Source: Candidatus Omnitrophota bacterium (GTDB lineage: Bacteria > Omnitrophota > Gorgyraeia > Tantalellales > Tantalellaceae). Taken from it: a stretch of DNA of 64,000 nucleotides. The notes beneath the pieces are model-generated. The model did not search any database. It was given only the letters and a program-made list of their open reading frames with translations, and had not been told where the DNA came from. Each line of letters opens with the position of its first letter. Positions within the stretch are counted from its first letter, which is position 1. A program made the position numbers and the translations under genes. Shown here in pieces: positions 1 to 64,000 of the stretch. The stretch spans positions 155 through 64,154 of the forward strand of contig JBDRKO010000026.1 of NCBI GenBank assembly GCA_043813915.1, given 5' to 3'.

Positions 1-1
1 A

Positions 2-487
2 GACAAAATAAAAAGTCTTCGTGTTCACGGAAGCCGTGAAAAATATATACATGATGAAATAGGATGGAACTCACGTTTGGACAGCATACAAGCGGCGGTA
101 CTTCGCGTCAAATTGAAAATGCTGGATAAATGGTTAGACGGACGAAGGAAAATCGCGTCGAAATATAACGAAGCTTTCGCGGGATCTGATATTATAACTC
201 CTAAAGAAACCGGTGGGAACAAGCATACCTATCACCAATACACCATAGCATTTGATGATCGCGACGGATTGTTGAGGCATCTGAATGAGAAGGGGATAGC
301 GGCCAGGGTATATTATCCCGTTCCGCTGCATCTTCAGCCATGTTACAAGGACCTTGGCTTTTCGGCGGGGAGTTTCCCTAATTCCGAAAAAGCGGCGGAA
401 GAGGTCCTGTCTTTACCGGTCTATCCGGAACTTTCAGAGGACAAAATAGAATATATCATATCAACGGTTAAGGAATTTACAAAGTAG
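2..487 (+). CDS. DegT/DnrJ/EryC1/StrS-family PLP-dependent sugar aminotransferase, C-terminal ~160 aa (5' end lies upstream of the window)
   Basis: Frame is open from position 2 (DKIKSLRVHGSREKYIHDEIGWNSRLDSIQAAVLRVKL...). C-terminal motifs typical of ArnB/WbpE/PseC-type aminotransferases are present (GWNSRLDxIQAA, YYPxPLHLQP, SLPxYP). Ends 9 nt before the next gene. Confidence 0.75.
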   Translation, partial: DKIKSLRVHGSREKYIHDEIGWNSRLDSIQAAVLRVKLKMLDKWLDGRRKIASKYNEAFAGSDIITPKETGGNKHTYHQYTIAFDDRDGLLRHLNEKGIAARVYYPVPLHLQPCYKDLGFSAGSFPNSEKAAEEVLSLPVYPELSEDKIEYIISTVKEFTK

Positions 488-495
488 GGTGGAAT

Positions 496-1221
496 ATGGT
501 TGAAAACATTTTTTTATCTTTGATAATACCGACTTACAATGAAGAAACCAATATCTCGGATACGCTTGCCGATGTTTCCGGATATCTTGCGGATAAAAAT
601 TTCAACTATGAGGTTATAGTGAGCGATGACGGGTCTAAAGACGCGACGATAAAAGTGGTGGAGGGGATCAAAGAAAAACCGCGTAACTTAAAAATAATAA
701 GATCCGAAAAGAATAGAGGAAAAGGGCATGCTTTGAGATCGGCGGTGGACGCGGCTGTCGGGGAACACATTATGTTCATGGACGCGGATAGCGCGGTATC
801 CATAAGCGAACTTGATAAATTTATCCCGATATTGACAGACAATACCGATATATACATTGCTTCCAGAAGAATACCGGGGGCAAAGTTATCAATGCCCGCA
901 AACCGGAATATGCTGGGAAAAATATATATCTGCCTGGCCAATATCTTATTAGGGATAAATGTGAACGATATAAATTGCGGATTTAAAGTGTTTAAAAGAG
1001 AGGCCGCAAAAAAAGTCTTTTCCAGACAGATAATGAATGACTGGAGTTTTGACGCGGAATTAATTTTCTTATCGACTAAGTACGGATACAAAATAGGGGA
1101 AGTCCCCATAGAGTGGGTATATAAAGACACTTCGAAGGTGAGGCCTTTACGCGACGGTATAAAAAGTTTTATAAGCCTCCTGAAGATACGGGCGAATGAC
1201 CTGAGAGGGAAGTATGATTAG
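496..1221 (+). CDS. GT2 glycosyltransferase, DPM1/GtrB/ArnC-like polyprenyl-phosphate sugar synthase
   Basis: N-terminal LSLIIPTYNEE...VSDDGSKDAT (GT-A DxD region) and CGFKVF motif; ~240 aa size typical of soluble/monotopic UndP-sugar synthases. Confidence 0.7.
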   Translation: MVENIFLSLIIPTYNEETNISDTLADVSGYLADKNFNYEVIVSDDGSKDATIKVVEGIKEKPRNLKIIRSEKNRGKGHALRSAVDAAVGEHIMFMDADSAVSISELDKFIPILTDNTDIYIASRRIPGAKLSMPANRNMLGKIYICLANILLGINVNDINCGFKVFKREAAKKVFSRQIMNDWSFDAELIFLSTKYGYKIGEVPIEWVYKDTSKVRPLRDGIKSFISLLKIRANDLRGKYD

Positions 1222-1336
1222 TTAGAGTGTCAGGGTGTTATAGTGTCAAAGTGTCAGAGTGTCAGGGTATCAGAGTGTTAGAGTAAAAATTGACTCTTTG
1301 ACACTAATGAGCGAAGCGAATGATGACTCTAACTAA
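1218..1336. mobile_element. MITE-like miniature inverted-repeat element (119 bp) overlapping the stop codon of the upstream GT2 gene
   Basis: Perfect 11-bp terminal inverted repeats TTAGTTAGAGT (1218-1228) and ACTCTAACTAA (1326-1336). Inside are four 16-bp tandem repeats plus an inverted copy of the repeat unit (gactctttgacact, 1292-1305). No coding capacity. Confidence 0.4.
1224..1287. repeat. 4 x 16-bp tandem direct repeat (consensus AGAGTGTCAGGGTNTC)
   Basis: Units at 1224-1239, 1240-1255, 1256-1271 and 1272-1287, read directly from the sequence. Confidence 0.8.
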
Positions 1337-1560
1337 GCTGTGCTCTTTGCCATTGTTACGGTTCGCTGCAGGCGTATTATGGATAGAAGCCATGTACTAT
1401 GCGATTAGCAGTTGTTTAAAGGTTCGTTGTTCGTAGTCGGTAGTTTAACGGAATAGAGTTACAGTCAATACAACCCTATAAACTCAACAAACTCTATAAA
1501 CCCGACAAACTCTATGCGCCATGCTCTACGCGCTATGCAAAAAAACAAATAGGAACATAC

Positions 1561-2271
1561 ATGTACTTATCGATTATTATTCCGGCATACAATGAAGAGC
1601 AGCGTATAGGCGGCACTTTGAAGCATATGCGCGATCACCTTTCATCTAAGGACTATGAGTATGAAATAATTGTCGTCGATGACGGAAGCCGGGACAATAC
1701 AAGTTTTGCGGCCGCGGAAAGCGAATTGGGGAAAAGCGGGAAAGTAAAGGTGATCAAAAATCCCATGAATCGCGGGAAAGGATTTGCGGTAAAAAGAGGC
1801 ATCCTTGCCTCGGAAGGGAAGTATGTGCTTTTAAGCGACGCGGATATGTCAACCCCCTTGGAAGAAATAGACAAGCTTTTTGATCCAATAAAAAACGGAT
1901 TTGACGTAGCGATAGGTTCCAGAAGCATCAAAAGTTCGGATGTAAGAATAAAACAAGCGCGGTACAGGGAAATAATGGGGAAGACGTTCAACCTTTTCGT
2001 TAAAACATTGATAGTGAAAGATTTTAATGATACCCAATGCGGGTTTAAGTTATTTAAAGGCGATGTAGCGAGAGACCTCGCATATCTAATGAAGCTTGAT
2101 GGATTTTGTTTCGACGTAGAAATGCTTTATTTGGCAGGTATTATGGGCTATAAAATCGATGAAGTAGGGGTTATTTGGAACAATTCCCCTCAAAGCAAAG
2201 TTAGAGTATTTAACAGTTCCGCAAAAATGTTCATAGATCTTTTGCGTATAAAACGCTTACACAAGCAGTGA
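1561..2271 (+). CDS. GT2 glycosyltransferase, DPM1/GtrB-like polyprenyl-phosphate sugar synthase (paralog of 496-1221)
   Basis: LSIIIPAYNEEQRI...VVDDGSRDNT, CGFKLF; same architecture and length as the upstream GT2. Confidence 0.7.
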   Translation: MYLSIIIPAYNEEQRIGGTLKHMRDHLSSKDYEYEIIVVDDGSRDNTSFAAAESELGKSGKVKVIKNPMNRGKGFAVKRGILASEGKYVLLSDADMSTPLEEIDKLFDPIKNGFDVAIGSRSIKSSDVRIKQARYREIMGKTFNLFVKTLIVKDFNDTQCGFKLFKGDVARDLAYLMKLDGFCFDVEMLYLAGIMGYKIDEVGVIWNNSPQSKVRVFNSSAKMFIDLLRIKRLHKQ

Positions 2272-2311
2272 TCATATAAAGGCGGAAGCGTGACAATAAA
2301 GCAGGAATTAA

Positions 2312-3394
2312 ATGAAGAAAAAAATACTGACTATAGTAGGAGCTAGACCGCAATTTATTAAAGTTATGCCTTTGGCATTGGAGCTTGATAAATTTTTTAA
2401 CTCAAAGATAATACATACCGGCCAACATTATGATTATCAGATGTCAAAGATCTTTTTTAAAGAACTTAATATCCCGAAACCTTCTCACAATCTTGATGTC
2501 GGATCCGGCCCCCATGGCGCACAGACAGCAAAAATGATAGAGCGTTTGGAGAAGATCTTCAAAAAATATGCGCCAGCTTTCGTTATAGTGCCGGGAGACA
2601 CAAACTCGACTTTAGCGGGAACTCTGGCCGCGGTAAAACTCAAGATACCGGTTGTTCATATAGAAGCGGGACTCAGAAGCTACGTAAGGGATATGCCGGA
2701 GGAGATCAACAGGGTTCTGACAGACCATTCAAGCTCGGTGCTATTCTGTCCGACCAGGAACGCGATAAAGAATCTCGAGAAAGAAGGGATAAAAAAAGGG
2801 GTCTTTCTTTCGGGAGATGTAATGGCAGACTCCATCAGAAAAGCGGTTCTGGCGGCTAAAAAGAACAGGACATTGCTTAAAAGGCTTGGACTGAAGAAAA
2901 AAGAGTATTATCTTTTAACGCTTCACCGGGATTTTAATACAGACAGTAAAAAAGGATTAGTTTCATTGATCGGGAAGCTTGAAAAAAGCGTAAAAAAGAT
3001 AGTTTTTCCCGTGCATCCCAGAACCAAAAATGCGCTAGAATCATTCGGGTTGTTGAAAAAAATAAAGACAAACAAAAAATTTCTTTTGATCCCGCCTCAA
3101 GGATATGTCGATTTTGTTACTCTTCAGATCTGCGCTGATATGATAATAACCGATTCAGGAGGCGTGCAGAAAGAAGCGTATATGCTGAAAGTGCCGTGTT
3201 TAACCCTGAGAAAAGAGACAGAATGGGTAGAAACTCTTGCAGATAAGGCCAATATTCTGGTCGGAAAGTATGGCGCGAAGCTCAAAAATGGTCATTTAAG
3301 CTGTTCCCGCAAATGTACCTGGAAAGATAATGTCTTTGGACGGGGGAACAACTCTAAACGTATAGCAGAAACACTTAAGAGATATTTTTGTTAA
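2312..3394 (+). CDS. UDP-N-acetylglucosamine 2-epimerase family (WecB/WbpI/NeuC-like)
   Basis: N-terminus KILTIVGARPQFIKVMPL and HTGQHYDY...S motif typical of non-hydrolysing UDP-GlcNAc 2-epimerases; 360 aa. Confidence 0.75.
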   Translation: MKKKILTIVGARPQFIKVMPLALELDKFFNSKIIHTGQHYDYQMSKIFFKELNIPKPSHNLDVGSGPHGAQTAKMIERLEKIFKKYAPAFVIVPGDTNSTLAGTLAAVKLKIPVVHIEAGLRSYVRDMPEEINRVLTDHSSSVLFCPTRNAIKNLEKEGIKKGVFLSGDVMADSIRKAVLAAKKNRTLLKRLGLKKKEYYLLTLHRDFNTDSKKGLVSLIGKLEKSVKKIVFPVHPRTKNALESFGLLKKIKTNKKFLLIPPQGYVDFVTLQICADMIITDSGGVQKEAYMLKVPCLTLRKETEWVETLADKANILVGKYGAKLKNGHLSCSRKCTWKDNVFGRGNNSKRIAETLKRYFC

Positions 3395-3406
3395 CAGGAG
3401 AAATAG

Positions 3407-4390
3407 ATGCAGAAAAAAATGAAAATATTAATTACCGGTGTAGCGGGGTTTATAGGGTCGAATCTTGCGAAAAGAATGGCCGGAGAGGGGATCAATGTCA
3501 CCGGGATAGATAATCTGTCGCAGGGACTTAAAAGGAACATATCGGGACTGTCGAAAATGGACAATTTTGAGTTTATTAAGGCAGACATCCGGAATTACGG
3601 CTTTTTAAAGAAAAAGCTCACGCGTAAGAATTTCGATTATATATATCATTTGGCCGCGTTTAAAATACCCAGATACGGCAATGCCCTGGACACTCTTATG
3701 ATAAACGCCAAGGGGACGGAGTCTATGCTCGATCTGGCCCGCGATAAGAGATCTAAGTTCATTTTTGCCTCTACATCCGATGTCTATGGTAAGAATGAGA
3801 AACTTCCTTTTTCTGAGGAATCTGATCTTGTGCTTGGCCCTACCCGTATCAAACGCTGGGCTTACGCATCTTCAAAGGTCTTTGATGAACACCTTTGTTT
3901 CGCTTACAGGGAAAAATACGGTCTCCAGACGGTGGTAGTAAGGTTTTTCGGTGGGTATGGCCCTAACCAGAACACGACGTGGTGGGGAGGTCCTCAATCG
4001 GTATTTATAGATTGTGCGCTTAAGAATAAAGCCGTAACACTTCACGGTGACGGTAAACAGACGAGGTCGTTCACGTATATAGATGATACCGTTGAAGGTC
4101 TTATGAGGCTCATGCACCGTCCCTTTTATGATGGAGAGGTATTTAATATCGGTAATGTCCGCGAAATATGCATCGAAGACCTGGCGACCATGATATGGAA
4201 GATGATAAGGGATACAAAACCCAAGATAAAATTTATCCCGTACGATAAACTGCATAAAGGTTACGAGGATGTCATGAGGAGGGTGCCGGACACCCGGAAG
4301 GCAGAGAAATTCTTGGGTTTTAAGGCGTCCGTTCAGCTTGAAAAAGGTATGCCTCTGACTATTGAGTGGCAGAGGAGCGTTACCCAATGA
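3407..4390 (+). CDS. Extended SDR, UDP-glucuronate decarboxylase-like (UXS / ArnA C-terminal-domain-like)
   Basis: ILITGVAGFIGSNL Rossmann motif and YASSK catalytic dyad. C-terminal FGGYGPNQ...GDGKQTRSFTYIDD resembles the UXS/ArnA decarboxylase signature (GxGxQTRSF.Y..D). Confidence 0.5.
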   Translation: MQKKMKILITGVAGFIGSNLAKRMAGEGINVTGIDNLSQGLKRNISGLSKMDNFEFIKADIRNYGFLKKKLTRKNFDYIYHLAAFKIPRYGNALDTLMINAKGTESMLDLARDKRSKFIFASTSDVYGKNEKLPFSEESDLVLGPTRIKRWAYASSKVFDEHLCFAYREKYGLQTVVVRFFGGYGPNQNTTWWGGPQSVFIDCALKNKAVTLHGDGKQTRSFTYIDDTVEGLMRLMHRPFYDGEVFNIGNVREICIEDLATMIWKMIRDTKPKIKFIPYDKLHKGYEDVMRRVPDTRKAEKFLGFKASVQLEKGMPLTIEWQRSVTQ

Positions 4391-5151
4391 TATTTTTTGT
4401 CATTCCCGTCTATAACGAAGAAGACAATATAAAAAAACTGCTCAGCAACCTGTCTTTGCACGCTGAAGAAAAGGGATGGGATCATAATATCTGTATCGCT
4501 GATGATGGATCAAGCGATGCTACCGCGGAGATCGCCGGATCCATGCGTAAGGATATCCCGCTGGAAGTAGTTTCTAATAAAGTAAACATGGGTCCCGGCG
4601 CGGCTTTTGACGCGGGATTCAGGGTAGTTCTTTCTTCGGCAAAGCCGGATGATATCATAGTCACCATGGAAGCGGATAATACCAGTGACCTTATTGTCCT
4701 TGATGAAATGATAGGCAAAATAAAGAAGGGAGCGGATATCGCTCTTGCTTCCTGTTACGCGGAGAACGGCAGGGTAGAGGGAACAACGCTTTACAGAGCT
4801 ATATGCAGCCGCGGGGCCAATCTTTTGATAAGGATGATCTCCCGGGATAAAAGGATAAGGACCGTAAGCTCGTTCTATCGGTGTTACCGGGCCGGAATAT
4901 TGTCCAGAGCGTACCAAATGTACGGCACCGATTTTATTGAGGAGAAAGGTTTTGTATGTGCGGTGGATATACTTTTAAAATTGCAGAATCTGAATGCCCG
5001 TATAAGTGAAGTACCCATGATCCTCCAGTGCGACAGGCGCATAGGAAAAAGCAAGATGAAGACCATGAGGACGATAATATCCTATTTGAAATTGATCGTC
5101 AGAGAGGTAACGAGAAAAAGTGCCCGAATTGATGGAAAAAATCAAAATTAA
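4387..5151 (+). CDS. GT2 glycosyltransferase, polyprenyl-phosphate sugar synthase-like (ArnC/DPM1-like)
   Basis: MIFFVIPVYNEEDNI...IADDGSSDAT. The ATG overlaps the stop of the upstream gene (ATGA). The ORF-track start at 4366 is rejected because it overlaps the upstream CDS. Confidence 0.65.
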   Translation: MIFFVIPVYNEEDNIKKLLSNLSLHAEEKGWDHNICIADDGSSDATAEIAGSMRKDIPLEVVSNKVNMGPGAAFDAGFRVVLSSAKPDDIIVTMEADNTSDLIVLDEMIGKIKKGADIALASCYAENGRVEGTTLYRAICSRGANLLIRMISRDKRIRTVSSFYRCYRAGILSRAYQMYGTDFIEEKGFVCAVDILLKLQNLNARISEVPMILQCDRRIGKSKMKTMRTIISYLKLIVREVTRKSARIDGKNQN

Positions 5152-6427
5152 AGATCTCACTTTGTGGATAATCCTGGCGGTCTTTCTCAGACTGGCAGCT
5201 ATGATGATCGCTGTACACGGGGATTCCGTTTCCGTTAACTATTCTCCGAGTGAATTGGCGTACAAAGGTATTCTGGACATTTACCGCTATAAACGCGATA
5301 GTGTAGGCATGATCGGAGGATGGAGATCGTATTATCCGCCGCTTACATATTTTACGGTAGGTTTTTTTCAGTTCATTTCCAGACCCTTAAACCCCGGATT
5401 TTACGCATGGATACATGAGATATATCCTATCGGTATACGCCCATGGCTTGTTTCGAACGGGGTTTCTTTTGCTTTTTTTAAACATTTGTTTTTCATGAAA
5501 GCGCCGTATCTTTTGTTCGATACTTTTTGTCTTGCTTCTATTCTCGGATATATCGGCGATCCGCGTTCGAAAATAAGGGCTTTTAAATTATGGAGCGTTA
5601 ACCCCGTAATACTGTACGGCGTTTATATGTTCGGCCAGGCGGATATAATACCGGCCTTACTTACCGTGTTGGCTGTTCTGGCGGCAAGACGGCATAAGGG
5701 ACCGTGGGCGTTGATGCTGTTAAGCTTCGCCACGCTGTTCAAGACGTATCCCATGTTCCTTATACTGCCGCTATTGATAACGCAATCACGTTCGTTAAGG
5801 GATTACCTGAAGGGTACGGCGGCGATAGTCCTGCCGTTTTTTATTCTATTACCGTTCTATTTTTCCAGTAAATTTGCGGTCATATCCTCACTGTTCCCTA
5901 AGATCTATAGTGAAGATTCTCTCAGCGTAGATTGGATATTTCCGCTGAAGATCATATTTATGGTCCTTTACGCGTTCCTGATAGGGGTATGTATAAGGTC
6001 CAAAAAACGGGCGGATACGGAAATACCCGCTTTGAACCTGACTATGGCGGTCCTGATGCTTCTTTATGTCATATTTTTTGTTCATGTTCATTATTTTATA
6101 TGGGTAATACCTTTTCTAGTGATCGCCGTTTCTACGGGGGTGGTGTCGCCCCGGCTTTATTATGTTCAGATCGTTTGTCTTTTTATATTTAATCTGAACA
6201 GCCGTAACACGAGTACGGCATTGTTTATGCCGCTTGATCCGCAGTTCTTTTATGCGCTACCTGGATTGCCCGATCTGATGCATAATATTTCGATCAGATG
6301 GGGGGCAGTGATGTTAGCGGCAAGAATGTGTTTTGTCGTCATCTGCGTCATGATGGCTACGGACCTTTTAGGCGTAACGGCTTTTATCAAACGGCTACCG
6401 AAATGGATAGGCGGTAATGGCAGATAA
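5120..6427 (+). CDS. Polytopic integral membrane protein, GT-C-like glycosyltransferase candidate (DUF2029/PMT-like)
   Basis: 435 aa, more than 10 predicted hydrophobic helices. Directly downstream of a UndP-sugar-synthase-like GT2; no soluble-enzyme motifs. Confidence 0.35.
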   Translation: MPELMEKIKIKDLTLWIILAVFLRLAAMMIAVHGDSVSVNYSPSELAYKGILDIYRYKRDSVGMIGGWRSYYPPLTYFTVGFFQFISRPLNPGFYAWIHEIYPIGIRPWLVSNGVSFAFFKHLFFMKAPYLLFDTFCLASILGYIGDPRSKIRAFKLWSVNPVILYGVYMFGQADIIPALLTVLAVLAARRHKGPWALMLLSFATLFKTYPMFLILPLLITQSRSLRDYLKGTAAIVLPFFILLPFYFSSKFAVISSLFPKIYSEDSLSVDWIFPLKIIFMVLYAFLIGVCIRSKKRADTEIPALNLTMAVLMLLYVIFFVHVHYFIWVIPFLVIAVSTGVVSPRLYYVQIVCLFIFNLNSRNTSTALFMPLDPQFFYALPGLPDLMHNISIRWGAVMLAARMCFVVICVMMATDLLGVTAFIKRLPKWIGGNGR

Positions 6428-7310
6428 AACGTGTATCAATATCCATTTTGATTCGTTGGGGTGGACGCTCTCAAAAGATCCGGCTGCTTTTCATGACCCA
6501 AGCTTTTTTGATATCGCGGACCGGTTCTTCGCGGTATCGGGTAAATACGGGTTTAAGTATACGATCTTTGTTATCGGCAGGGATCTTGGAAATCCGGATG
6601 TGGCCGCCAGGGTAAAAGCATGGGCGGAAAACGGGCATGAAATAGGAAATCATTCCTACGGTCATAAATTGAATTTCGGTAGTTTAAACTATAATGAACT
6701 TGAGACCGAGGTCATGAAATCACATGAGATGATAGCGAACGTCTGCGGAAAAGAACCAAGAGGGTTTGCCGCGCCGGGATGGTCCAGTTCGGATAATTTA
6801 ACGGATATTCTCCGGAAGAACGGTTATCTGTACGATACGTCCGTATTTCCCTCATATTTCATGTGGATCGCTTCGGTAAAGGCATGGTGGAATTTCAGGG
6901 GAGATGATAGAAGAGGAGCTATATTACAACGAAAGGACAGATTAACCAATCTTTTTGCGGACAGGAAACCGTATATATCGAAAGGTCTTTTGGAGATACC
7001 CTTGCCCGTGACAGCGTTTTTACGGATACCATGCTGGCATACTATGTCTTTTCTGTTGCCAAAATCGTGTTTCGAGGCTACATTGAGATCGTGTCTCAAA
7101 CTTGAATACTTCTCCTATGTGCTGCACCCGGCAGATCTCATAGATAGTAACGATGTTAAAGACGCGAAGAATATCGAACGGTTGAATGTTTCGCTTGAGG
7201 ATAAAATGTCAAGGCTTTGCGGGTCTATCGAAACGATAATTAAAAGGAGCGGAGAGATAGTTACACTTGAAGAAATAGCTCGGGGGGTGATGGATGGTAA
7301 AAGCGCGTGA
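6417..7310 (+). CDS. Polysaccharide deacetylase (NodB/CE4 family; ArnD-like deformylase/deacetylase candidate)
   Basis: FVIGRDLGNPD...AENGHEIGNHSYGHK matches the NodB-domain His/Asp motifs; 297 aa. Confidence 0.6.
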   Translation: MADKTCINIHFDSLGWTLSKDPAAFHDPSFFDIADRFFAVSGKYGFKYTIFVIGRDLGNPDVAARVKAWAENGHEIGNHSYGHKLNFGSLNYNELETEVMKSHEMIANVCGKEPRGFAAPGWSSSDNLTDILRKNGYLYDTSVFPSYFMWIASVKAWWNFRGDDRRGAILQRKDRLTNLFADRKPYISKGLLEIPLPVTAFLRIPCWHTMSFLLPKSCFEATLRSCLKLEYFSYVLHPADLIDSNDVKDAKNIERLNVSLEDKMSRLCGSIETIIKRSGEIVTLEEIARGVMDGKSA

Positions 7311-7953
7311 ATATTTTGAAAAAGAGTACCAGGATTTCAATTCGTCATATAAACAGCCCGGCGAGCTTAAAGATGTTATTCGGAGACTATCCTTCAGGTT
7401 TAATAAGAAGGCCCTGGACGGAAGATTGAACGCGCTGCTTGATCTGGCGGGAGAGAACGTCAAAGGCAAAAGTATGCTTGATGTGGGATGCGGCCCGGGC
7501 TTTTATTCTATTGAGCTGGCGAAAAAAGGCGCTAAGGTAACCGGACTCGATTATTCTAAAGGGATGATAGACGCGGCGCGGCGAAATGCCGCCGAAGCCG
7601 GGGTCGGGGTTGATTTTAAACATGGCGATTATCTGGAGGAAGAGGGACATCCCGCGTTCGATTGTGTTTTCGCTACCGGCGTTATTGAGTATGTCGATCC
7701 GCGGGAGCAGCGGAATTTTATCAGAAAAATGGCGGATGCGTCGAAAGACGCGGTCATCGTGAGTTTTCCTAAAAAGTACATATTACACGCGTTTGCGCGT
7801 AATATATGGCTGAGAATCTTCAAGAAACTTAAGATAAGTTTTTTTTCCGATAAAGACATTGCTAATGTAACACAAGGTCTTAAAGAAACAGACAGGCGTG
7901 ATGTCGGCATTCTATGGGTAATAAAATTTAAGAGAGTTCAAAATGAAAAGTGA
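7294..7953 (+). CDS. Class I SAM-dependent methyltransferase
   Basis: MLDVGCGPGFYSIELAKKGAKVTGLDYS (motif I GxGxG), followed by an acidic motif II. Confidence 0.7.
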   Translation: MVKAREYFEKEYQDFNSSYKQPGELKDVIRRLSFRFNKKALDGRLNALLDLAGENVKGKSMLDVGCGPGFYSIELAKKGAKVTGLDYSKGMIDAARRNAAEAGVGVDFKHGDYLEEEGHPAFDCVFATGVIEYVDPREQRNFIRKMADASKDAVIVSFPKKYILHAFARNIWLRIFKKLKISFFSDKDIANVTQGLKETDRRDVGILWVIKFKRVQNEK

Positions 7954-9361
7954 TATAGTAATAGTCTATCCGCCGGTAGTAATGAAGGGAAATTATGAAA
8001 GTGTTGCTACCGGACATGAGGTGCCGCCGCAACCCCTTATTTATTTAGGTGCCGTGCTCCGTGAGAACAATTACAGATGTTCTCTGCTTGATGCCAACGC
8101 TCTGCATCTCGGTGTGGAAGAGACCATAGCCCGTATCCTGGCATTTTCGCCGAAATACGTAGGCATCTCTGCTCCCACGATGCTGATATCGGCTGCCGGA
8201 GAACTTGCCCGAAGACTGAAGGAAAAAAACGGCGACATTGTGATGATCGTAGGAGGTCCGCACATGAGCGCGGTTCCCGGCATGACCATGGAAAAATATA
8301 AAAGTATTGATGTCGGGGTGATAGGCGAGGGAGAAGTTACTATACTGGAACTATTAAAAGCATTGGATGAAAAGAAACCCCTCGGATCCGTCAAAGGTCT
8401 TATATTCAGAGAAGGAGACAGTATAAGGACTACCGCACCTCGGCCCTACATAGCGGACCTTGATACGATCCCTTTCCCGGCATGGGATATGCTCCCCGAC
8501 ATAATGGCGCATTATCAACAAAGTGCGGCCAGAATAGACAGGCTGCCCAGCATATCAATGGTCACATCGCGCGGATGTCCTTTTCAATGTATCTTTTGCG
8601 CGCGTAATGTATTCGGGAACGTGACCAGATCTCACAGCTCGGATTATCTTATCGGCTTGATCAAACATCTTAAAGAAGAATATAAGATCAAAAACATCAG
8701 TTTCGAAGACGAGAATTTTGTAGTGTACAGGGATAGATTGGTAGAGTTCTGTAATAAGTTCATTGACGATAAAACGGATATAACATGGGATTGTGCTTCC
8801 CATGTTAATAGCGTGACTCCCGAACTGCTGGCTCTTATGAGAAAAGCAGGCTGCTGGCAGATAAATTACGGTATCGAAAGCGGATCCCAGCGTATCCTGG
8901 ATTTTATAAAAAAAGGAAGCACTTTAAAAAGGATCAGAGAGGCGCTTACAATGACACGAAAAGCCGGTATTCTTTCGAAAGGATATTTCATTATAGGCCA
9001 TCCGACCGAAACATTAGAGTCAATTCAGGAAACCATAGATTTTATAAAGAAAATAGACTTGGATATTTTTCAAATGTCCCACATGGTTCCGTTCCCGGGC
9101 ACTGAACTCTATGAAAAAGCCGAACAATATGGGAAATTTGTGAACAATTGGGACGATATGAATATTTGGACACCGCTATTTATCCCCGAAGGATTGACCC
9201 AAGATATGCTTGAAAGAGAGGCAAAAAGGGCTTACAGGGAGTTTTATTTCAGGCCAAGGCCCATATTGAAATACTTTTCACGGATGATGAGACCTTCATC
9301 TTTTTGTAAATATGCGAAAGACGGGTTCAAGATATTTAAATTCTTACTGCGTAAAAGCTGA
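7943..9361 (+). CDS. B12-binding-domain radical SAM enzyme (class B rSAM), paralog 1
   Basis: N-terminal B12-binding-like Rossmann region; radical SAM cluster motif RGCPFQCIFC (CxxxCxxC). Clear paralogy with 55058-56446 (ILELLKALDEKKPLGSVKG vs IVELLTALEEKKPLSSVKG). Confidence 0.7.
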   Translation: MKSDIVIVYPPVVMKGNYESVATGHEVPPQPLIYLGAVLRENNYRCSLLDANALHLGVEETIARILAFSPKYVGISAPTMLISAAGELARRLKEKNGDIVMIVGGPHMSAVPGMTMEKYKSIDVGVIGEGEVTILELLKALDEKKPLGSVKGLIFREGDSIRTTAPRPYIADLDTIPFPAWDMLPDIMAHYQQSAARIDRLPSISMVTSRGCPFQCIFCARNVFGNVTRSHSSDYLIGLIKHLKEEYKIKNISFEDENFVVYRDRLVEFCNKFIDDKTDITWDCASHVNSVTPELLALMRKAGCWQINYGIESGSQRILDFIKKGSTLKRIREALTMTRKAGILSKGYFIIGHPTETLESIQETIDFIKKIDLDIFQMSHMVPFPGTELYEKAEQYGKFVNNWDDMNIWTPLFIPEGLTQDMLEREAKRAYREFYFRPRPILKYFSRMMRPSSFCKYAKDGFKIFKFLLRKS

Positions 9362-9448
9362 TTTTAATGTAAACACGCGGTAAATCTGTATTTCACGGGA
9401 ATAACGGTTCAGATCCGTGGATAGGACAAAGAACGGAAGAGGTAAAAA

Positions 9449-10459
9449 ATGAATAATTTAAAAATAGCGGTTGTCGGAATAGGGAACTGGGGTAAACATT
9501 TGGTGCGTAATTATTATGATCTGGGCGTGCTATACGCATGTTGTGATTTTGATGAAAAAAAACTTGAAACGGCAAAAAAGACTTTCAGTATACCGAAAAT
9601 AACTTCTGATTTTGATTCGATCATTTCGGATCCGGATATAAACGCTGTCGTGATAGCGACCCCGGCCGTGTATCATTATGAACTGGCAAAGGCGTCGCTT
9701 GAGGCAGGGAAAGCGACTTATGTGGAAAAGCCGATGGCCCTGAAGGAGTCACATTGCGCGGAGCTTGTTAAGATCGCGGAGAAGAAAGATATTGTCCTTA
9801 TGGTAGGACACCTTATGCTGTATCATCCGGCCTTTCTAAGGGTAAAGGAATATATCGATAATGGTGAGCTTGGCGATATCTATTACGGGTATTCTGTCCG
9901 GGTTAATCTTGGCACCGTGCGAAGCGACGAAAACTCACTGTGGAGTTTTGCCCCGCATGATATCTCGATGCTCCTGTATCTTTTCGGGGCTGAGGTGGAG
10001 AGCGTTTCGGCCAGGGGACAGTCCTACCTGCAGAAGGATGTTGAAGACGTTGTGTTCTTATCACTGTATTTTAAGGACAAAAAAATGGCGCAGATACAGA
10101 TATCCTGGCTTGATCCGCATAAGGAAAGGAAACTCACCATAGTGGGGAGCAAGAAAATGCTTGTTTTTGACGACGTGGAAAGTTCCGAAAAAATAAAGAT
10201 ATATAACAAAGGTGTCGACCGGAGCGGGAAGAACGAATTCGATTCCTATGGGGATTACCTTACTTTGCGCAGCGGGGACATACTTCTGCCGTATGTTAAA
10301 ATGTCGGAGCCACTCCGGGCGGAATGTATGCATTTCCTCGATTGCGTCGAGAACAATAAAAAGCCGCTAACGGATGGAAGAAATGGTCTGGATGTGGTAA
10401 AGATCCTTGAAAAAGCTCAAGAATCTTTAAGTCAAGGGGGAATACCGGTTAAGGTGTAA
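9449..10459 (+). CDS. Gfo/Idh/MocA-family NAD(P) oxidoreductase (WbpB/UDP-HexNAc 3-dehydrogenase-like)
   Basis: LKIAVVGIGNWGKHLVRNY N-terminal Rossmann motif and a C-terminal Gfo/Idh/MocA alpha/beta domain; 336 aa. Confidence 0.6.
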   Translation: MNNLKIAVVGIGNWGKHLVRNYYDLGVLYACCDFDEKKLETAKKTFSIPKITSDFDSIISDPDINAVVIATPAVYHYELAKASLEAGKATYVEKPMALKESHCAELVKIAEKKDIVLMVGHLMLYHPAFLRVKEYIDNGELGDIYYGYSVRVNLGTVRSDENSLWSFAPHDISMLLYLFGAEVESVSARGQSYLQKDVEDVVFLSLYFKDKKMAQIQISWLDPHKERKLTIVGSKKMLVFDDVESSEKIKIYNKGVDRSGKNEFDSYGDYLTLRSGDILLPYVKMSEPLRAECMHFLDCVENNKKPLTDGRNGLDVVKILEKAQESLSQGGIPVKV

Positions 10460-10498
10460 GAGGCATAGAGCATAGAGCAAGGTAGAAAGGAGAGTTTT

Positions 10499-11080
10499 GT
10501 GATGAATAAAGATTATTTTGTTCACGGGTCAAGTATTGTCGATGACGGGGCCACGATAGGGAAGGGCACAAAAATATGGCATTTTTCACATGTTCTTACG
10601 GGCTCTGTTATCGGAAAGGATTGCCGTATCGGGCAGAACGTGGTCATAGGTCCGGACGCCAGTGTCGGCAATAACTGCAAAATACAGAACAATGTATCTG
10701 TATACAAGGGAGTTGTTCTTGAGGATGACGTTTTTTGCGGCCCGTCCTGTGTCTTCACTAATGTATTCAACCCCCGATGCGAGGTGCCGCGTATGGATGA
10801 GATCAGGGGGACTGTTGTGAAAAAAGGAGCCTCAATAGGGGCTAACGCGACGATAGTATGCGGCAATTCTATCGGAAAGTACGCGTTCATAGGCGCCGGT
10901 GCCGTAGTCACAAAAGATGTTCCCGACTACGCGCTGGTATACGGTAACCCGGCAAAATTAAGCGGCTGGATATGTGAATGCGGGGAAAAACTGGACTTAA
11001 TTTCAGGAAAAGCTTCTTGCGGCGGGTGTTCAAAGAGTTATTCTAAAGACGGTAAGATTGTCAGCAGAATAGGAGGATAG
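10499..11080 (+). CDS. Left-handed beta-helix (hexapeptide) N-acetyltransferase, WbpD/PglD-like, with a C-terminal 4-Cys tail
   Basis: Repeating [LIV]GxxxxI hexapeptide pattern ([28 protein letters not shown]...). C-terminal [26 protein letters not shown] at 10499, alternative ATG at 10502, SD AAAGGAGAG upstream. Confidence 0.6.
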
Positions 11081-11084
11081 AAGA

Positions 11085-12362
11085 ATGGGGAGAAAAGAAA
11101 TAAAAGTTTTTAATACAGGGTCAAGCACCGTAGTCGACCGATGCCAGATATGCGATAATCCTGACCTTGAGTCAATATTGTTCTTAGGATACTTGCCGCC
11201 CGTCAATACGATGAATCCTATAGGCGAAAAACCGCACCAGCAGCCCAGCTATCCGGCGCAGCTCTTATACTGTCCGAAGTGCAGGCTTGTCCAGCTAGGT
11301 CTTATTGTCGACGCGAAGATACTTTTTCCTCCGGAATATCCTTATACAAGCAGTACGACAAAGGTTTTAAGGGACAATTTTGCCGAACTATATGCCGAAT
11401 GCAGTTCTTTGCTGAAATTATCCGAAAATGATCTTATCGTAGATATAGGTTCAAATGACGGTAACCTTCTCAGCAACTTCAAGGATCACCACAGGGTGCT
11501 GGGTATAACCCCTGAAGAAATAGGCAAAATCGCTATCGAGCGCGGCATTCCGACCGTTATAGATTATTTTAACCGGGAAACCGTCGAACGTGTCTTAGGT
11601 GAACACGGTCAGGCAAAGGTCGTGACCGCTACCAACGTATTCGCGCATATAGAGAACGTACACGATATAGTCGACGGAATAACAAAACTTCTGCCATCCG
11701 ACGGTGTTTTTATCTCCGAATCGCATTATCTCCTGGCGCTTGATGATACTCTGCAGTATGATACGGTCTACCATGAACACTTGAGATATTATTCCCTGCA
11801 TAGTCTTAAATATCTTTTGGAGATGCACGGTCTTGAGATATTTCACGCGAAACGTATACTCACCCACGGCGGGTCTATACGCGTATATGCCGCGAGGAAA
11901 GGGAAATATCCCGCGGGAACTGCGGTTAAAGAACTTCTGGACGCGGAAAAAGGGAAGGTATTGAGTAAAGAAGATTTCCTCAAGTTTTCGGAACGGGTCG
12001 TGATGTCCAAACTGGGTCTTGCCGGGATCTTGGCCGGTATAAAAAAAGAAGGCGGACGTATAGCGGGTATCAGCGCTCCGTCCCGGGCCAGTACGTTGAT
12101 AAACTACACAGGGCTTGACGACGGTATTATTGATTATGTCCTGGAAATAAAGGGATCGCATAAGATCGGTAAATATATCCCGGGCACGCTTATTCCGGTA
12201 TTCGAAGAATCTAAACTATACGAAGAACAGCCCGAATACGCTCTTATTTTTTCATGGCATATAGCGGATGAGCTTATCCCTAAGATAGCCGCGAAAGGGT
12301 ATAAAGGAAAATTCATTATTCCTCTTCCGGAACCTAAAATAGTGGATAACCCCGCAGGATAG
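11085..12362 (+). CDS. SAM-dependent methyltransferase with N-terminal Zn-ribbon and C-terminal C-methyltransferase-type domain (TylCIII/NovU-like architecture)
   Basis: N-terminal CQICDN...CPKCRL (Cx2C...Cx2C), a central class I MT fold (VDIGSNDGNLL) and a ~120-aa C-terminal extension. The 425-aa size fits sugar C/N-methyltransferases with this tripartite layout. Confidence 0.5.
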   Translation: MGRKEIKVFNTGSSTVVDRCQICDNPDLESILFLGYLPPVNTMNPIGEKPHQQPSYPAQLLYCPKCRLVQLGLIVDAKILFPPEYPYTSSTTKVLRDNFAELYAECSSLLKLSENDLIVDIGSNDGNLLSNFKDHHRVLGITPEEIGKIAIERGIPTVIDYFNRETVERVLGEHGQAKVVTATNVFAHIENVHDIVDGITKLLPSDGVFISESHYLLALDDTLQYDTVYHEHLRYYSLHSLKYLLEMHGLEIFHAKRILTHGGSIRVYAARKGKYPAGTAVKELLDAEKGKVLSKEDFLKFSERVVMSKLGLAGILAGIKKEGGRIAGISAPSRASTLINYTGLDDGIIDYVLEIKGSHKIGKYIPGTLIPVFEESKLYEEQPEYALIFSWHIADELIPKIAAKGYKGKFIIPLPEPKIVDNPAG

Positions 12363-12370
12363 AAAGCATT

Positions 12371-13072
12371 ATGGGACTTGATGTTATAATACCCGTATAT
12401 AACGAAGGTGAGAACATAAGAGGTGTTCTGGATTCTCTCGGAGAGTCCGTTAAAACACCTCTTAATATACTTATTTGTTACGACAACGACGATGATAATA
12501 CCCTGGAAGAGCTTAAGTCCTATCCGAGGGATAAGTTCAGGATACTTACGATAAAGAACCGCGGAACGGGCGTTCATGGGGCTATTCTTACGGGTTTTAA
12601 AGAGAGCTGCGAAGAAGCTGTTCTTGTTATGCCCGCCGATGATACTTATAACGCCTCAATAATAGATGATATGTACCGCAAATTCACCGAAGGAAATGAT
12701 ATCGTCGCGGCAAGCCGTTTCATGCCGGGGGGATGTATGGAAGGCGCTCCTCTTTTGAAGAATATTCTTGTGAGGTGCGCGGCTTTTACTCTGTATTATA
12801 TCGCAAGGCTTCCTGTCCATGATCCGTCGAACGGGTTCCGTCTTTTTTCCCGCAGGGTCATCGATACGGTCGATATAGAATCTACTCAAGGGTTTGTTTA
12901 TTCCATCGAACTTCTGGTGAAATGCCACCGGTTCGGCTGGAAAATAGCCGAAGTCTCCGCGAAATGGTTCGAACGCACCAAGGGGAAGAGCCGGTTCAGG
13001 ATCGCCGAATGGCTCCCGTCATATCTTAAATGGTACTTCTACGCATTCCGAACTAATTTTTTACGCAAATAG
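12371..13072 (+). CDS. GT2 glycosyltransferase (small, DPM1/GtrB-like)
   Basis: LDVIIPVYNEGENI, DxD region VMPADD; 233 aa. Confidence 0.6.
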   Translation: MGLDVIIPVYNEGENIRGVLDSLGESVKTPLNILICYDNDDDNTLEELKSYPRDKFRILTIKNRGTGVHGAILTGFKESCEEAVLVMPADDTYNASIIDDMYRKFTEGNDIVAASRFMPGGCMEGAPLLKNILVRCAAFTLYYIARLPVHDPSNGFRLFSRRVIDTVDIESTQGFVYSIELLVKCHRFGWKIAEVSAKWFERTKGKSRFRIAEWLPSYLKWYFYAFRTNFLRK

Positions 13073-13154
13073 CTAAGTATAGATCTCAGGTCGTTAGGCT
13101 TATTCTTATCAGGGGATCAAGCTGCCGGGCTGTTGCTATACAAGCACTGTTTAA

Positions 13155-14123
13155 CTATAGACCCGCGTTTTCGTCGTACCATTTGACGGTGGTGAATATA
13201 CCGTCGCGCAGAGCGTGTGAGGGGGCGTATCCCAGTTTTTTTAATTTGGTAATGTCGGGACAGCGTCTGGAAGTACTGCCTGCGGAAAGTTTACCGGGTA
13301 TGATCTCGATTTTTTTTCCGTAATATTCCGCTACAAGGTATATTATTTTATTTATGGTCACTTCTTCCGATGTGCCGATATTATAGATGTTCAGGTGTTC
13401 GCCTTTTTCGATGACCTTCATCAGACCGTCGATAAAGTCGTCAATGAAAACGAACGCGCGGGTCTCTTCGCCGGTTCCCTGGATAGGGAACCGTATCGGA
13501 CCTTTGTTCTTTGAAACAAGCGCTTTCATCCTTATGGCGGATTGCGGCACTACGTGTTCGGTACCCATATCCGGTCCGTAAACATTGTGGGGCCTAAAGA
13601 TGACCGCGCGGTCAAAATATTTCCGGCCATAGTTAAGTGTCATGATCTCGCTTATTATCTTACCGGCGCCGTAAGAATACCGCGGGTTCAAGGGGTCCGG
13701 TATAGAAAGAGGCACATTTTCATTTGTCGGGACAGAAGGCGGTGTCTGGTATACTTCGGAACTTGATGCCAGTATAAGTTCTTTTATGTTGTTTTCCCTG
13801 CAGGCATCGAGGACGTTCACCATGCCTTTTACCCCTACATCCAGAACGAGCTCGGGTTTGGAATAGAAAAATTCCGTTCCGTTCACGAAAGCGAGATGGC
13901 ATACACTGTCCGCGCCTATCGCGGCTTTTCTGACAGCTTCGGCATCCCTGATGTCGGCTTCGATAAACTCTATCCTGTCTATTACATCCGTAAGACGTTC
14001 CGCCGAACCTCTTGACTGGTTGTCGAGCACACGCACGCGGTATCCCGTTTCGGCCATACGGCGGACCAGCGCGGAACCTATAAACCCGGAGCCCCCGGTA
14101 ATAAGATAAAGTTTTTTGGTCAT
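13155..14123 (-). CDS. NAD-dependent epimerase/dehydratase (extended SDR; WbpP/GalE-like nucleotide-sugar epimerase candidate)
   Basis: LYLITGGSGFIGSALV Rossmann motif, YSYGAGK (YxxxK); 322 aa. Confidence 0.6.
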   Translation of the reverse strand: MTKKLYLITGGSGFIGSALVRRMAETGYRVRVLDNQSRGSAERLTDVIDRIEFIEADIRDAEAVRKAAIGADSVCHLAFVNGTEFFYSKPELVLDVGVKGMVNVLDACRENNIKELILASSSEVYQTPPSVPTNENVPLSIPDPLNPRYSYGAGKIISEIMTLNYGRKYFDRAVIFRPHNVYGPDMGTEHVVPQSAIRMKALVSKNKGPIRFPIQGTGEETRAFVFIDDFIDGLMKVIEKGEHLNIYNIGTSEEVTINKIIYLVAEYYGKKIEIIPGKLSAGSTSRRCPDITKLKKLGYAPSHALRDGIFTTVKWYDENAGL

Positions 14124-14128
14124 ATCGG

Positions 14129-15187
14129 CTATTTATTCACCTCGATCCGTTGTTCCGATCCGTTCGATCTGCGCGCCGCGTCCAGAAGCTGCTGAACGCG
14201 AAGACTGTCTTTTAAGTCCGGTCTCTGGGGAAGGCCTGTCTCGATCCAGTCCAGGAAACGGTTCACAAGGCAGGATACAGGAGCGATACGGCTGTCCGGA
14301 TCCGGCGCTGACAATGAATGCTGACAGGTTTCTTCGATCTTAGATGTCCCGCGTTTTGCCGTAAAAATTTTAAAACCGTTGATATGATCGGAAGAAGTGT
14401 TTTCCAGGACCATCGTCCCTTCGCTTCCGTAAAATTCTATCCTGTGCCCGCCGCCCGGAATAGAATGAGTAGATATAGTGACCGAAAGAGCGCATCCCGA
14501 GGCTGTTTTAGCGGAGATAATATTAAGCGTATCTGTCCGGCGCGTATCTCCGGGCGCTTTATGCATCCGGCACGAAAGTGACGTGATGGGTCCCACGAAC
14601 CATTCAAGGTAATAGAATACATGAGACGCGAATTGGTTAAGTGTTCCGCCGCCTTCGTCTGTGCGGGTTTTCCATGAGTCCAGACCTTTTTTATTGGAAT
14701 ATGTCTCAATGTCCCACGAAACGACGATATGCCGCAGCGTTCCTATATCGCCGCGTTCCAGTATGGACTTGGCTTTTTTCCATTCGAGTATCTCCGGGAA
14801 TTCAAGATCAATCATATTGGCGGTTCCGGCTTGTACGGAAGCTTCTACTATTTTGCGTCCCGAATCCATATCGATAGAAAGCGGTTTTTCACAAAAGACC
14901 GCTTTGCCCGCTAAAAATGCTTTAATAGCTATTTCACCTTGAACAGATGGGGGAACAGCGATGGATACGGCGTCAATTTCCGGTGAATTTAACATATCCT
15001 GCCAGGAGCCGAAGACCTTCGGGATACCGAGTTTTTTAGCTGTTTCCGATGCTTTTTCAGGGTCTCCTGACGCAATAGCCGCAACTTCACATCTTCCGTC
15101 CGAACGGAAAGCGGGTATATGTGTGCTTTGCGCGAACCCTCTTCCTATAATGCCGATCCTGATCTTTTTGTTATTATGATTTGTCAT
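14129..15187 (-). CDS. Gfo/Idh/MocA-family oxidoreductase
   Basis: KIRIGIIGRGFAQSTHIPAF N-terminal NAD-binding motif; 352 aa. Confidence 0.6.
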   Translation of the reverse strand: MTNHNNKKIRIGIIGRGFAQSTHIPAFRSDGRCEVAAIASGDPEKASETAKKLGIPKVFGSWQDMLNSPEIDAVSIAVPPSVQGEIAIKAFLAGKAVFCEKPLSIDMDSGRKIVEASVQAGTANMIDLEFPEILEWKKAKSILERGDIGTLRHIVVSWDIETYSNKKGLDSWKTRTDEGGGTLNQFASHVFYYLEWFVGPITSLSCRMHKAPGDTRRTDTLNIISAKTASGCALSVTISTHSIPGGGHRIEFYGSEGTMVLENTSSDHINGFKIFTAKRGTSKIEETCQHSLSAPDPDSRIAPVSCLVNRFLDWIETGLPQRPDLKDSLRVQQLLDAARRSNGSEQRIEVNK

Positions 15188-15202
15188 TCTGCGGTCAGAA
15201 CT

Positions 15203-16420
15203 TTATACTGTCGCGGTTAAAAAGTTTTGTTTCAGGAAACCCCATACGTCCAAGATCGGTTTCCCTTTAAGGTCCAGGTCTTTATATTCTTTGTGCGGCG
15301 CGCATAACACCAGAACATCGCTTTTTGATATAACTTCTTCTAAAGGCACTAGAGACGGGTCGGTCGTTACGTGAGGATCTGTCATAAGAAGCCCTTTGGC
15401 CCGGAAGGCCAGCAGTTTTTTCAGCTTATAGCTTAAAGAAGACCTGACATCATCGCTGTCCGCCTTGAATGCCATGCCGAGAAGTCCTACGGTCGTATCT
15501 TCCAGGTCGCATTTTTGTGATAATTCCTCGACCAGATAGAGGGGCAGTCCTTCGTTGACGAGCATTGCCGCGTGTCCCAGAGAGAAGTTATTGTTATTGA
15601 ATGCCGCAAGCTGCATAGTGTCCTTAAAAAGACACGGCCCAGCCGCGAACCCCGGCCCCGGAATATTTGACGCCCGGGGATAATCCTGTTTTATCCCTTC
15701 CAGTACCTTATGATAGTCTACGCCGGCCGAATTGGCCATCATGAAGAACTGGTTTGTCGCGGCGAACTGTATGTATCTGTAAGCATTGCTGAAAAGTTTG
15801 GCGAATTCCGCTTCTATAGGAGATAATCTGACCAGAGAAGGCGCTATCTTACCGAAAAGTTCCGCTGCTTTTTCTTCTGATCCAGGTGTTGTTCCGCTTA
15901 TTATCTGCGGCAGGTTTTGCAGTTCTTTTATAGCGTATCCTTGTACGATACGTTCAGGACAGAAAGCTACGGACATTTCCTTGCCGTTCTCTTTGAGATA
16001 TTTATCCAGCCAGGTTGTCATGCCGGGGAATACCGTTGAACGGAGCACTAAAAGCCCTCCTCGGAAGAGATGGGGGAGAAGAGGCGCAAGACAATCTTTT
16101 ACGGTCTGACGGACCGGATTGAGAAATTCATCTACCGGGGTCCCTATCGTTATCACTACGGTCGAGGCTTTAGCGACATCGGCCGGATCGGAGGAAAAGG
16201 AGAGTCTTTTCTCTTTCAGGGCTTTCTTTAAAAGCGGCTCGGCATCATGTTCCATAAAAGGGAGACGGCCTTCGCTTATTGTCCGCATCGAGCCCTCGTT
16301 TATGTCGTTTATCAGGACGTTCATTCCTTTGTGAGCAAAGACTATAGCCAGAGGAAGACCTACATGTCCTGCGCCGCCGACTATACATACATCATATTGT
16401 TTTTTGTTTTCCATGGTCAT
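15203..16420 (-). CDS. Nucleotide-sugar dehydrogenase, UDP-N-acetylhexosamine 6-dehydrogenase family (WbpA/WecC/TviB-like)
   Basis: VCIVGGAGHVGLPLAIVFA (GxGxVGLP motif characteristic of the UDP-ManNAc/UDP-GlcNAc dehydrogenase subgroup); 405 aa. Confidence 0.6.
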   Translation of the reverse strand: MTMENKKQYDVCIVGGAGHVGLPLAIVFAHKGMNVLINDINEGSMRTISEGRLPFMEHDAEPLLKKALKEKRLSFSSDPADVAKASTVVITIGTPVDEFLNPVRQTVKDCLAPLLPHLFRGGLLVLRSTVFPGMTTWLDKYLKENGKEMSVAFCPERIVQGYAIKELQNLPQIISGTTPGSEEKAAELFGKIAPSLVRLSPIEAEFAKLFSNAYRYIQFAATNQFFMMANSAGVDYHKVLEGIKQDYPRASNIPGPGFAAGPCLFKDTMQLAAFNNNNFSLGHAAMLVNEGLPLYLVEELSQKCDLEDTTVGLLGMAFKADSDDVRSSLSYKLKKLLAFRAKGLLMTDPHVTTDPSLVPLEEVISKSDVLVLCAPHKEYKDLDLKGKPILDVWGFLKQNFLTATV

Positions 16421-16450
16421 TACGCCTCATATTGTGTTACGGACTATAGT

Positions 16451-17005
16451 CTAATTTATCGCTAATGTTAATTTACCTTTTGATACTGCCAACATAACGA
16501 GACCCAGGTTAAGGGCATGTGTAAATTTGTCTTCACATATGTATTTAGTCAACTCATCGATGGTACAAGTGATCACTTCGATATTCTCTTCACCCGAAGG
16601 AGAGCTTTTCGACAGTATAGCATTATCGGAAAAATAACACCACATACGGTTTGCCATACGGCCCGTATCCGGCATGAGGCACCCCAAAAGTTCAGCTTTT
16701 TCGATATAGTAACCGGTCTCTTCCAGGAGCTCACGCTTAGCGGATGCTTCGGGAGCTTCACCTTTATCGACATGTCCGCTGGGCAGCTCCAGCACATAAG
16801 CTTCCACAGCGGGGCGGTACTGTCTGATCAAAATAACCCGGTTATCGGTTGTTACAGCGAGGATGGAGACATAATCATCCGGTTTAACGGCGTAGTATTG
16901 GTGTTCTTTGCCGGAAGGGTCCATCCCCTTAAGATTCTTGGAAAGGACTTTGAACCAAGGGGTTTCGAATTCAACAGTACGTTTTGTGATCTCCGGAACG
17001 GTCAT
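16451..17005 (-). CDS. NUDIX hydrolase (nucleoside-diphosphate-sugar pyrophosphatase candidate)
   Basis: Nudix box GHVDKGEAPEASAKRELLEETGY (Gx5Ex7REUxEExGU). Confidence 0.7.
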   Translation of the reverse strand: MTVPEITKRTVEFETPWFKVLSKNLKGMDPSGKEHQYYAVKPDDYVSILAVTTDNRVILIRQYRPAVEAYVLELPSGHVDKGEAPEASAKRELLEETGYYIEKAELLGCLMPDTGRMANRMWCYFSDNAILSKSSPSGEENIEVITCTIDELTKYICEDKFTHALNLGLVMLAVSKGKLTLAIN

Positions 17006-17171
17006 TTCAGCCTCTGTGTATATCTATTGAAGTAAACAGTATCATACACTATAGGTTAAAATATCGCAATTATTTTAAACCTTGGATCGGGGCGAACGCT
17101 CAGAAGGGCTCTTACTGAGTTAAATTTAAAAAAGTTTGATTTTTCATTATCGTTCATGAGGGATTATTTGA

Positions 17172-17200
17172 TTGACAATACGGGATTTTCAAAATAATAT
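17172..17200 (+). promoter_or_regulatory. Candidate sigma70-type promoter for the GT-C gene at 17216
   Basis: TTGACA (17172-17177), 17-nt spacer, TAATAT (17195-17200); lies in the 210-bp divergent intergenic region. Confidence 0.3.
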
Positions 17201-17215
17201 ACCTACGAAGTAACT

Positions 17216-18712
17216 ATGTTAAAATACCTAAGTTATAATATACATAACCTAAGCGATAAGGGGAAGCTTTTTTTGGTCCTGGCGGTATCTTTCCTGGCCA
17301 GGATCATCAATATTACCATGCCGATCCTTGAAGGGACGGCAGCACGTCAGATACAAACTGCCGGTATCGCGAAGTTCTTTTACAATAACAGCTTCGATAT
17401 ATTGTTCCCCAGGCTGGATTTCCTGACCGGAAAAGAAAGCTGTCTTATCCTTGAACTTCCGCTGTACAACGCTATTCTGGCGTCTTTATACCGTATGACA
17501 GGCGGGGTGCATGAGTGGATGGGGCGCCTGGTGAGCATACTTTTTTTTCTCGGCGCGGGATTTTTTGTCTATTTGATAATAAAAAGGCTCTATGGCGCGG
17601 GGATAGCTCTTACGGGGCTCATCGTTTACAATCTGTCGCCTCTGGGTATAATATTCAGCCGCGCGATCATGCCGGACTCGGCAATGCTTTTTTTCTCAAC
17701 GGGAGCCGTTTATTTTCTTTTTTCTTTCGTTCAGGGCGCGAAACCGCAGAATTATTGGATATCGGCTGTTTTTACGATGACCGCTTTACTGGTCAAACCG
17801 CATTCCTTCTATATCCTGTTGCCGCTTTTATACCTGGTTTTCTACAGACAGAGAATGAGGTGTTTTCTTGATGTTAAGAATTATATTTTCGCCTTGATCG
17901 TATTGACACCGGCCTTTTTCTGGTATTCGCACGGCTCTTCGGTGCATAGTTCTTTATCAGCGGGCAAGATGATGAATTTCAGTATTTCTAACTGGTTCGA
18001 CCCGAAGTTATTCTTAAGTCCGGGTTTCTACCGGGATATATTTGAGATCTTTTCCGGGATACTATTGACGCCTGTCGGGCTTGTTCTTTTTGTTCTGGGC
18101 ATATCGGTAAAGATGCGCGACAGGATCGAGTTCGTGCTGGCAGCATGGCTGGCGGGAGTGACGCTTTACCTGACTTCGTTTAACGCGCTTTTATGGGAAC
18201 CGTATTATTATCTTTCGGTCCTGCCCATAGCGTCGATCTTCATATCCCGTGTTTTTCTTCCGCATCGGGGAGAAGGCCTTAAAAAACCGTATTTTTCGGG
18301 TAAGACCGCGAAAATACTGATCTTTACCGTTACAGCGTTATTTATAGGGAAATATGCGTTACAGGCGTATATGGTGCCGTCCGGGTACAGATATATCCCT
18401 GAAGCCGCGGAAGCGGTCAGGCGTTTAACCGGGCCCGATGATCTTGTGGTCGTATGCGAGAGGCAGGGGTCGGGAGCGCTGCTGTACTATTTTGACAGAA
18501 AAGGCTGGGTGATGCCTGTTCCTCAGGAAGAAGCCGCTTTCAAGGCCGGGATAGTGAAGGAACTGGAAAAGTTCAGATCTAAAGGGGCCGGATATTTTAT
18601 TGCCGCTGACGGAGGCAGGTTCTCGGCGGATTTTCTCGGGCGTAATTTACCGGAAAGATACGAGTTGATCGAACATCGGAAAAATAAATACGTGATCTAT
18701 AAATTAAGTTAA
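17216..18712 (+). CDS. GT-C membrane glycosyltransferase, ArnT/GT83-like (undecaprenyl-phosphate sugar dependent)
   Basis: About 11 N-terminal TM helices. First loops carry an ArnT-like pattern (ARQIQTAGIAKFF...ELPLYNAILASLYRMTGGVHEWMGRLVSILFF). C-terminal soluble domain. Confidence 0.55.
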   Translation: MLKYLSYNIHNLSDKGKLFLVLAVSFLARIINITMPILEGTAARQIQTAGIAKFFYNNSFDILFPRLDFLTGKESCLILELPLYNAILASLYRMTGGVHEWMGRLVSILFFLGAGFFVYLIIKRLYGAGIALTGLIVYNLSPLGIIFSRAIMPDSAMLFFSTGAVYFLFSFVQGAKPQNYWISAVFTMTALLVKPHSFYILLPLLYLVFYRQRMRCFLDVKNYIFALIVLTPAFFWYSHGSSVHSSLSAGKMMNFSISNWFDPKLFLSPGFYRDIFEIFSGILLTPVGLVLFVLGISVKMRDRIEFVLAAWLAGVTLYLTSFNALLWEPYYYLSVLPIASIFISRVFLPHRGEGLKKPYFSGKTAKILIFTVTALFIGKYALQAYMVPSGYRYIPEAAEAVRRLTGPDDLVVVCERQGSGALLYYFDRKGWVMPVPQEEAAFKAGIVKELEKFRSKGAGYFIAADGGRFSADFLGRNLPERYELIEHRKNKYVIYKLS

Positions 18713-18713
18713 T

Positions 18714-18842
18714 ATGAAAATAGCATTGATCAATCCTCCGCCGATCCCCAGGAGTATTTCAGAAAACTTGGATATACACGGAGAGCGCATGCTTTTTTTA
18801 AGCAGTAAAACTTATTTTCGAAGGTCCAAAAAAAACAGGTGA
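18714..18842 (+). other. 42-codon ORF (MKIALINPPPIPRSISENLDIHGERMLFLSSKTYFRRSKKNR); possible gene remnant or leader peptide
   Basis: ATG 2 nt after the upstream stop; the N-terminus resembles the start of B12-rSAM proteins (MKIxLINPP...), but the ORF terminates early and has no SD. Confidence 0.15.
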
Positions 18843-18850
18843 GGTCATAG

Positions 18851-21031
18851 ATGAAAAAGATCCTTGTTACGGGCGGCGCCGGATATCTCGGGTCGGTTCT
18901 CTGTCATAAACTTATCGATAAGGGATATTCCATAAGATGTTTTGACCGGCTTTATTTCGGAGATGGGTCCGTCAAGGACCTTTCTTCAACGGGACGTTTT
19001 GAGCTCATTAAAGGAAATATAGTCAACCTTAAGGATTTCCCTGAACTTCTTGACGACATAGATAGTGTGATACATCTGGCGGGCTTGGCTAACGATCCTA
19101 CCGCGGAACTTGATACGGAGCTGACCAGGATAACCAATCAGTATGCGTCGGTAGAACTGGCAAAAGAAGCAAAAAAGAAAGGGATATCCAAATTTATATT
19201 CGCGTCAAGCTGCAGCGTTTACGGAAAAGGCCTTTCGGAAGAGATAACGGAAGAGTCCCCGCTTAATCCCGTCTCGGTGTATGCCGAGTCCAAAGTGCTG
19301 GCAGAACAGGAGATAGCGCTTCTTAAGGACGAAAAGTTCCATCCGGTGTTTCTCCGGCAGGCGACACTTTTCGGCAGATCATACAGGATGCGTTTTGACC
19401 TTGCGATAAACCTCATGGTGGTGCATGCTCTTACCAAAAAGAAGATATTCGTATGGGGCGGCGGCGAACAGTGGCGGCCATTTCTGCACGTCGACGACGC
19501 GGCGGAGGCTTTTTTGGCCTGCCTTGAAGCCGAGACGAAAACGGTTTCAGGAAAAGTTTTCAATGTCGGAGATTCAAAAGTAAATTATAAGATAATCGAC
19601 CTGGCCAATTTTGTTAAGGACAGGATAAAAGGGACGGAGCTGGAAATAGTGCCGGACACCCCGGATAAACGCAGTTACAAGGTGCGTTTTGATAAGATAG
19701 GAAAGAGCCTTGGATGGTATCCGAAGATAAAGGTGGAAGACGGTATAAAAGAGCTCAGCGACTATCTGCTGGAAGGTAAGATAAAAGATTTTGACAGTCC
19801 CGAGTTCTATAATATCAAGACGATAATGAGTTTTATCGAAAAACCGGCGATAGAGGGAGGCGACCCGGTCAGGACCGAATTCCTTCCGTTCTCTCTTCCC
19901 CTGATAGGTAAAGAAGAAGAGGAAGAGGTTCTTGATACATTGAGGTCCGGATGGCTTACCACGGGTCCTAAAACAAAGAAACTGGAAGATGAGTTCAGCG
20001 GGTACCTGGGGGCAAAACATTCCATATGCGTCAGTTCCTGTACGGCCGCTCTTCATCTCGCGCTGGTCGCTTTGGGTATAAAAAAAGGAGACGAGGTCAT
20101 AACCTCGCCCATTACCTGGCCCGCTACCGCGAACGTTATTGTCCATACAGGCGCGGTCCCTGTTTTTGCGGACGTTGAACGCGATACGTTAAATATCGAT
20201 CCCGCCAAAATAGAAAAGAAAATAACAAAAAAGACCAAGGCGATAATCCCGGTACATATGGCAGGCCAGCCCTGTGACATGGATAAGATAAGCAGGATAG
20301 CTAAAAAACACGGTCTGTTCGTGATAGAGGACGCGGCTCACGCGATAGGAGCCGAATATAACGGCAGTAAGATAGGGGTGGTAAGCGACATGACCTGTTT
20401 CAGTTTCTATCCGATAAAGAACATGACCACCATAGAAGGAGGGCTCATAACCACGAACAATGACGGCTGGGCGGAAAATATGCGCGTTAACAGTCTGCAC
20501 GGCATAGATAAGGATGCGTGGAAGAGGTACACAAATACGGAGTTCAAACATCATGAGGTTGTCTATCCGGGGTTCAAATACAATATGAGCGATATTCAGG
20601 CATCCATGGGGCTTGCTCAGCTCAGGAAACTGGACGGATTTATCGGCAGAAGAAAAGAGATCACAAGCATATATAACGACTCGTTCAGGTCTTTTGAAGA
20701 GATAATACTGCCGGTATCAAAAGGGAACATCAAACACGCTCATCATCTTTATGTGATCATTCTCGATACTGACAGACTTAAAGTAGGCAGAGATAAGATC
20801 ATACAAACACTGAACAAAGAGAATATCGGCACGGGGCTCCATTTCAGGTCTTTACATGTGCAGGAGTATTATAAAAAGACCTTTGCGTATAAGCCGGAAG
20901 ACTTGCCCGAAGCGGCGTTCCTGAGCGACAGGATAATATCTCTGCCGCTTTACCCGAAGATGGATCAATATGATGTTGATTCGGTAATAAGGGCCGTCAG
21001 AAAAGCGATCATTTATTATAAAGCGGCGTAA
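18851..21031 (+). CDS. Bifunctional fusion: N-terminal extended SDR epimerase/dehydratase (~330 aa) + C-terminal DegT-family PLP aminotransferase (~390 aa)
   Basis: N-terminus ILVTGGAGYLGSVL...YAESK...RPFLHVDD. C-terminus EEEEVLDTLRSGWLTTGPK...CVSSCTAALHLAL...PxHMAG...CFSFYPxKN (DegT motifs). The SDR half is paralogous to 39037-40449. Confidence 0.65.
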   Translation: MKKILVTGGAGYLGSVLCHKLIDKGYSIRCFDRLYFGDGSVKDLSSTGRFELIKGNIVNLKDFPELLDDIDSVIHLAGLANDPTAELDTELTRITNQYASVELAKEAKKKGISKFIFASSCSVYGKGLSEEITEESPLNPVSVYAESKVLAEQEIALLKDEKFHPVFLRQATLFGRSYRMRFDLAINLMVVHALTKKKIFVWGGGEQWRPFLHVDDAAEAFLACLEAETKTVSGKVFNVGDSKVNYKIIDLANFVKDRIKGTELEIVPDTPDKRSYKVRFDKIGKSLGWYPKIKVEDGIKELSDYLLEGKIKDFDSPEFYNIKTIMSFIEKPAIEGGDPVRTEFLPFSLPLIGKEEEEEVLDTLRSGWLTTGPKTKKLEDEFSGYLGAKHSICVSSCTAALHLALVALGIKKGDEVITSPITWPATANVIVHTGAVPVFADVERDTLNIDPAKIEKKITKKTKAIIPVHMAGQPCDMDKISRIAKKHGLFVIEDAAHAIGAEYNGSKIGVVSDMTCFSFYPIKNMTTIEGGLITTNNDGWAENMRVNSLHGIDKDAWKRYTNTEFKHHEVVYPGFKYNMSDIQASMGLAQLRKLDGFIGRRKEITSIYNDSFRSFEEIILPVSKGNIKHAHHLYVIILDTDRLKVGRDKIIQTLNKENIGTGLHFRSLHVQEYYKKTFAYKPEDLPEAAFLSDRIISLPLYPKMDQYDVDSVIRAVRKAIIYYKAA

Positions 21032-21130
21032 CGGATACCGGCATGTAGCTGGCTGTAATAACAGATGACGGCAGTATCGACGGGATTGTCTCGCGGGTAC
21101 CGCAAAGTGAATTAGCTTCGGAAGGAAGTC

Positions 21131-22849
21131 ATGAGAAATATCGAACGCACTAGGACCATTCTGTTTTTCATACTGATAGCGGCTTTTGTCGTCCGGTTAA
21201 CCGGCGTAAATTTCGGCCTGCCGTTCCTTTATCATAACGATGAGCCTATAATCGTCAATTACGCTCTTGCTTACGGCGCGGGCGACCTGAACCCTCATTT
21301 TTTCAAGATACCGCCTTTTTTGTCATATATACTTTTCTTTCTTTACGGTGTGTTCTATCTCCTGGGCAGAGTAACGGGTCTTTTCGGCGGAGTTAATGAT
21401 TTCGGTTATTTTTTTCTGAACGACGTCAGCGTTTTTTATCTTATAGGAAGGATAGCCTCGGGCGTTGTTTTGGGCACGGCATCGGTCTATCTTATGTATG
21501 TTCTAGGTAAACGCGTATTTTCGAGGCCGGCGGGTCTTATAGCCGCGCTGTTTCTGGCATTCAATTTTCTGCATGTCCGGGACTCGCATTACATATACCT
21601 CGATGTGCCGCTTGTATTTTTCACGACCCTTTATTTTATAGTTCTCGGCACGCTTTACAAAAAAGACCGTCCGCGCGATTACATGATATCGGGATTTGTT
21701 ATGGCCCTGGCTGTGTCGATGAAATATAACGGCATATTAATGGCCGTTCCGACCGTTCTTATTATGGCGAGAGCCCTGATAAGGGCCCGCAAAGAGATAC
21801 CGGTCCTGCTTAAAAAATACGGGTTATATATTTCTTTTTTCGTTCTGGGACTCTTCCTTACAAATCCTTTCATGTTCCTGGACTGGAAATTCTTTTTTGC
21901 CAGGACCGCCAACATGCCTTTTACGGGCTCCGATCCCTGGTATCATATAAGGATATCGCTTTTGGGAAGTTGCGGGATATATATGTGTATAGCGGCGGTT
22001 ATAGGCATGATAACGGCTTTCATAAAGAAAAAGGATATTTTTACAGTATCCCTTGTATGTTTTACGGCAGCATATTATTTTATTCTCACAAGGGCAAGTC
22101 AGCCTGCGGAAAGATATATTTTTCCCATATTACCGATAGTCCTTTTGTTTTCAGCGTATTTAGTAACGGTGCTTTCGGACTTGACCAGCGACAGGCGGAT
22201 TAAAACAACGGTCTTAGTTTTTTGCTGTCTCTTGTTCATGGTACCGTCCGGTCTAAGAATATATCATAGCGAGAGGCTCTTCCTGGCGGAGGATACCCGG
22301 ACACAGTGTTATGACTGGATAACGAAGAACATCGCCTATGGCAGCGCGATAGCTCTTGACGCTACCGGGCCTGTATTTCCTCGGCTTAAGCAGACAAAAG
22401 AACTTGTGGAAGAAAGTTTCAGTAATTTCAACAACCCCAAGTTCGCGACCCCCGAAGGGTCCATGAGCTATAAGGTCAAACTTCTGCTTTCGAACCCCGA
22501 TTACCCGGAAGATACATATCGGATACTTTACCTGCGCAAGAAGATATCGAGAAAGAACCGTTTTCTCGGTCTTTACCCCGAATCGCTCCTTGATATGGAT
22601 GAATTGAGAAGGCAGGGAATAGAGTACGTGGTCGCGCACAATATTCTGCTGAGTTCTTACTATAAGGATTTTCTGGAACAGCTGGAGGAAGGCTCTGTCC
22701 TGGTAAAAGAGTTCTCTCCATATAAACCCGGACGCGGGAGGATAAAACCGCTGGAAGAATCTTCTCTGGCGGCCGCTCCTTTTTCTTTCAGGGAACTTTC
22801 GGACCGTGAAAGGCCGGGGCCTGTTCTCAGGATATATCGGTTGAGGTGA
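21131..22849 (+). CDS. GT-C membrane glycosyltransferase, PMT_2/ArnT-like
   Basis: FFILIAAFVVRLTGVNFGLPFLYHNDEP and multiple TM helices; 572 aa with a C-terminal soluble region. Confidence 0.5.
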   Translation: MRNIERTRTILFFILIAAFVVRLTGVNFGLPFLYHNDEPIIVNYALAYGAGDLNPHFFKIPPFLSYILFFLYGVFYLLGRVTGLFGGVNDFGYFFLNDVSVFYLIGRIASGVVLGTASVYLMYVLGKRVFSRPAGLIAALFLAFNFLHVRDSHYIYLDVPLVFFTTLYFIVLGTLYKKDRPRDYMISGFVMALAVSMKYNGILMAVPTVLIMARALIRARKEIPVLLKKYGLYISFFVLGLFLTNPFMFLDWKFFFARTANMPFTGSDPWYHIRISLLGSCGIYMCIAAVIGMITAFIKKKDIFTVSLVCFTAAYYFILTRASQPAERYIFPILPIVLLFSAYLVTVLSDLTSDRRIKTTVLVFCCLLFMVPSGLRIYHSERLFLAEDTRTQCYDWITKNIAYGSAIALDATGPVFPRLKQTKELVEESFSNFNNPKFATPEGSMSYKVKLLLSNPDYPEDTYRILYLRKKISRKNRFLGLYPESLLDMDELRRQGIEYVVAHNILLSSYYKDFLEQLEEGSVLVKEFSPYKPGRGRIKPLEESSLAAAPFSFRELSDRERPGPVLRIYRLR

Positions 22850-22853
22850 AAAA

Positions 22854-23606
22854 ATGGACCATTCGGTCGTAGTTCCGGTGTATAACGAGCAAGAGTCGAT
22901 AAGAGCTTTATACGATCGGCTGAAACATGTTATGGAAAAGATGGCTTCCGATTATGAAATCGTATTCGTTGACGATGGTTCGGGAGACGCTTCTTTTAAC
23001 GTATTGAAAAAAATAGCTTCCGGTGACGGTAAAGTGAAAATTCTGAGTTTTTCCCGTAATTTCGGACAGCATCCGGCCGTAATAGCCGGGTTTGAAGCGG
23101 CTTCGGGAGAGATGATACTGACGCTTGACGCTGATCTTCAGAACCCGCCGGAAGAAATACCGCGTCTTATCGAGGCAATGCGCGGCGGGCATGATATGGT
23201 AAGCGGGATCCGCTCGGCCAGGCAGGATACCGCTTTTCGCAGGTCCGGTTCTTTTTTCACTGTTATGTTCCTGAATATACTTAGCGGGAGTAACGTCAGG
23301 GACTATGGGACCATGCTGCGCGCTTTCCGGAAAGATTTCGCTAAGACCCTGGCGGAGCGTTACCGAAAAGAAAGGCTGTATATACCGGTACTTGTCAATA
23401 AACTTACGAAAAATATTCTTGAAGTGGAAGCCGGGCATGAAACCCGTTTCTCCGGAAGCTCCAAGTACGGTATGCTTAAGCTCATAAAGACTTTCATCTC
23501 GATATTCATCAGGTGGCATCATAAATTATCGCTTTTTCTGCAGTCCGTTCACATGATGAAAAAAGACGGGATACTTTATGAAATCGAGGAGAAGATAAAT
23601 CTTTGA
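22854..23606 (+). CDS. GT2 UndP-sugar synthase, GtrB/ArnC-like
   Basis: VVPVYNEQESI, FVDDGSGDAS, FSRNFGQHPA (characteristic GtrB/ArnC/DPM motif). Confidence 0.7.
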   Translation: MDHSVVVPVYNEQESIRALYDRLKHVMEKMASDYEIVFVDDGSGDASFNVLKKIASGDGKVKILSFSRNFGQHPAVIAGFEAASGEMILTLDADLQNPPEEIPRLIEAMRGGHDMVSGIRSARQDTAFRRSGSFFTVMFLNILSGSNVRDYGTMLRAFRKDFAKTLAERYRKERLYIPVLVNKLTKNILEVEAGHETRFSGSSKYGMLKLIKTFISIFIRWHHKLSLFLQSVHMMKKDGILYEIEEKINL

Positions 23607-24349
23607 AGATATCCATACGAAGCAATAAATGGGATAGTTCCTTTTTCGGGAAAAAGATCGGCAGAATGACCTGCGCGGGCCCTGCGAAGCCGTCTCGTAT
23701 TTTTTTCGCGGAACTGCTGGAGACAGCCATAAGAAGGGCCGCTTTGTTGAAATTTAACTACCTTATCTTCACCGTATCGGAAGGTCACGTTTTTTCTGTA
23801 AACACTTTAAAAGAAAAAGGGTTTACCCTGGGAGGATCGTCTGTTGACAGTAAGTTACGTCTCAAAAAAACGCCGGAAAGAACAAGAGGTCCCAGGTACG
23901 ATATCGCCGAAGCCGGGAAAAGGGACATGCGTGAAGCCGAAAAAATATCCGGATATTCTTTTAGAAAAAGCAGATTGTATAATATCGAGTTCGCATCCGG
24001 GAAAAAAGTCGATCGTTATCATGCGTTATGGGTAAGGAACCTGCATGAGAACGAGAATTCGGTTGTTCTCCTCGCGAAAGACAAAAATAAGATATATGGA
24101 TTTCTGGCCGGCACGATCGATATCAGGAACAGAACATCGAGGATAATACTCATGGCGAGTGCTCGGGGCAAACGGAGCAGAGGAGCGGGAAGCGACCTTA
24201 TGCGCGGTTTTCTTGAATGGAGCAGAGAGAGGGGCGTTAACACCGTGTACGTTAAAACCCAGAAAGAGAACGAGGGGGCTCTGAGATTCTATAAAAAACA
24301 CGGATTCAAGATCTGTTCACGGGAAGAACACTATCATATACATCTATGA
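23603..24349 (+). CDS. GNAT-family N-acetyltransferase (WecD-like amino-sugar N-acetyltransferase candidate)
   Basis: C-terminal GNAT motifs (KIYGFLAG..., RGKRSRGAGSDLM, GALRFYKKHGFK) with an N-terminal non-GNAT extension; 248 aa. Confidence 0.5.
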   Translation: MKISIRSNKWDSSFFGKKIGRMTCAGPAKPSRIFFAELLETAIRRAALLKFNYLIFTVSEGHVFSVNTLKEKGFTLGGSSVDSKLRLKKTPERTRGPRYDIAEAGKRDMREAEKISGYSFRKSRLYNIEFASGKKVDRYHALWVRNLHENENSVVLLAKDKNKIYGFLAGTIDIRNRTSRIILMASARGKRSRGAGSDLMRGFLEWSRERGVNTVYVKTQKENEGALRFYKKHGFKICSREEHYHIHL

Positions 24350-26016
24350 AAAAGATCATACTGAGCATACTCATAATGCTGTTCGTCTTCTTATGCCTGG
24401 GGACAATGAACAGCACTTCGCCTATCTGTGACGAAGTAGCGCACCATCTGGCGAACGGTTATTCTTATGTGAAGACCGGTGATTTCCGCATGAACCCTTC
24501 CTCGCCGGCCCTTTCAAGAAGCTTAATAGGCTTACCTATGCTTTTCATGGGCCTCAAACTGCCCACAGATCATGTTTCCTGGAAGGAGAACGATAGTCCC
24601 ACTTTCGGCAGACTGTTCCTGTATGAATATAACGACGATCCTGAAAAAATAGTTTTTTGGGGCCGTGTCCCCGTGATGATCCAATCGGTATTTCTTTGTT
24701 TGTTGATATACGCGTGGGGCAAACGTATATACGGCACGAACGCGGCGCTTTTTTCCGTCTTTTTATATCTATTCTCACCGGCAGTTCTCGGCAACTCATG
24801 TCTCGCTATGACGGATATTTCCGGAAGTCTGTTCATATTTCTATCGGTTTATCAGTTCTGGAGATATTTGAAGAAAAAGACGATTCCGACCATGATCCTG
24901 GCGGGGGTTTGTCTTGGTCTGGCCCAATCCGCTAAACATACGGCTGTAGTACTGGTTCCTATGTTCGTTATCCTAGGGATCATAGATGCCGCGTCGTCAA
25001 AAAACCTGAGGGAAAATTTACTTCAATTTACAAAAGACATGATCTTTATCTGCCTGGCGGCTTTTTTCGCGTTATGGGCTACATACTTTTTTGAGTTTAA
25101 ACCGCTCCTTTTGAACGCGCCTGATGTCGGGGAGAAAGTACAATACATAAAAAAAGCACTGGCTTTTATTCCGTTATTGAACAAAGAACATATTGCCGGC
25201 TGGTGCATCTATTTCGCGAAGAATGTTCCTATACCGCTGAGCTCTTTCCTCGTATCCCTTCTGGGAGTATTACACCAAGGTACGATAGGGCAGGGTGTTT
25301 TCTTTTTCGGAGAGAATATTACAGGTGGATCAAGGATCTACTATGTTGTGGATTATCTTATCAAAGCACCGCTCCCAATTTTGATCTTTATAGCAACCGC
25401 TATTTCGCTTTCGATAGCGAAGAAGAAAACAAAGACAGACCTTATTACTATCAGCTGTATGGTCCTTCCTATAATAGTGATCTTTGGCTTTTCATCAGCA
25501 TCCAAAGTCCAGGGAGGCATACGGTACTTGTTGCCGATGTATCCGTTCCTCTTTATGTGGGTCGGAGATATCATTAACGTTAAATTCACGGCAAATAAGA
25601 AGATGTTCTATAGGACTATTCTGGGGGTTCTATGCATATGGCAGTTATGGATAGTAATGGCCGCGTATCCTGATTATTTATGTTATTTCAACGAATCTGT
25701 CGGTGGTCTTGACGGTACGGCTAACGGTATAACGCACGATAGCGATTGGGGGCAGGATCTTAAAGCTCTCGGCAGGTATGTTAAAGAGAATGATGTAGAG
25801 GAGACAGTTCTTACGTATTTTGGGACAGCCGATCCTGATCTTTACGGTATTAAATACCGGCTCATGCAGCCTGATGAGAAGGAAACGCCGCGCAGAGAAG
25901 TATACGCGGTAAGCGTGCGGTACATAACAGCCGCGGAATGGACGAAAAAATATGAACCCACGGCGAAAGCCGGATATTCGATATTTATTTACGATTTCAG
26001 GGAACGGTCAGAATGA
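24346..26016 (+). CDS. GT-C membrane glycosyltransferase, PMT_2/GT39/ArnT-like
   Basis: Loop-1 DE motif (SPICDEVAHHLANGYSY), then ~11 TM helices and a C-terminal soluble domain; 556 aa. Confidence 0.55.
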   Translation: MKKIILSILIMLFVFLCLGTMNSTSPICDEVAHHLANGYSYVKTGDFRMNPSSPALSRSLIGLPMLFMGLKLPTDHVSWKENDSPTFGRLFLYEYNDDPEKIVFWGRVPVMIQSVFLCLLIYAWGKRIYGTNAALFSVFLYLFSPAVLGNSCLAMTDISGSLFIFLSVYQFWRYLKKKTIPTMILAGVCLGLAQSAKHTAVVLVPMFVILGIIDAASSKNLRENLLQFTKDMIFICLAAFFALWATYFFEFKPLLLNAPDVGEKVQYIKKALAFIPLLNKEHIAGWCIYFAKNVPIPLSSFLVSLLGVLHQGTIGQGVFFFGENITGGSRIYYVVDYLIKAPLPILIFIATAISLSIAKKKTKTDLITISCMVLPIIVIFGFSSASKVQGGIRYLLPMYPFLFMWVGDIINVKFTANKKMFYRTILGVLCIWQLWIVMAAYPDYLCYFNESVGGLDGTANGITHDSDWGQDLKALGRYVKENDVEETVLTYFGTADPDLYGIKYRLMQPDEKETPRREVYAVSVRYITAAEWTKKYEPTAKAGYSIFIYDFRERSE

Positions 26017-28220
26017 GGGATATTTTTAAAAAACACGGATTATTCATATCGATATTTTCTTTTTCGGTAGTCATTTTTCTGGCAGGTATCGTTTTTCTGA
26101 GAAAAGGTTTCTTGACCGGAGACAATATCAGCCAGGCATACCCCTGGCTCAAGGTTTATTCGGAATTCTTAAAAGACGGTAGTTTCCCGTATTGGGTAAA
26201 AGATATACACTGCGGGTTTCCGCTTATGGGAGAAGGGCAGGTAGGAGGGTTCTATCCGCTGAATATCCTGTTCTTTTATGTTCTTCCGTTCCGTCCGGCG
26301 TATAACTTTATAATAATTTTCCATTACATGCTTCTGGGGACTTTTACCTACCTCTTTACGCGGAAGCTGGGCGCGGATGAATGGGGCGGAACCCTTGCGG
26401 CTATTATACTCTGTTTCGGTGAAACTTTAGCTAATCTCGGATATCACGTGGCCATGCTGCGCGCGCTTACGTGGTTCCCGCTGGTCCTCCTTTTGTTCGA
26501 GCATTATCTGGAAAAAGGGCGCCTCAGGTATATGGTCATAGCCGCGTTGGCGGCTGGAACGCAGCTTCTTTCCGGTTCGGTGCAGATGGCTTCTTACAGC
26601 ATGATATGTTATTTTTTCTATCTATCATACGCCGCACGTATCAGAAAAAGACCCCTTTTAAAGACGTACGTTTCTTTTGCGGGTTTCGCCGCAATAGCCG
26701 CTATCATGTTCCTTCCTCAGCTTCTGTTGACACTTAAGGTCTTGAAATATTCGGGCAGGCTCGCCTCGCTTGATTTTTCGTTATGGGGCTCTCTTAATCC
26801 GTTATCTTTCCTGACCACGGTCTTTCCCTGGCCGGCTAGGGCACACGGGCAGATAGCGACCGAGGGGATGTTCCTCGGAGTGCTGTCTATACTGTTCCTG
26901 ATCGTCTCGGTCCGCCTGCTGAAAGAAAAAAAAGAAATAAGGCCGCTTGTCCTTATAGCGGCCGTGTCGGTCTTTGCGGCTCTCGGCTGGTTCAATCCCT
27001 TTTATGTGCTGGCGCTTAAAGTCTCAAAATTCTATTTTTTCAGAGGAGGCGCCAGATTTATCTTTTTCGGTCTGTTCAGCGCTTCTGTCCTGGCCGGCAT
27101 AGGTTTTTCGCGTTTCTTTTCCCAAAGACATTCTGATCGTTTAAAACAGATAAAGTCTTTTTATCGATTTATCCTTTTTTGCGCTGTTATGATAGGAGGT
27201 TCTGTTTTAACTCTTATTTACGCTAAGCCGTGGATAATAAAGACCGGACATAAATTCGTCGATATGTTCATAGCGGGTATGCCATACCACCGGCGCAGTC
27301 TTGAAGAATATTATTTGAGAGTTGAAAATGTTTATCAGGGACTCTTGAGCAGTAAGGCTCTGACAAGTTCTCATATGCTGCTAGCCGCATTATTCGTGGT
27401 AAGCGCGGTGATCTATTGCGCTATAGCAAAAAAATATCTTACAGATAACAATTCTAAAAAATACAAACTCTATGCAAAAAGCGCGGCGATCATGTTGATC
27501 CTCGCCAACCTGTACGCGTATAAATATTTTCCGGGAGGAATAAATGATAACTTAGCGGGCTATAATATCTCCGAGAAGCCGGCTTCTGTCATTTACGGAA
27601 AAATAAAGGAAGATAAGGATGAATTTCGCGTTGCTCCTTATGGTATACGTTCAGGGAAACTGCCTTTCTGGATAATGCCCAATATGAACATGATCTACGG
27701 GGTCGACTCGATAGGTGTTTATTCTCCGCTTTCCGGGGAGGGTTACAAAAAAGCTCTTGAAAAAGTTCAGATGGTGGATGATTCGGTAGGGCTTTTGGAT
27801 CCAAAAGAGGGGGCACTTGATGCGGATACTTTATCTCTTCTCGGGCAGATGAATGTCAAATATCTTATGGCACCCGAGGCCGTAAATGATCCCATGTTGG
27901 CAGAAGTCTCCCGCGAAAACGGAGTATACCTTTACCGGTTGAAGGATTTTCTCGGTAAAGGGTTTTTTAGCGCCGACCTGAATGCTTCGTCAGTATCCGG
28001 TGAGGGGATAAAAGTGGTCGAATATTCATCCGGATACGCCGAATTAGAGGTAGATCTTGCTTCCGGTGGTTATATTGTATTCTCCGAATGGTTCTTCCCG
28101 GGTTGGACCGCCCGGATAGACGGGAAGAACGTCAAAATAGAGCCTTTCAAGAGTGTGCTTCAAGCCGTGCGTTGCTCCAAAGGAAAGCACAGGATAGTTT
28201 TCACATACCGACCATTTTAA
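26013..28220 (+). CDS. Large polytopic membrane protein, YfhO-like (GT-C-type lipid-linked sugar transferase candidate)
   Basis: 735 aa, about 13 TM helices, N-terminal QAYPWLKVYSEF...GFPLMGEGQVGGFYPLN region and a large C-terminal extracytoplasmic domain. Confidence 0.4.
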   Translation: MRDIFKKHGLFISIFSFSVVIFLAGIVFLRKGFLTGDNISQAYPWLKVYSEFLKDGSFPYWVKDIHCGFPLMGEGQVGGFYPLNILFFYVLPFRPAYNFIIIFHYMLLGTFTYLFTRKLGADEWGGTLAAIILCFGETLANLGYHVAMLRALTWFPLVLLLFEHYLEKGRLRYMVIAALAAGTQLLSGSVQMASYSMICYFFYLSYAARIRKRPLLKTYVSFAGFAAIAAIMFLPQLLLTLKVLKYSGRLASLDFSLWGSLNPLSFLTTVFPWPARAHGQIATEGMFLGVLSILFLIVSVRLLKEKKEIRPLVLIAAVSVFAALGWFNPFYVLALKVSKFYFFRGGARFIFFGLFSASVLAGIGFSRFFSQRHSDRLKQIKSFYRFILFCAVMIGGSVLTLIYAKPWIIKTGHKFVDMFIAGMPYHRRSLEEYYLRVENVYQGLLSSKALTSSHMLLAALFVVSAVIYCAIAKKYLTDNNSKKYKLYAKSAAIMLILANLYAYKYFPGGINDNLAGYNISEKPASVIYGKIKEDKDEFRVAPYGIRSGKLPFWIMPNMNMIYGVDSIGVYSPLSGEGYKKALEKVQMVDDSVGLLDPKEGALDADTLSLLGQMNVKYLMAPEAVNDPMLAEVSRENGVYLYRLKDFLGKGFFSADLNASSVSGEGIKVVEYSSGYAELEVDLASGGYIVFSEWFFPGWTARIDGKNVKIEPFKSVLQAVRCSKGKHRIVFTYRPF

Positions 28221-28277
28221 TAAACAATACAGCTCACTTTCTATTCTCTAAACATTAGTGAATACATATGATAGCTA

Positions 28278-28305
28278 TTGACATTTTATGACCATCACCT
28301 ATAAT
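28278..28305 (+). promoter_or_regulatory. Consensus sigma70-type promoter in front of the 28324-38601 operon
   Basis: TTGACA (28278-28283), 16-nt spacer, TATAAT (28300-28305). An SD AAGGGGG follows 5-8 nt before the ATG at 28324. Confidence 0.5.
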
Positions 28306-28323
28306 AACAAAAAAGGGGGCCAA

Positions 28324-37982: not shown

Positions 37983-38601
37983 CGGAGTATTGGTAGAATC
38001 TCTGGATATAAAGACCGCGGCTTTTGGGAAGTTATTCGAAGATAAAGGGAAAGATGTCCGGAATGAGGTGGTTAAATATCATCTGGATAATTCAGGGGTG
38101 TCACGGTTCGAGAAAATAAAGTACATATACCGTGAGATATTGAAAGAAGCCTTAGATGAAAAGACGTTCGTTCTTTTGTGTGACAGGTTCTCCAGTCTTG
38201 TCGTAGAAGAAGTGATAAAAGCGCCGTATGTGGCGGGAGCTTTGGAACTTCTTGAAGGATACAGGCGGAAGTACTCCTTTTATATATGCTCGGGAACTCC
38301 TCTAGGGGAACTGGAGAAGATCATAAAGAAGCGGAAGATAGACGGATATTTCGAGGAAGTTTACGGTTCTCCCATGAGAAAAGAGGATATAGTGAGAAAC
38401 ATATTAAAAGAGAACAGATTGCGCTCCGATGAGACGGTCTATGTAGGGGATGCTATGAGCGATTACAAGGCCGCTGAAAGTAACGCGGTCCGTTTTATAG
38501 GACGCAATACGGCGGATAAAGAGGGATTATTCTCCGATATAGATTGTATCAAGATAGACGATCTTGAAGGATTGCCGCGGATGTTGGAGCAATTGGGATG
38601 A
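37951..38601 (+). CDS. HAD-superfamily hydrolase, subfamily IA (phosphatase)
   Basis: IIFDFDGVLVES (motif I DxDGxL), the later VGDAMSDYKAA (motif IV) and an inserted cap domain. Confidence 0.7.
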   Translation: MMIKTIIFDFDGVLVESLDIKTAAFGKLFEDKGKDVRNEVVKYHLDNSGVSRFEKIKYIYREILKEALDEKTFVLLCDRFSSLVVEEVIKAPYVAGALELLEGYRRKYSFYICSGTPLGELEKIIKKRKIDGYFEEVYGSPMRKEDIVRNILKENRLRSDETVYVGDAMSDYKAAESNAVRFIGRNTADKEGLFSDIDCIKIDDLEGLPRMLEQLG

Positions 38602-38691
38602 AAATAATACCGTCATGACCCATTCACCCCGCTTAAGCCCGTGCTTCAGCGCGGAAAAAAAAGGCGGAGTTCAGGATCAATTGTAGACAAG

Positions 38692-38709
38692 CCCGGCCTT
38701 CAAGCCGGG
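38692..38709 (+). other. Short GC hairpin (CCCGGC-CTTCAA-GCCGGG) in the 153-bp inter-module gap
   Basis: Perfect 6-bp stem read from the sequence. No downstream U-tract, so not a canonical intrinsic terminator. Confidence 0.25.
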
Positions 38710-38754
38710 ATATATGTGAATTGACAAGGCGGTATTTAAATAGGAGGAGATAAA

Positions 38755-38994
38755 GTGGAAATAAGAGAAAATGAGGTCTATACCTTAAAAGAAGCTCAGG
38801 AACTGTTAAAAGTGAGCCCGAGCACGTCGATGCGGCTTATTAAAAAGGGTATCATCAAAGCCGCTAAAGTAGGCAAACAGTACCGTATTCTGGGCAAAGA
38901 GCTGATACGTATTGTCTCACCCGAATTGGAAGACAAAGTGGGTAAGATCTACAACAAAGGCAGACACTGGCTTCATCAGGGTATAGATAGCTGA
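38755..38994 (+). CDS. Small excisionase/MerR-type HTH DNA-binding protein (HTH_17-like), 79 aa
   Basis: YTLKEAQELLKVSPSTSMRLIKKGIIKAAKVGKQYRI matches the excisionase-family HTH (LTVxEAAxLLGVSxxTVYRLIxxGxLPAxKIGxxWRI). GTG start with SD AGGAGGAG 6 nt upstream. Confidence 0.55.
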   Translation: MEIRENEVYTLKEAQELLKVSPSTSMRLIKKGIIKAAKVGKQYRILGKELIRIVSPELEDKVGKIYNKGRHWLHQGIDS

Positions 38995-39036
38995 TAGGGA
39001 ACACTTTTTTATGTCCGATCAAAGGAGAATCTGAAG

Positions 39037-40449
39037 ATGAAAACTATGCTTGAAAAGCTCATCATAAATAAAGACGCGTCTGTAAAGGAAGCGATAAGGG
39101 CTATAATGGAGAACGGATGCGGATGTGTCTTTTTAACGGATGAAAATGGGAGCTTTGTAAGCGTCATTACTGACGGAGATATAAGAAAAGCCATTCTTTC
39201 CGGAAAACAGATCGCTGATAACGCCCGGACGATATCTAACAAGGATCCTCTTTTTGTGCGGGATGACATGAGCGAGGAAGACGCTCTGGCGCTGCTCAGG
39301 AAGAAAAAGAATATAAAACATAAGGTGCAGCACGGAGGAACTCTTAAGGTCCCTGTCGTGGACGGGTCAGGAAAGATAGTCAATGTCCTTTTTGTCTCAC
39401 TCAAGGAAGACGATCAGCATATAATAGAGTGTGATATCAAAAATACCGAAGAAACAAAGAAACTGACGGGAGTGAAATCGGTCCTCATAACCGGAGGAGC
39501 CGGTTATCTCGGTTCAATTCTATGCAGGAAGCTTCTTGATAAAAATTATAAGGTCAGGGTCCTGGATAATCTCATGTACGGAGATGAAAGCATCAGAGAA
39601 CTTTACGGCGATCCTGATTTCGAGCTTATAAAGGGTGATATAAGGAACCTGCAGACAGTAGTAGAGGCCATAAAAGGTGTAGACGCCGCTGTCCATCTGG
39701 CCGCGATAGTGGGGGATCCGGCTACTACAAGATTCCCGCAGGAAGCGATAGACGTGAACTATCTCGCTACTAAGGTCATGGCGGAAGCCTGTAAATATTA
39801 TCAGGTCAACAGATTCATCTTCGCCTCGACCTGTAGCGTTTACGGGGAAAGCATAAAAGACGGAGAAAAACTGACCACGTCTTCCAGGACAAATCCGGTC
39901 TCACTATACGCTAAAAATAAACTCGAATCGGAAAAAGCCATACTTTCCATGGCGGACGGGAATTTTTTCCCTATAGTTCTCAGAATGGCTACGCTTTACG
40001 GCCTTTCGCCGAGGATGAGGTTCGACCTGGTGGTAAATCAATTGACCGCCGAAGCCGTGGTCCGGAAAAAGATCAATATATTCGGCGGAAAACAGTGGAG
40101 GCCTTTTCTGCATGTGAGTGACGCCGCGGGAGCTTACATAAAATGTCTGGAGTTGCCGTATGGTAACTCCAAGAGCCGTATACTTAATATCGGTACGGAT
40201 GACCAGAATTACCGGATAGACGATGTCGGTAAATTGATAAAAGACCTTGTGCCCGATACGGAAGTTAATATTTTGGAGAAAAATATCGATATAAGGAATT
40301 ACAAGGTGCTTTTTAATGACTCTGTCAGTATATTGGGGTTCAACGCGGATATGAAAGTATCTGACGGGATCTCGGAGATCCGTGATTCCATGGAAGGCGG
40401 AAGTTATTCCGATTACAAGGACCCGAAATACAGTAACGTAAGTAAATAA
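39037..40449 (+). CDS. Fusion of an N-terminal CBS-domain pair with an extended-SDR nucleotide-sugar epimerase/dehydratase
   Basis: Residues 1-120 carry two CBS-like repeats (VKEAIRAIMENGCGCVFLTDENGSFVSVITDGDIRKAIL...; ...LKVPVVDGSGKIVNVLF). Residues ~150-470 begin VLITGGAGYLGSILCRKL and carry YAKNK and RPFLHVSD. Paralogous to the N-terminal half of 18851-21031. Confidence 0.6.
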   Translation: MKTMLEKLIINKDASVKEAIRAIMENGCGCVFLTDENGSFVSVITDGDIRKAILSGKQIADNARTISNKDPLFVRDDMSEEDALALLRKKKNIKHKVQHGGTLKVPVVDGSGKIVNVLFVSLKEDDQHIIECDIKNTEETKKLTGVKSVLITGGAGYLGSILCRKLLDKNYKVRVLDNLMYGDESIRELYGDPDFELIKGDIRNLQTVVEAIKGVDAAVHLAAIVGDPATTRFPQEAIDVNYLATKVMAEACKYYQVNRFIFASTCSVYGESIKDGEKLTTSSRTNPVSLYAKNKLESEKAILSMADGNFFPIVLRMATLYGLSPRMRFDLVVNQLTAEAVVRKKINIFGGKQWRPFLHVSDAAGAYIKCLELPYGNSKSRILNIGTDDQNYRIDDVGKLIKDLVPDTEVNILEKNIDIRNYKVLFNDSVSILGFNADMKVSDGISEIRDSMEGGSYSDYKDPKYSNVSK

Positions 40450-40463
40450 AAAGGAGCGTAATA

Positions 40464-40916
40464 ATGGAAAGGACTATGCCCAGACCCGAACTGGTGGAAC
40501 TCGAGTTCTACAGCGATGAAAGGGGATACCTTGTTCCCATGAGTAACAGTCTGAGTCCCGAAATGAACAGCGCGGTAAAGAGGACTTATATCGTCGGTAA
40601 TTTCGGCAAAGGTGTTATACGCGGCATGCATTTTCACAAGAAAGAGACAAAGATATTTTATATTGCTCACGGCGCGGCGAAATTCGTAGGAATAAACCCT
40701 GATTCCCCGGAAGACGACAGGCACGTTTTTGTTCTTTCCGATAAAAAGCCCGGTATGGTCATAATCCCTCCGGGATATGCGAACGGTTGGATGTCTCTTG
40801 CGGATGATACGATATTAGTCGCGCTTTCAACGTCAAGTTTCGAGGAAAGCGCAAAGGACGATAAGAGGTATGACCCTTATCAGTGGGGGGATATCTGGTC
40901 GTTAAAAGCGAGGTGA
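40464..40916 (+). CDS. Cupin-fold sugar 3,4-ketoisomerase-like protein (FdtA/QdtA/WxcM-C-like)
   Basis: 150 aa; RGMHFHKKETKIFYIAHGAAKFV resembles the RGxHxH...E motif of FdtA-type ketoisomerases. Confidence 0.5.
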   Translation: MERTMPRPELVELEFYSDERGYLVPMSNSLSPEMNSAVKRTYIVGNFGKGVIRGMHFHKKETKIFYIAHGAAKFVGINPDSPEDDRHVFVLSDKKPGMVIIPPGYANGWMSLADDTILVALSTSSFEESAKDDKRYDPYQWGDIWSLKAR

Positions 40917-40923
40917 TGGTACT

Positions 40924-42090
40924 ATGGACAAAAGAATAATCCCATACGGCAGTCAGTGGATATGTTCTGAGGATATAGATTCGGTAAAAAGTGTTTTCGA
41001 TACGGGATGGATAACGCAGGGCCCCAAGATCCGTCAGTTCGAGGAAGCCGTCGCGGACTATTGCGGAGTGAAATACGCGGTTGCCGTATCATCCGGGACG
41101 GCAGCTCTTCATATAGCGGTCCTGGCGGCGGGTCTGAAAAAAGGCGATACCGCTATTACGACACCGATGACCTTTTTAGCGACGTCGAATTCGGTGCTTT
41201 ACAGCGGGGCAAGTCCGGTGTTCGCCGACATAGATATAGATACGGTGAATATAAGCGTAGCCCAGATAAAGAAAAAGATAACCAAAAGGACAAAAGCGAT
41301 ATTACCGGTGGATTTCGCGGGTCTTCCCTGTGATCTGGCTGAGATAAAGAACATAGCGGAAGAGAACGGCCTTACCGTAATAGAGGACGCCTGCCACGCG
41401 TTAGGGGCGACATATAAGGATTCCAGAACGGGTGACTGCAGGTATTCCGCTATGACCATATTCAGTTTTCATCCGGTGAAACATATTACGACAGGTGAAG
41501 GCGGAATGGTAACGACAAATTCCGCAAAACTGTACGAAAAACTGCTGGCGCTCAGGAATCATGGTATGTATAAGCATAGCAGCACAGTTAAAAAAGAAGG
41601 ACCATGGTATTACGAGATGGAAGAGCTCGGTTTTAATTACAGGATAACGGATCTTCAGACCGCGTTGGGTTTGAGCCAGATGAATAAACTGGACTCGTTC
41701 CTCGAAAGGAGACGCGGCATAGTAAAGGAATATGATAAAGCGTTCGCGGAGCTCGGAGACCTGGTGATATTGCCTGAAGCAGAGCGTGATGACAGAAGGT
41801 CCGCCTGGCATCTTTATCTTTTTAGGCTGAATAAAGCCCTGAAATATATAACAAGAAGAGAATTCTTCGAAGAGCTCCACCGGAGGGGCATAAAAGTCCA
41901 GGTGCATTATATTCCGATAACGAGACAGCCGTATTACCGTAAACAGGGATTTAAGAGGACAGATTTCCCTAACGCGGAAAAATATTATAAAAGTGTAGTT
42001 TCTCTTCCGCTTTATCCGAGGATGACGGATGAGGACGTGGATTACGTAGTAAAGAACGTGAAAGAGATAATAAGGAGTTCTTGCGGATGA
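40924..42090 (+). CDS. DegT/DnrJ/EryC1/StrS-family PLP-dependent sugar aminotransferase
   Basis: IPYGSQWI, VSSGTAALHIAV, DACHALGA, FSFHPVKHITTGEGGMVTT (Lys in SFHxxK); 388 aa. Confidence 0.8.
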   Translation: MDKRIIPYGSQWICSEDIDSVKSVFDTGWITQGPKIRQFEEAVADYCGVKYAVAVSSGTAALHIAVLAAGLKKGDTAITTPMTFLATSNSVLYSGASPVFADIDIDTVNISVAQIKKKITKRTKAILPVDFAGLPCDLAEIKNIAEENGLTVIEDACHALGATYKDSRTGDCRYSAMTIFSFHPVKHITTGEGGMVTTNSAKLYEKLLALRNHGMYKHSSTVKKEGPWYYEMEELGFNYRITDLQTALGLSQMNKLDSFLERRRGIVKEYDKAFAELGDLVILPEAERDDRRSAWHLYLFRLNKALKYITRREFFEELHRRGIKVQVHYIPITRQPYYRKQGFKRTDFPNAEKYYKSVVSLPLYPRMTDEDVDYVVKNVKEIIRSSCG

Positions 42091-43001
42091 ATATATCCAA
42101 ATTGACGCTTGGTACGGCCCAGCTGGGGTCTGTCTACGGTATTGCCAATAAGACCGGTAAACCGGATACTGAGGGAGCGGCGGAGATACTGAAGACGGCG
42201 GTAAGTAAGGGCATAAACACTTTCGATACCGCGTATATGTACGGTGACAGCGAGGAAGTTATAGGAGCTTTTCTGACCTCACGTTCCGGAGGCGGCCAGG
42301 CGCCGAATATAATATCAAAATTGCCCAAGATAGAGCTGGCAGAAAATACCGGATTTGATGGAGTCTATGCTGTAGTAAAAGAATACGTTACAACTTCGCT
42401 TGAGCGGTTACATCTGCGCAGCATACCTATATATATGATGCATAGCGCTTTAAATCTGGATTCTCATAATGGGAATGTTGTGAAGAGCCTTATACGTCTC
42501 AGGGATGAAGGGCTTATAGAGAAGGCGGGAGTGTCGGTATACCATCCGCGTGAGGCGGAACGTGCTTTGGAATTCAGCGCCTTAGAAGCGGTACAGATAA
42601 TGCTGAATGTTCTTGACCACCGCTTTTTGGCAAAAGAACTCCTTCCGCGTCTGGCGGCGGAAAAAACAGTGTTCGTCCGCAGTGTTTTTCTTCAGGGATT
42701 ATTCTTTCTGGAAGACGGAGAATTGCCCGCGAACCTTAAAGGGGCCGCCGGATATTTAAAAAAGCTCAAAAGCCTTTCGGAAGAAGAAGGCAAGGGGATA
42801 GATGAGATAGCTATGGGGTTCGTTGCGGGTTTCCGTGAAGTGGACAGCATGGTCATAGGCGCTGAATCGGCCGAGCAGGTCTTAAGGAACGCGGAATTGC
42901 TTGATCGCGCGAAGATCAGTGATGACTTGCGCGGGAGGATAATGGAAGTTTTTTCCGGAGTCCCGGAGGAGATAGTGGTTCCTTACATGTGGAACGCTTA
43001 G
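42081..43001 (+). CDS. Aldo/keto reductase family oxidoreductase
   Basis: LTLGTAQLGSVYG...INTFDTAYMYGDSEE (AKR N-terminal signature with catalytic D/Y); 306 aa. Confidence 0.65.
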   Translation: MRMNISKLTLGTAQLGSVYGIANKTGKPDTEGAAEILKTAVSKGINTFDTAYMYGDSEEVIGAFLTSRSGGGQAPNIISKLPKIELAENTGFDGVYAVVKEYVTTSLERLHLRSIPIYMMHSALNLDSHNGNVVKSLIRLRDEGLIEKAGVSVYHPREAERALEFSALEAVQIMLNVLDHRFLAKELLPRLAAEKTVFVRSVFLQGLFFLEDGELPANLKGAAGYLKKLKSLSEEEGKGIDEIAMGFVAGFREVDSMVIGAESAEQVLRNAELLDRAKISDDLRGRIMEVFSGVPEEIVVPYMWNA

Positions 43002-43016
43002 GAGGGAGGAGTAAAA

Positions 43017-43808
43017 ATGGGAATAAATACTTTATTCGATCTGGAAGGCAAAACAGCTGTTGTGACCGGAGGCACTTCTCATCTCGGCAGGGCTATCTGT
43101 GAAAGTTTGATGGGAGCCGGCGCGGATGTCGCGGTTGCCGGAAGAGACCTTGAAGCGTGCCGAAAACTGGCAAAAGAACTATCCGCCGAATATAACAGTA
43201 CGGCCGCCGCCGTTAAAATAGACATATCTTCCGTGAGCAGCGTGAATAAGTGTATCGAGGATGTATATAAAATATTCAAACGCGTCGATATTCTGGTAAA
43301 TAACGCGTGTTTCGGAGCCGCCGGAGGTATCGAACAGCTCACTGAAGCTAAATGGAAAAAAGGTATCGACGGTACTATAAACGGGGTTTTCAGATGTACG
43401 CAAGCGGTTACGCCGTATATGAGAAAACAAAAGGGCGGAGTGATAATCAATATCGCTTCGATGTACGGGGTCATTTCTCCGGATCCCGGCATATACGGAG
43501 ACTCCGGGTTCAATAATCCTCCGAACTATGGAGCGGGAAAAGCCGCCGTGATACAATTCACAAAGTACGGCGCGTGTCATCTGGCGGACAAAAATATACG
43601 GATAAATTCTATTACCCCGGGAGCGTTCCCGTCCGAAAAAGTCCAGAAGAACAAAAAATTCGTAAACAATCTGAAGAAAAAAATACCTCTCGGACGTATA
43701 GGAAGACCGGATGAGCTTAAAGGCGCGGTGCTGTTCTTGGCATCGGACGCTTCAAGTTATGTTACCGGTACTAATATCATAGTAGACGGGGGATGGACGG
43801 CATGGTAG
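43017..43808 (+). CDS. Classical short-chain dehydrogenase/reductase (SDR)
   Basis: GKTAVVTGGTSHLGRAI (TGxxxGxG), NNAG, SMYG...YGAGKAA (YxxxK); 263 aa. Confidence 0.7.
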   Translation: MGINTLFDLEGKTAVVTGGTSHLGRAICESLMGAGADVAVAGRDLEACRKLAKELSAEYNSTAAAVKIDISSVSSVNKCIEDVYKIFKRVDILVNNACFGAAGGIEQLTEAKWKKGIDGTINGVFRCTQAVTPYMRKQKGGVIINIASMYGVISPDPGIYGDSGFNNPPNYGAGKAAVIQFTKYGACHLADKNIRINSITPGAFPSEKVQKNKKFVNNLKKKIPLGRIGRPDELKGAVLFLASDASSYVTGTNIIVDGGWTAW

Positions 43809-44563
43809 ACGCGGAGAAAAAGCTCAAAGTAACGGCGATAGTGCAGGCCCGCATGGATTCCGCACGGCTTCCCGGCAAAGTGTTAATGGATATATCCGGG
43901 TATCCGATGCTCCAGCATATAATAGACCGGCTGGCCGTTTGCGCGTCGATAAATAAGACAGTGGTCGCTACAAGTACGAATGATAAGGATAATGCCGTCG
44001 AGGAGTTTTGCCGGACGAGGGGGATACCTTTTTACAGAGGAAGTGAACGCGATGTTCTGGATAGATACTATCAGGCGGCATCTATCCAGCAGGCCGATAT
44101 AGTCGTAAGGGTAACGGCGGATAACCCTCTGATAGACCCAAAAGTAATAGATAACGTGATAGATCGATATATAAAGGACATGGACAAATTCGATCTCGCG
44201 GGAAACGCCGTCAGCCACAGATGTCCGATAGGTTTCGGCGTGGAGGTGTTCTCATTTTCATGTCTCGAGAAGTGCCGTAAAGAAGCTAAGAAAGATTATC
44301 AGAAAGAACACGTGACGGTCTGTGTATACGAGAACACCGATAAGTTCAGGATACTCAGTATCGATGACGGTCCCGACCTGTCGGGTCTGAGGCTGACCGT
44401 TGACGAAGAAGCGGACATTAAGTTCGTACGTGAGATATATAAGAGGTTGTACCGCGAAGGAGAGGTTTTCGGGCTGGAAGAGGTACTGAACGTAATAAAA
44501 GAAGAACCCGAGCTTAAAGATATAAACAGCGCAGTAAAACAGTTCACGATAGCCGGGATATGA
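43793..44563 (+). CDS. Cytidylyltransferase, CTP_transf_3 family (SpsF/PseF-like)
   Basis: TAIVQARMDSARLPGKVL (ARxxSxRLPGK signature of SpsF/acylneuraminate cytidylyltransferase-like proteins). The start may be the internal ATG at 43802. Confidence 0.55.
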   Translation: MDGMVDAEKKLKVTAIVQARMDSARLPGKVLMDISGYPMLQHIIDRLAVCASINKTVVATSTNDKDNAVEEFCRTRGIPFYRGSERDVLDRYYQAASIQQADIVVRVTADNPLIDPKVIDNVIDRYIKDMDKFDLAGNAVSHRCPIGFGVEVFSFSCLEKCRKEAKKDYQKEHVTVCVYENTDKFRILSIDDGPDLSGLRLTVDEEADIKFVREIYKRLYREGEVFGLEEVLNVIKEEPELKDINSAVKQFTIAGI

Positions 44564-45174
44564 AAAGGAGAGATGATATGCCGTCGGTATTGAGCAATTT
44601 TAACGAAAGAAGTTTTTGTTCCATGCGCCGGGAGTATCTGGAGGATATCAAGAACTGGAGAAACGCCCAGATGGAGGTTTTGAGGCAGTGGAAACCCCTT
44701 ACCGAGCACGACCAGAAAAAGTGGTTTGAGCTTATAAGCACCGACGATAAGCAGATAATCTTCGCGATACTGGGTCCGTCCCTGCCGGGGTCCAAAGAAG
44801 CTTCCGGCGGGCTTATAGGGTATTGCGGTATTACCAACCTGGACACCAAGAACCGCAGAGGAGAAATATCTTTTTTGGTAGACCCAGAGAGAGTGAAGGA
44901 CGAGAAGATATACAGGGATGATTTTTTGTCGGCACTGTATATGCTTTGCCGGTATGCTTTTGAAAGTATTGACCTTAACAAGCTTTTTACCGAAACCTAT
45001 GTTTTCAGGGAATATCATATAGGTATACTCGAGGAGTTCGGGCTTAAGGCTGATTCGATCCTGCGTCAGCATGAGTTCATTAACGGCAAATTTTACGATT
45101 CCGTGATCCATTCGATATTATGCGATGAATGGCCCGGAGTAAAAGAAAGGATAGATAATGAACCTGGAAAATAA
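44560..45174 (+). CDS. GNAT N-acetyltransferase, PseH-like
   Basis: IKNWRNAQMEV (the WRN motif seen in PseH/RimL-type GNATs) and a later GNAT core; 204 aa. Alternative start at 44578. Confidence 0.4.
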   Translation: MKRRDDMPSVLSNFNERSFCSMRREYLEDIKNWRNAQMEVLRQWKPLTEHDQKKWFELISTDDKQIIFAILGPSLPGSKEASGGLIGYCGITNLDTKNRRGEISFLVDPERVKDEKIYRDDFLSALYMLCRYAFESIDLNKLFTETYVFREYHIGILEEFGLKADSILRQHEFINGKFYDSVIHSILCDEWPGVKERIDNEPGK

Positions 45175-46114
45175 GAATGTTCTGGTAACCGGCGGAGCCG
45201 GTGTAATAGGCAGGGAGCTTATTTCGAGGCTTGTCTCTTCCGGCGCAAACGTGCTATGCGTAGACCGCGAGCCAAAACCGGAGGATATGTCCGGCCGTGT
45301 CAGATACCGTAAAGCGGATATCTCGGAAATGGATATGTCCCCGATAGAGGAATTCGATCCGGAAATAATATTTCATCTCGCGGCAAGTTTTGAGAGGACT
45401 ATAGAAACACCGGATTTCTGGGAGACGAATTTCAGGGATAACATACTAGTGAGCCATCGTATTATCGATACCGCGAAAGATCTGAAGAACCTTAGAAAAT
45501 TCGTATTTGCCTCATCTTATCTTATATACTCGCCGGATCTGTATCTTAAAAGCGCGCCCGAAGGTCAAGCCAGGCAGTTAAAGGAGGAAGATCCTTATAA
45601 CACAAGGAACCTTACCGGCGGCGCGAAATACTATAACGAGAACGAATTTAACTTCATACACGATATGTACGGCGCCTTCACGCTTCTTTCGGCAAGGATA
45701 TTCAGGGTATACGGAAAAGGTTCCAGGGACATAGTATCCAGATGGGTCAGGATGGCGCTCCGCGGCGAAGAGCTGGTCGTTTATAACGAGGAAAATATAT
45801 TTGATTATATTTTTGCCGGTGATGTGGCCGAAGGTCTGTTAAGGATATGTGAGAGCTCGGACAAGAGTAACGTGATAAACCTGGGGACCGGTCTGCCTAA
45901 AAAAGTGAAAGACGTGGTCGCGGCTATACGGAAAGAGATACCCGGACTTAAATGGAAATATGCCCCGGATACCGGGGATTATGAAGCTAGCTGCGCGGAA
46001 ACGTCAAAACTGTCCGGAATAACGGGATGGATCCCTCCGACGGAGCTGAAAGACGGCATCAAAATGATAGTTGAACATGAAAAGAAATTTAAGATAAAGG
46101 CGGAACATGCATAA
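45158..46114 (+). CDS. NAD-dependent epimerase/dehydratase (extended SDR; PseB/CapD-like candidate)
   Basis: VLVTGGAGVIGRELISRL and a later YxxxK region; 318 aa. Confidence 0.55.
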   Translation: MNLENKNVLVTGGAGVIGRELISRLVSSGANVLCVDREPKPEDMSGRVRYRKADISEMDMSPIEEFDPEIIFHLAASFERTIETPDFWETNFRDNILVSHRIIDTAKDLKNLRKFVFASSYLIYSPDLYLKSAPEGQARQLKEEDPYNTRNLTGGAKYYNENEFNFIHDMYGAFTLLSARIFRVYGKGSRDIVSRWVRMALRGEELVVYNEENIFDYIFAGDVAEGLLRICESSDKSNVINLGTGLPKKVKDVVAAIRKEIPGLKWKYAPDTGDYEASCAETSKLSGITGWIPPTELKDGIKMIVEHEKKFKIKAEHA

Positions 46115-47000
46115 AGGCAGATCCGTTGTCGAGTGCGGAGAATATAAGGTCATCGACTGCAGCGAGTGCGGGTTCAAACATCTGGACCCCATACCTTCGG
46201 AAGAAGAACTCGGCAGATATTATAAAGAACGGTATTTTCAGGAGGAAATACCCAAACTTCTTTCTCCCGAAAAAGAGGCGCGGGAATCGGAATGGTCGGA
46301 ATTATGGCACAGGGACAGGTTGTTGACCTTTAACAGGTATGCGCTCGGAGAAACCCGTTCTTTGCTTGACGTGGGATGCGGGAACGGTTTTTTTGCGGAT
46401 TTCATGAGACGGAACTATTGGGAAGTGACCTGCGTGGAACCGTCCGAAAAGGCCTATCTCCACGCAAAAGAACTAGGGCTCAACGTATTCAAAGGGACAT
46501 TCGAGAATTTTGTAGAAGAAAAAAGAACTGGGTCTTTCGATGCTATCAATTTGAAAAGCGTACTTGAACATATGCCGGATCCGGCGGGGACTCTTGAGAA
46601 TTGTAAGAGTCTTCTGAAGAGAGAAGGGATAATGTGTGTATATATCCCGAATGACTTTAACTCTTTTCAATTGCGGGCGCATAGATCAGGCAGGAGAAGG
46701 TGGTGGGTCGATTCCCCCGGGCACATAAACTATTTTAATTTTAAAGATCTGAGAGGTCTTTTGAAACGTACGGGGTTTGATATTATTTCAGAGACAACGG
46801 ATTTTCCTATGGAGATATTCCTTTTATTGGGGAAAAATTATGTAGATGACGATACGGTCGGTAAAGCATGTCATGATCTAAGGATGAAACTTGAGATGAG
46901 CGTTCCCGGATGGTTCAGAAGGGGCGCATATTCCGCTTTAGCCAAATTCGGTATGGGAAGAAGCTGTATGATATACGCGAGACCGACAGGGGCGGTGTGA
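46107..47000 (+). CDS. Class I SAM-dependent methyltransferase with N-terminal Cys4 Zn-ribbon
   Basis: CGEYKVIDCSECGF, then LLDVGCGNGFFADFM (motif I); 297 aa. Confidence 0.65.
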   Translation: MHKGRSVVECGEYKVIDCSECGFKHLDPIPSEEELGRYYKERYFQEEIPKLLSPEKEARESEWSELWHRDRLLTFNRYALGETRSLLDVGCGNGFFADFMRRNYWEVTCVEPSEKAYLHAKELGLNVFKGTFENFVEEKRTGSFDAINLKSVLEHMPDPAGTLENCKSLLKREGIMCVYIPNDFNSFQLRAHRSGRRRWWVDSPGHINYFNFKDLRGLLKRTGFDIISETTDFPMEIFLLLGKNYVDDDTVGKACHDLRMKLEMSVPGWFRRGAYSALAKFGMGRSCMIYARPTGAV

Positions 47001-47001
47001 T

Positions 47002-47982
47002 ATGAAGGTAAATGTGTTGATAACAAGCGCTTCCAGGAAAGTATGGCTGGTCAACGCTTTTAAGAAAGCGCTTTCTACCGAGGGCAAAGGTAAGGTCGTA
47101 TCCGTAGACTCAAACGGCATGTCAGCCGCGCTGCGGGTAAGCGACAGCCATTCCCTTGTTCCTTATTCATCGGATGATGATTTTATCCCGAGCATATTGG
47201 AAATATGCCTGAAGGAAGACATAAAGCTCATAGTTCCGACCAGAGATGAGGAATTACTGCTTTTTGCCGAAAACAGCGGTAAGTTCATGGAAAAAGGGAT
47301 CCGCGTCATGATATCCCGTCCCGAAGTTATCAGGATATGCCGGGATAAATATGAGTTTTTCAGATTTCTCGAGAAAAAAAATATTCCTACGGTTAAGACG
47401 TATCTTCCCGGAGAGAAAACCCTGTTCAGGGATAACGGGAAATATCCTCTGATAATAAAACCGCGGCGCGGTTCCGGAGGCAAAGGAGTGTTCAAAGCCG
47501 AGAATGAGGATGAACTCAGGTTCTTCAGCGGGTATGTTAAGGATCCCGTGATCCAGGAGTTTGCCGAAGGTAAGGAATACACGATAGATCTTTTCTCGGA
47601 TTTTGATGCTAAAGTCCTTACGGCCGTTCCCAGAGAGAGGATCGAGGTCTTCAGCGGCGAGTCGTATAAATCCCGCACTGTCATGGATAAAGACATGATC
47701 GAAAAGGCCGGGATCCTGGCGGAAGAACTCGGCACGGTAGGGCATATAACCATTCAGTGCATAAAAAATGATAAAGGTATAAAATTCATCGAGATCAATC
47801 CGCGTTTCGGAGGGGGAGCCGCCCTGGGTTTTAAAGCGGGAGCGGATACTCCGGCGCTGTTGGTAAAACTTATTTCCGGTCAACCCGTGAAAAGGGACCC
47901 GGTAGAGTTCATTCCGGATGTAGTGATGCTGAGATATACGGACGACATTTTTCTGGACGGAAAGACCATGAGGCAATTATGA
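47002..47982 (+). CDS. ATP-grasp-fold carboxylate-amine ligase
   Basis: PLIIKPRRGSGGKGVFKAENEDEL (ATP-grasp phosphate-binding loop), EFAEGKEYTIDLF, ERIEV; 326 aa. Confidence 0.6.
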   Translation: MKVNVLITSASRKVWLVNAFKKALSTEGKGKVVSVDSNGMSAALRVSDSHSLVPYSSDDDFIPSILEICLKEDIKLIVPTRDEELLLFAENSGKFMEKGIRVMISRPEVIRICRDKYEFFRFLEKKNIPTVKTYLPGEKTLFRDNGKYPLIIKPRRGSGGKGVFKAENEDELRFFSGYVKDPVIQEFAEGKEYTIDLFSDFDAKVLTAVPRERIEVFSGESYKSRTVMDKDMIEKAGILAEELGTVGHITIQCIKNDKGIKFIEINPRFGGGAALGFKAGADTPALLVKLISGQPVKRDPVEFIPDVVMLRYTDDIFLDGKTMRQL

Positions 47983-48662
47983 GAAAAACGGTCATTTTTG
48001 ATCTTGATAACACTCTTTATGACGAAATACAGTTCGTGAAAAGCGGATTTAACGAGGTTTCCGGGTGGATGTCTGATAAATTCGGGGTAGATAAAGAGAA
48101 GATCTACGGGTTTTTGATGGATGTGCTGGATACGGACGGAAGAGGCAGGGTATTCGATACCGTTCTTCAAAAAATAGGTCTTAAAGAGACCGGTCTTGCG
48201 GGAAAGATGGTAGAGGTGTATCGTTCTCACTATCCGGATATCAGTTTATATCCGGAAACGAAAGAGGTACTTTTGACCCTTAAGTGTTCCGGGTATAAAC
48301 TCGGCATAATTACCGACGGGGATGCAGGGGTGCAGAGAAAAAAAGTAGAAGCTTTGGGTATCGGCTGTCTTTTTGACACTATAATATTTTCCGATGAATA
48401 CGGCACACAGAACCGGAAACCCAGTTTTCATCCTTACATGAAGGCTCTGGAAGGACTAGGCTCTCTTCCGGAAGAATCGGTATATGTCGGAGACAACCCG
48501 AACAAGGATTTTGTTTCAGCCAGGAAAATAGGGATGGGGACCATAAGGATAATGAAGGGTGAATATCGCAGCGTGGACGCCAAGACCGAAGATGACGCGG
48601 ACCACAAGGTCCGGGACCTTAACGGCGCGCTTAAAATATTAATGGATCCAAAAGGAGAATGA
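47979..48662 (+). CDS. HAD-superfamily hydrolase (subfamily IA phosphatase)
   Basis: VIFDLDNTLYD (motif I), VGDNPNKD (motif IV); 227 aa. Confidence 0.7.
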   Translation: MRKTVIFDLDNTLYDEIQFVKSGFNEVSGWMSDKFGVDKEKIYGFLMDVLDTDGRGRVFDTVLQKIGLKETGLAGKMVEVYRSHYPDISLYPETKEVLLTLKCSGYKLGIITDGDAGVQRKKVEALGIGCLFDTIIFSDEYGTQNRKPSFHPYMKALEGLGSLPEESVYVGDNPNKDFVSARKIGMGTIRIMKGEYRSVDAKTEDDADHKVRDLNGALKILMDPKGE

Positions 48663-49720
48663 TGGCAAGGACTGTCAGTATAGCCGGAAGGAAGATAGGC
48701 GAGGGACATCCCGTTTTTATAATAGCGGAACTTTCCGCGAATCATCGGCAGAGTTATACGAACGCGGTCAAGCTTATAAAAGCCGCGAAATCTTCCGGCG
48801 CGGATGCCGTGAAACTTCAGACGTATACGCCCGATACCATAACAATAGATGTTGATAACAGGTTTTTCAGGGTGGATCATCCCGAGTGGGGCGGTCAGAC
48901 GCTGTATCAGCTGTATAAAAAAGCGTATACCCCGTGGAAATGGTTCGGGAAATTAAAAAAAGCGGCGGATGACGCGGGGATAATATTTTTTTCAACGGCT
49001 TTTGATAAGACAAGCGTGGATTTTTTGGAAGAACTGGGTGTTCCGGCGCACAAGTTATCCTCTTTTGAACTTGTGGACCTGCCCCTGATCGAATATACCG
49101 CGAAAACAAAAAAACCCCTGATACTTTCAACCGGTATGGCTACGGAAAACGAAATAAAAGAGGCGGTTGATACCGCGAAAAAAGCGGGAGCTAAAGATAT
49201 TATCCTTCTGAAATGCGTCAGCAGCTACCCCGCGGATCCCGCGCAGATGAACCTGAAGATGATCCCTCATCTTGAGAAGACGTTTTGTTTGCCGGTAGGC
49301 CTTTCCGATCATGGGCTGGATATGGCGGTTCCGTCCGCCGCTGTAGCGCTCGGCGCGAAAGTCATAGAACGGCATTTTACTTTATCAAGAAATACGAAGT
49401 CTCCTGACAGCTTTTTTTCTACCGAGCCGGATGAATTGAAAGAACTTATAACTAATATCCGCAGTGTGGAGAAAGCCCTGGGCAAAGTGCGGTACAGTTT
49501 GTCCCGCGAGGAAAAGAAAAGCCGTCTCCACCGCAGGTCGCTTTTCGCGGTAAAAGACATAAAAAAAGGAGAGATATTCACCGGGGAGAACATAAGGTCT
49601 ATAAGGCCGGCATACGGCATTTCTCCTAAATACGAAAAAAAGATGATCGGCAGGAGATCATCTAAAAACATAAAAAAGGGAACGCCGATCAGTTTCGGCC
49701 AGATCGGAAAAAGCAGATGA
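48659..49720 (+). CDS. Nonulosonic acid synthase family (NeuB/PseI/LegI-like) with C-terminal SAF domain
   Basis: RKIGEGHPVFIIAELSANH...GADAVKLQTY (NeuB TIM-barrel N-terminus) and a C-terminal antifreeze-like domain (IKKGEIFTGENIRSIRP); 353 aa. Confidence 0.8.
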   Translation: MMARTVSIAGRKIGEGHPVFIIAELSANHRQSYTNAVKLIKAAKSSGADAVKLQTYTPDTITIDVDNRFFRVDHPEWGGQTLYQLYKKAYTPWKWFGKLKKAADDAGIIFFSTAFDKTSVDFLEELGVPAHKLSSFELVDLPLIEYTAKTKKPLILSTGMATENEIKEAVDTAKKAGAKDIILLKCVSSYPADPAQMNLKMIPHLEKTFCLPVGLSDHGLDMAVPSAAVALGAKVIERHFTLSRNTKSPDSFFSTEPDELKELITNIRSVEKALGKVRYSLSREEKKSRLHRRSLFAVKDIKKGEIFTGENIRSIRPAYGISPKYEKKMIGRRSSKNIKKGTPISFGQIGKSR

Positions 49721-51573
49721 AACTGATAATTGTACCGCCTGAGGTCGATAGTACGGATGATATCAGGAAGATATCGGACGGGGAGAGTTTTATCTTCACG
49801 GCGGATCATTTATTGAAGAAAGAGCTTGTGCGCGGAAAAATAGCGCGTCCGGATAAAGTATTGACCATTAGCGACGTCGCGGATGATAGTGTTTTCGATG
49901 ATGTCAACGATCTGACAAGACGCTATTCCAGAGAGTGGTTCAAAGCGGAAGAGGCGGATGAAATCCTGTCTTTCAGGGGGGTGAACCTGGCCGGACAGCT
50001 TGTAGCCGAAACAAGTTTTTATTTTATAAAAGTGTTGAGGGCGGTATGTATATCGCAGGCTATTCGCGGCTCTTACGGCGGCAAGGCGGAATTTATTCTG
50101 GCCGATGATGAAAGCATCTGGGCAAAAGTGTTCAAATATACGGCCCGGAAGAGAGGTATAGGGTTAGATATAAGAAAGTTCGCTCCCGCCAAAGGTTCGT
50201 TGGACAGCGGGATATTCCCGATCAAGGATATGATCAGAAGATCCGCGGCCAGACTTTACGGTCGGACGCGGCGGAATATTCCCTCAGGCGGTATATTATA
50301 TTCGTGCGCTCCGGGTTATTTTAAGCTGTTCCGGGATATTTCCGCGACAGGGGGGACGTCATATTACTTAAGGCCTGAGTTTTCGCCCCGGACGGGGATC
50401 GAGTTCCGCGGGAAAGAAACGGTCTATCTGACCCCCGAGTGTTTTATTGAGAAAGAGGACAAAACGATATGCCGAAAGTGGCTCAAGAACAGGGATATCC
50501 GGGCGGTGCTGGACTCTCATTTTAAGGACTCGGATTTTTTTGTATATAAAGGAGATAACCTATGGGAGATCATTAAGCATGATCTTTTTCATATGCTGGA
50601 TCAGGCGCTTTTTCGGGGAGCGGTATGGGTTCTCGGTTTTAACAGGATATTAGACAGCCTCAAACCGAGAACTATAATAGTGGAAGAAAATATATGTCCT
50701 TTCAATAAGACCCTTATAGAATGCGCCGACAAAAAAGGTATACCCAGCGTATATCTTCTGCACGGCCTCTTGACATATGATCTTTTTTCAAGCATAGGGT
50801 CGGCTTCTACGGTCGTTGTGCCGGGAACATATACGAAGAAATTCTTAACAGATCATGGAGTGGCAGAAAATATGATCGCGGAAATAGGGCTTCCTTATTA
50901 CGAGAAGAAAATAAGTTCTATCGACAGGACCGGGAGCAGACGAAAGTTTTTCTCAAGGTACGGTCTTGATGACGGAAAAAGGATAGTGATGCTGGCTTCA
51001 CATGATGTTTTCACGGAAAAACGTCCGTATTATACAGGGAACCCGCATACTCCTGAAAATGCCGAAAGAATGATGGAAATAACCTGTGAGGCCGTGCGGG
51101 CTTCAAAAAACACCAGGATGGTGATCAAGATACATCCCATGGACGGTAATCTCCGGTTTATCGTGAATGTGCTGAAACGGATGAAGATGACAGAAGATGT
51201 TCTTATTGTGAAAGACTTCGATGCCATGGAGCTTATCGCTATCAGTGACCTGGTCCTTTGCGGGTGTTCGACCGTTTATCTCGAAGCTTTACTTCTAAAA
51301 GTCCCGGTCCTGGTATTCGATGATGTTGAGAGAGGGTTTCTCCGGAAATTGGGCAGTGAGTTTGTCAGCCTGAAGGATAAAGAGAAAAGCGTAAAAAGTA
51401 TTAACGGTCTTATTGAAGATAAACTGCTTAGAACGGAGCGTTTAAAAAGGCAGGAAGATGAACTTTCGTGGCATTTTGTGGATAAGAATAATGGGTCTCA
51501 GGAAAAGTTCAGGGAGCTTTTAAACAGGATCGCGATAGAAAACGGAGGACGGGTATATGAAAAGAGCGGATAA
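49717..51573 (+). CDS. Large GT-B-fold-like protein with HP motif (TagF/KpsS/bacterial-sialyltransferase-like)
   Basis: 618 aa. C-terminal region VIKIHPMDGN...ISDLVLCGCSTVYLEALLLKVPVLVFDD resembles the HP motif and nucleotide-binding strand of TagF-like or polysialyltransferase-like GT-B enzymes. Confidence 0.35.
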   Translation: MKLIIVPPEVDSTDDIRKISDGESFIFTADHLLKKELVRGKIARPDKVLTISDVADDSVFDDVNDLTRRYSREWFKAEEADEILSFRGVNLAGQLVAETSFYFIKVLRAVCISQAIRGSYGGKAEFILADDESIWAKVFKYTARKRGIGLDIRKFAPAKGSLDSGIFPIKDMIRRSAARLYGRTRRNIPSGGILYSCAPGYFKLFRDISATGGTSYYLRPEFSPRTGIEFRGKETVYLTPECFIEKEDKTICRKWLKNRDIRAVLDSHFKDSDFFVYKGDNLWEIIKHDLFHMLDQALFRGAVWVLGFNRILDSLKPRTIIVEENICPFNKTLIECADKKGIPSVYLLHGLLTYDLFSSIGSASTVVVPGTYTKKFLTDHGVAENMIAEIGLPYYEKKISSIDRTGSRRKFFSRYGLDDGKRIVMLASHDVFTEKRPYYTGNPHTPENAERMMEITCEAVRASKNTRMVIKIHPMDGNLRFIVNVLKRMKMTEDVLIVKDFDAMELIAISDLVLCGCSTVYLEALLLKVPVLVFDDVERGFLRKLGSEFVSLKDKEKSVKSINGLIEDKLLRTERLKRQEDELSWHFVDKNNGSQEKFRELLNRIAIENGGRVYEKSG

Positions 51574-52270
51574 GCTGGATCACAGAAAGTATAAGTACAG
51601 TGACATGAACGCCCTTATCAGGGAAATAGAAGGGCTTTGCGACGGACTGGACCAAAAACATCCCATGGAGCGTAAGATCCGTTTCCTCTTAGACATAAGA
51701 GGGTATCTGAAGGTGAACGGTATAAGGGGAAGTTATATCGAATTCGGGTCATATCATTCGGAGATGCAGTATGCCGCGTATAACGTTCTGGATGAAACGG
51801 GTATGATGGATTCATATGTGGGCCTTGAGATCTTTTCCGGTGAGCCCGAACTGACCCCGGAAGAAAAGAAAAGTTTTCCCGCTATGTGTACGGGAGACTT
51901 CTCTTGCGATCATGAAGCTGTTTTGAGTTTTGTCGAGAACAATTTCGGAGGTAAAGGCGTTATCGTAAAAGGGGATTTCAGGAAAAAGGAGGTCATGGCC
52001 CGGTGTGACGCGCATCTTCCGCTGAGCGTAGCGGTCATAGACTGCAACCTCCTTTCTTCCACTGAATACGCTTTGAAGTATACGCTTAAGAATATGACGC
52101 CCGGAGGCGTGATATTTATCGATGATTATCTGAGTAATATGAGCGGCGGTATTCCCAGAGTAAAGGATCTTTTTGAAGCGGTTGTAAGGGAAGAAGGAAA
52201 AGAGGTCCTAGAACATAATTTTTATCCGCCGTTCGCGAAGTCCTTCATAGCTGTGGGTAAACAGGCATGA
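51557..52270 (+). CDS. TylF/MycF-family (macrocin-O-methyltransferase-like) SAM-dependent O-methyltransferase
   Basis: GSYIEFGSYHSEM (FGxYxG), a later DCNLLSSTEYALKYTLKNMTPGGVIFIDDY (DxDxYESTxxxLxxLxxxxxxGGxxxxDDY pattern). Confidence 0.5.
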   Translation: MKRADKLDHRKYKYSDMNALIREIEGLCDGLDQKHPMERKIRFLLDIRGYLKVNGIRGSYIEFGSYHSEMQYAAYNVLDETGMMDSYVGLEIFSGEPELTPEEKKSFPAMCTGDFSCDHEAVLSFVENNFGGKGVIVKGDFRKKEVMARCDAHLPLSVAVIDCNLLSSTEYALKYTLKNMTPGGVIFIDDYLSNMSGGIPRVKDLFEAVVREEGKEVLEHNFYPPFAKSFIAVGKQA

Positions 52271-52280
52271 GAATAAGACG

Positions 52281-53765
52281 ATGAATAAAATAAAAAGCAT
52301 AGGATATGTGGCCGGTTCAAAACTCGCGGCGTTCGTAATGGGCATAACGCGGGGATTTCTTGTGCCCGGATATTTGGGCCCACAACTTTACGGGGTAATA
52401 GGTCTCCTTAAGCTGGTTAAGATAATACTGGGTTTTACGGCGTTCGGTATGGACCAGGCGTATTTCAGACTGTCTCTGGAATACGGCGGCAGTGACCGTG
52501 ATGAAAGCAGGAAAAAGGCGCTTGAGGACAATGTGTTCACATTCCTTTTTTGTTCGGCCCTTATCGGTATGATCCTGACCGTTCTTCTGCCGTTTATCCT
52601 GAAAACGAGTGATGCCGGTCTTCAGAAAATAATGATATTCTGTTTCGCCGTGACCGGTGTGCAGCATTTTTTTCAGTTCACGGGAAATTTTTTCTTTAAG
52701 ACGATGCATATTAAGAAAGAGTTCCGGTTCATATCGCTGATGAACATCGTGCAGCCTTTGATAGCGCTTATTCTTATACTCGCTATGGTGTTCCGATGGA
52801 AGATATACGCGGTGTTTATCGCGGATCTTGTAGCGGTTGCCGCGGTCCAGATATTGTATTTCCGCAATGCGGGGATAATGCCGGAATTAAGGATACACCT
52901 GAGCGAATTCCGGAAGACATTCCGGTATGCTTTACCGTTCTTTATAGCGGGTATATGTTTTTATCTGTTCCGGTTCACGGACAGGACCGTTATAGCTTCT
53001 TTTCTGACGCTCCGGGAACTGGGGCTTTACACATTCGCTATAGGGATAGCGGAGAACACCAGGATGCTGAGCGTCGCTATCGATGAGGTGTTTTCGCCTT
53101 TCATGGTAGAAAAAATAAGCAAAGCGGATAACCTTCGTTCCCTTTCAGGCGAAATAACGTCGTATACGTATACACTGCTTTTTATAACCACAGCCGTTTC
53201 GCTTTTATCGGTCTTTTTCTGTCCGTTCATAAAACTTATATTACCCAAATATGCCGACGCGCTTCTTGTTCTCAAGATACTCCTTATCAATATAATACCG
53301 CGGACCTTTATTCTCTATCAGATACTGCTTTTAAGCTCGCCCAGGGTGAACAGGCAGAACCATATAAATATCGCCATGACCGTATCAGGGATCATTAACG
53401 TTGTTTTGAGCATATTTCTGATCAAACGGGGTTACGGTATAACAGGCGTCGTCGCGGCGACCTTTCTATCTCAGATATTAATGGCCGCGTTCTATCTTAT
53501 AACATCCGGTAAATATTATTTAGCCGGGAAAAAGACCGTATTCTATTTCAAAATATCCGTTACTATGGCGATCATGATCATATATTGTTATCTGCAGAGG
53601 ATGGATGCCGCGGTCACTTTAAAGAACTTCACCCATGACTCCGTCGCGTTTCTCGCGCTGACCGGAGCTCTTGCATTCATTTTTAAAAAAGAAATAACCG
53701 GGATCATCTCGAAATTCAAGGAAAAAATGATTTCAACGGAAAAGAGCGGGGAAGAGGTAACGTAA
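52281..53765 (+). CDS. Wzx-type oligosaccharide flippase (MOP superfamily, polysaccharide biosynthesis protein)
   Basis: 494 aa, about 12-14 TM helices and a typical Wzx-like N-terminus (KSIGYVAGSKLAAFVMGITRGFLVPGYLGPQLYG). Confidence 0.55.
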   Translation: MNKIKSIGYVAGSKLAAFVMGITRGFLVPGYLGPQLYGVIGLLKLVKIILGFTAFGMDQAYFRLSLEYGGSDRDESRKKALEDNVFTFLFCSALIGMILTVLLPFILKTSDAGLQKIMIFCFAVTGVQHFFQFTGNFFFKTMHIKKEFRFISLMNIVQPLIALILILAMVFRWKIYAVFIADLVAVAAVQILYFRNAGIMPELRIHLSEFRKTFRYALPFFIAGICFYLFRFTDRTVIASFLTLRELGLYTFAIGIAENTRMLSVAIDEVFSPFMVEKISKADNLRSLSGEITSYTYTLLFITTAVSLLSVFFCPFIKLILPKYADALLVLKILLINIIPRTFILYQILLLSSPRVNRQNHINIAMTVSGIINVVLSIFLIKRGYGITGVVAATFLSQILMAAFYLITSGKYYLAGKKTVFYFKISVTMAIMIIYCYLQRMDAAVTLKNFTHDSVAFLALTGALAFIFKKEITGIISKFKEKMISTEKSGEEVT

Positions 53766-53766
53766 G

Positions 53767-55083
53767 ATGAATGGTAAAGATAAAAAATACGATATAGTGT
53801 TCTGGGCGTATATCGACAGCGTTGTCGACAGGTGCATTCCGCTTATGGTGAAGATGAACAAGCGGGGGTACAGGACGCTTCTCTTTTACCAGAATTATGA
53901 CATGTTCGATAATAATTCCGTTGCCCAGGAGAAGTTGATAAGTAAATACGGACTGGAAGTCGCGACTTATTCCGATCATCTGAAGGTGAATCCGCTTGTC
54001 GGGATACTGACATTTTTCATTAAGAGGATACCGAACAGGTTTGTACGGAATAAACTTCGGGGGATCCGCTTCAGATTCCTTGACAAGGACGTCAATAACG
54101 AGAAATTCATAAGCGGGTTGATAGAGGATCTCGGGCACAAATTGAACGTTTTCGATATATTGGAATTCGGCAAGTATACGAACTTTCCTTACGGCAGTTA
54201 TTACGTGAAGAAATTGTCCGACAAACAGGGGATCAAAAGCATTTCAATGTGCCACGGCGTAGCCGCTCATTATAAGGAACATCGCAAAGCTGACAGAACG
54301 ATAGATTTTAAGACGGTGATAATATGTAATGAAAAGGAAAAAGAATATATCGCGCCCAAATGCACGGAAAGCGATGTGGATATAGTCCCTATAGGTGACC
54401 CTCGTTTTGATTCGTCCTGGAAGCCCGAGGTGAGGTCGGTATTTGCCGACGAGGCCAGAAAGATAGTGCCGGTAGACGATAAGATCAACATACTTTATAT
54501 CTCACCGGGCCTGGAGCATTTTCATCTGACCGATGAAAAGTATAAGGCGCTCAGCGATATGGCATCAATAGCCGCTTCTCTCGGTTATGTCAGGCTTATC
54601 CTGAAACCGCATCCGCGTCACAGATATGAGGACCGCATAATAAAGATAATGAAGAGGAACGGTCTTAAAGATTTTATCATATTGAAGAACGACCCGATGA
54701 TAGCATACGCGGATATCGTAGATTATGTCGTATCGCCCGTTTCCAGCGCCGTTTTTGACATTCTGCCGGAGATGCCGGAAAAGGCGGTCATCTACGATGG
54801 CTTCTCAAAAAAGGAGCGTCTACTTAATATTTTCGACGGACATGTGAACTTCTTTGAGGAAGCCGGAGCCTTAAAGACTTTTATTAAAAACAGCCGCGCA
54901 CTCAGACAGACCGGAAAAGACGGTAATACGCGGGTTTGCAGTAAGGATATAGGAGATTTTTGTAATAAATGGGTGGCTAACGGCGAGGGGCTTGATACCA
55001 TAATAGACCGGTACGCCCGGCTGATAGAGAGCAAAATAAAATACGAGGGGATAGAAAATGAAAGTTCTATTGGTGATCTATGA
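53767..55083 (+). CDS. GT-B-fold-like protein with HP motif (TagF-like glycerophosphotransferase or nonulosonic-acid transferase candidate)
   Basis: 438 aa; LILKPHPRHRY (HP motif) and a preceding YISPGLEHF region; no TM segments. Confidence 0.3.
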   Translation: MNGKDKKYDIVFWAYIDSVVDRCIPLMVKMNKRGYRTLLFYQNYDMFDNNSVAQEKLISKYGLEVATYSDHLKVNPLVGILTFFIKRIPNRFVRNKLRGIRFRFLDKDVNNEKFISGLIEDLGHKLNVFDILEFGKYTNFPYGSYYVKKLSDKQGIKSISMCHGVAAHYKEHRKADRTIDFKTVIICNEKEKEYIAPKCTESDVDIVPIGDPRFDSSWKPEVRSVFADEARKIVPVDDKINILYISPGLEHFHLTDEKYKALSDMASIAASLGYVRLILKPHPRHRYEDRIIKIMKRNGLKDFIILKNDPMIAYADIVDYVVSPVSSAVFDILPEMPEKAVIYDGFSKKERLLNIFDGHVNFFEEAGALKTFIKNSRALRQTGKDGNTRVCSKDIGDFCNKWVANGEGLDTIIDRYARLIESKIKYEGIENESSIGDL

Positions 55084-56446
55084 CAACATCTCGTACATAC
55101 ACTGGTTCCCGCAGGGATTAGCGTATATAGCGGCAGTCCTTCTGAAGGCAGGGCATGAAGTCGAGATATATAGCCAGGATATGCATCACTACACGGAAGA
55201 ACATCTTACGGAATACCTGAACAACAATAAGTTCGATGTGATCGGCATGGGAATAACGGCAGGTTACTGGCAGTACCGGAAGATGCAGAAAATATCCGAT
55301 GCCATAAACAGGTCCGATAACAGGCCGTTCTATATCATGGGTGGTCATGGCCCGACACCGGAACCTGAATTCTATATAAGGAAAACAGGCGCGAACGCTA
55401 TAGTGATGGGCGAAGGCGAGATAACCATCGTTGAGCTTTTAACGGCACTGGAAGAGAAAAAACCGCTTTCCTCCGTTAAGGGGATAGCTTATTCCGAAAA
55501 AGGGGAGGTCAAGGTCAACGAGAGGAACCCTCTTATTAAAGACATCGATACAATGCCGATGCCGGCGTATGAGCTGTTCCCGATGGAGTATTACAGGCTG
55601 ATGAGAAAACCTCATGCTACGAACGAAGATTTTGTTATGTCGGTTATTTCAGGACGGGGATGTTTGTTCAAATGCAATTTCTGTTACCGCATGGACGAAG
55701 GGTTCAGGCCCAGAAGCAGCGAAAGTATCGTCGACGAGGTCATGATGCTCAAGGAAAAATACGGCATAACGTATATTGACTTCTATGATGAACTTTTGAT
55801 GTCGTCTCCGGAAAGGACCATAAAACTGTGCGAGACTTTCATAAAAAGAAAAATGAACATGAAATGGTGCTGCAGCGGCAGGTTGAATCACGCGAAGCCG
55901 GAAGTTCTGAAAATAATGAAACGCGCGGGATGTGTATTCATAAACTACGGGATCGAGTCTATGGATAACGTGGTCCTGAAGAACATGAGAAAGGGGCTGA
56001 CCGATAATATCATCATCAAAGGGATCGAGGCTACGCTTGAGCTCGGCATAAGCCCGGGGCTTAATATGATGTTCGGTAATTTCGGGGACAATAAGGATAC
56101 TTTGAACAAGGCGGTTGATTTTCTGATCAAGTATGATGACGGGGCTCAGGTCAGGACCATACGCCCGGTAACACCTTATCCCGGCACACCGCTTTATGAA
56201 TACGCTCTTGAAAAAGGGATGATAAAGGATTGCGAAGATTTTTACGAAAACAAACACACTAACTCGGACCTCTTATCGGTCAATTTTACAGATATGAGCG
56301 ATGATGATTTCTACCGGTGTTTGATGGACGCGAACAGAAGGCTGCTTACGAATTATCACAATAAACAGATGACTTCCATGCTTAAACAGACGGAGGATCT
56401 TTATGTTAAGCGGGACGCGAGTTTTCGCGGTTTCCGCCAGAGCTGA
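55058..56446 (+). CDS. B12-binding-domain radical SAM enzyme, paralog 3
   Basis: GRGCLFKCNFC (CxxxCxxC); the N-terminal domain is homologous to 7943-9361. Confidence 0.7.
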   Translation: MKVLLVIYDNISYIHWFPQGLAYIAAVLLKAGHEVEIYSQDMHHYTEEHLTEYLNNNKFDVIGMGITAGYWQYRKMQKISDAINRSDNRPFYIMGGHGPTPEPEFYIRKTGANAIVMGEGEITIVELLTALEEKKPLSSVKGIAYSEKGEVKVNERNPLIKDIDTMPMPAYELFPMEYYRLMRKPHATNEDFVMSVISGRGCLFKCNFCYRMDEGFRPRSSESIVDEVMMLKEKYGITYIDFYDELLMSSPERTIKLCETFIKRKMNMKWCCSGRLNHAKPEVLKIMKRAGCVFINYGIESMDNVVLKNMRKGLTDNIIIKGIEATLELGISPGLNMMFGNFGDNKDTLNKAVDFLIKYDDGAQVRTIRPVTPYPGTPLYEYALEKGMIKDCEDFYENKHTNSDLLSVNFTDMSDDDFYRCLMDANRRLLTNYHNKQMTSMLKQTEDLYVKRDASFRGFRQS

Positions 56447-56571
56447 ACGGGGCCGCAACTTACGAAGTGAAGCGCCGTAAGCTCTATGGACTGATCTAAA
56501 ACCGCACCCGGCGAAAGAGGATACAGTGTCATTAAAATAAAGGAGCTGGGTGCGGGGTTTAATCCGTATTT

Positions 56572-56604
56572 ATAACTTATGCTCCTTACGGTCGCATAAG
56601 TTAT
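56572..56604 (+). other. Perfect 11-bp-stem hairpin (ATAACTTATGC-11 nt loop-GCATAAGTTAT) immediately upstream of the RBS of the gene at 56631
   Basis: Read from the sequence. A second imperfect long-range hairpin lies at 56498-56560 (AAAACCGCACCC...GGGTGCGGGGTTT). Confidence 0.4.
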
Positions 56605-56630
56605 GTGCTCATTAAAGGAGGAAAGATAAT

Positions 56631-57317
56631 ATGTCAAAAGTTACGGCTGTAATACCCGTCAGGGGAGGGAGCGAGAGATTAAAGAACAAGAATCTGCGGT
56701 TAATAGGAGGGGAAAGTCTCCTGTGCCGGAAGATAAGGATACTGAAAGAGTGCGGGAACGTAGAACGTATAATAGTCAATTCGGATTCTGATGTAATGCT
56801 GGACACCGCGCGCAGCCGGGGAGTAGAAGCGGTGAAAAGGGATCCGGCTTTTGCTTCTTCCGGAGCTCCCATGAACGAGGCAATACACCACGTCCTGGCC
56901 AATACGCCGGGTGAGCATATTATATGGGCGCAGGTCACAAGTCCGCTGCTTTCAAGCGCAAGGATAGACGAGTTCATAGGTATGTATTTTAACGGTCTGA
57001 AAAAAGGATACGACAGTCTCGCGACCTACAAGAACGTGAGAGAATACCTGTGGGACGATAACGGGCCCGTTAATTATGAGAAGGGCGGACATCCCAGGAG
57101 TCAGGACCTCAAGATATACAAGGCATTGACCTTTACCGTGGCTATAATAGGGAAACAGCTGGGAATGAAAAGAAAATATTATATAGGAGATAAACCTTAT
57201 TTTGTAGAAGTTACTGATGAAGAGGCCGTGGATATTGATAATGAAATGGACCTGTACATAGCGAATGCTTTGCTGGCGAGAGAGTCTTTGCTGGATATCC
57301 ATCTCAGTGAGGCATAG
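56631..57317 (+). CDS. Acylneuraminate cytidylyltransferase family (NeuA/PseF/LegF-like CMP-nonulosonic acid synthetase)
   Basis: TAVIPVRGGSERLKNKNLRLIGGESLL matches the (A/V)IPARGGSKGIxxKN signature; 228 aa. Confidence 0.7.
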   Translation: MSKVTAVIPVRGGSERLKNKNLRLIGGESLLCRKIRILKECGNVERIIVNSDSDVMLDTARSRGVEAVKRDPAFASSGAPMNEAIHHVLANTPGEHIIWAQVTSPLLSSARIDEFIGMYFNGLKKGYDSLATYKNVREYLWDDNGPVNYEKGGHPRSQDLKIYKALTFTVAIIGKQLGMKRKYYIGDKPYFVEVTDEEAVDIDNEMDLYIANALLARESLLDIHLSEA

Positions 57318-57348
57318 CGCGGACAGTAAGACCAAAGGAGAAAATATC

Positions 57349-58254
57349 ATGAAGACCATAGTTTTCGGTGGATCGGGTTTTTTAGGAAGTTATTTGGCGG
57401 AAGCCTTAGTAGCCGCGGGATACGAGGTGACAATATTCGATCTGAAAGGATCAGGGCTGGATAACGTCAATATGGTAATAGGGGATATAACGGATGCCCC
57501 TAAGGTCAGAGAGGCGATAACAGGTGCGGATATAGTATATAACCTGGCCGCTATCGCCGATATTGATGAATGCGTGAAAAATCCCGTAGAAGCGGTTAAA
57601 TATAACATATTGGGCAATACCGTCATACTGAATGAATGCGCGAAAGCAAAAAAACCTATCAAAAGATTCGTCTACGCCAGTTCGGTATACGTTTATTCGT
57701 CTTCAGGAGGGTTCTACAGATCTACGAAACAGGCGAGTGAATCCATAATAGAGAACTATAATAAATACTACGGCATACCTTACACGATCGTCCGGTACGG
57801 CACGCCGTACGGTCCGATGGCCGATGAGAAGAACAGCGTGTATCGTTTTATCAAAGACGCGTGCGAGAAAGGCAAGATGCAGTATGTCGGTGTCGGCACC
57901 GAGGTTCGCGAATATATCCACGCGAGCGACGCGGCGCGTCTCAGTGTTAAGATACTTGATGCCGAATACGAGAACCAGAGGGTCATGCTTACGGGTCATC
58001 ATCCCGTCAAGGTGAGCGATCTCTTGATGATGATAAACGAGATACTCGGAGGAAAGATAGGGATAGAATATCTGGGCAAGAAAAAAGACGTTCCGGAAAG
58101 GCACTATACCATAACCCCGTATTCGTATAACCCCAGGATAGCGAAAAAACTCGTCGATCATTATTACCTTGATCTCGGACAGGGGCTGCTGGACTGTGTG
58201 GAAAAATTCAAATCAAAAGAAGTCGGCAAACCGTTTACGGAGATGAAAAAGTGA
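57349..58254 (+). CDS. NAD-dependent epimerase/dehydratase (extended SDR)
   Basis: MKTIVFGGSGFLGSYL and YRSTK (YxxxK). Start at 57349 with SD AAAGGAG 8 nt upstream; the ORF-track start 57265 is rejected. Confidence 0.6.
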   Translation: MKTIVFGGSGFLGSYLAEALVAAGYEVTIFDLKGSGLDNVNMVIGDITDAPKVREAITGADIVYNLAAIADIDECVKNPVEAVKYNILGNTVILNECAKAKKPIKRFVYASSVYVYSSSGGFYRSTKQASESIIENYNKYYGIPYTIVRYGTPYGPMADEKNSVYRFIKDACEKGKMQYVGVGTEVREYIHASDAARLSVKILDAEYENQRVMLTGHHPVKVSDLLMMINEILGGKIGIEYLGKKKDVPERHYTITPYSYNPRIAKKLVDHYYLDLGQGLLDCVEKFKSKEVGKPFTEMKK

Positions 58255-60329
58255 CACTGAAAAGCAAAGGACATAAAAGATATAAGGAAGGACAGTGTGT
58301 GATCTATCTGGCTGACCTGGTCCATAATTACGCCGCCAAGGGTCCGCATACTTTTCCTCTCAATATAGGCTATATCTGCGCCTATACGAAGAAACTCTAC
58401 GGCGATAAAGTGGGTATAAGGCTCTTTAAATATCCGTCGGACCTGATCGAAGCCGTAAAGCGTCAAACGCCGCATGTAGTGGGATTGGGTAATTATACGT
58501 GGAACCTTGAAATAAATAACAAGATCAGCCGCTGGATCAAATCGGTCTCGCCCGGAACCCTTGTTGTGTACGGCGGGCCCGATTATCCCGCGGACCCGGA
58601 AGGAGCCCCGGAATATCTCCGCCGGAGGCCTGACACGGATATTTATGTCATGCTGCAGGGCGAAAGAGGGTTCGCTAACGTTATTGGGAGGTTTTTAGAG
58701 TACGGTTCCATAGAAGGAGTAAGATCTTCCGCGGTGGAGAATTGCGCGTTTTATGACAGGGACGCGGATAAGGTGATCACGGCGGATACTTATAACTATA
58801 TAGATGACATGGACGAGATACCGTCCCCTTATTTAACGGGGGTAATGGATGATTTTTTCGACACTTATCTTATCCCGGTCATTGAGACTAACCGGGGATG
58901 TCCTTATTCCTGCACATTTTGCGCCTGGGGTAATTCCAGCCAGCGGAAGATCTTCCGGTTCCCGCTTGAACGGGTAAAACAGGAAGTGGAATATATCGCC
59001 GAAAATATAAAGAACGCGAGCCTGCTGACGGTAGGAGACGCGAATTTCGGTATACTCGAAAGGGATCTTGAGATAGCCGAACATATAAAGAGCGTCAAGT
59101 GCCGGTACGGTTATCCGCGTCACATGGCCATAGGTTGGGCTAAAACGATAGACAGAATAATAAAAATGTCGGATGTAGTGGGCGATATGGTAAGCGTAAG
59201 CTGTTCTCTCCAGACGCTGGATGCCGAGGTTATGAAGAACGTGAAGAGGACCAATATCAGTTTTGATGAATTTAAAAGAGCACAGAGATATTTCAATTCA
59301 AAAGGTGTCTCAACGCACACCGAAATAATACTTGCCCTTCCGGGTGAAACAAGAGAAACGCATATGAAGGGGCTTAAAGACCTGTTTGATTACGGGACGG
59401 CGTCAATGCAGTGCTATAACCTGAGGATGCTGGGCGGAAGCCGGCTGAATGCCGCCAAGAACAGGAAGAAATACGGATTGAAGACAAAATACAGGCTTGT
59501 GGACGGTTGTTTCGGAAAATATGAAGATATAATATCGATCGAATCCGAAGAAATGGTCGTGGGTACCGATACCATGACCATGGACGATATCCTGTATTTC
59601 CGGCCTATACATTTTTTGATACAGTTTTTCTGGAATTATAAATACTACAAAGAACTCCTGCATTTTCTCGGAAGTAAGGACATTAACGCGGTAGATTTTA
59701 TCGTCAAAGTGATAGCGAACATGGGTTCCGCTTCTCCTGCCGTAAAAGGGATATTCGATGATTTCATGAAAGAGGCGCGTGACGAATGGTTCGATACCGA
59801 GGAAGAACTTTTCGAGCATTATTCCGGACCTGAAAATTTTAAGATGATATGTGAAGGCGGTTTTGGTAAACTTAACTTTAAGTATACGTATCGTTTTCTG
59901 CTCGAATGTAAGAATGAGTGCGATGAATATGTGTTCGCTACAGCCGCGGAGCTCTTGGATGAACGGAAGAAACTGGATGAGATCTCAAAACAGCAGATGG
60001 AAGACCTTCTCCGGTATATAAAGAACAGGTTTATTGACCTGGCGACGGTTTCCGGCAGTCCGCGGTATAGAACATCCCTGGACTTTAAATATGATATTTT
60101 TGGATGGAAGAACCGGGCATGTATAGGGCCCATTCCTGCCGCGGCAGGCTCCGGGGTGAAGCTGAGCTTTATACTGCCGAACGAACAGGCTACGGCTCTG
60201 AGGAAGCTTTACAAGCAGTTCAAGTCCGATAATATCAACCAGACTTTAAGGAAGATGGTAGAATGTATCATGAACAAGGACGAGTTGTTCTATAAAGTCG
60301 ATTACGCGTCAAACCTGGAGGGGAAATGA
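58251..60329 (+). CDS. B12-binding-domain radical SAM enzyme, paralog 4 (692 aa, long C-terminal extension)
   Basis: NRGCPYSCTFC (CxxxCxxC) after a ~200-aa N-terminal B12-binding-like domain; ~250 extra C-terminal residues. Confidence 0.65.
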   Translation: MTLKSKGHKRYKEGQCVIYLADLVHNYAAKGPHTFPLNIGYICAYTKKLYGDKVGIRLFKYPSDLIEAVKRQTPHVVGLGNYTWNLEINNKISRWIKSVSPGTLVVYGGPDYPADPEGAPEYLRRRPDTDIYVMLQGERGFANVIGRFLEYGSIEGVRSSAVENCAFYDRDADKVITADTYNYIDDMDEIPSPYLTGVMDDFFDTYLIPVIETNRGCPYSCTFCAWGNSSQRKIFRFPLERVKQEVEYIAENIKNASLLTVGDANFGILERDLEIAEHIKSVKCRYGYPRHMAIGWAKTIDRIIKMSDVVGDMVSVSCSLQTLDAEVMKNVKRTNISFDEFKRAQRYFNSKGVSTHTEIILALPGETRETHMKGLKDLFDYGTASMQCYNLRMLGGSRLNAAKNRKKYGLKTKYRLVDGCFGKYEDIISIESEEMVVGTDTMTMDDILYFRPIHFLIQFFWNYKYYKELLHFLGSKDINAVDFIVKVIANMGSASPAVKGIFDDFMKEARDEWFDTEEELFEHYSGPENFKMICEGGFGKLNFKYTYRFLLECKNECDEYVFATAAELLDERKKLDEISKQQMEDLLRYIKNRFIDLATVSGSPRYRTSLDFKYDIFGWKNRACIGPIPAAAGSGVKLSFILPNEQATALRKLYKQFKSDNINQTLRKMVECIMNKDELFYKVDYASNLEGK

Positions 60330-61276
60330 AGCTGATCATCCAAATACCGTGTTATAACGAGGAAAAGACCCTGCCCCCTACGCTTAAAGACCTTCCGAAA
60401 AAGATAGAGGGGGTGGATGAGATCGAGGTGCTGGTGATCAATGACGGATCATCGGATGCGACCGTAGAAGTCGCTAAAAGAGAAGGCGTCCATCACGTGC
60501 TGGACCTTCCCGTAAATTCCGGTTTGGCAAAAGCTTTCAGGTGCGGGCTTGAAAAGTCGGTAGAGCTTGGGGCGGATATCATAGTTAATACCGACGGGGA
60601 TAACCAGTATCAGGGACAGGACATACCCAAACTTATAGAGCCTATACTGCGCCGCAAAGCCGAGATAGTCATAGGATGCCGGGACATATCCGCGATATCA
60701 CATTTTTCTCCCGTAAAAAAGCTGCTCCAGAACTTCGGAAGCTGTGTCGTCCGTAAATTCTCGAAAACCGATATTCCGGATACAACCAGCGGGTTCAGGG
60801 CATACACAAAAGACGCGGCTTTAAGGATCAATATCTTCTCGAATTACACGTATACCATAGAGAGCATTATACAGGCGGGAAGAAAGGATATACCGATCAC
60901 GCATGTTAATATATCCACTAACGGGAAATTAAGGGAATCACGTCTTATTAAGAACATTTACTCGTATATGACCAGAAGCATAGCCACCATGATGCGCATA
61001 TACCTCATGTATGAACCGTTAAAGAGCTTTATCAAGATAAGCCTAGTGCCGATATCCCTGAGTGTTGTCCTGATCACGCGTTTTCTGATCGCGCATTTTA
61101 CGCGGCACCAGGGCGGGCATGTGCAGTCTCTTGTGATCGCGGCAGCGGGTCTTATCCTGGGGTTTATAATCATCATGATAGGGCTGTTGGGAGATTTAAT
61201 TTCGGCTAACAGAAAGTTGAACGAAGAGATACTGTACAGGCTCAAGAAAAATGCACTTAACAGCAAGGGCAGATAG
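60326..61276 (+). CDS. GT2 UndP-sugar synthase, GtrB/ArnC-like with C-terminal TM helices
   Basis: IIQIPCYNEEKTL, VINDGSSDAT and two C-terminal hydrophobic helices (LVPISLSVVLITRFLIAHF; AAAGLILGFIIIMIGLLG) as in GtrB/ArnC. Confidence 0.7.
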   Translation: MKLIIQIPCYNEEKTLPPTLKDLPKKIEGVDEIEVLVINDGSSDATVEVAKREGVHHVLDLPVNSGLAKAFRCGLEKSVELGADIIVNTDGDNQYQGQDIPKLIEPILRRKAEIVIGCRDISAISHFSPVKKLLQNFGSCVVRKFSKTDIPDTTSGFRAYTKDAALRINIFSNYTYTIESIIQAGRKDIPITHVNISTNGKLRESRLIKNIYSYMTRSIATMMRIYLMYEPLKSFIKISLVPISLSVVLITRFLIAHFTRHQGGHVQSLVIAAAGLILGFIIIMIGLLGDLISANRKLNEEILYRLKKNALNSKGR

Positions 61277-62030
61277 GGTGAAAGAAAAATTCAGACATAA
61301 ACTTTTCGTAGAGCGGAATAAAGACGCGGAGCAGGCGTATATAGACAACAGGATGCAGAAAGCCGCTAAGATCAAGGCCGTTCTTAACGATTTCGGTAAA
61401 AGAACGGGAGACCTGCTGGACATAGGCTGTTCTCTCGGTATAATTTCAGAATCCTTAAAGGATGAATTTAAGGTGACGGGTATAGATGTCGATGCGCAGG
61501 CTGTCGGTTATGCGTCCGATAAATGGTCCGGGATAGATTTTTTTATCCGTGATGCCGAAAGAACGGATTTTCCGGACGGATCGTTCGATGTGGTGATATG
61601 TGCGGGTATATATGAGCACGTGAATGACCCGAAAAATCTTTTAAAAGAGATACACCGTGTCCTTAGAACAGGAGGGGTATGTTACTTCACGGCTATGAAC
61701 CGGCTTATACCCGTGGAACCGCATTACGGACTGCCGTTCCTTTCATATCTATCTAAACCACTGGCTGACATTTATTTGAGAGCAAAGAACGGTAAAACAT
61801 ATGATGTTAAGGCCTTTTGCCTGCCGGGGCTAAGACGCCTTGTATCGGATTTTAAGGTTTTTGACTATACTTCTAAGGTTATTATGGATCCCGAAGGTTT
61901 TTATGCCTCGGATGTGGTGAAACCCGGATCTTTGAACCAGAAGATAGCGTCCTGGGTCTCAAAATACCTGTATTGGATGGTGCCTACCTATATATGGTTA
62001 TTGCAGAAAGAGGATAACGCAAAAGTTTAA
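61251..62030 (+). CDS. Class I SAM-dependent methyltransferase
   Basis: LLDIGCSLGIISESL (motif I), VLRTGGVCYF (motif III). An alternative GTG start at 61278 lies just after the upstream stop. Confidence 0.6.
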   Translation: MHLTARADRVKEKFRHKLFVERNKDAEQAYIDNRMQKAAKIKAVLNDFGKRTGDLLDIGCSLGIISESLKDEFKVTGIDVDAQAVGYASDKWSGIDFFIRDAERTDFPDGSFDVVICAGIYEHVNDPKNLLKEIHRVLRTGGVCYFTAMNRLIPVEPHYGLPFLSYLSKPLADIYLRAKNGKTYDVKAFCLPGLRRLVSDFKVFDYTSKVIMDPEGFYASDVVKPGSLNQKIASWVSKYLYWMVPTYIWLLQKEDNAKV

Positions 62031-62042
62031 GGTGTCAAAACA

Positions 62043-62837
62043 ATGATAAGAGGACATAATATCAACGAGACCGATAGGGTCACCAAAAAGGCGTGGGGCG
62101 AGAACTGGGAAAAGATAGATATCCCGACTATACTCGGGATATTTGAATATCCGCGGGTAAAAAAACTTATGAATATTGTTACCGGCACGCTTCCGGGCTC
62201 CGGACGCGTACTGGAAGCGGGATGCGGTCTTGGGCCTTGGGTGATCAAGCTCGGCGAACTAGGGCACGATGTGGTAGGGATAGATTACCAGGAAGAGTGC
62301 GTGAAAAAGATAAACGATCATTGCGGAGAGGAAAAAGCCTTTACCGCGGATATCAGGGATATACCTTTTGGAGATAATACTTTCAACGCGTATCTGTCGT
62401 TCGGCGTAATAGAACATTTAGCCGAAGGTCCTGAAGAAGCTATCAAAGAAGCGCACAGGGTGCTGGCCAAAGGGGGAAGATTGATCCTTTTCGTACCGCA
62501 CCTGAACATATTCCTGAGGGCCAAAGCGCCGCTTAATTATCTTAAGCGTAATTCCTTGGTCCGAAGATTGTTCAAAAAACCTCTGAAGGATCATTATTAT
62601 CAGAAGTATTTCAAAGTAAGCGAGCTTGAAAGTATCATCACAGATCACGGATTTGTAATAGAGAAAACGATGCCGGTGGACCATATATTCAGTCTGGTGG
62701 GATTTTCGGACATTTTCAGGGACAAGGATAGTTATGACGGCGAGAATACGCTGGCGGTCATTTTAGGCGGAGTTTTGGAAAAGGTCCTGCCATGGGCAGG
62801 AGCCGCTTCTATGCTTGTGGTGGCTAAAAAAGGATAA
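62043..62837 (+). CDS. Class I SAM-dependent methyltransferase
   Basis: VLEAGCGLGPWVIKLGELGHDVVGIDY (motif I), VLAKGGRLILF (motif III). Confidence 0.65.
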   Translation: MIRGHNINETDRVTKKAWGENWEKIDIPTILGIFEYPRVKKLMNIVTGTLPGSGRVLEAGCGLGPWVIKLGELGHDVVGIDYQEECVKKINDHCGEEKAFTADIRDIPFGDNTFNAYLSFGVIEHLAEGPEEAIKEAHRVLAKGGRLILFVPHLNIFLRAKAPLNYLKRNSLVRRLFKKPLKDHYYQKYFKVSELESIITDHGFVIEKTMPVDHIFSLVGFSDIFRDKDSYDGENTLAVILGGVLEKVLPWAGAASMLVVAKKG

Positions 62838-62858
62838 GCGGTCTAAAAAAACGTAAAA

Positions 62859-64000
62859 GTGAAGAAAAAAATACTTATAGTCACAAGCACTTTTCCCAAG
62901 AATGGGGAAGATATACGGACCGCGGGATTCGTCAGCGATCTGGCTGTTTCGCTTACGGAATATTACCGTGTGCATGTCCTTGCACCTCATTCGTCCGGAG
63001 CGAAGACAACGGAGGTGAAGCGGGACGTTACGGTGCATAGGTTCAGGTACTTTTTCCCGGTCCGAGCCCAGGCTCTCACAAGCGGGAACGGAATGCTGAA
63101 CGATATTAAAAATAACCCGCTGGCCGTTCTGCAGGTACCGTTCTTCATGCTGTTTGAATTCCTGGCGGTCCTGAGGATAGCGAGGAAAGAGAAAATAGAT
63201 ATAATAAACTCACACTGGATAGTTCCCCAGGGACTTATCTGTTCGGTCGTTAAAAAACTCACGGGCACGATCCATGTGGCCACGGTCCATGCCGCCGGCA
63301 TATTCCTGCTCAAGAGGATGGGGCGCATGGGAGGCATGATTGCCCGTTTTATAGACAAGCGGTGCGATGGGATGCTGCCCGTAAGCAGGTATATCGCCTC
63401 AGAGGTCACGTCACTTACCGGTAACGCGGATCATTCGGCGGTGATACCCATGGGTGTTGATACGGAAAAATTCTCTAAAATATGCGATAAAAAAAACCTA
63501 AGAGAAAAGATAGGGTTTAGCGATAAGTTCACATTTCTTTTCGTAGGTAAATTCGTGGAAAAAAAAGGACTGTTCGTTCTTTTCGATGCCGTAAAAAAGT
63601 TGAAAGATAACGGCGCGGATTTTAAGGTTGTTATCGTAGGGGGCGGGCCGTTGGAAGAACGCCTTAAAAATGATGCAGCCGGCAGAGGTCTTACCGGTCT
63701 TATAGAGTTTGCCGGGTGGAAAAAGAATGACGAGTTGCCGGAGATATATTCGGCAAGCGACGTTGTGGTCGTCCCCTCGGTATTCGACTCGAAAGGGGAA
63801 AGTGAAGGCATGCCGGTCGTGATAAATGAAGCATTCGCCGCCGGTGTTCCTGTTCTGGCCAGCGGGATAAGCGGCATTACGGACCTTGTTGAGAACGGCA
63901 GGAACGGATGGCTGGCGGAAGCGGAAGATGCCTCGGACCTTGCCGGAAAGATGGGTCATATCATGGGCCTTCCCGATCTTGAAAGCTTCTCGAAGGAAGC
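62859..64000 (+). CDS. GT4-family (GT-B, retaining-type) glycosyltransferase, 3' end beyond the window
   Basis: Open frame from GTG 62859 to the window end: VKKKILIVTSTFP...; C-terminal EGMPVVINEAFAAGVPVLAS (EX7E motif). Not in the ORF track because no stop codon falls inside the window. Confidence 0.65.
   Translation, partial: MKKKILIVTSTFPKNGEDIRTAGFVSDLAVSLTEYYRVHVLAPHSSGAKTTEVKRDVTVHRFRYFFPVRAQALTSGNGMLNDIKNNPLAVLQVPFFMLFEFLAVLRIARKEKIDIINSHWIVPQGLICSVVKKLTGTIHVATVHAAGIFLLKRMGRMGGMIARFIDKRCDGMLPVSRYIASEVTSLTGNADHSAVIPMGVDTEKFSKICDKKNLREKIGFSDKFTFLFVGKFVEKKGLFVLFDAVKKLKDNGADFKVVIVGGGPLEERLKNDAAGRGLTGLIEFAGWKKNDELPEIYSASDVVVVPSVFDSKGESEGMPVVINEAFAAGVPVLASGISGITDLVENGRNGWLAEAEDASDLAGKMGHIMGLPDLESFSKE

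Follow-up and report, generated by a model that had tools for sequence, protein, structure and literature searches.

Several described systems bear on the gene cluster analyzed here. Cj1427, Cj1430 and Cj1428 are a C4 dehydrogenase, a C3/C5 epimerase and a C4 reductase, respectively (PMC10680097). In C. jejuni, a partner carrying a phosphate is ligated by the ATP-grasp enzyme Cj1438C, after which the HAD protein Cj1435 strips the phosphate (PMC11800379). Cj1296/7 of the same species is an N-acetyltransferase, and Cj1295, an aminopeptidase-like protein of 435 aa, is needed for di-O-methylglyceroyl-pseudaminic acid (Pse) (PMC3068675). Neisseria PglB2, an "ATP grasp/phosphoglycosyl-transferase", leads to 4-glyceramido-2-acetamido-2,4,6-trideoxyhexose and not to diNAcBac (PMC11130364, PMC6959607). 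N7-glyceroyl Pse, for which no genes are known, occurs in both T. forsythia and V. vulnificus (PMC5378307). PseI is reported to tolerate varied N7 amides (PMC13576459). BFO_1060 is a homologue of the T. forsythia transferases of Pse/Leg derivatives (PMC5420450).

We analyzed a 64-kb stretch of DNA (the window), part of a 183-kb source contig of an uncultured Candidatus Omnitrophota bacterium. The window is a continuous glycan island with many further sugar-nucleotide enzymes. Pfam models were scanned against all 60 long ORFs of a greedy ORF map of the window. NCBIfam matches were counted at E ≤ 1e-5 and compared with equivalog cut-offs. All 12 ORFs (g1 to g12) at 39037–49720 were confirmed on the + strand by Pfam and NCBIfam, with the domain families given in the original prediction. 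The features are as follows (bit scores are from Pfam unless noted).

34221–38601, + strand: AAC(3)-like N-acyltransferase, DUF4910/DUF2172 aminopeptidase-like protein (440 aa), PGDH/hydroxypyruvate-reductase-like dehydrogenase, cyclase-like hydrolase and second HAD; perhaps associated
39037–40449, + strand: g1, CBS module plus extended SDR (Epimerase 161 bits, CBS 53 bits)
40464–40916, + strand: g2, small cupin, 150 aa (dTDP_sugar_isom 49 bits, FdtA 36.5 bits)
40924–42090, + strand: g3, PseC-type C4 aminotransferase of the DegT family (DegT 430 bits)
42081–43001, + strand: g4, aldo/keto reductase, AKR (Aldo_ket_red 101 bits)
43017–43808, + strand: g5, classical SDR, FabG/gluconate 5-dehydrogenase-like (adh_short_C2 182 bits)
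43793–44563, + strand: g6, SpsF/6oew-type cytidylyltransferase (CTP_transf_3 123 bits)
44560–45174, + strand: g7, GNAT N-acetyltransferase (Acetyltransf_4 62.5 bits)
45158–46114, + strand: g8, atypical extended SDR, 318 aa (Epimerase 101 bits)
46107–47000, + strand: g9, SAM methyltransferase with Cys-rich N-terminus (Methyltransf_23 87.5 bits)
47002–47982, + strand: g10, ATP-grasp ligase (ATP-grasp_3, PylC-like_N)
47979–48662, + strand: g11, HAD phosphatase (HAD_2 97 bits; DxDxT intact)
48659–49720, + strand: g12, pseudaminic acid synthase, NeuB plus SAF (PseI TIGR03586 459 bits)
49717–51573, + strand: 618-aa protein with C-terminal GT-B domain (weak Epimerase_2 and Capsule_synth matches)
51557–56446, + strand: operon remainder, namely TylF-like O-methyltransferase, Wzx flippase, 438-aa soluble protein and B12-binding radical SAM enzyme
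56631–58254, + strand: separate sub-unit, second cytidylyltransferase plus SDR

Adjacent genes among g1 to g12 overlap or lie at most 15 bp apart. This packing runs from 39037 to ~56446, and the genes at 51557–56446 overlap or lie within 10 bp of each other. Thus, g1 to g12 are the core of a single operon (39037 to ~56446), which does not end at 49720 as previously delimited. A 435-bp gap separates the upstream genes from g1, and a 184-bp gap precedes the sub-unit at 56631. The previously noted second CTP_transf_3 gene of this sub-unit (56631–57317) is real (72 bits); it scored 46.5 bits with PseF against a cut-off of 206. The accompanying SDR was the best in-window match to the PseB profile, yet a weak one (49.5 bits). 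The 438-aa soluble protein matched no family in Pfam or NCBIfam.

The most likely product is a Pse-type nine-carbon surface sugar made by a non-standard route. We consider it fairly probable that the operon encodes the synthesis, activation and transfer of a Pse-type 5,7-diamino nonulosonic acid carrying a non-acetyl N-acyl group. g12 exceeded the PseI cut-off of 340, whereas its NeuB score (TIGR03569, 318 bits) was below the cut-off of 400. It is hence not of the KdsA/DAHP type, and the nonulosonic-acid pathway first predicted here is upheld. g12 was 46–56% identical to PseI of L008, L010 and L011, which contain canonical PseB and/or PseG, and 46–48% identical to PseI of L005 and L007. g3 scored 508 bits with PseC (TIGR03588; cut-off 423.5), compared with 266 for LegC and 314 for ArnB. 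Because g3 passes this equivalog cut-off, it was assigned as a C4 aminotransferase. Its identity was 45–53% to PseC of canonical loci and 67–70% to the DegT proteins of L082 and L083.

Canonical PseB, PseG, PseH and PseF were not found in the window, where PseG was not detectable across the 64 kb. A PseG-type Glyco_tran_28_C domain was likewise absent from the called genes 10 kb downstream and 2.8 kb upstream. The WecB-like gene at 2312, proposed earlier as a PseG/LegG-type hydrolase, was rejected as a hydrolysing epimerase; it is of the non-hydrolysing type, passing the WecB cut-off (310 bits against 210) and falling well below that of NeuC (70 against 236). The 618-aa protein showed no similarity to PseG (E = 0.99). 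The search for PseG, NeuC or another UDP-sugar hydrolase was negative across the window and its near flanks, which leaves an essential step, removal of the nucleotide, without an assigned gene and counts against the proposed pathway.

Loci found through the ATP-grasp protein were searched for Pse genes. In these loci, canonical PseB (488–530 bits) immediately preceded PseC, and canonical PseG (184–210 bits) immediately preceded a g8-like SDR, ATP-grasp, HAD and PseI, indicating that the back half of g1 to g12 corresponds to an accessory block that is standard in Pse clusters. The SDR-ATP-grasp-HAD-PseI block recurs across several phyla and in one archaeon. In L082 and L083, two independent MAG contigs, a triad like g1-g2-g3 (62–70% identity) is followed by NeuB and CTP_transf_3, and neither PseB nor PseG was among the called genes. 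From these gene orders, two types of nonulosonate cluster are combined here as a mosaic.

Ordinary Pse5Ac7Ac could be made if other parts of the genome encode PseB, PseG, PseH and PseF and if g1, g2, g4, g5 and g7 to g11 serve other sugars of this very large island. The continuity of the island, with its many other enzymes, and the 64 kb seen out of 183 kb are compatible with this, and g7 might be a divergent PseH. We nevertheless regard it as unlikely, since the genes are translationally coupled within one operon, the triad-NeuB-CTP order recurs without PseB and PseG among called genes, and the SDR-ATP-grasp-HAD-PseI block is so widely distributed.

The non-acetyl acyl group is suggested by g10 and g11. 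A search at E ≤ 1e-10 gave 5051 members of the g10 family. A HAD gene adjoins the ATP-grasp gene in ~58 of the 80 loci inspected for adjacency, and six proteins are ATP-grasp-HAD fusions (P0041, P0172, P0178, P0229, P0302 and P0275). A functional link between g10 and g11 is thus shown by gene fusions and synteny. PglC-like phosphoglycosyl-transferase (PGT) fusions to ATP-grasp were also found (P0230 and P0247), and P0275 is a triple PGT-ATP-grasp-HAD fusion; methyltransferases were additional fusion partners. Loci in Firmicutes have the order PglF-like dehydratase, DegT, PglC-like PGT (Bac_transf), ATP-grasp and HAD. By analogy, g10 and g11, a widespread pair, probably attach an unusual acyl group instead of acetyl, and we propose that g10 uses ATP to N-acylate the 4-amino group of the sugar. 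The AF2 model of g10 (pLDDT 89) was nearest to the uncharacterized structure 2pn1. As 2pn1 has no known function and the next neighbors of the model include carboxylases, PurK and PurT, any choice of acid is a guess. The best guess is N-glyceroyl derived from phosphoglycerate, with phosphoserine as an alternative donor.

Those next neighbors (biotin carboxylases, PurK, PylC and PurT) and the NCBIfam family name "carbamoyl phosphate synthase-like" would also suit a PurT/PurK-like enzyme that N-formylates the 4-amino group with formate, or N-carboxylates it with bicarbonate, and 7-N-formyl Pse is a known sugar. We consider this quite improbable: the likeness is to generic folds at 15–21% identity, the obligate HAD partner and the GNAT and methyltransferase fusion partners would be left unexplained, and the precedent set by PglB2 involves glyceroyl. 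ATP-grasp-dependent, non-acetyl N-acylation with methylation, as originally predicted, is the best reading of the fusions, synteny and precedents. It is very improbable that g11 is a nonulosonate-9-phosphate phosphatase like animal NANP, with g10 phosphorylating or otherwise activating the hexose before condensation: the 4-bp overlap of g11 with g12, the weak match of g11 to N-acylneuraminate-9-phosphatase (36 bits) and a 6-OH maybe left in place by g1 agree with it, but ATP-grasp/HAD pairs occur in ~46 loci without NeuB within 10 kb, the PGT part of P0275 points to a UDP-amino sugar and not a nine-carbon acid as substrate, and ATP-grasp sugar kinases are rare.

At the front of the operon, g1 scored far below the PseB, LegB and RmlB cut-offs of NCBIfam. 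Its top PDB match was 6vo6 (149 bits), which we take to be Cj1427, and the two share "SPRMRFDL". The active site reads "STCSVYG ... YAKNK", in which the Asp/Glu-Lys dehydratase dyad was not found. As no 4,6-dehydratase residues can be recognized in g1, the product need not be genuine 9-deoxy Pse. g1 was 62–66% identical to the SDR preceding the cupin in L082 and L083, and is proposed as a UDP-HexNAc C4 dehydrogenase in the PseB slot. The g2 family (50 members) occurred as SDR-cupin-(DegT or RmlD-like reductase) in every context examined; the SDR partner is Cj1427-like, and the next gene encodes a C4 reductase or PseC-like enzyme. This placement suggests an epimerase setting beside a 4-keto group, and g2 is a candidate C5 (or C3/C5) epimerase of a 4-keto sugar. 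Synteny and active-site motifs suggest that g1, g2 and g3 together replace PseB and PseC.

The original prediction instead read the cupin as an FdtA/QdtA-type 3,4-ketoisomerase and the DegT protein as a C3 aminotransferase, joining a 3-amino-3,6-dideoxyhexose branch to the nonulosonate branch. In favor of this reading, g2 passes the FdtA cut-off (23), QdtA structures come close behind RmlC entries, its best PDB matches, and RGxHxH, typical of FdtA/QdtA ketoisomerases, is invariant in the family (conserved residues of g2: D18, R20, G21, R53, G54, H56, H58, K63, N107, D132 and D133). However, the RmlC-type dTDP_sugar_isom model outscored FdtA, g3 is a PseC equivalog, and the cupin partner in sister loci is an RmlD-like reductase. 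No RmlA-type NTP_transferase was detected among the 60 ORFs, and none of the SDRs scanned reached the RmlB (dTDP-glucose 4,6-dehydratase) cut-off. Furthermore, the triad leads directly to NeuB and a cytidylyltransferase in L082 and L083, and a 5,7-diamino acid from NeuB requires a 4-amino hexose. The 3-amino branch is accordingly very unlikely.

The remaining genes recur in related clusters. g6 had no PseF (TIGR03584) match at E ≤ 1e-5 and scored 132 bits with 6oew. Of the two cytidylyltransferases in the window, only g6 matched by tblastn in the Pse-type loci L004, L006, L008, L010, L011, L013, L044 and L048. It is proposed as a CMP-nonulosonate synthetase replacing PseF. A 554-aa protein in L008 fuses g6-like and g4-like parts, showing a functional link between these genes, and in L004 and L010 an AKR gene lies beside that of the cytidylyltransferase. 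g5 passed none of the NCBIfam equivalog cut-offs; its homologues adjoin the AKR in L008 and L011, and it is a possible redox partner of g4. g7, formerly called PseH-like, had no match at E ≤ 1e-5 to PseH or to the rest of NCBIfam. It has a homologue at the equivalent position in L010 (37% identity), P0212 fuses ATP-grasp to a g7-like GNAT, and g7 could be a divergent PseH. g8 is not PseB-like as supposed: it had no equivalog match in NCBIfam, and all six family members have Thr or Cys in place of the catalytic Tyr, with the Lys kept and the GGAGVIG motif of g8 intact. A g8-like SDR is directly upstream of ATP-grasp in L002, L005, L007, L010 and L011, and a g9-like gene takes this position in L004, L044 and L075. 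C10, C18-x2-C21 and H25 of g9 could form a zinc ribbon. The 618-aa protein carries an "IHP" motif and scored 53 bits with the BFO_1060 family glycosyltransferase model of NCBIfam, well below its cut-off of 200. A homologue (31% identity) closes the L082 cluster, and L083 ends with a gene of matching size with a weak Epimerase_2 match. We propose that it is a CMP-nonulosonate glycosyltransferase.

In the proposed pathway, g1 would oxidize C4 of a UDP-HexNAc, g2 would epimerize beside the keto group, and g3 would aminate C4. g10 would activate a small carboxylic acid, probably phosphorylated, and join it to the new 4-amino group, this ligation standing in for the acetyl-CoA-dependent PseH or PglD step. 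g11 would then take the phosphate off the ligated acyl group, and g7 and g9 would trim the group further. This chemistry is modeled on published precedents; its best reading is that an ATP-dependent ligase adds an N7 acyl group, possibly (methyl)glyceroyl, from which the phosphate is afterwards removed. After a hydrolase releases the nucleotide, g12 would condense the hexose with PEP and g6 would form the CMP-sugar. g4 and g5 may form a coupled redox pair that perhaps inverts a hydroxyl, although this chemistry is a guess. The BFO_1060-like protein would transfer the sugar, and Wzx would flip the glycan.

The cluster resembles known systems at three points. The PGT-ATP-grasp fusions share the architecture described for Neisseria PglB2, and the match between the g10 family and PglB2 is one of architecture. 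The SDR-cupin-RmlD-like reductase order of distant g2 relatives matches the logic of Cj1427/Cj1430/Cj1428 (PMC10680097). Finally, the AAC(3)-like and DUF4910/DUF2172 genes upstream of g1 resemble the C. jejuni pair Cj1296/7 and Cj1295.

Nearly the whole window is occupied by one glycan-biosynthesis island on the + strand (42–48% G+C), and GCA_018817765.1 carries part of this locus on a 4.4-kb contig, with identical ATP-grasp, HAD and PseI genes. All 12 ORFs of the original prediction (g1 to g12) were found, and Pfam and NCBIfam searches gave essentially the domain families that it had assigned. From 39037 to 56446, the genes overlap or are separated by gaps of 15 bp or less, indicating that the operon runs beyond 49720, the right edge of the predicted cluster. 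Larger gaps precede g1 (435 bp) and the gene at 56631 (184 bp). A simple sigma-70 promoter and terminator scan of the 435-bp gap detected nothing. The operon and the five genes upstream of this gap are arranged as follows.

34221 to 36373, + strand: AAC(3)-like acyltransferase gene (starting at 34221) and a gene for a 440-aa "aminopeptidase-like" protein with DUF4910, DUF2172 and HTH_47 domains (35051 to 36373)
36238 to 37302 (longest ORF): PGDH/hydroxypyruvate-reductase-like dehydrogenase, followed by a cyclase-like hydrolase and another HAD protein
39037 to 49720, + strand: g1 (CBS module and extended SDR), g2 (cupin), g3 (DegT), g4 (aldo/keto reductase, AKR), g5 (classical SDR), g6 (CTP_transf_3), g7 (GNAT), g8 (extended SDR), g9 (methyltransferase), g10 (ATP-grasp), g11 (HAD) and g12 (NeuB with SAF domain)
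49717 to 51573: 618-aa protein with a C-terminal GT-B domain
Further operon members, up to 56446: TylF-like methyltransferase, Wzx flippase, a 438-aa protein that matched no family, and a B12-binding radical SAM enzyme

The longest ORF of the PGDH-like gene shares 136 bp with the gene before it; the true start is probably further downstream.

Four radical SAM genes are located on the + strand (7943–9361, 32624–34231, 55058–56446 and 58251–60329). Three of the four encode B12-binding domains and one resembles KedN5 (212 bits), of a family of C-methyltransferases, which suggests that sugars are C-methylated or modified by other radical chemistry. Three PMT_2-type and one YfhO-type polytopic membrane glycosyltransferases are encoded between 17216 and 28220 (+ strand), interleaved with one GT2 and one GNAT gene, which suggests that a lipid carrier donates the glycan at the outer face of the membrane. 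A 757-aa GT4 gene (62859 onward, + strand; L089, 10817–13090) extends past the right edge of the window; two − strand ORFs at 62987–63959 are probably its spurious shadows. For Omnitrophota, which are tiny uncultured bacteria, a glycan island exceeding 64 kb points to a cell surface of great complexity.

The nonulosonate pathway was borne out by two enzymes. g12 scored 459 bits on the PseI model TIGR03586 (cut-off 340) and 318 bits on the NeuB (Neu5Ac synthase) model, below the cut-off of 400. Grouping of this NeuB-like enzyme with KdsA or DAHP synthases would have refuted the original prediction, and this is not the case, as g12 passes the PseI cut-off. g3 scored 508 bits on the model of the C4 aminotransferase PseC, TIGR03588 (cut-off 423.5). 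These NCBI curated equivalog models settle the predicted core of the pathway. The 3-amino-dideoxyhexose branch was not supported: g3 belongs with the C4 aminotransferases of pseudaminic pathways rather than with the C3, FdtB type, and the C3 aminotransferases FdtB and QdtB were accordingly rejected as its identity. No RmlA-type NTP_transferase domain was detected in the 60 ORFs scanned with Pfam, and no SDR scanned against NCBIfam reached the cut-off of the dTDP-glucose dehydratase RmlB.

Four canonical enzymes, PseB, PseH, PseG and PseF, had no match above cut-off in the window. g8 had been described as PseB-like and gave no match at E ≤ 1e-5 to TIGR03589, the model of PseB (inverting UDP-GlcNAc 4,6-dehydratase/5-epimerase), on which g1 reached 49 bits (cut-off 408). 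A profile of five true PseB sequences, searched against the six-frame translation of the window, gave at best 49.5 bits, with the gene at 57265. The NAD-binding motif and the catalytic Lys are kept in g8, and the catalytic Tyr is replaced by Thr or Cys in six of six family members. g7 had no NCBIfam match at E ≤ 1e-5, that of PseH (4-N-acetyltransferase, TIGR03585) included, and as a GNAT it may be a divergent PseH. The "SpsF/PseF-like" assignment of g6 held for SpsF, the enzyme being of the SpsF/6oew type, and failed for PseF (CMP-Pse synthetase, TIGR03584), to which g6 had no match at E ≤ 1e-5; the second cytidylyltransferase gene, at 56631, scored 46.5 bits against a cut-off of 206. PDB sequence searches with g6, g7, g8 and g11 returned uncharacterised or generic matches only.

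For the UDP-sugar hydrolase PseG, we used a profile of five sequences, four above the TIGR03590 cut-off (184–210 bits, cut-off 154) and one below it at 100 bits. Searched against all six frames of the entire window, it gave no match (best E = 0.99), and no PseG-type Pfam domain was listed among the called flanking genes (10 kb downstream and 2.8 kb upstream). The WecB-like gene at 2312 had been put forward as one candidate for the hydrolase. It was rejected as a hydrolysing enzyme, as it passes the non-hydrolysing WecB model (310 bits, cut-off 210) and fails the NeuC model (70 bits, cut-off 236).

We then compared the first three genes with related loci. The g2 cupin family comprises 50 proteins of about 145–155 aa, and the closest relatives of g2 (63–69% identity) are on two MAG contigs, L082 and L083. 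There, the CBS-SDR, cupin and DegT genes are followed by a radical SAM gene (optional), NeuB/SAF, CTP_transf_3, more genes and, at the end, a 612–617-aa homologue of the 618-aa protein; neither PseB nor PseG is among the called genes of the two contigs. g1, g2 and g3 share 62–70% identity with this triad, and g12 and g6 share just 41% and 35% with the NeuB and CTP genes. The identity of g12 with the PseI of loci that contain canonical PseB and/or PseG is 46–56%. The window is thus a mosaic of two nonulosonate-cluster types, because g1 to g3 are nearest to the L082/L083 triad and g12 is nearer to PseI of canonical PseB/PseG loci. On both contigs, a sulfatase–APS-kinase fusion, ATP sulfurylase and a pyruvate-kinase-like gene lie directly 5′ of the triad (L082, 3071–7303; L083, 3084–7304), suggesting a local PAPS supply and sulfated glycans. 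B12-radical SAM genes are also found within these two clusters.

The more distant relatives of g2 (45–58% identity) always occur in the order SDR, cupin, RmlD-like reductase. Four motifs, STCSVYG, YAxxK, SxRMRFDL and QWRPF, are common to g1 and all cupin-partner SDRs. The same set is present in the SDR half of another protein encoded in the window.

18851 to 21031, + strand: SDR-DegT fusion of 726 aa, with a g1-like SDR (SSCSVYG, RMRFDL and QWRPFLHV) and an ArnB/PseC-like DegT

The DegT half scored 424 bits on the ArnB model and 383 bits on the PseC model, both under the cut-off. This fusion is a Rosetta-stone link between the g1-type SDR and C4 transamination.

The best solved relative of g1 was 6vo6 (149 bits), which we take to be Cj1427, a GDP-heptose C4 dehydrogenase. 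Both share the unusual motif SPRMR(F/L)DL, and STCSVYG of g1 corresponds to NTNSGYG in 6vo6. The 4,6-dehydratases RmlB and PseB have Asp-Glu or Asp-Lys at two active-site positions, which are occupied by Cys-Ser in g1 and by Asn-Ser in 6vo6. g1 is of the Cj1427 type, being a Cj1427-related SDR without the dehydratase acid/base residues and with the cupin gene g2 14 bp downstream. RGxHxH, an FdtA/QdtA-like motif, is invariant in the g2 family. When g2 was tested as a 3,4-ketoisomerase, it scored 36.5 bits on FdtA and carries the HxH motif, against 49 bits on an RmlC-type model, and its genomic contexts fit an epimerase. Ketoisomerase activity is compatible with the sequence but made unlikely by the PseC-type partner, the NeuB gene next in order and the reductase contexts.

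These results suggest that the CBS-SDR/cupin/PseC-like triad is a second pathway entry that needs neither PseB nor PseG, and that a new sugar is possible. In the proposed route, g1 would form a 4-keto sugar by C4 oxidation, g2 would epimerise it adjacent to the 4-keto group, and g3 would aminate C4. A more specific version, which we consider rather improbable, is that the triad is a dehydratase-free and PseG-free nonulosonate entry, in which C4 is oxidised and the 6-OH is kept. The product would be an undescribed 9-hydroxy 5,7-diamino nonulosonic acid and not Pse, and the ATP-grasp/HAD pair would place a glyceroyl or seryl group, perhaps methylated, on its N7. If this were true, the pair would account genetically for the N-glyceroyl-type decorations of bacterial and archaeal amino sugars, a basis that has long been sought.

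One genome per species was scanned with an ATP-grasp alignment, and the window proteins were mapped onto the resulting 80 loci from many phyla. HAD adjoins ATP-grasp in about 58 of the 80. The closest loci, from magnetotactic Nitrospirota, Elusimicrobia and a Methanobacteriaceae archaeon, share a block of g8-like SDR, ATP-grasp, HAD and PseI, and variants occur in Planctomycetes (L004) and a Patescibacteria MAG (L006). Canonical PseG is encoded 5′ of the block in Nitrospirota and Methanobacteriaceae (184–210 bits, cut-off 154), and canonical PseB (488–530 bits) directly upstream of PseC in several related loci. An Elusimicrobia locus (L010) is near-syntenic with the window, in the order PseB, PseC, AKR, CTP, aminotransferase, GNAT, SDR, ATP-grasp, HAD and PseI. 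As the block recurs in related loci and L010 is near-syntenic, the extra genes of the operon are accessory genes that Pse clusters carry repeatedly, and they have not come together by chance. A g9-like methyltransferase is located directly upstream of ATP-grasp in three loci (L004, L044 and L075). In a magnetotactic Nitrospirae locus (L007, 2930–6699), the genes ahead of the PseG-SDR-ATP-grasp-HAD-PseI block encode a radical SAM enzyme resembling lysine-2,3-aminomutase, two ATP-grasps resembling D-Ala-D-Ala ligase, and a GNAT, which may supply a beta-amino-acid acyl group; PseB and PseC lie outside the 21 kb viewed for this locus.

The g10 family is large (10,199 representatives with E ≤ 1e-3, of which 5,051 have E ≤ 1e-10) and extends over many bacterial phyla and methanogen and halobacterial MAGs. 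ATP-grasp is fused to HAD in five relatives (P0041, P0172, P0178, P0229 and P0302), to a PglC-like phosphoglycosyltransferase (PGT) in two (P0230 and P0247), and to both in the 762-aa P0275. It is also fused to a g7-like GNAT (P0212) and to a hexapeptide acyltransferase (P0242), and tandem ATP-grasps were observed (P0173, P0249 and P0251). One PGT–ATP-grasp relative, from a Gaiellales MAG, is annotated as a sugar transferase. Loci of Lachnospiraceae, Paenibacillus and Thermincola encode, in this order, a PglF-like dehydratase, DegT, Bac_transf, ATP-grasp, HAD and GT4; this is a bacillosamine-type pathway with ATP-grasp at the usual position of the acetyltransferase PglD. The fusion partners point to one predicted job for the family: 4-amino sugars would be N-acylated at the expense of ATP, and the product would then be dephosphorylated.

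Two precedents are known for such a reaction. Neisseria PglB2, described as an "ATP grasp/phosphoglycosyl-transferase", produces GATDH, a 4-glyceramido sugar, in place of di-N-acetylbacillosamine according to reviews (PMC11130364, PMC6959607). During synthesis of the C. jejuni capsule, a phosphorylated partner is joined through an amide bond by the ATP-grasp Cj1438C, after which the HAD protein Cj1435 takes off the phosphate (PMC11800379). From these precedents, we propose that g10 would ligate a phosphorylated small acid onto the 4-amino group, later N7 of the nonulosonate, and that g11 would then dephosphorylate the product. The simplest candidate acid would be phosphoglycerate, from which a glyceroyl group would result. 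The chief alternative, phosphoserine, would leave an amine for the GNAT to acetylate. Fold search with the confident AF2 model of g10 (pLDDT 89) gave 2pn1 as the sole close neighbour. As 2pn1 is uncharacterised, the substrate cannot be read from the structure, and the acid is inferred.

Genes for non-acetyl N-acyl groups of nonulosonate-type sugars are largely unknown. N7-glyceroyl Pse is known in T. forsythia and V. vulnificus with its genes unidentified, and the basis of N-glyceroylation has been called "a major challenge" in the T. forsythia literature (PMC5378307). Literature searches on ATP-grasp with Pse/Leg and on cupins with nonulosonic acids found no paper that ties either protein to nonulosonate biosynthesis, and two Clostridium/Geobacillus flagellin papers make no mention of these genes. 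The original proposal of ATP-grasp-dependent acyl and methyl decoration is the best reading.

Of the two cytidylyltransferases in the window, g6 most likely makes the CMP-sugar, since only g6 is matched in related Pse-type loci. g4 and g5 are linked to the CMP step by a 554-aa protein of L008 (16210–17874, − strand), in which a g6-like cytidylyltransferase (residues 6–208) is fused to a g4-like aldo/keto reductase (residues 250–551), and by the recurrent AKR and SDR neighbours. As a guess, g4 and g5 might invert a hydroxyl by oxidation and subsequent reduction. The 618-aa protein has one TM-like segment and an HP motif and no similarity to the PseG profile, and a search for relatives to align returned a partial self-match alone. 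Its score on the BFO_1060 family model NF046086 was 53 bits against a cut-off of 200, and only the C-terminal GT-B half aligns. At best, it might work like the BFO_1060 family, because the score is far under the cut-off. Knock-outs in T. forsythia showed that its members of this family are needed in the transfer of Pse/Leg derivatives (PMC5420450).

Thus, the observation behind the original prediction is confirmed, and its interpretation is partly right and partly wrong. The uncharacterised features are the PseB/PseG-free entry module and the widespread ATP-grasp/HAD N-acylation module, and both ideas are testable with a handful of recombinant enzymes.

Compared with the canonical CMP-Pse pathway of Helicobacter and Campylobacter (PseB/C/H/G/I/F), PseC and PseI orthologues are common to both. 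The canonical logic of keto sugar formation, C4 amination, N-acylation, PEP condensation and CMP activation is kept. In the window, however, CBS-SDR and cupin take the place of PseB, PseG was not found in the window or near flanks, PseH has no match, the cytidylyltransferase is of the SpsF/6oew type rather than PseF, and seven extra enzymes are present within the operon.

The front half resembles a C. jejuni trio, in which Cj1427, the cupin Cj1430 (C3/C5 epimerase) and Cj1428 (C4 reductase) convert D-heptose to L-heptose with the 6-OH kept (PMC10680097). Cj1427-type enzymes have tightly bound NADH that is recycled by 2-oxoglutarate, and give a product with the 6-OH. As in that trio, an enzyme matching 6vo6 is followed by a cupin, and the sister loci add an RmlD-like reductase. 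Unlike in C. jejuni, the substrate is presumably UDP-HexNAc instead of GDP-heptose, the final step is a PseC-type transamination instead of a reduction, and g1 has an extra N-terminal CBS module.

The resemblance to PglB2, whose product is 4-glyceramido-2-acetamido-2,4,6-trideoxyhexose, is one of architecture alone: in relatives of g10, ATP-grasp replaces the 4-N-acetyltransferase downstream of the 4,6-dehydratase and C4 aminotransferase genes, next to or fused with a PglC-like PGT. Such PglB2-type arrangements are present in the g10 family at four loci (L018, L022, L023 and L043) and in the P0230, P0247 and P0275 fusions. g10 itself is a separate protein in a nonulosonate operon with a HAD partner, and its partner pathway is Pse and not a PGT. 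The two-enzyme logic of amide ligation and then dephosphorylation is shared with Cj1438C/Cj1435, although Cj1438C is a TupA-like ATP-grasp of a subfamily distinct from g10. The sugar provides the carboxylate and the partner the amine in that system, whereas the sugar most likely provides the amine here.

The product proposed for the window is of the same kind as T. forsythia Pse5Am7Gra, which carries a glyceroyl group on N7. The 618-aa protein, encoded beside PseI, matches the model of the BFO_1060 family, to which the T. forsythia transferase Tanf_01245 belongs, and has an HP motif, but its score is far under the family cut-off. Lastly, the upstream genes at 34221 and 35051 are likened to C. 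jejuni Cj1296/7 and Cj1295 by published description and size, not by alignment; Cj1295 is needed for di-O-methylglyceroyl-Pse (PMC3068675). This pair is parted from g1 by the 435-bp gap, and the C. jejuni group is on N5. By analogy, the pair would fit a glycerate-derived acyl theme.
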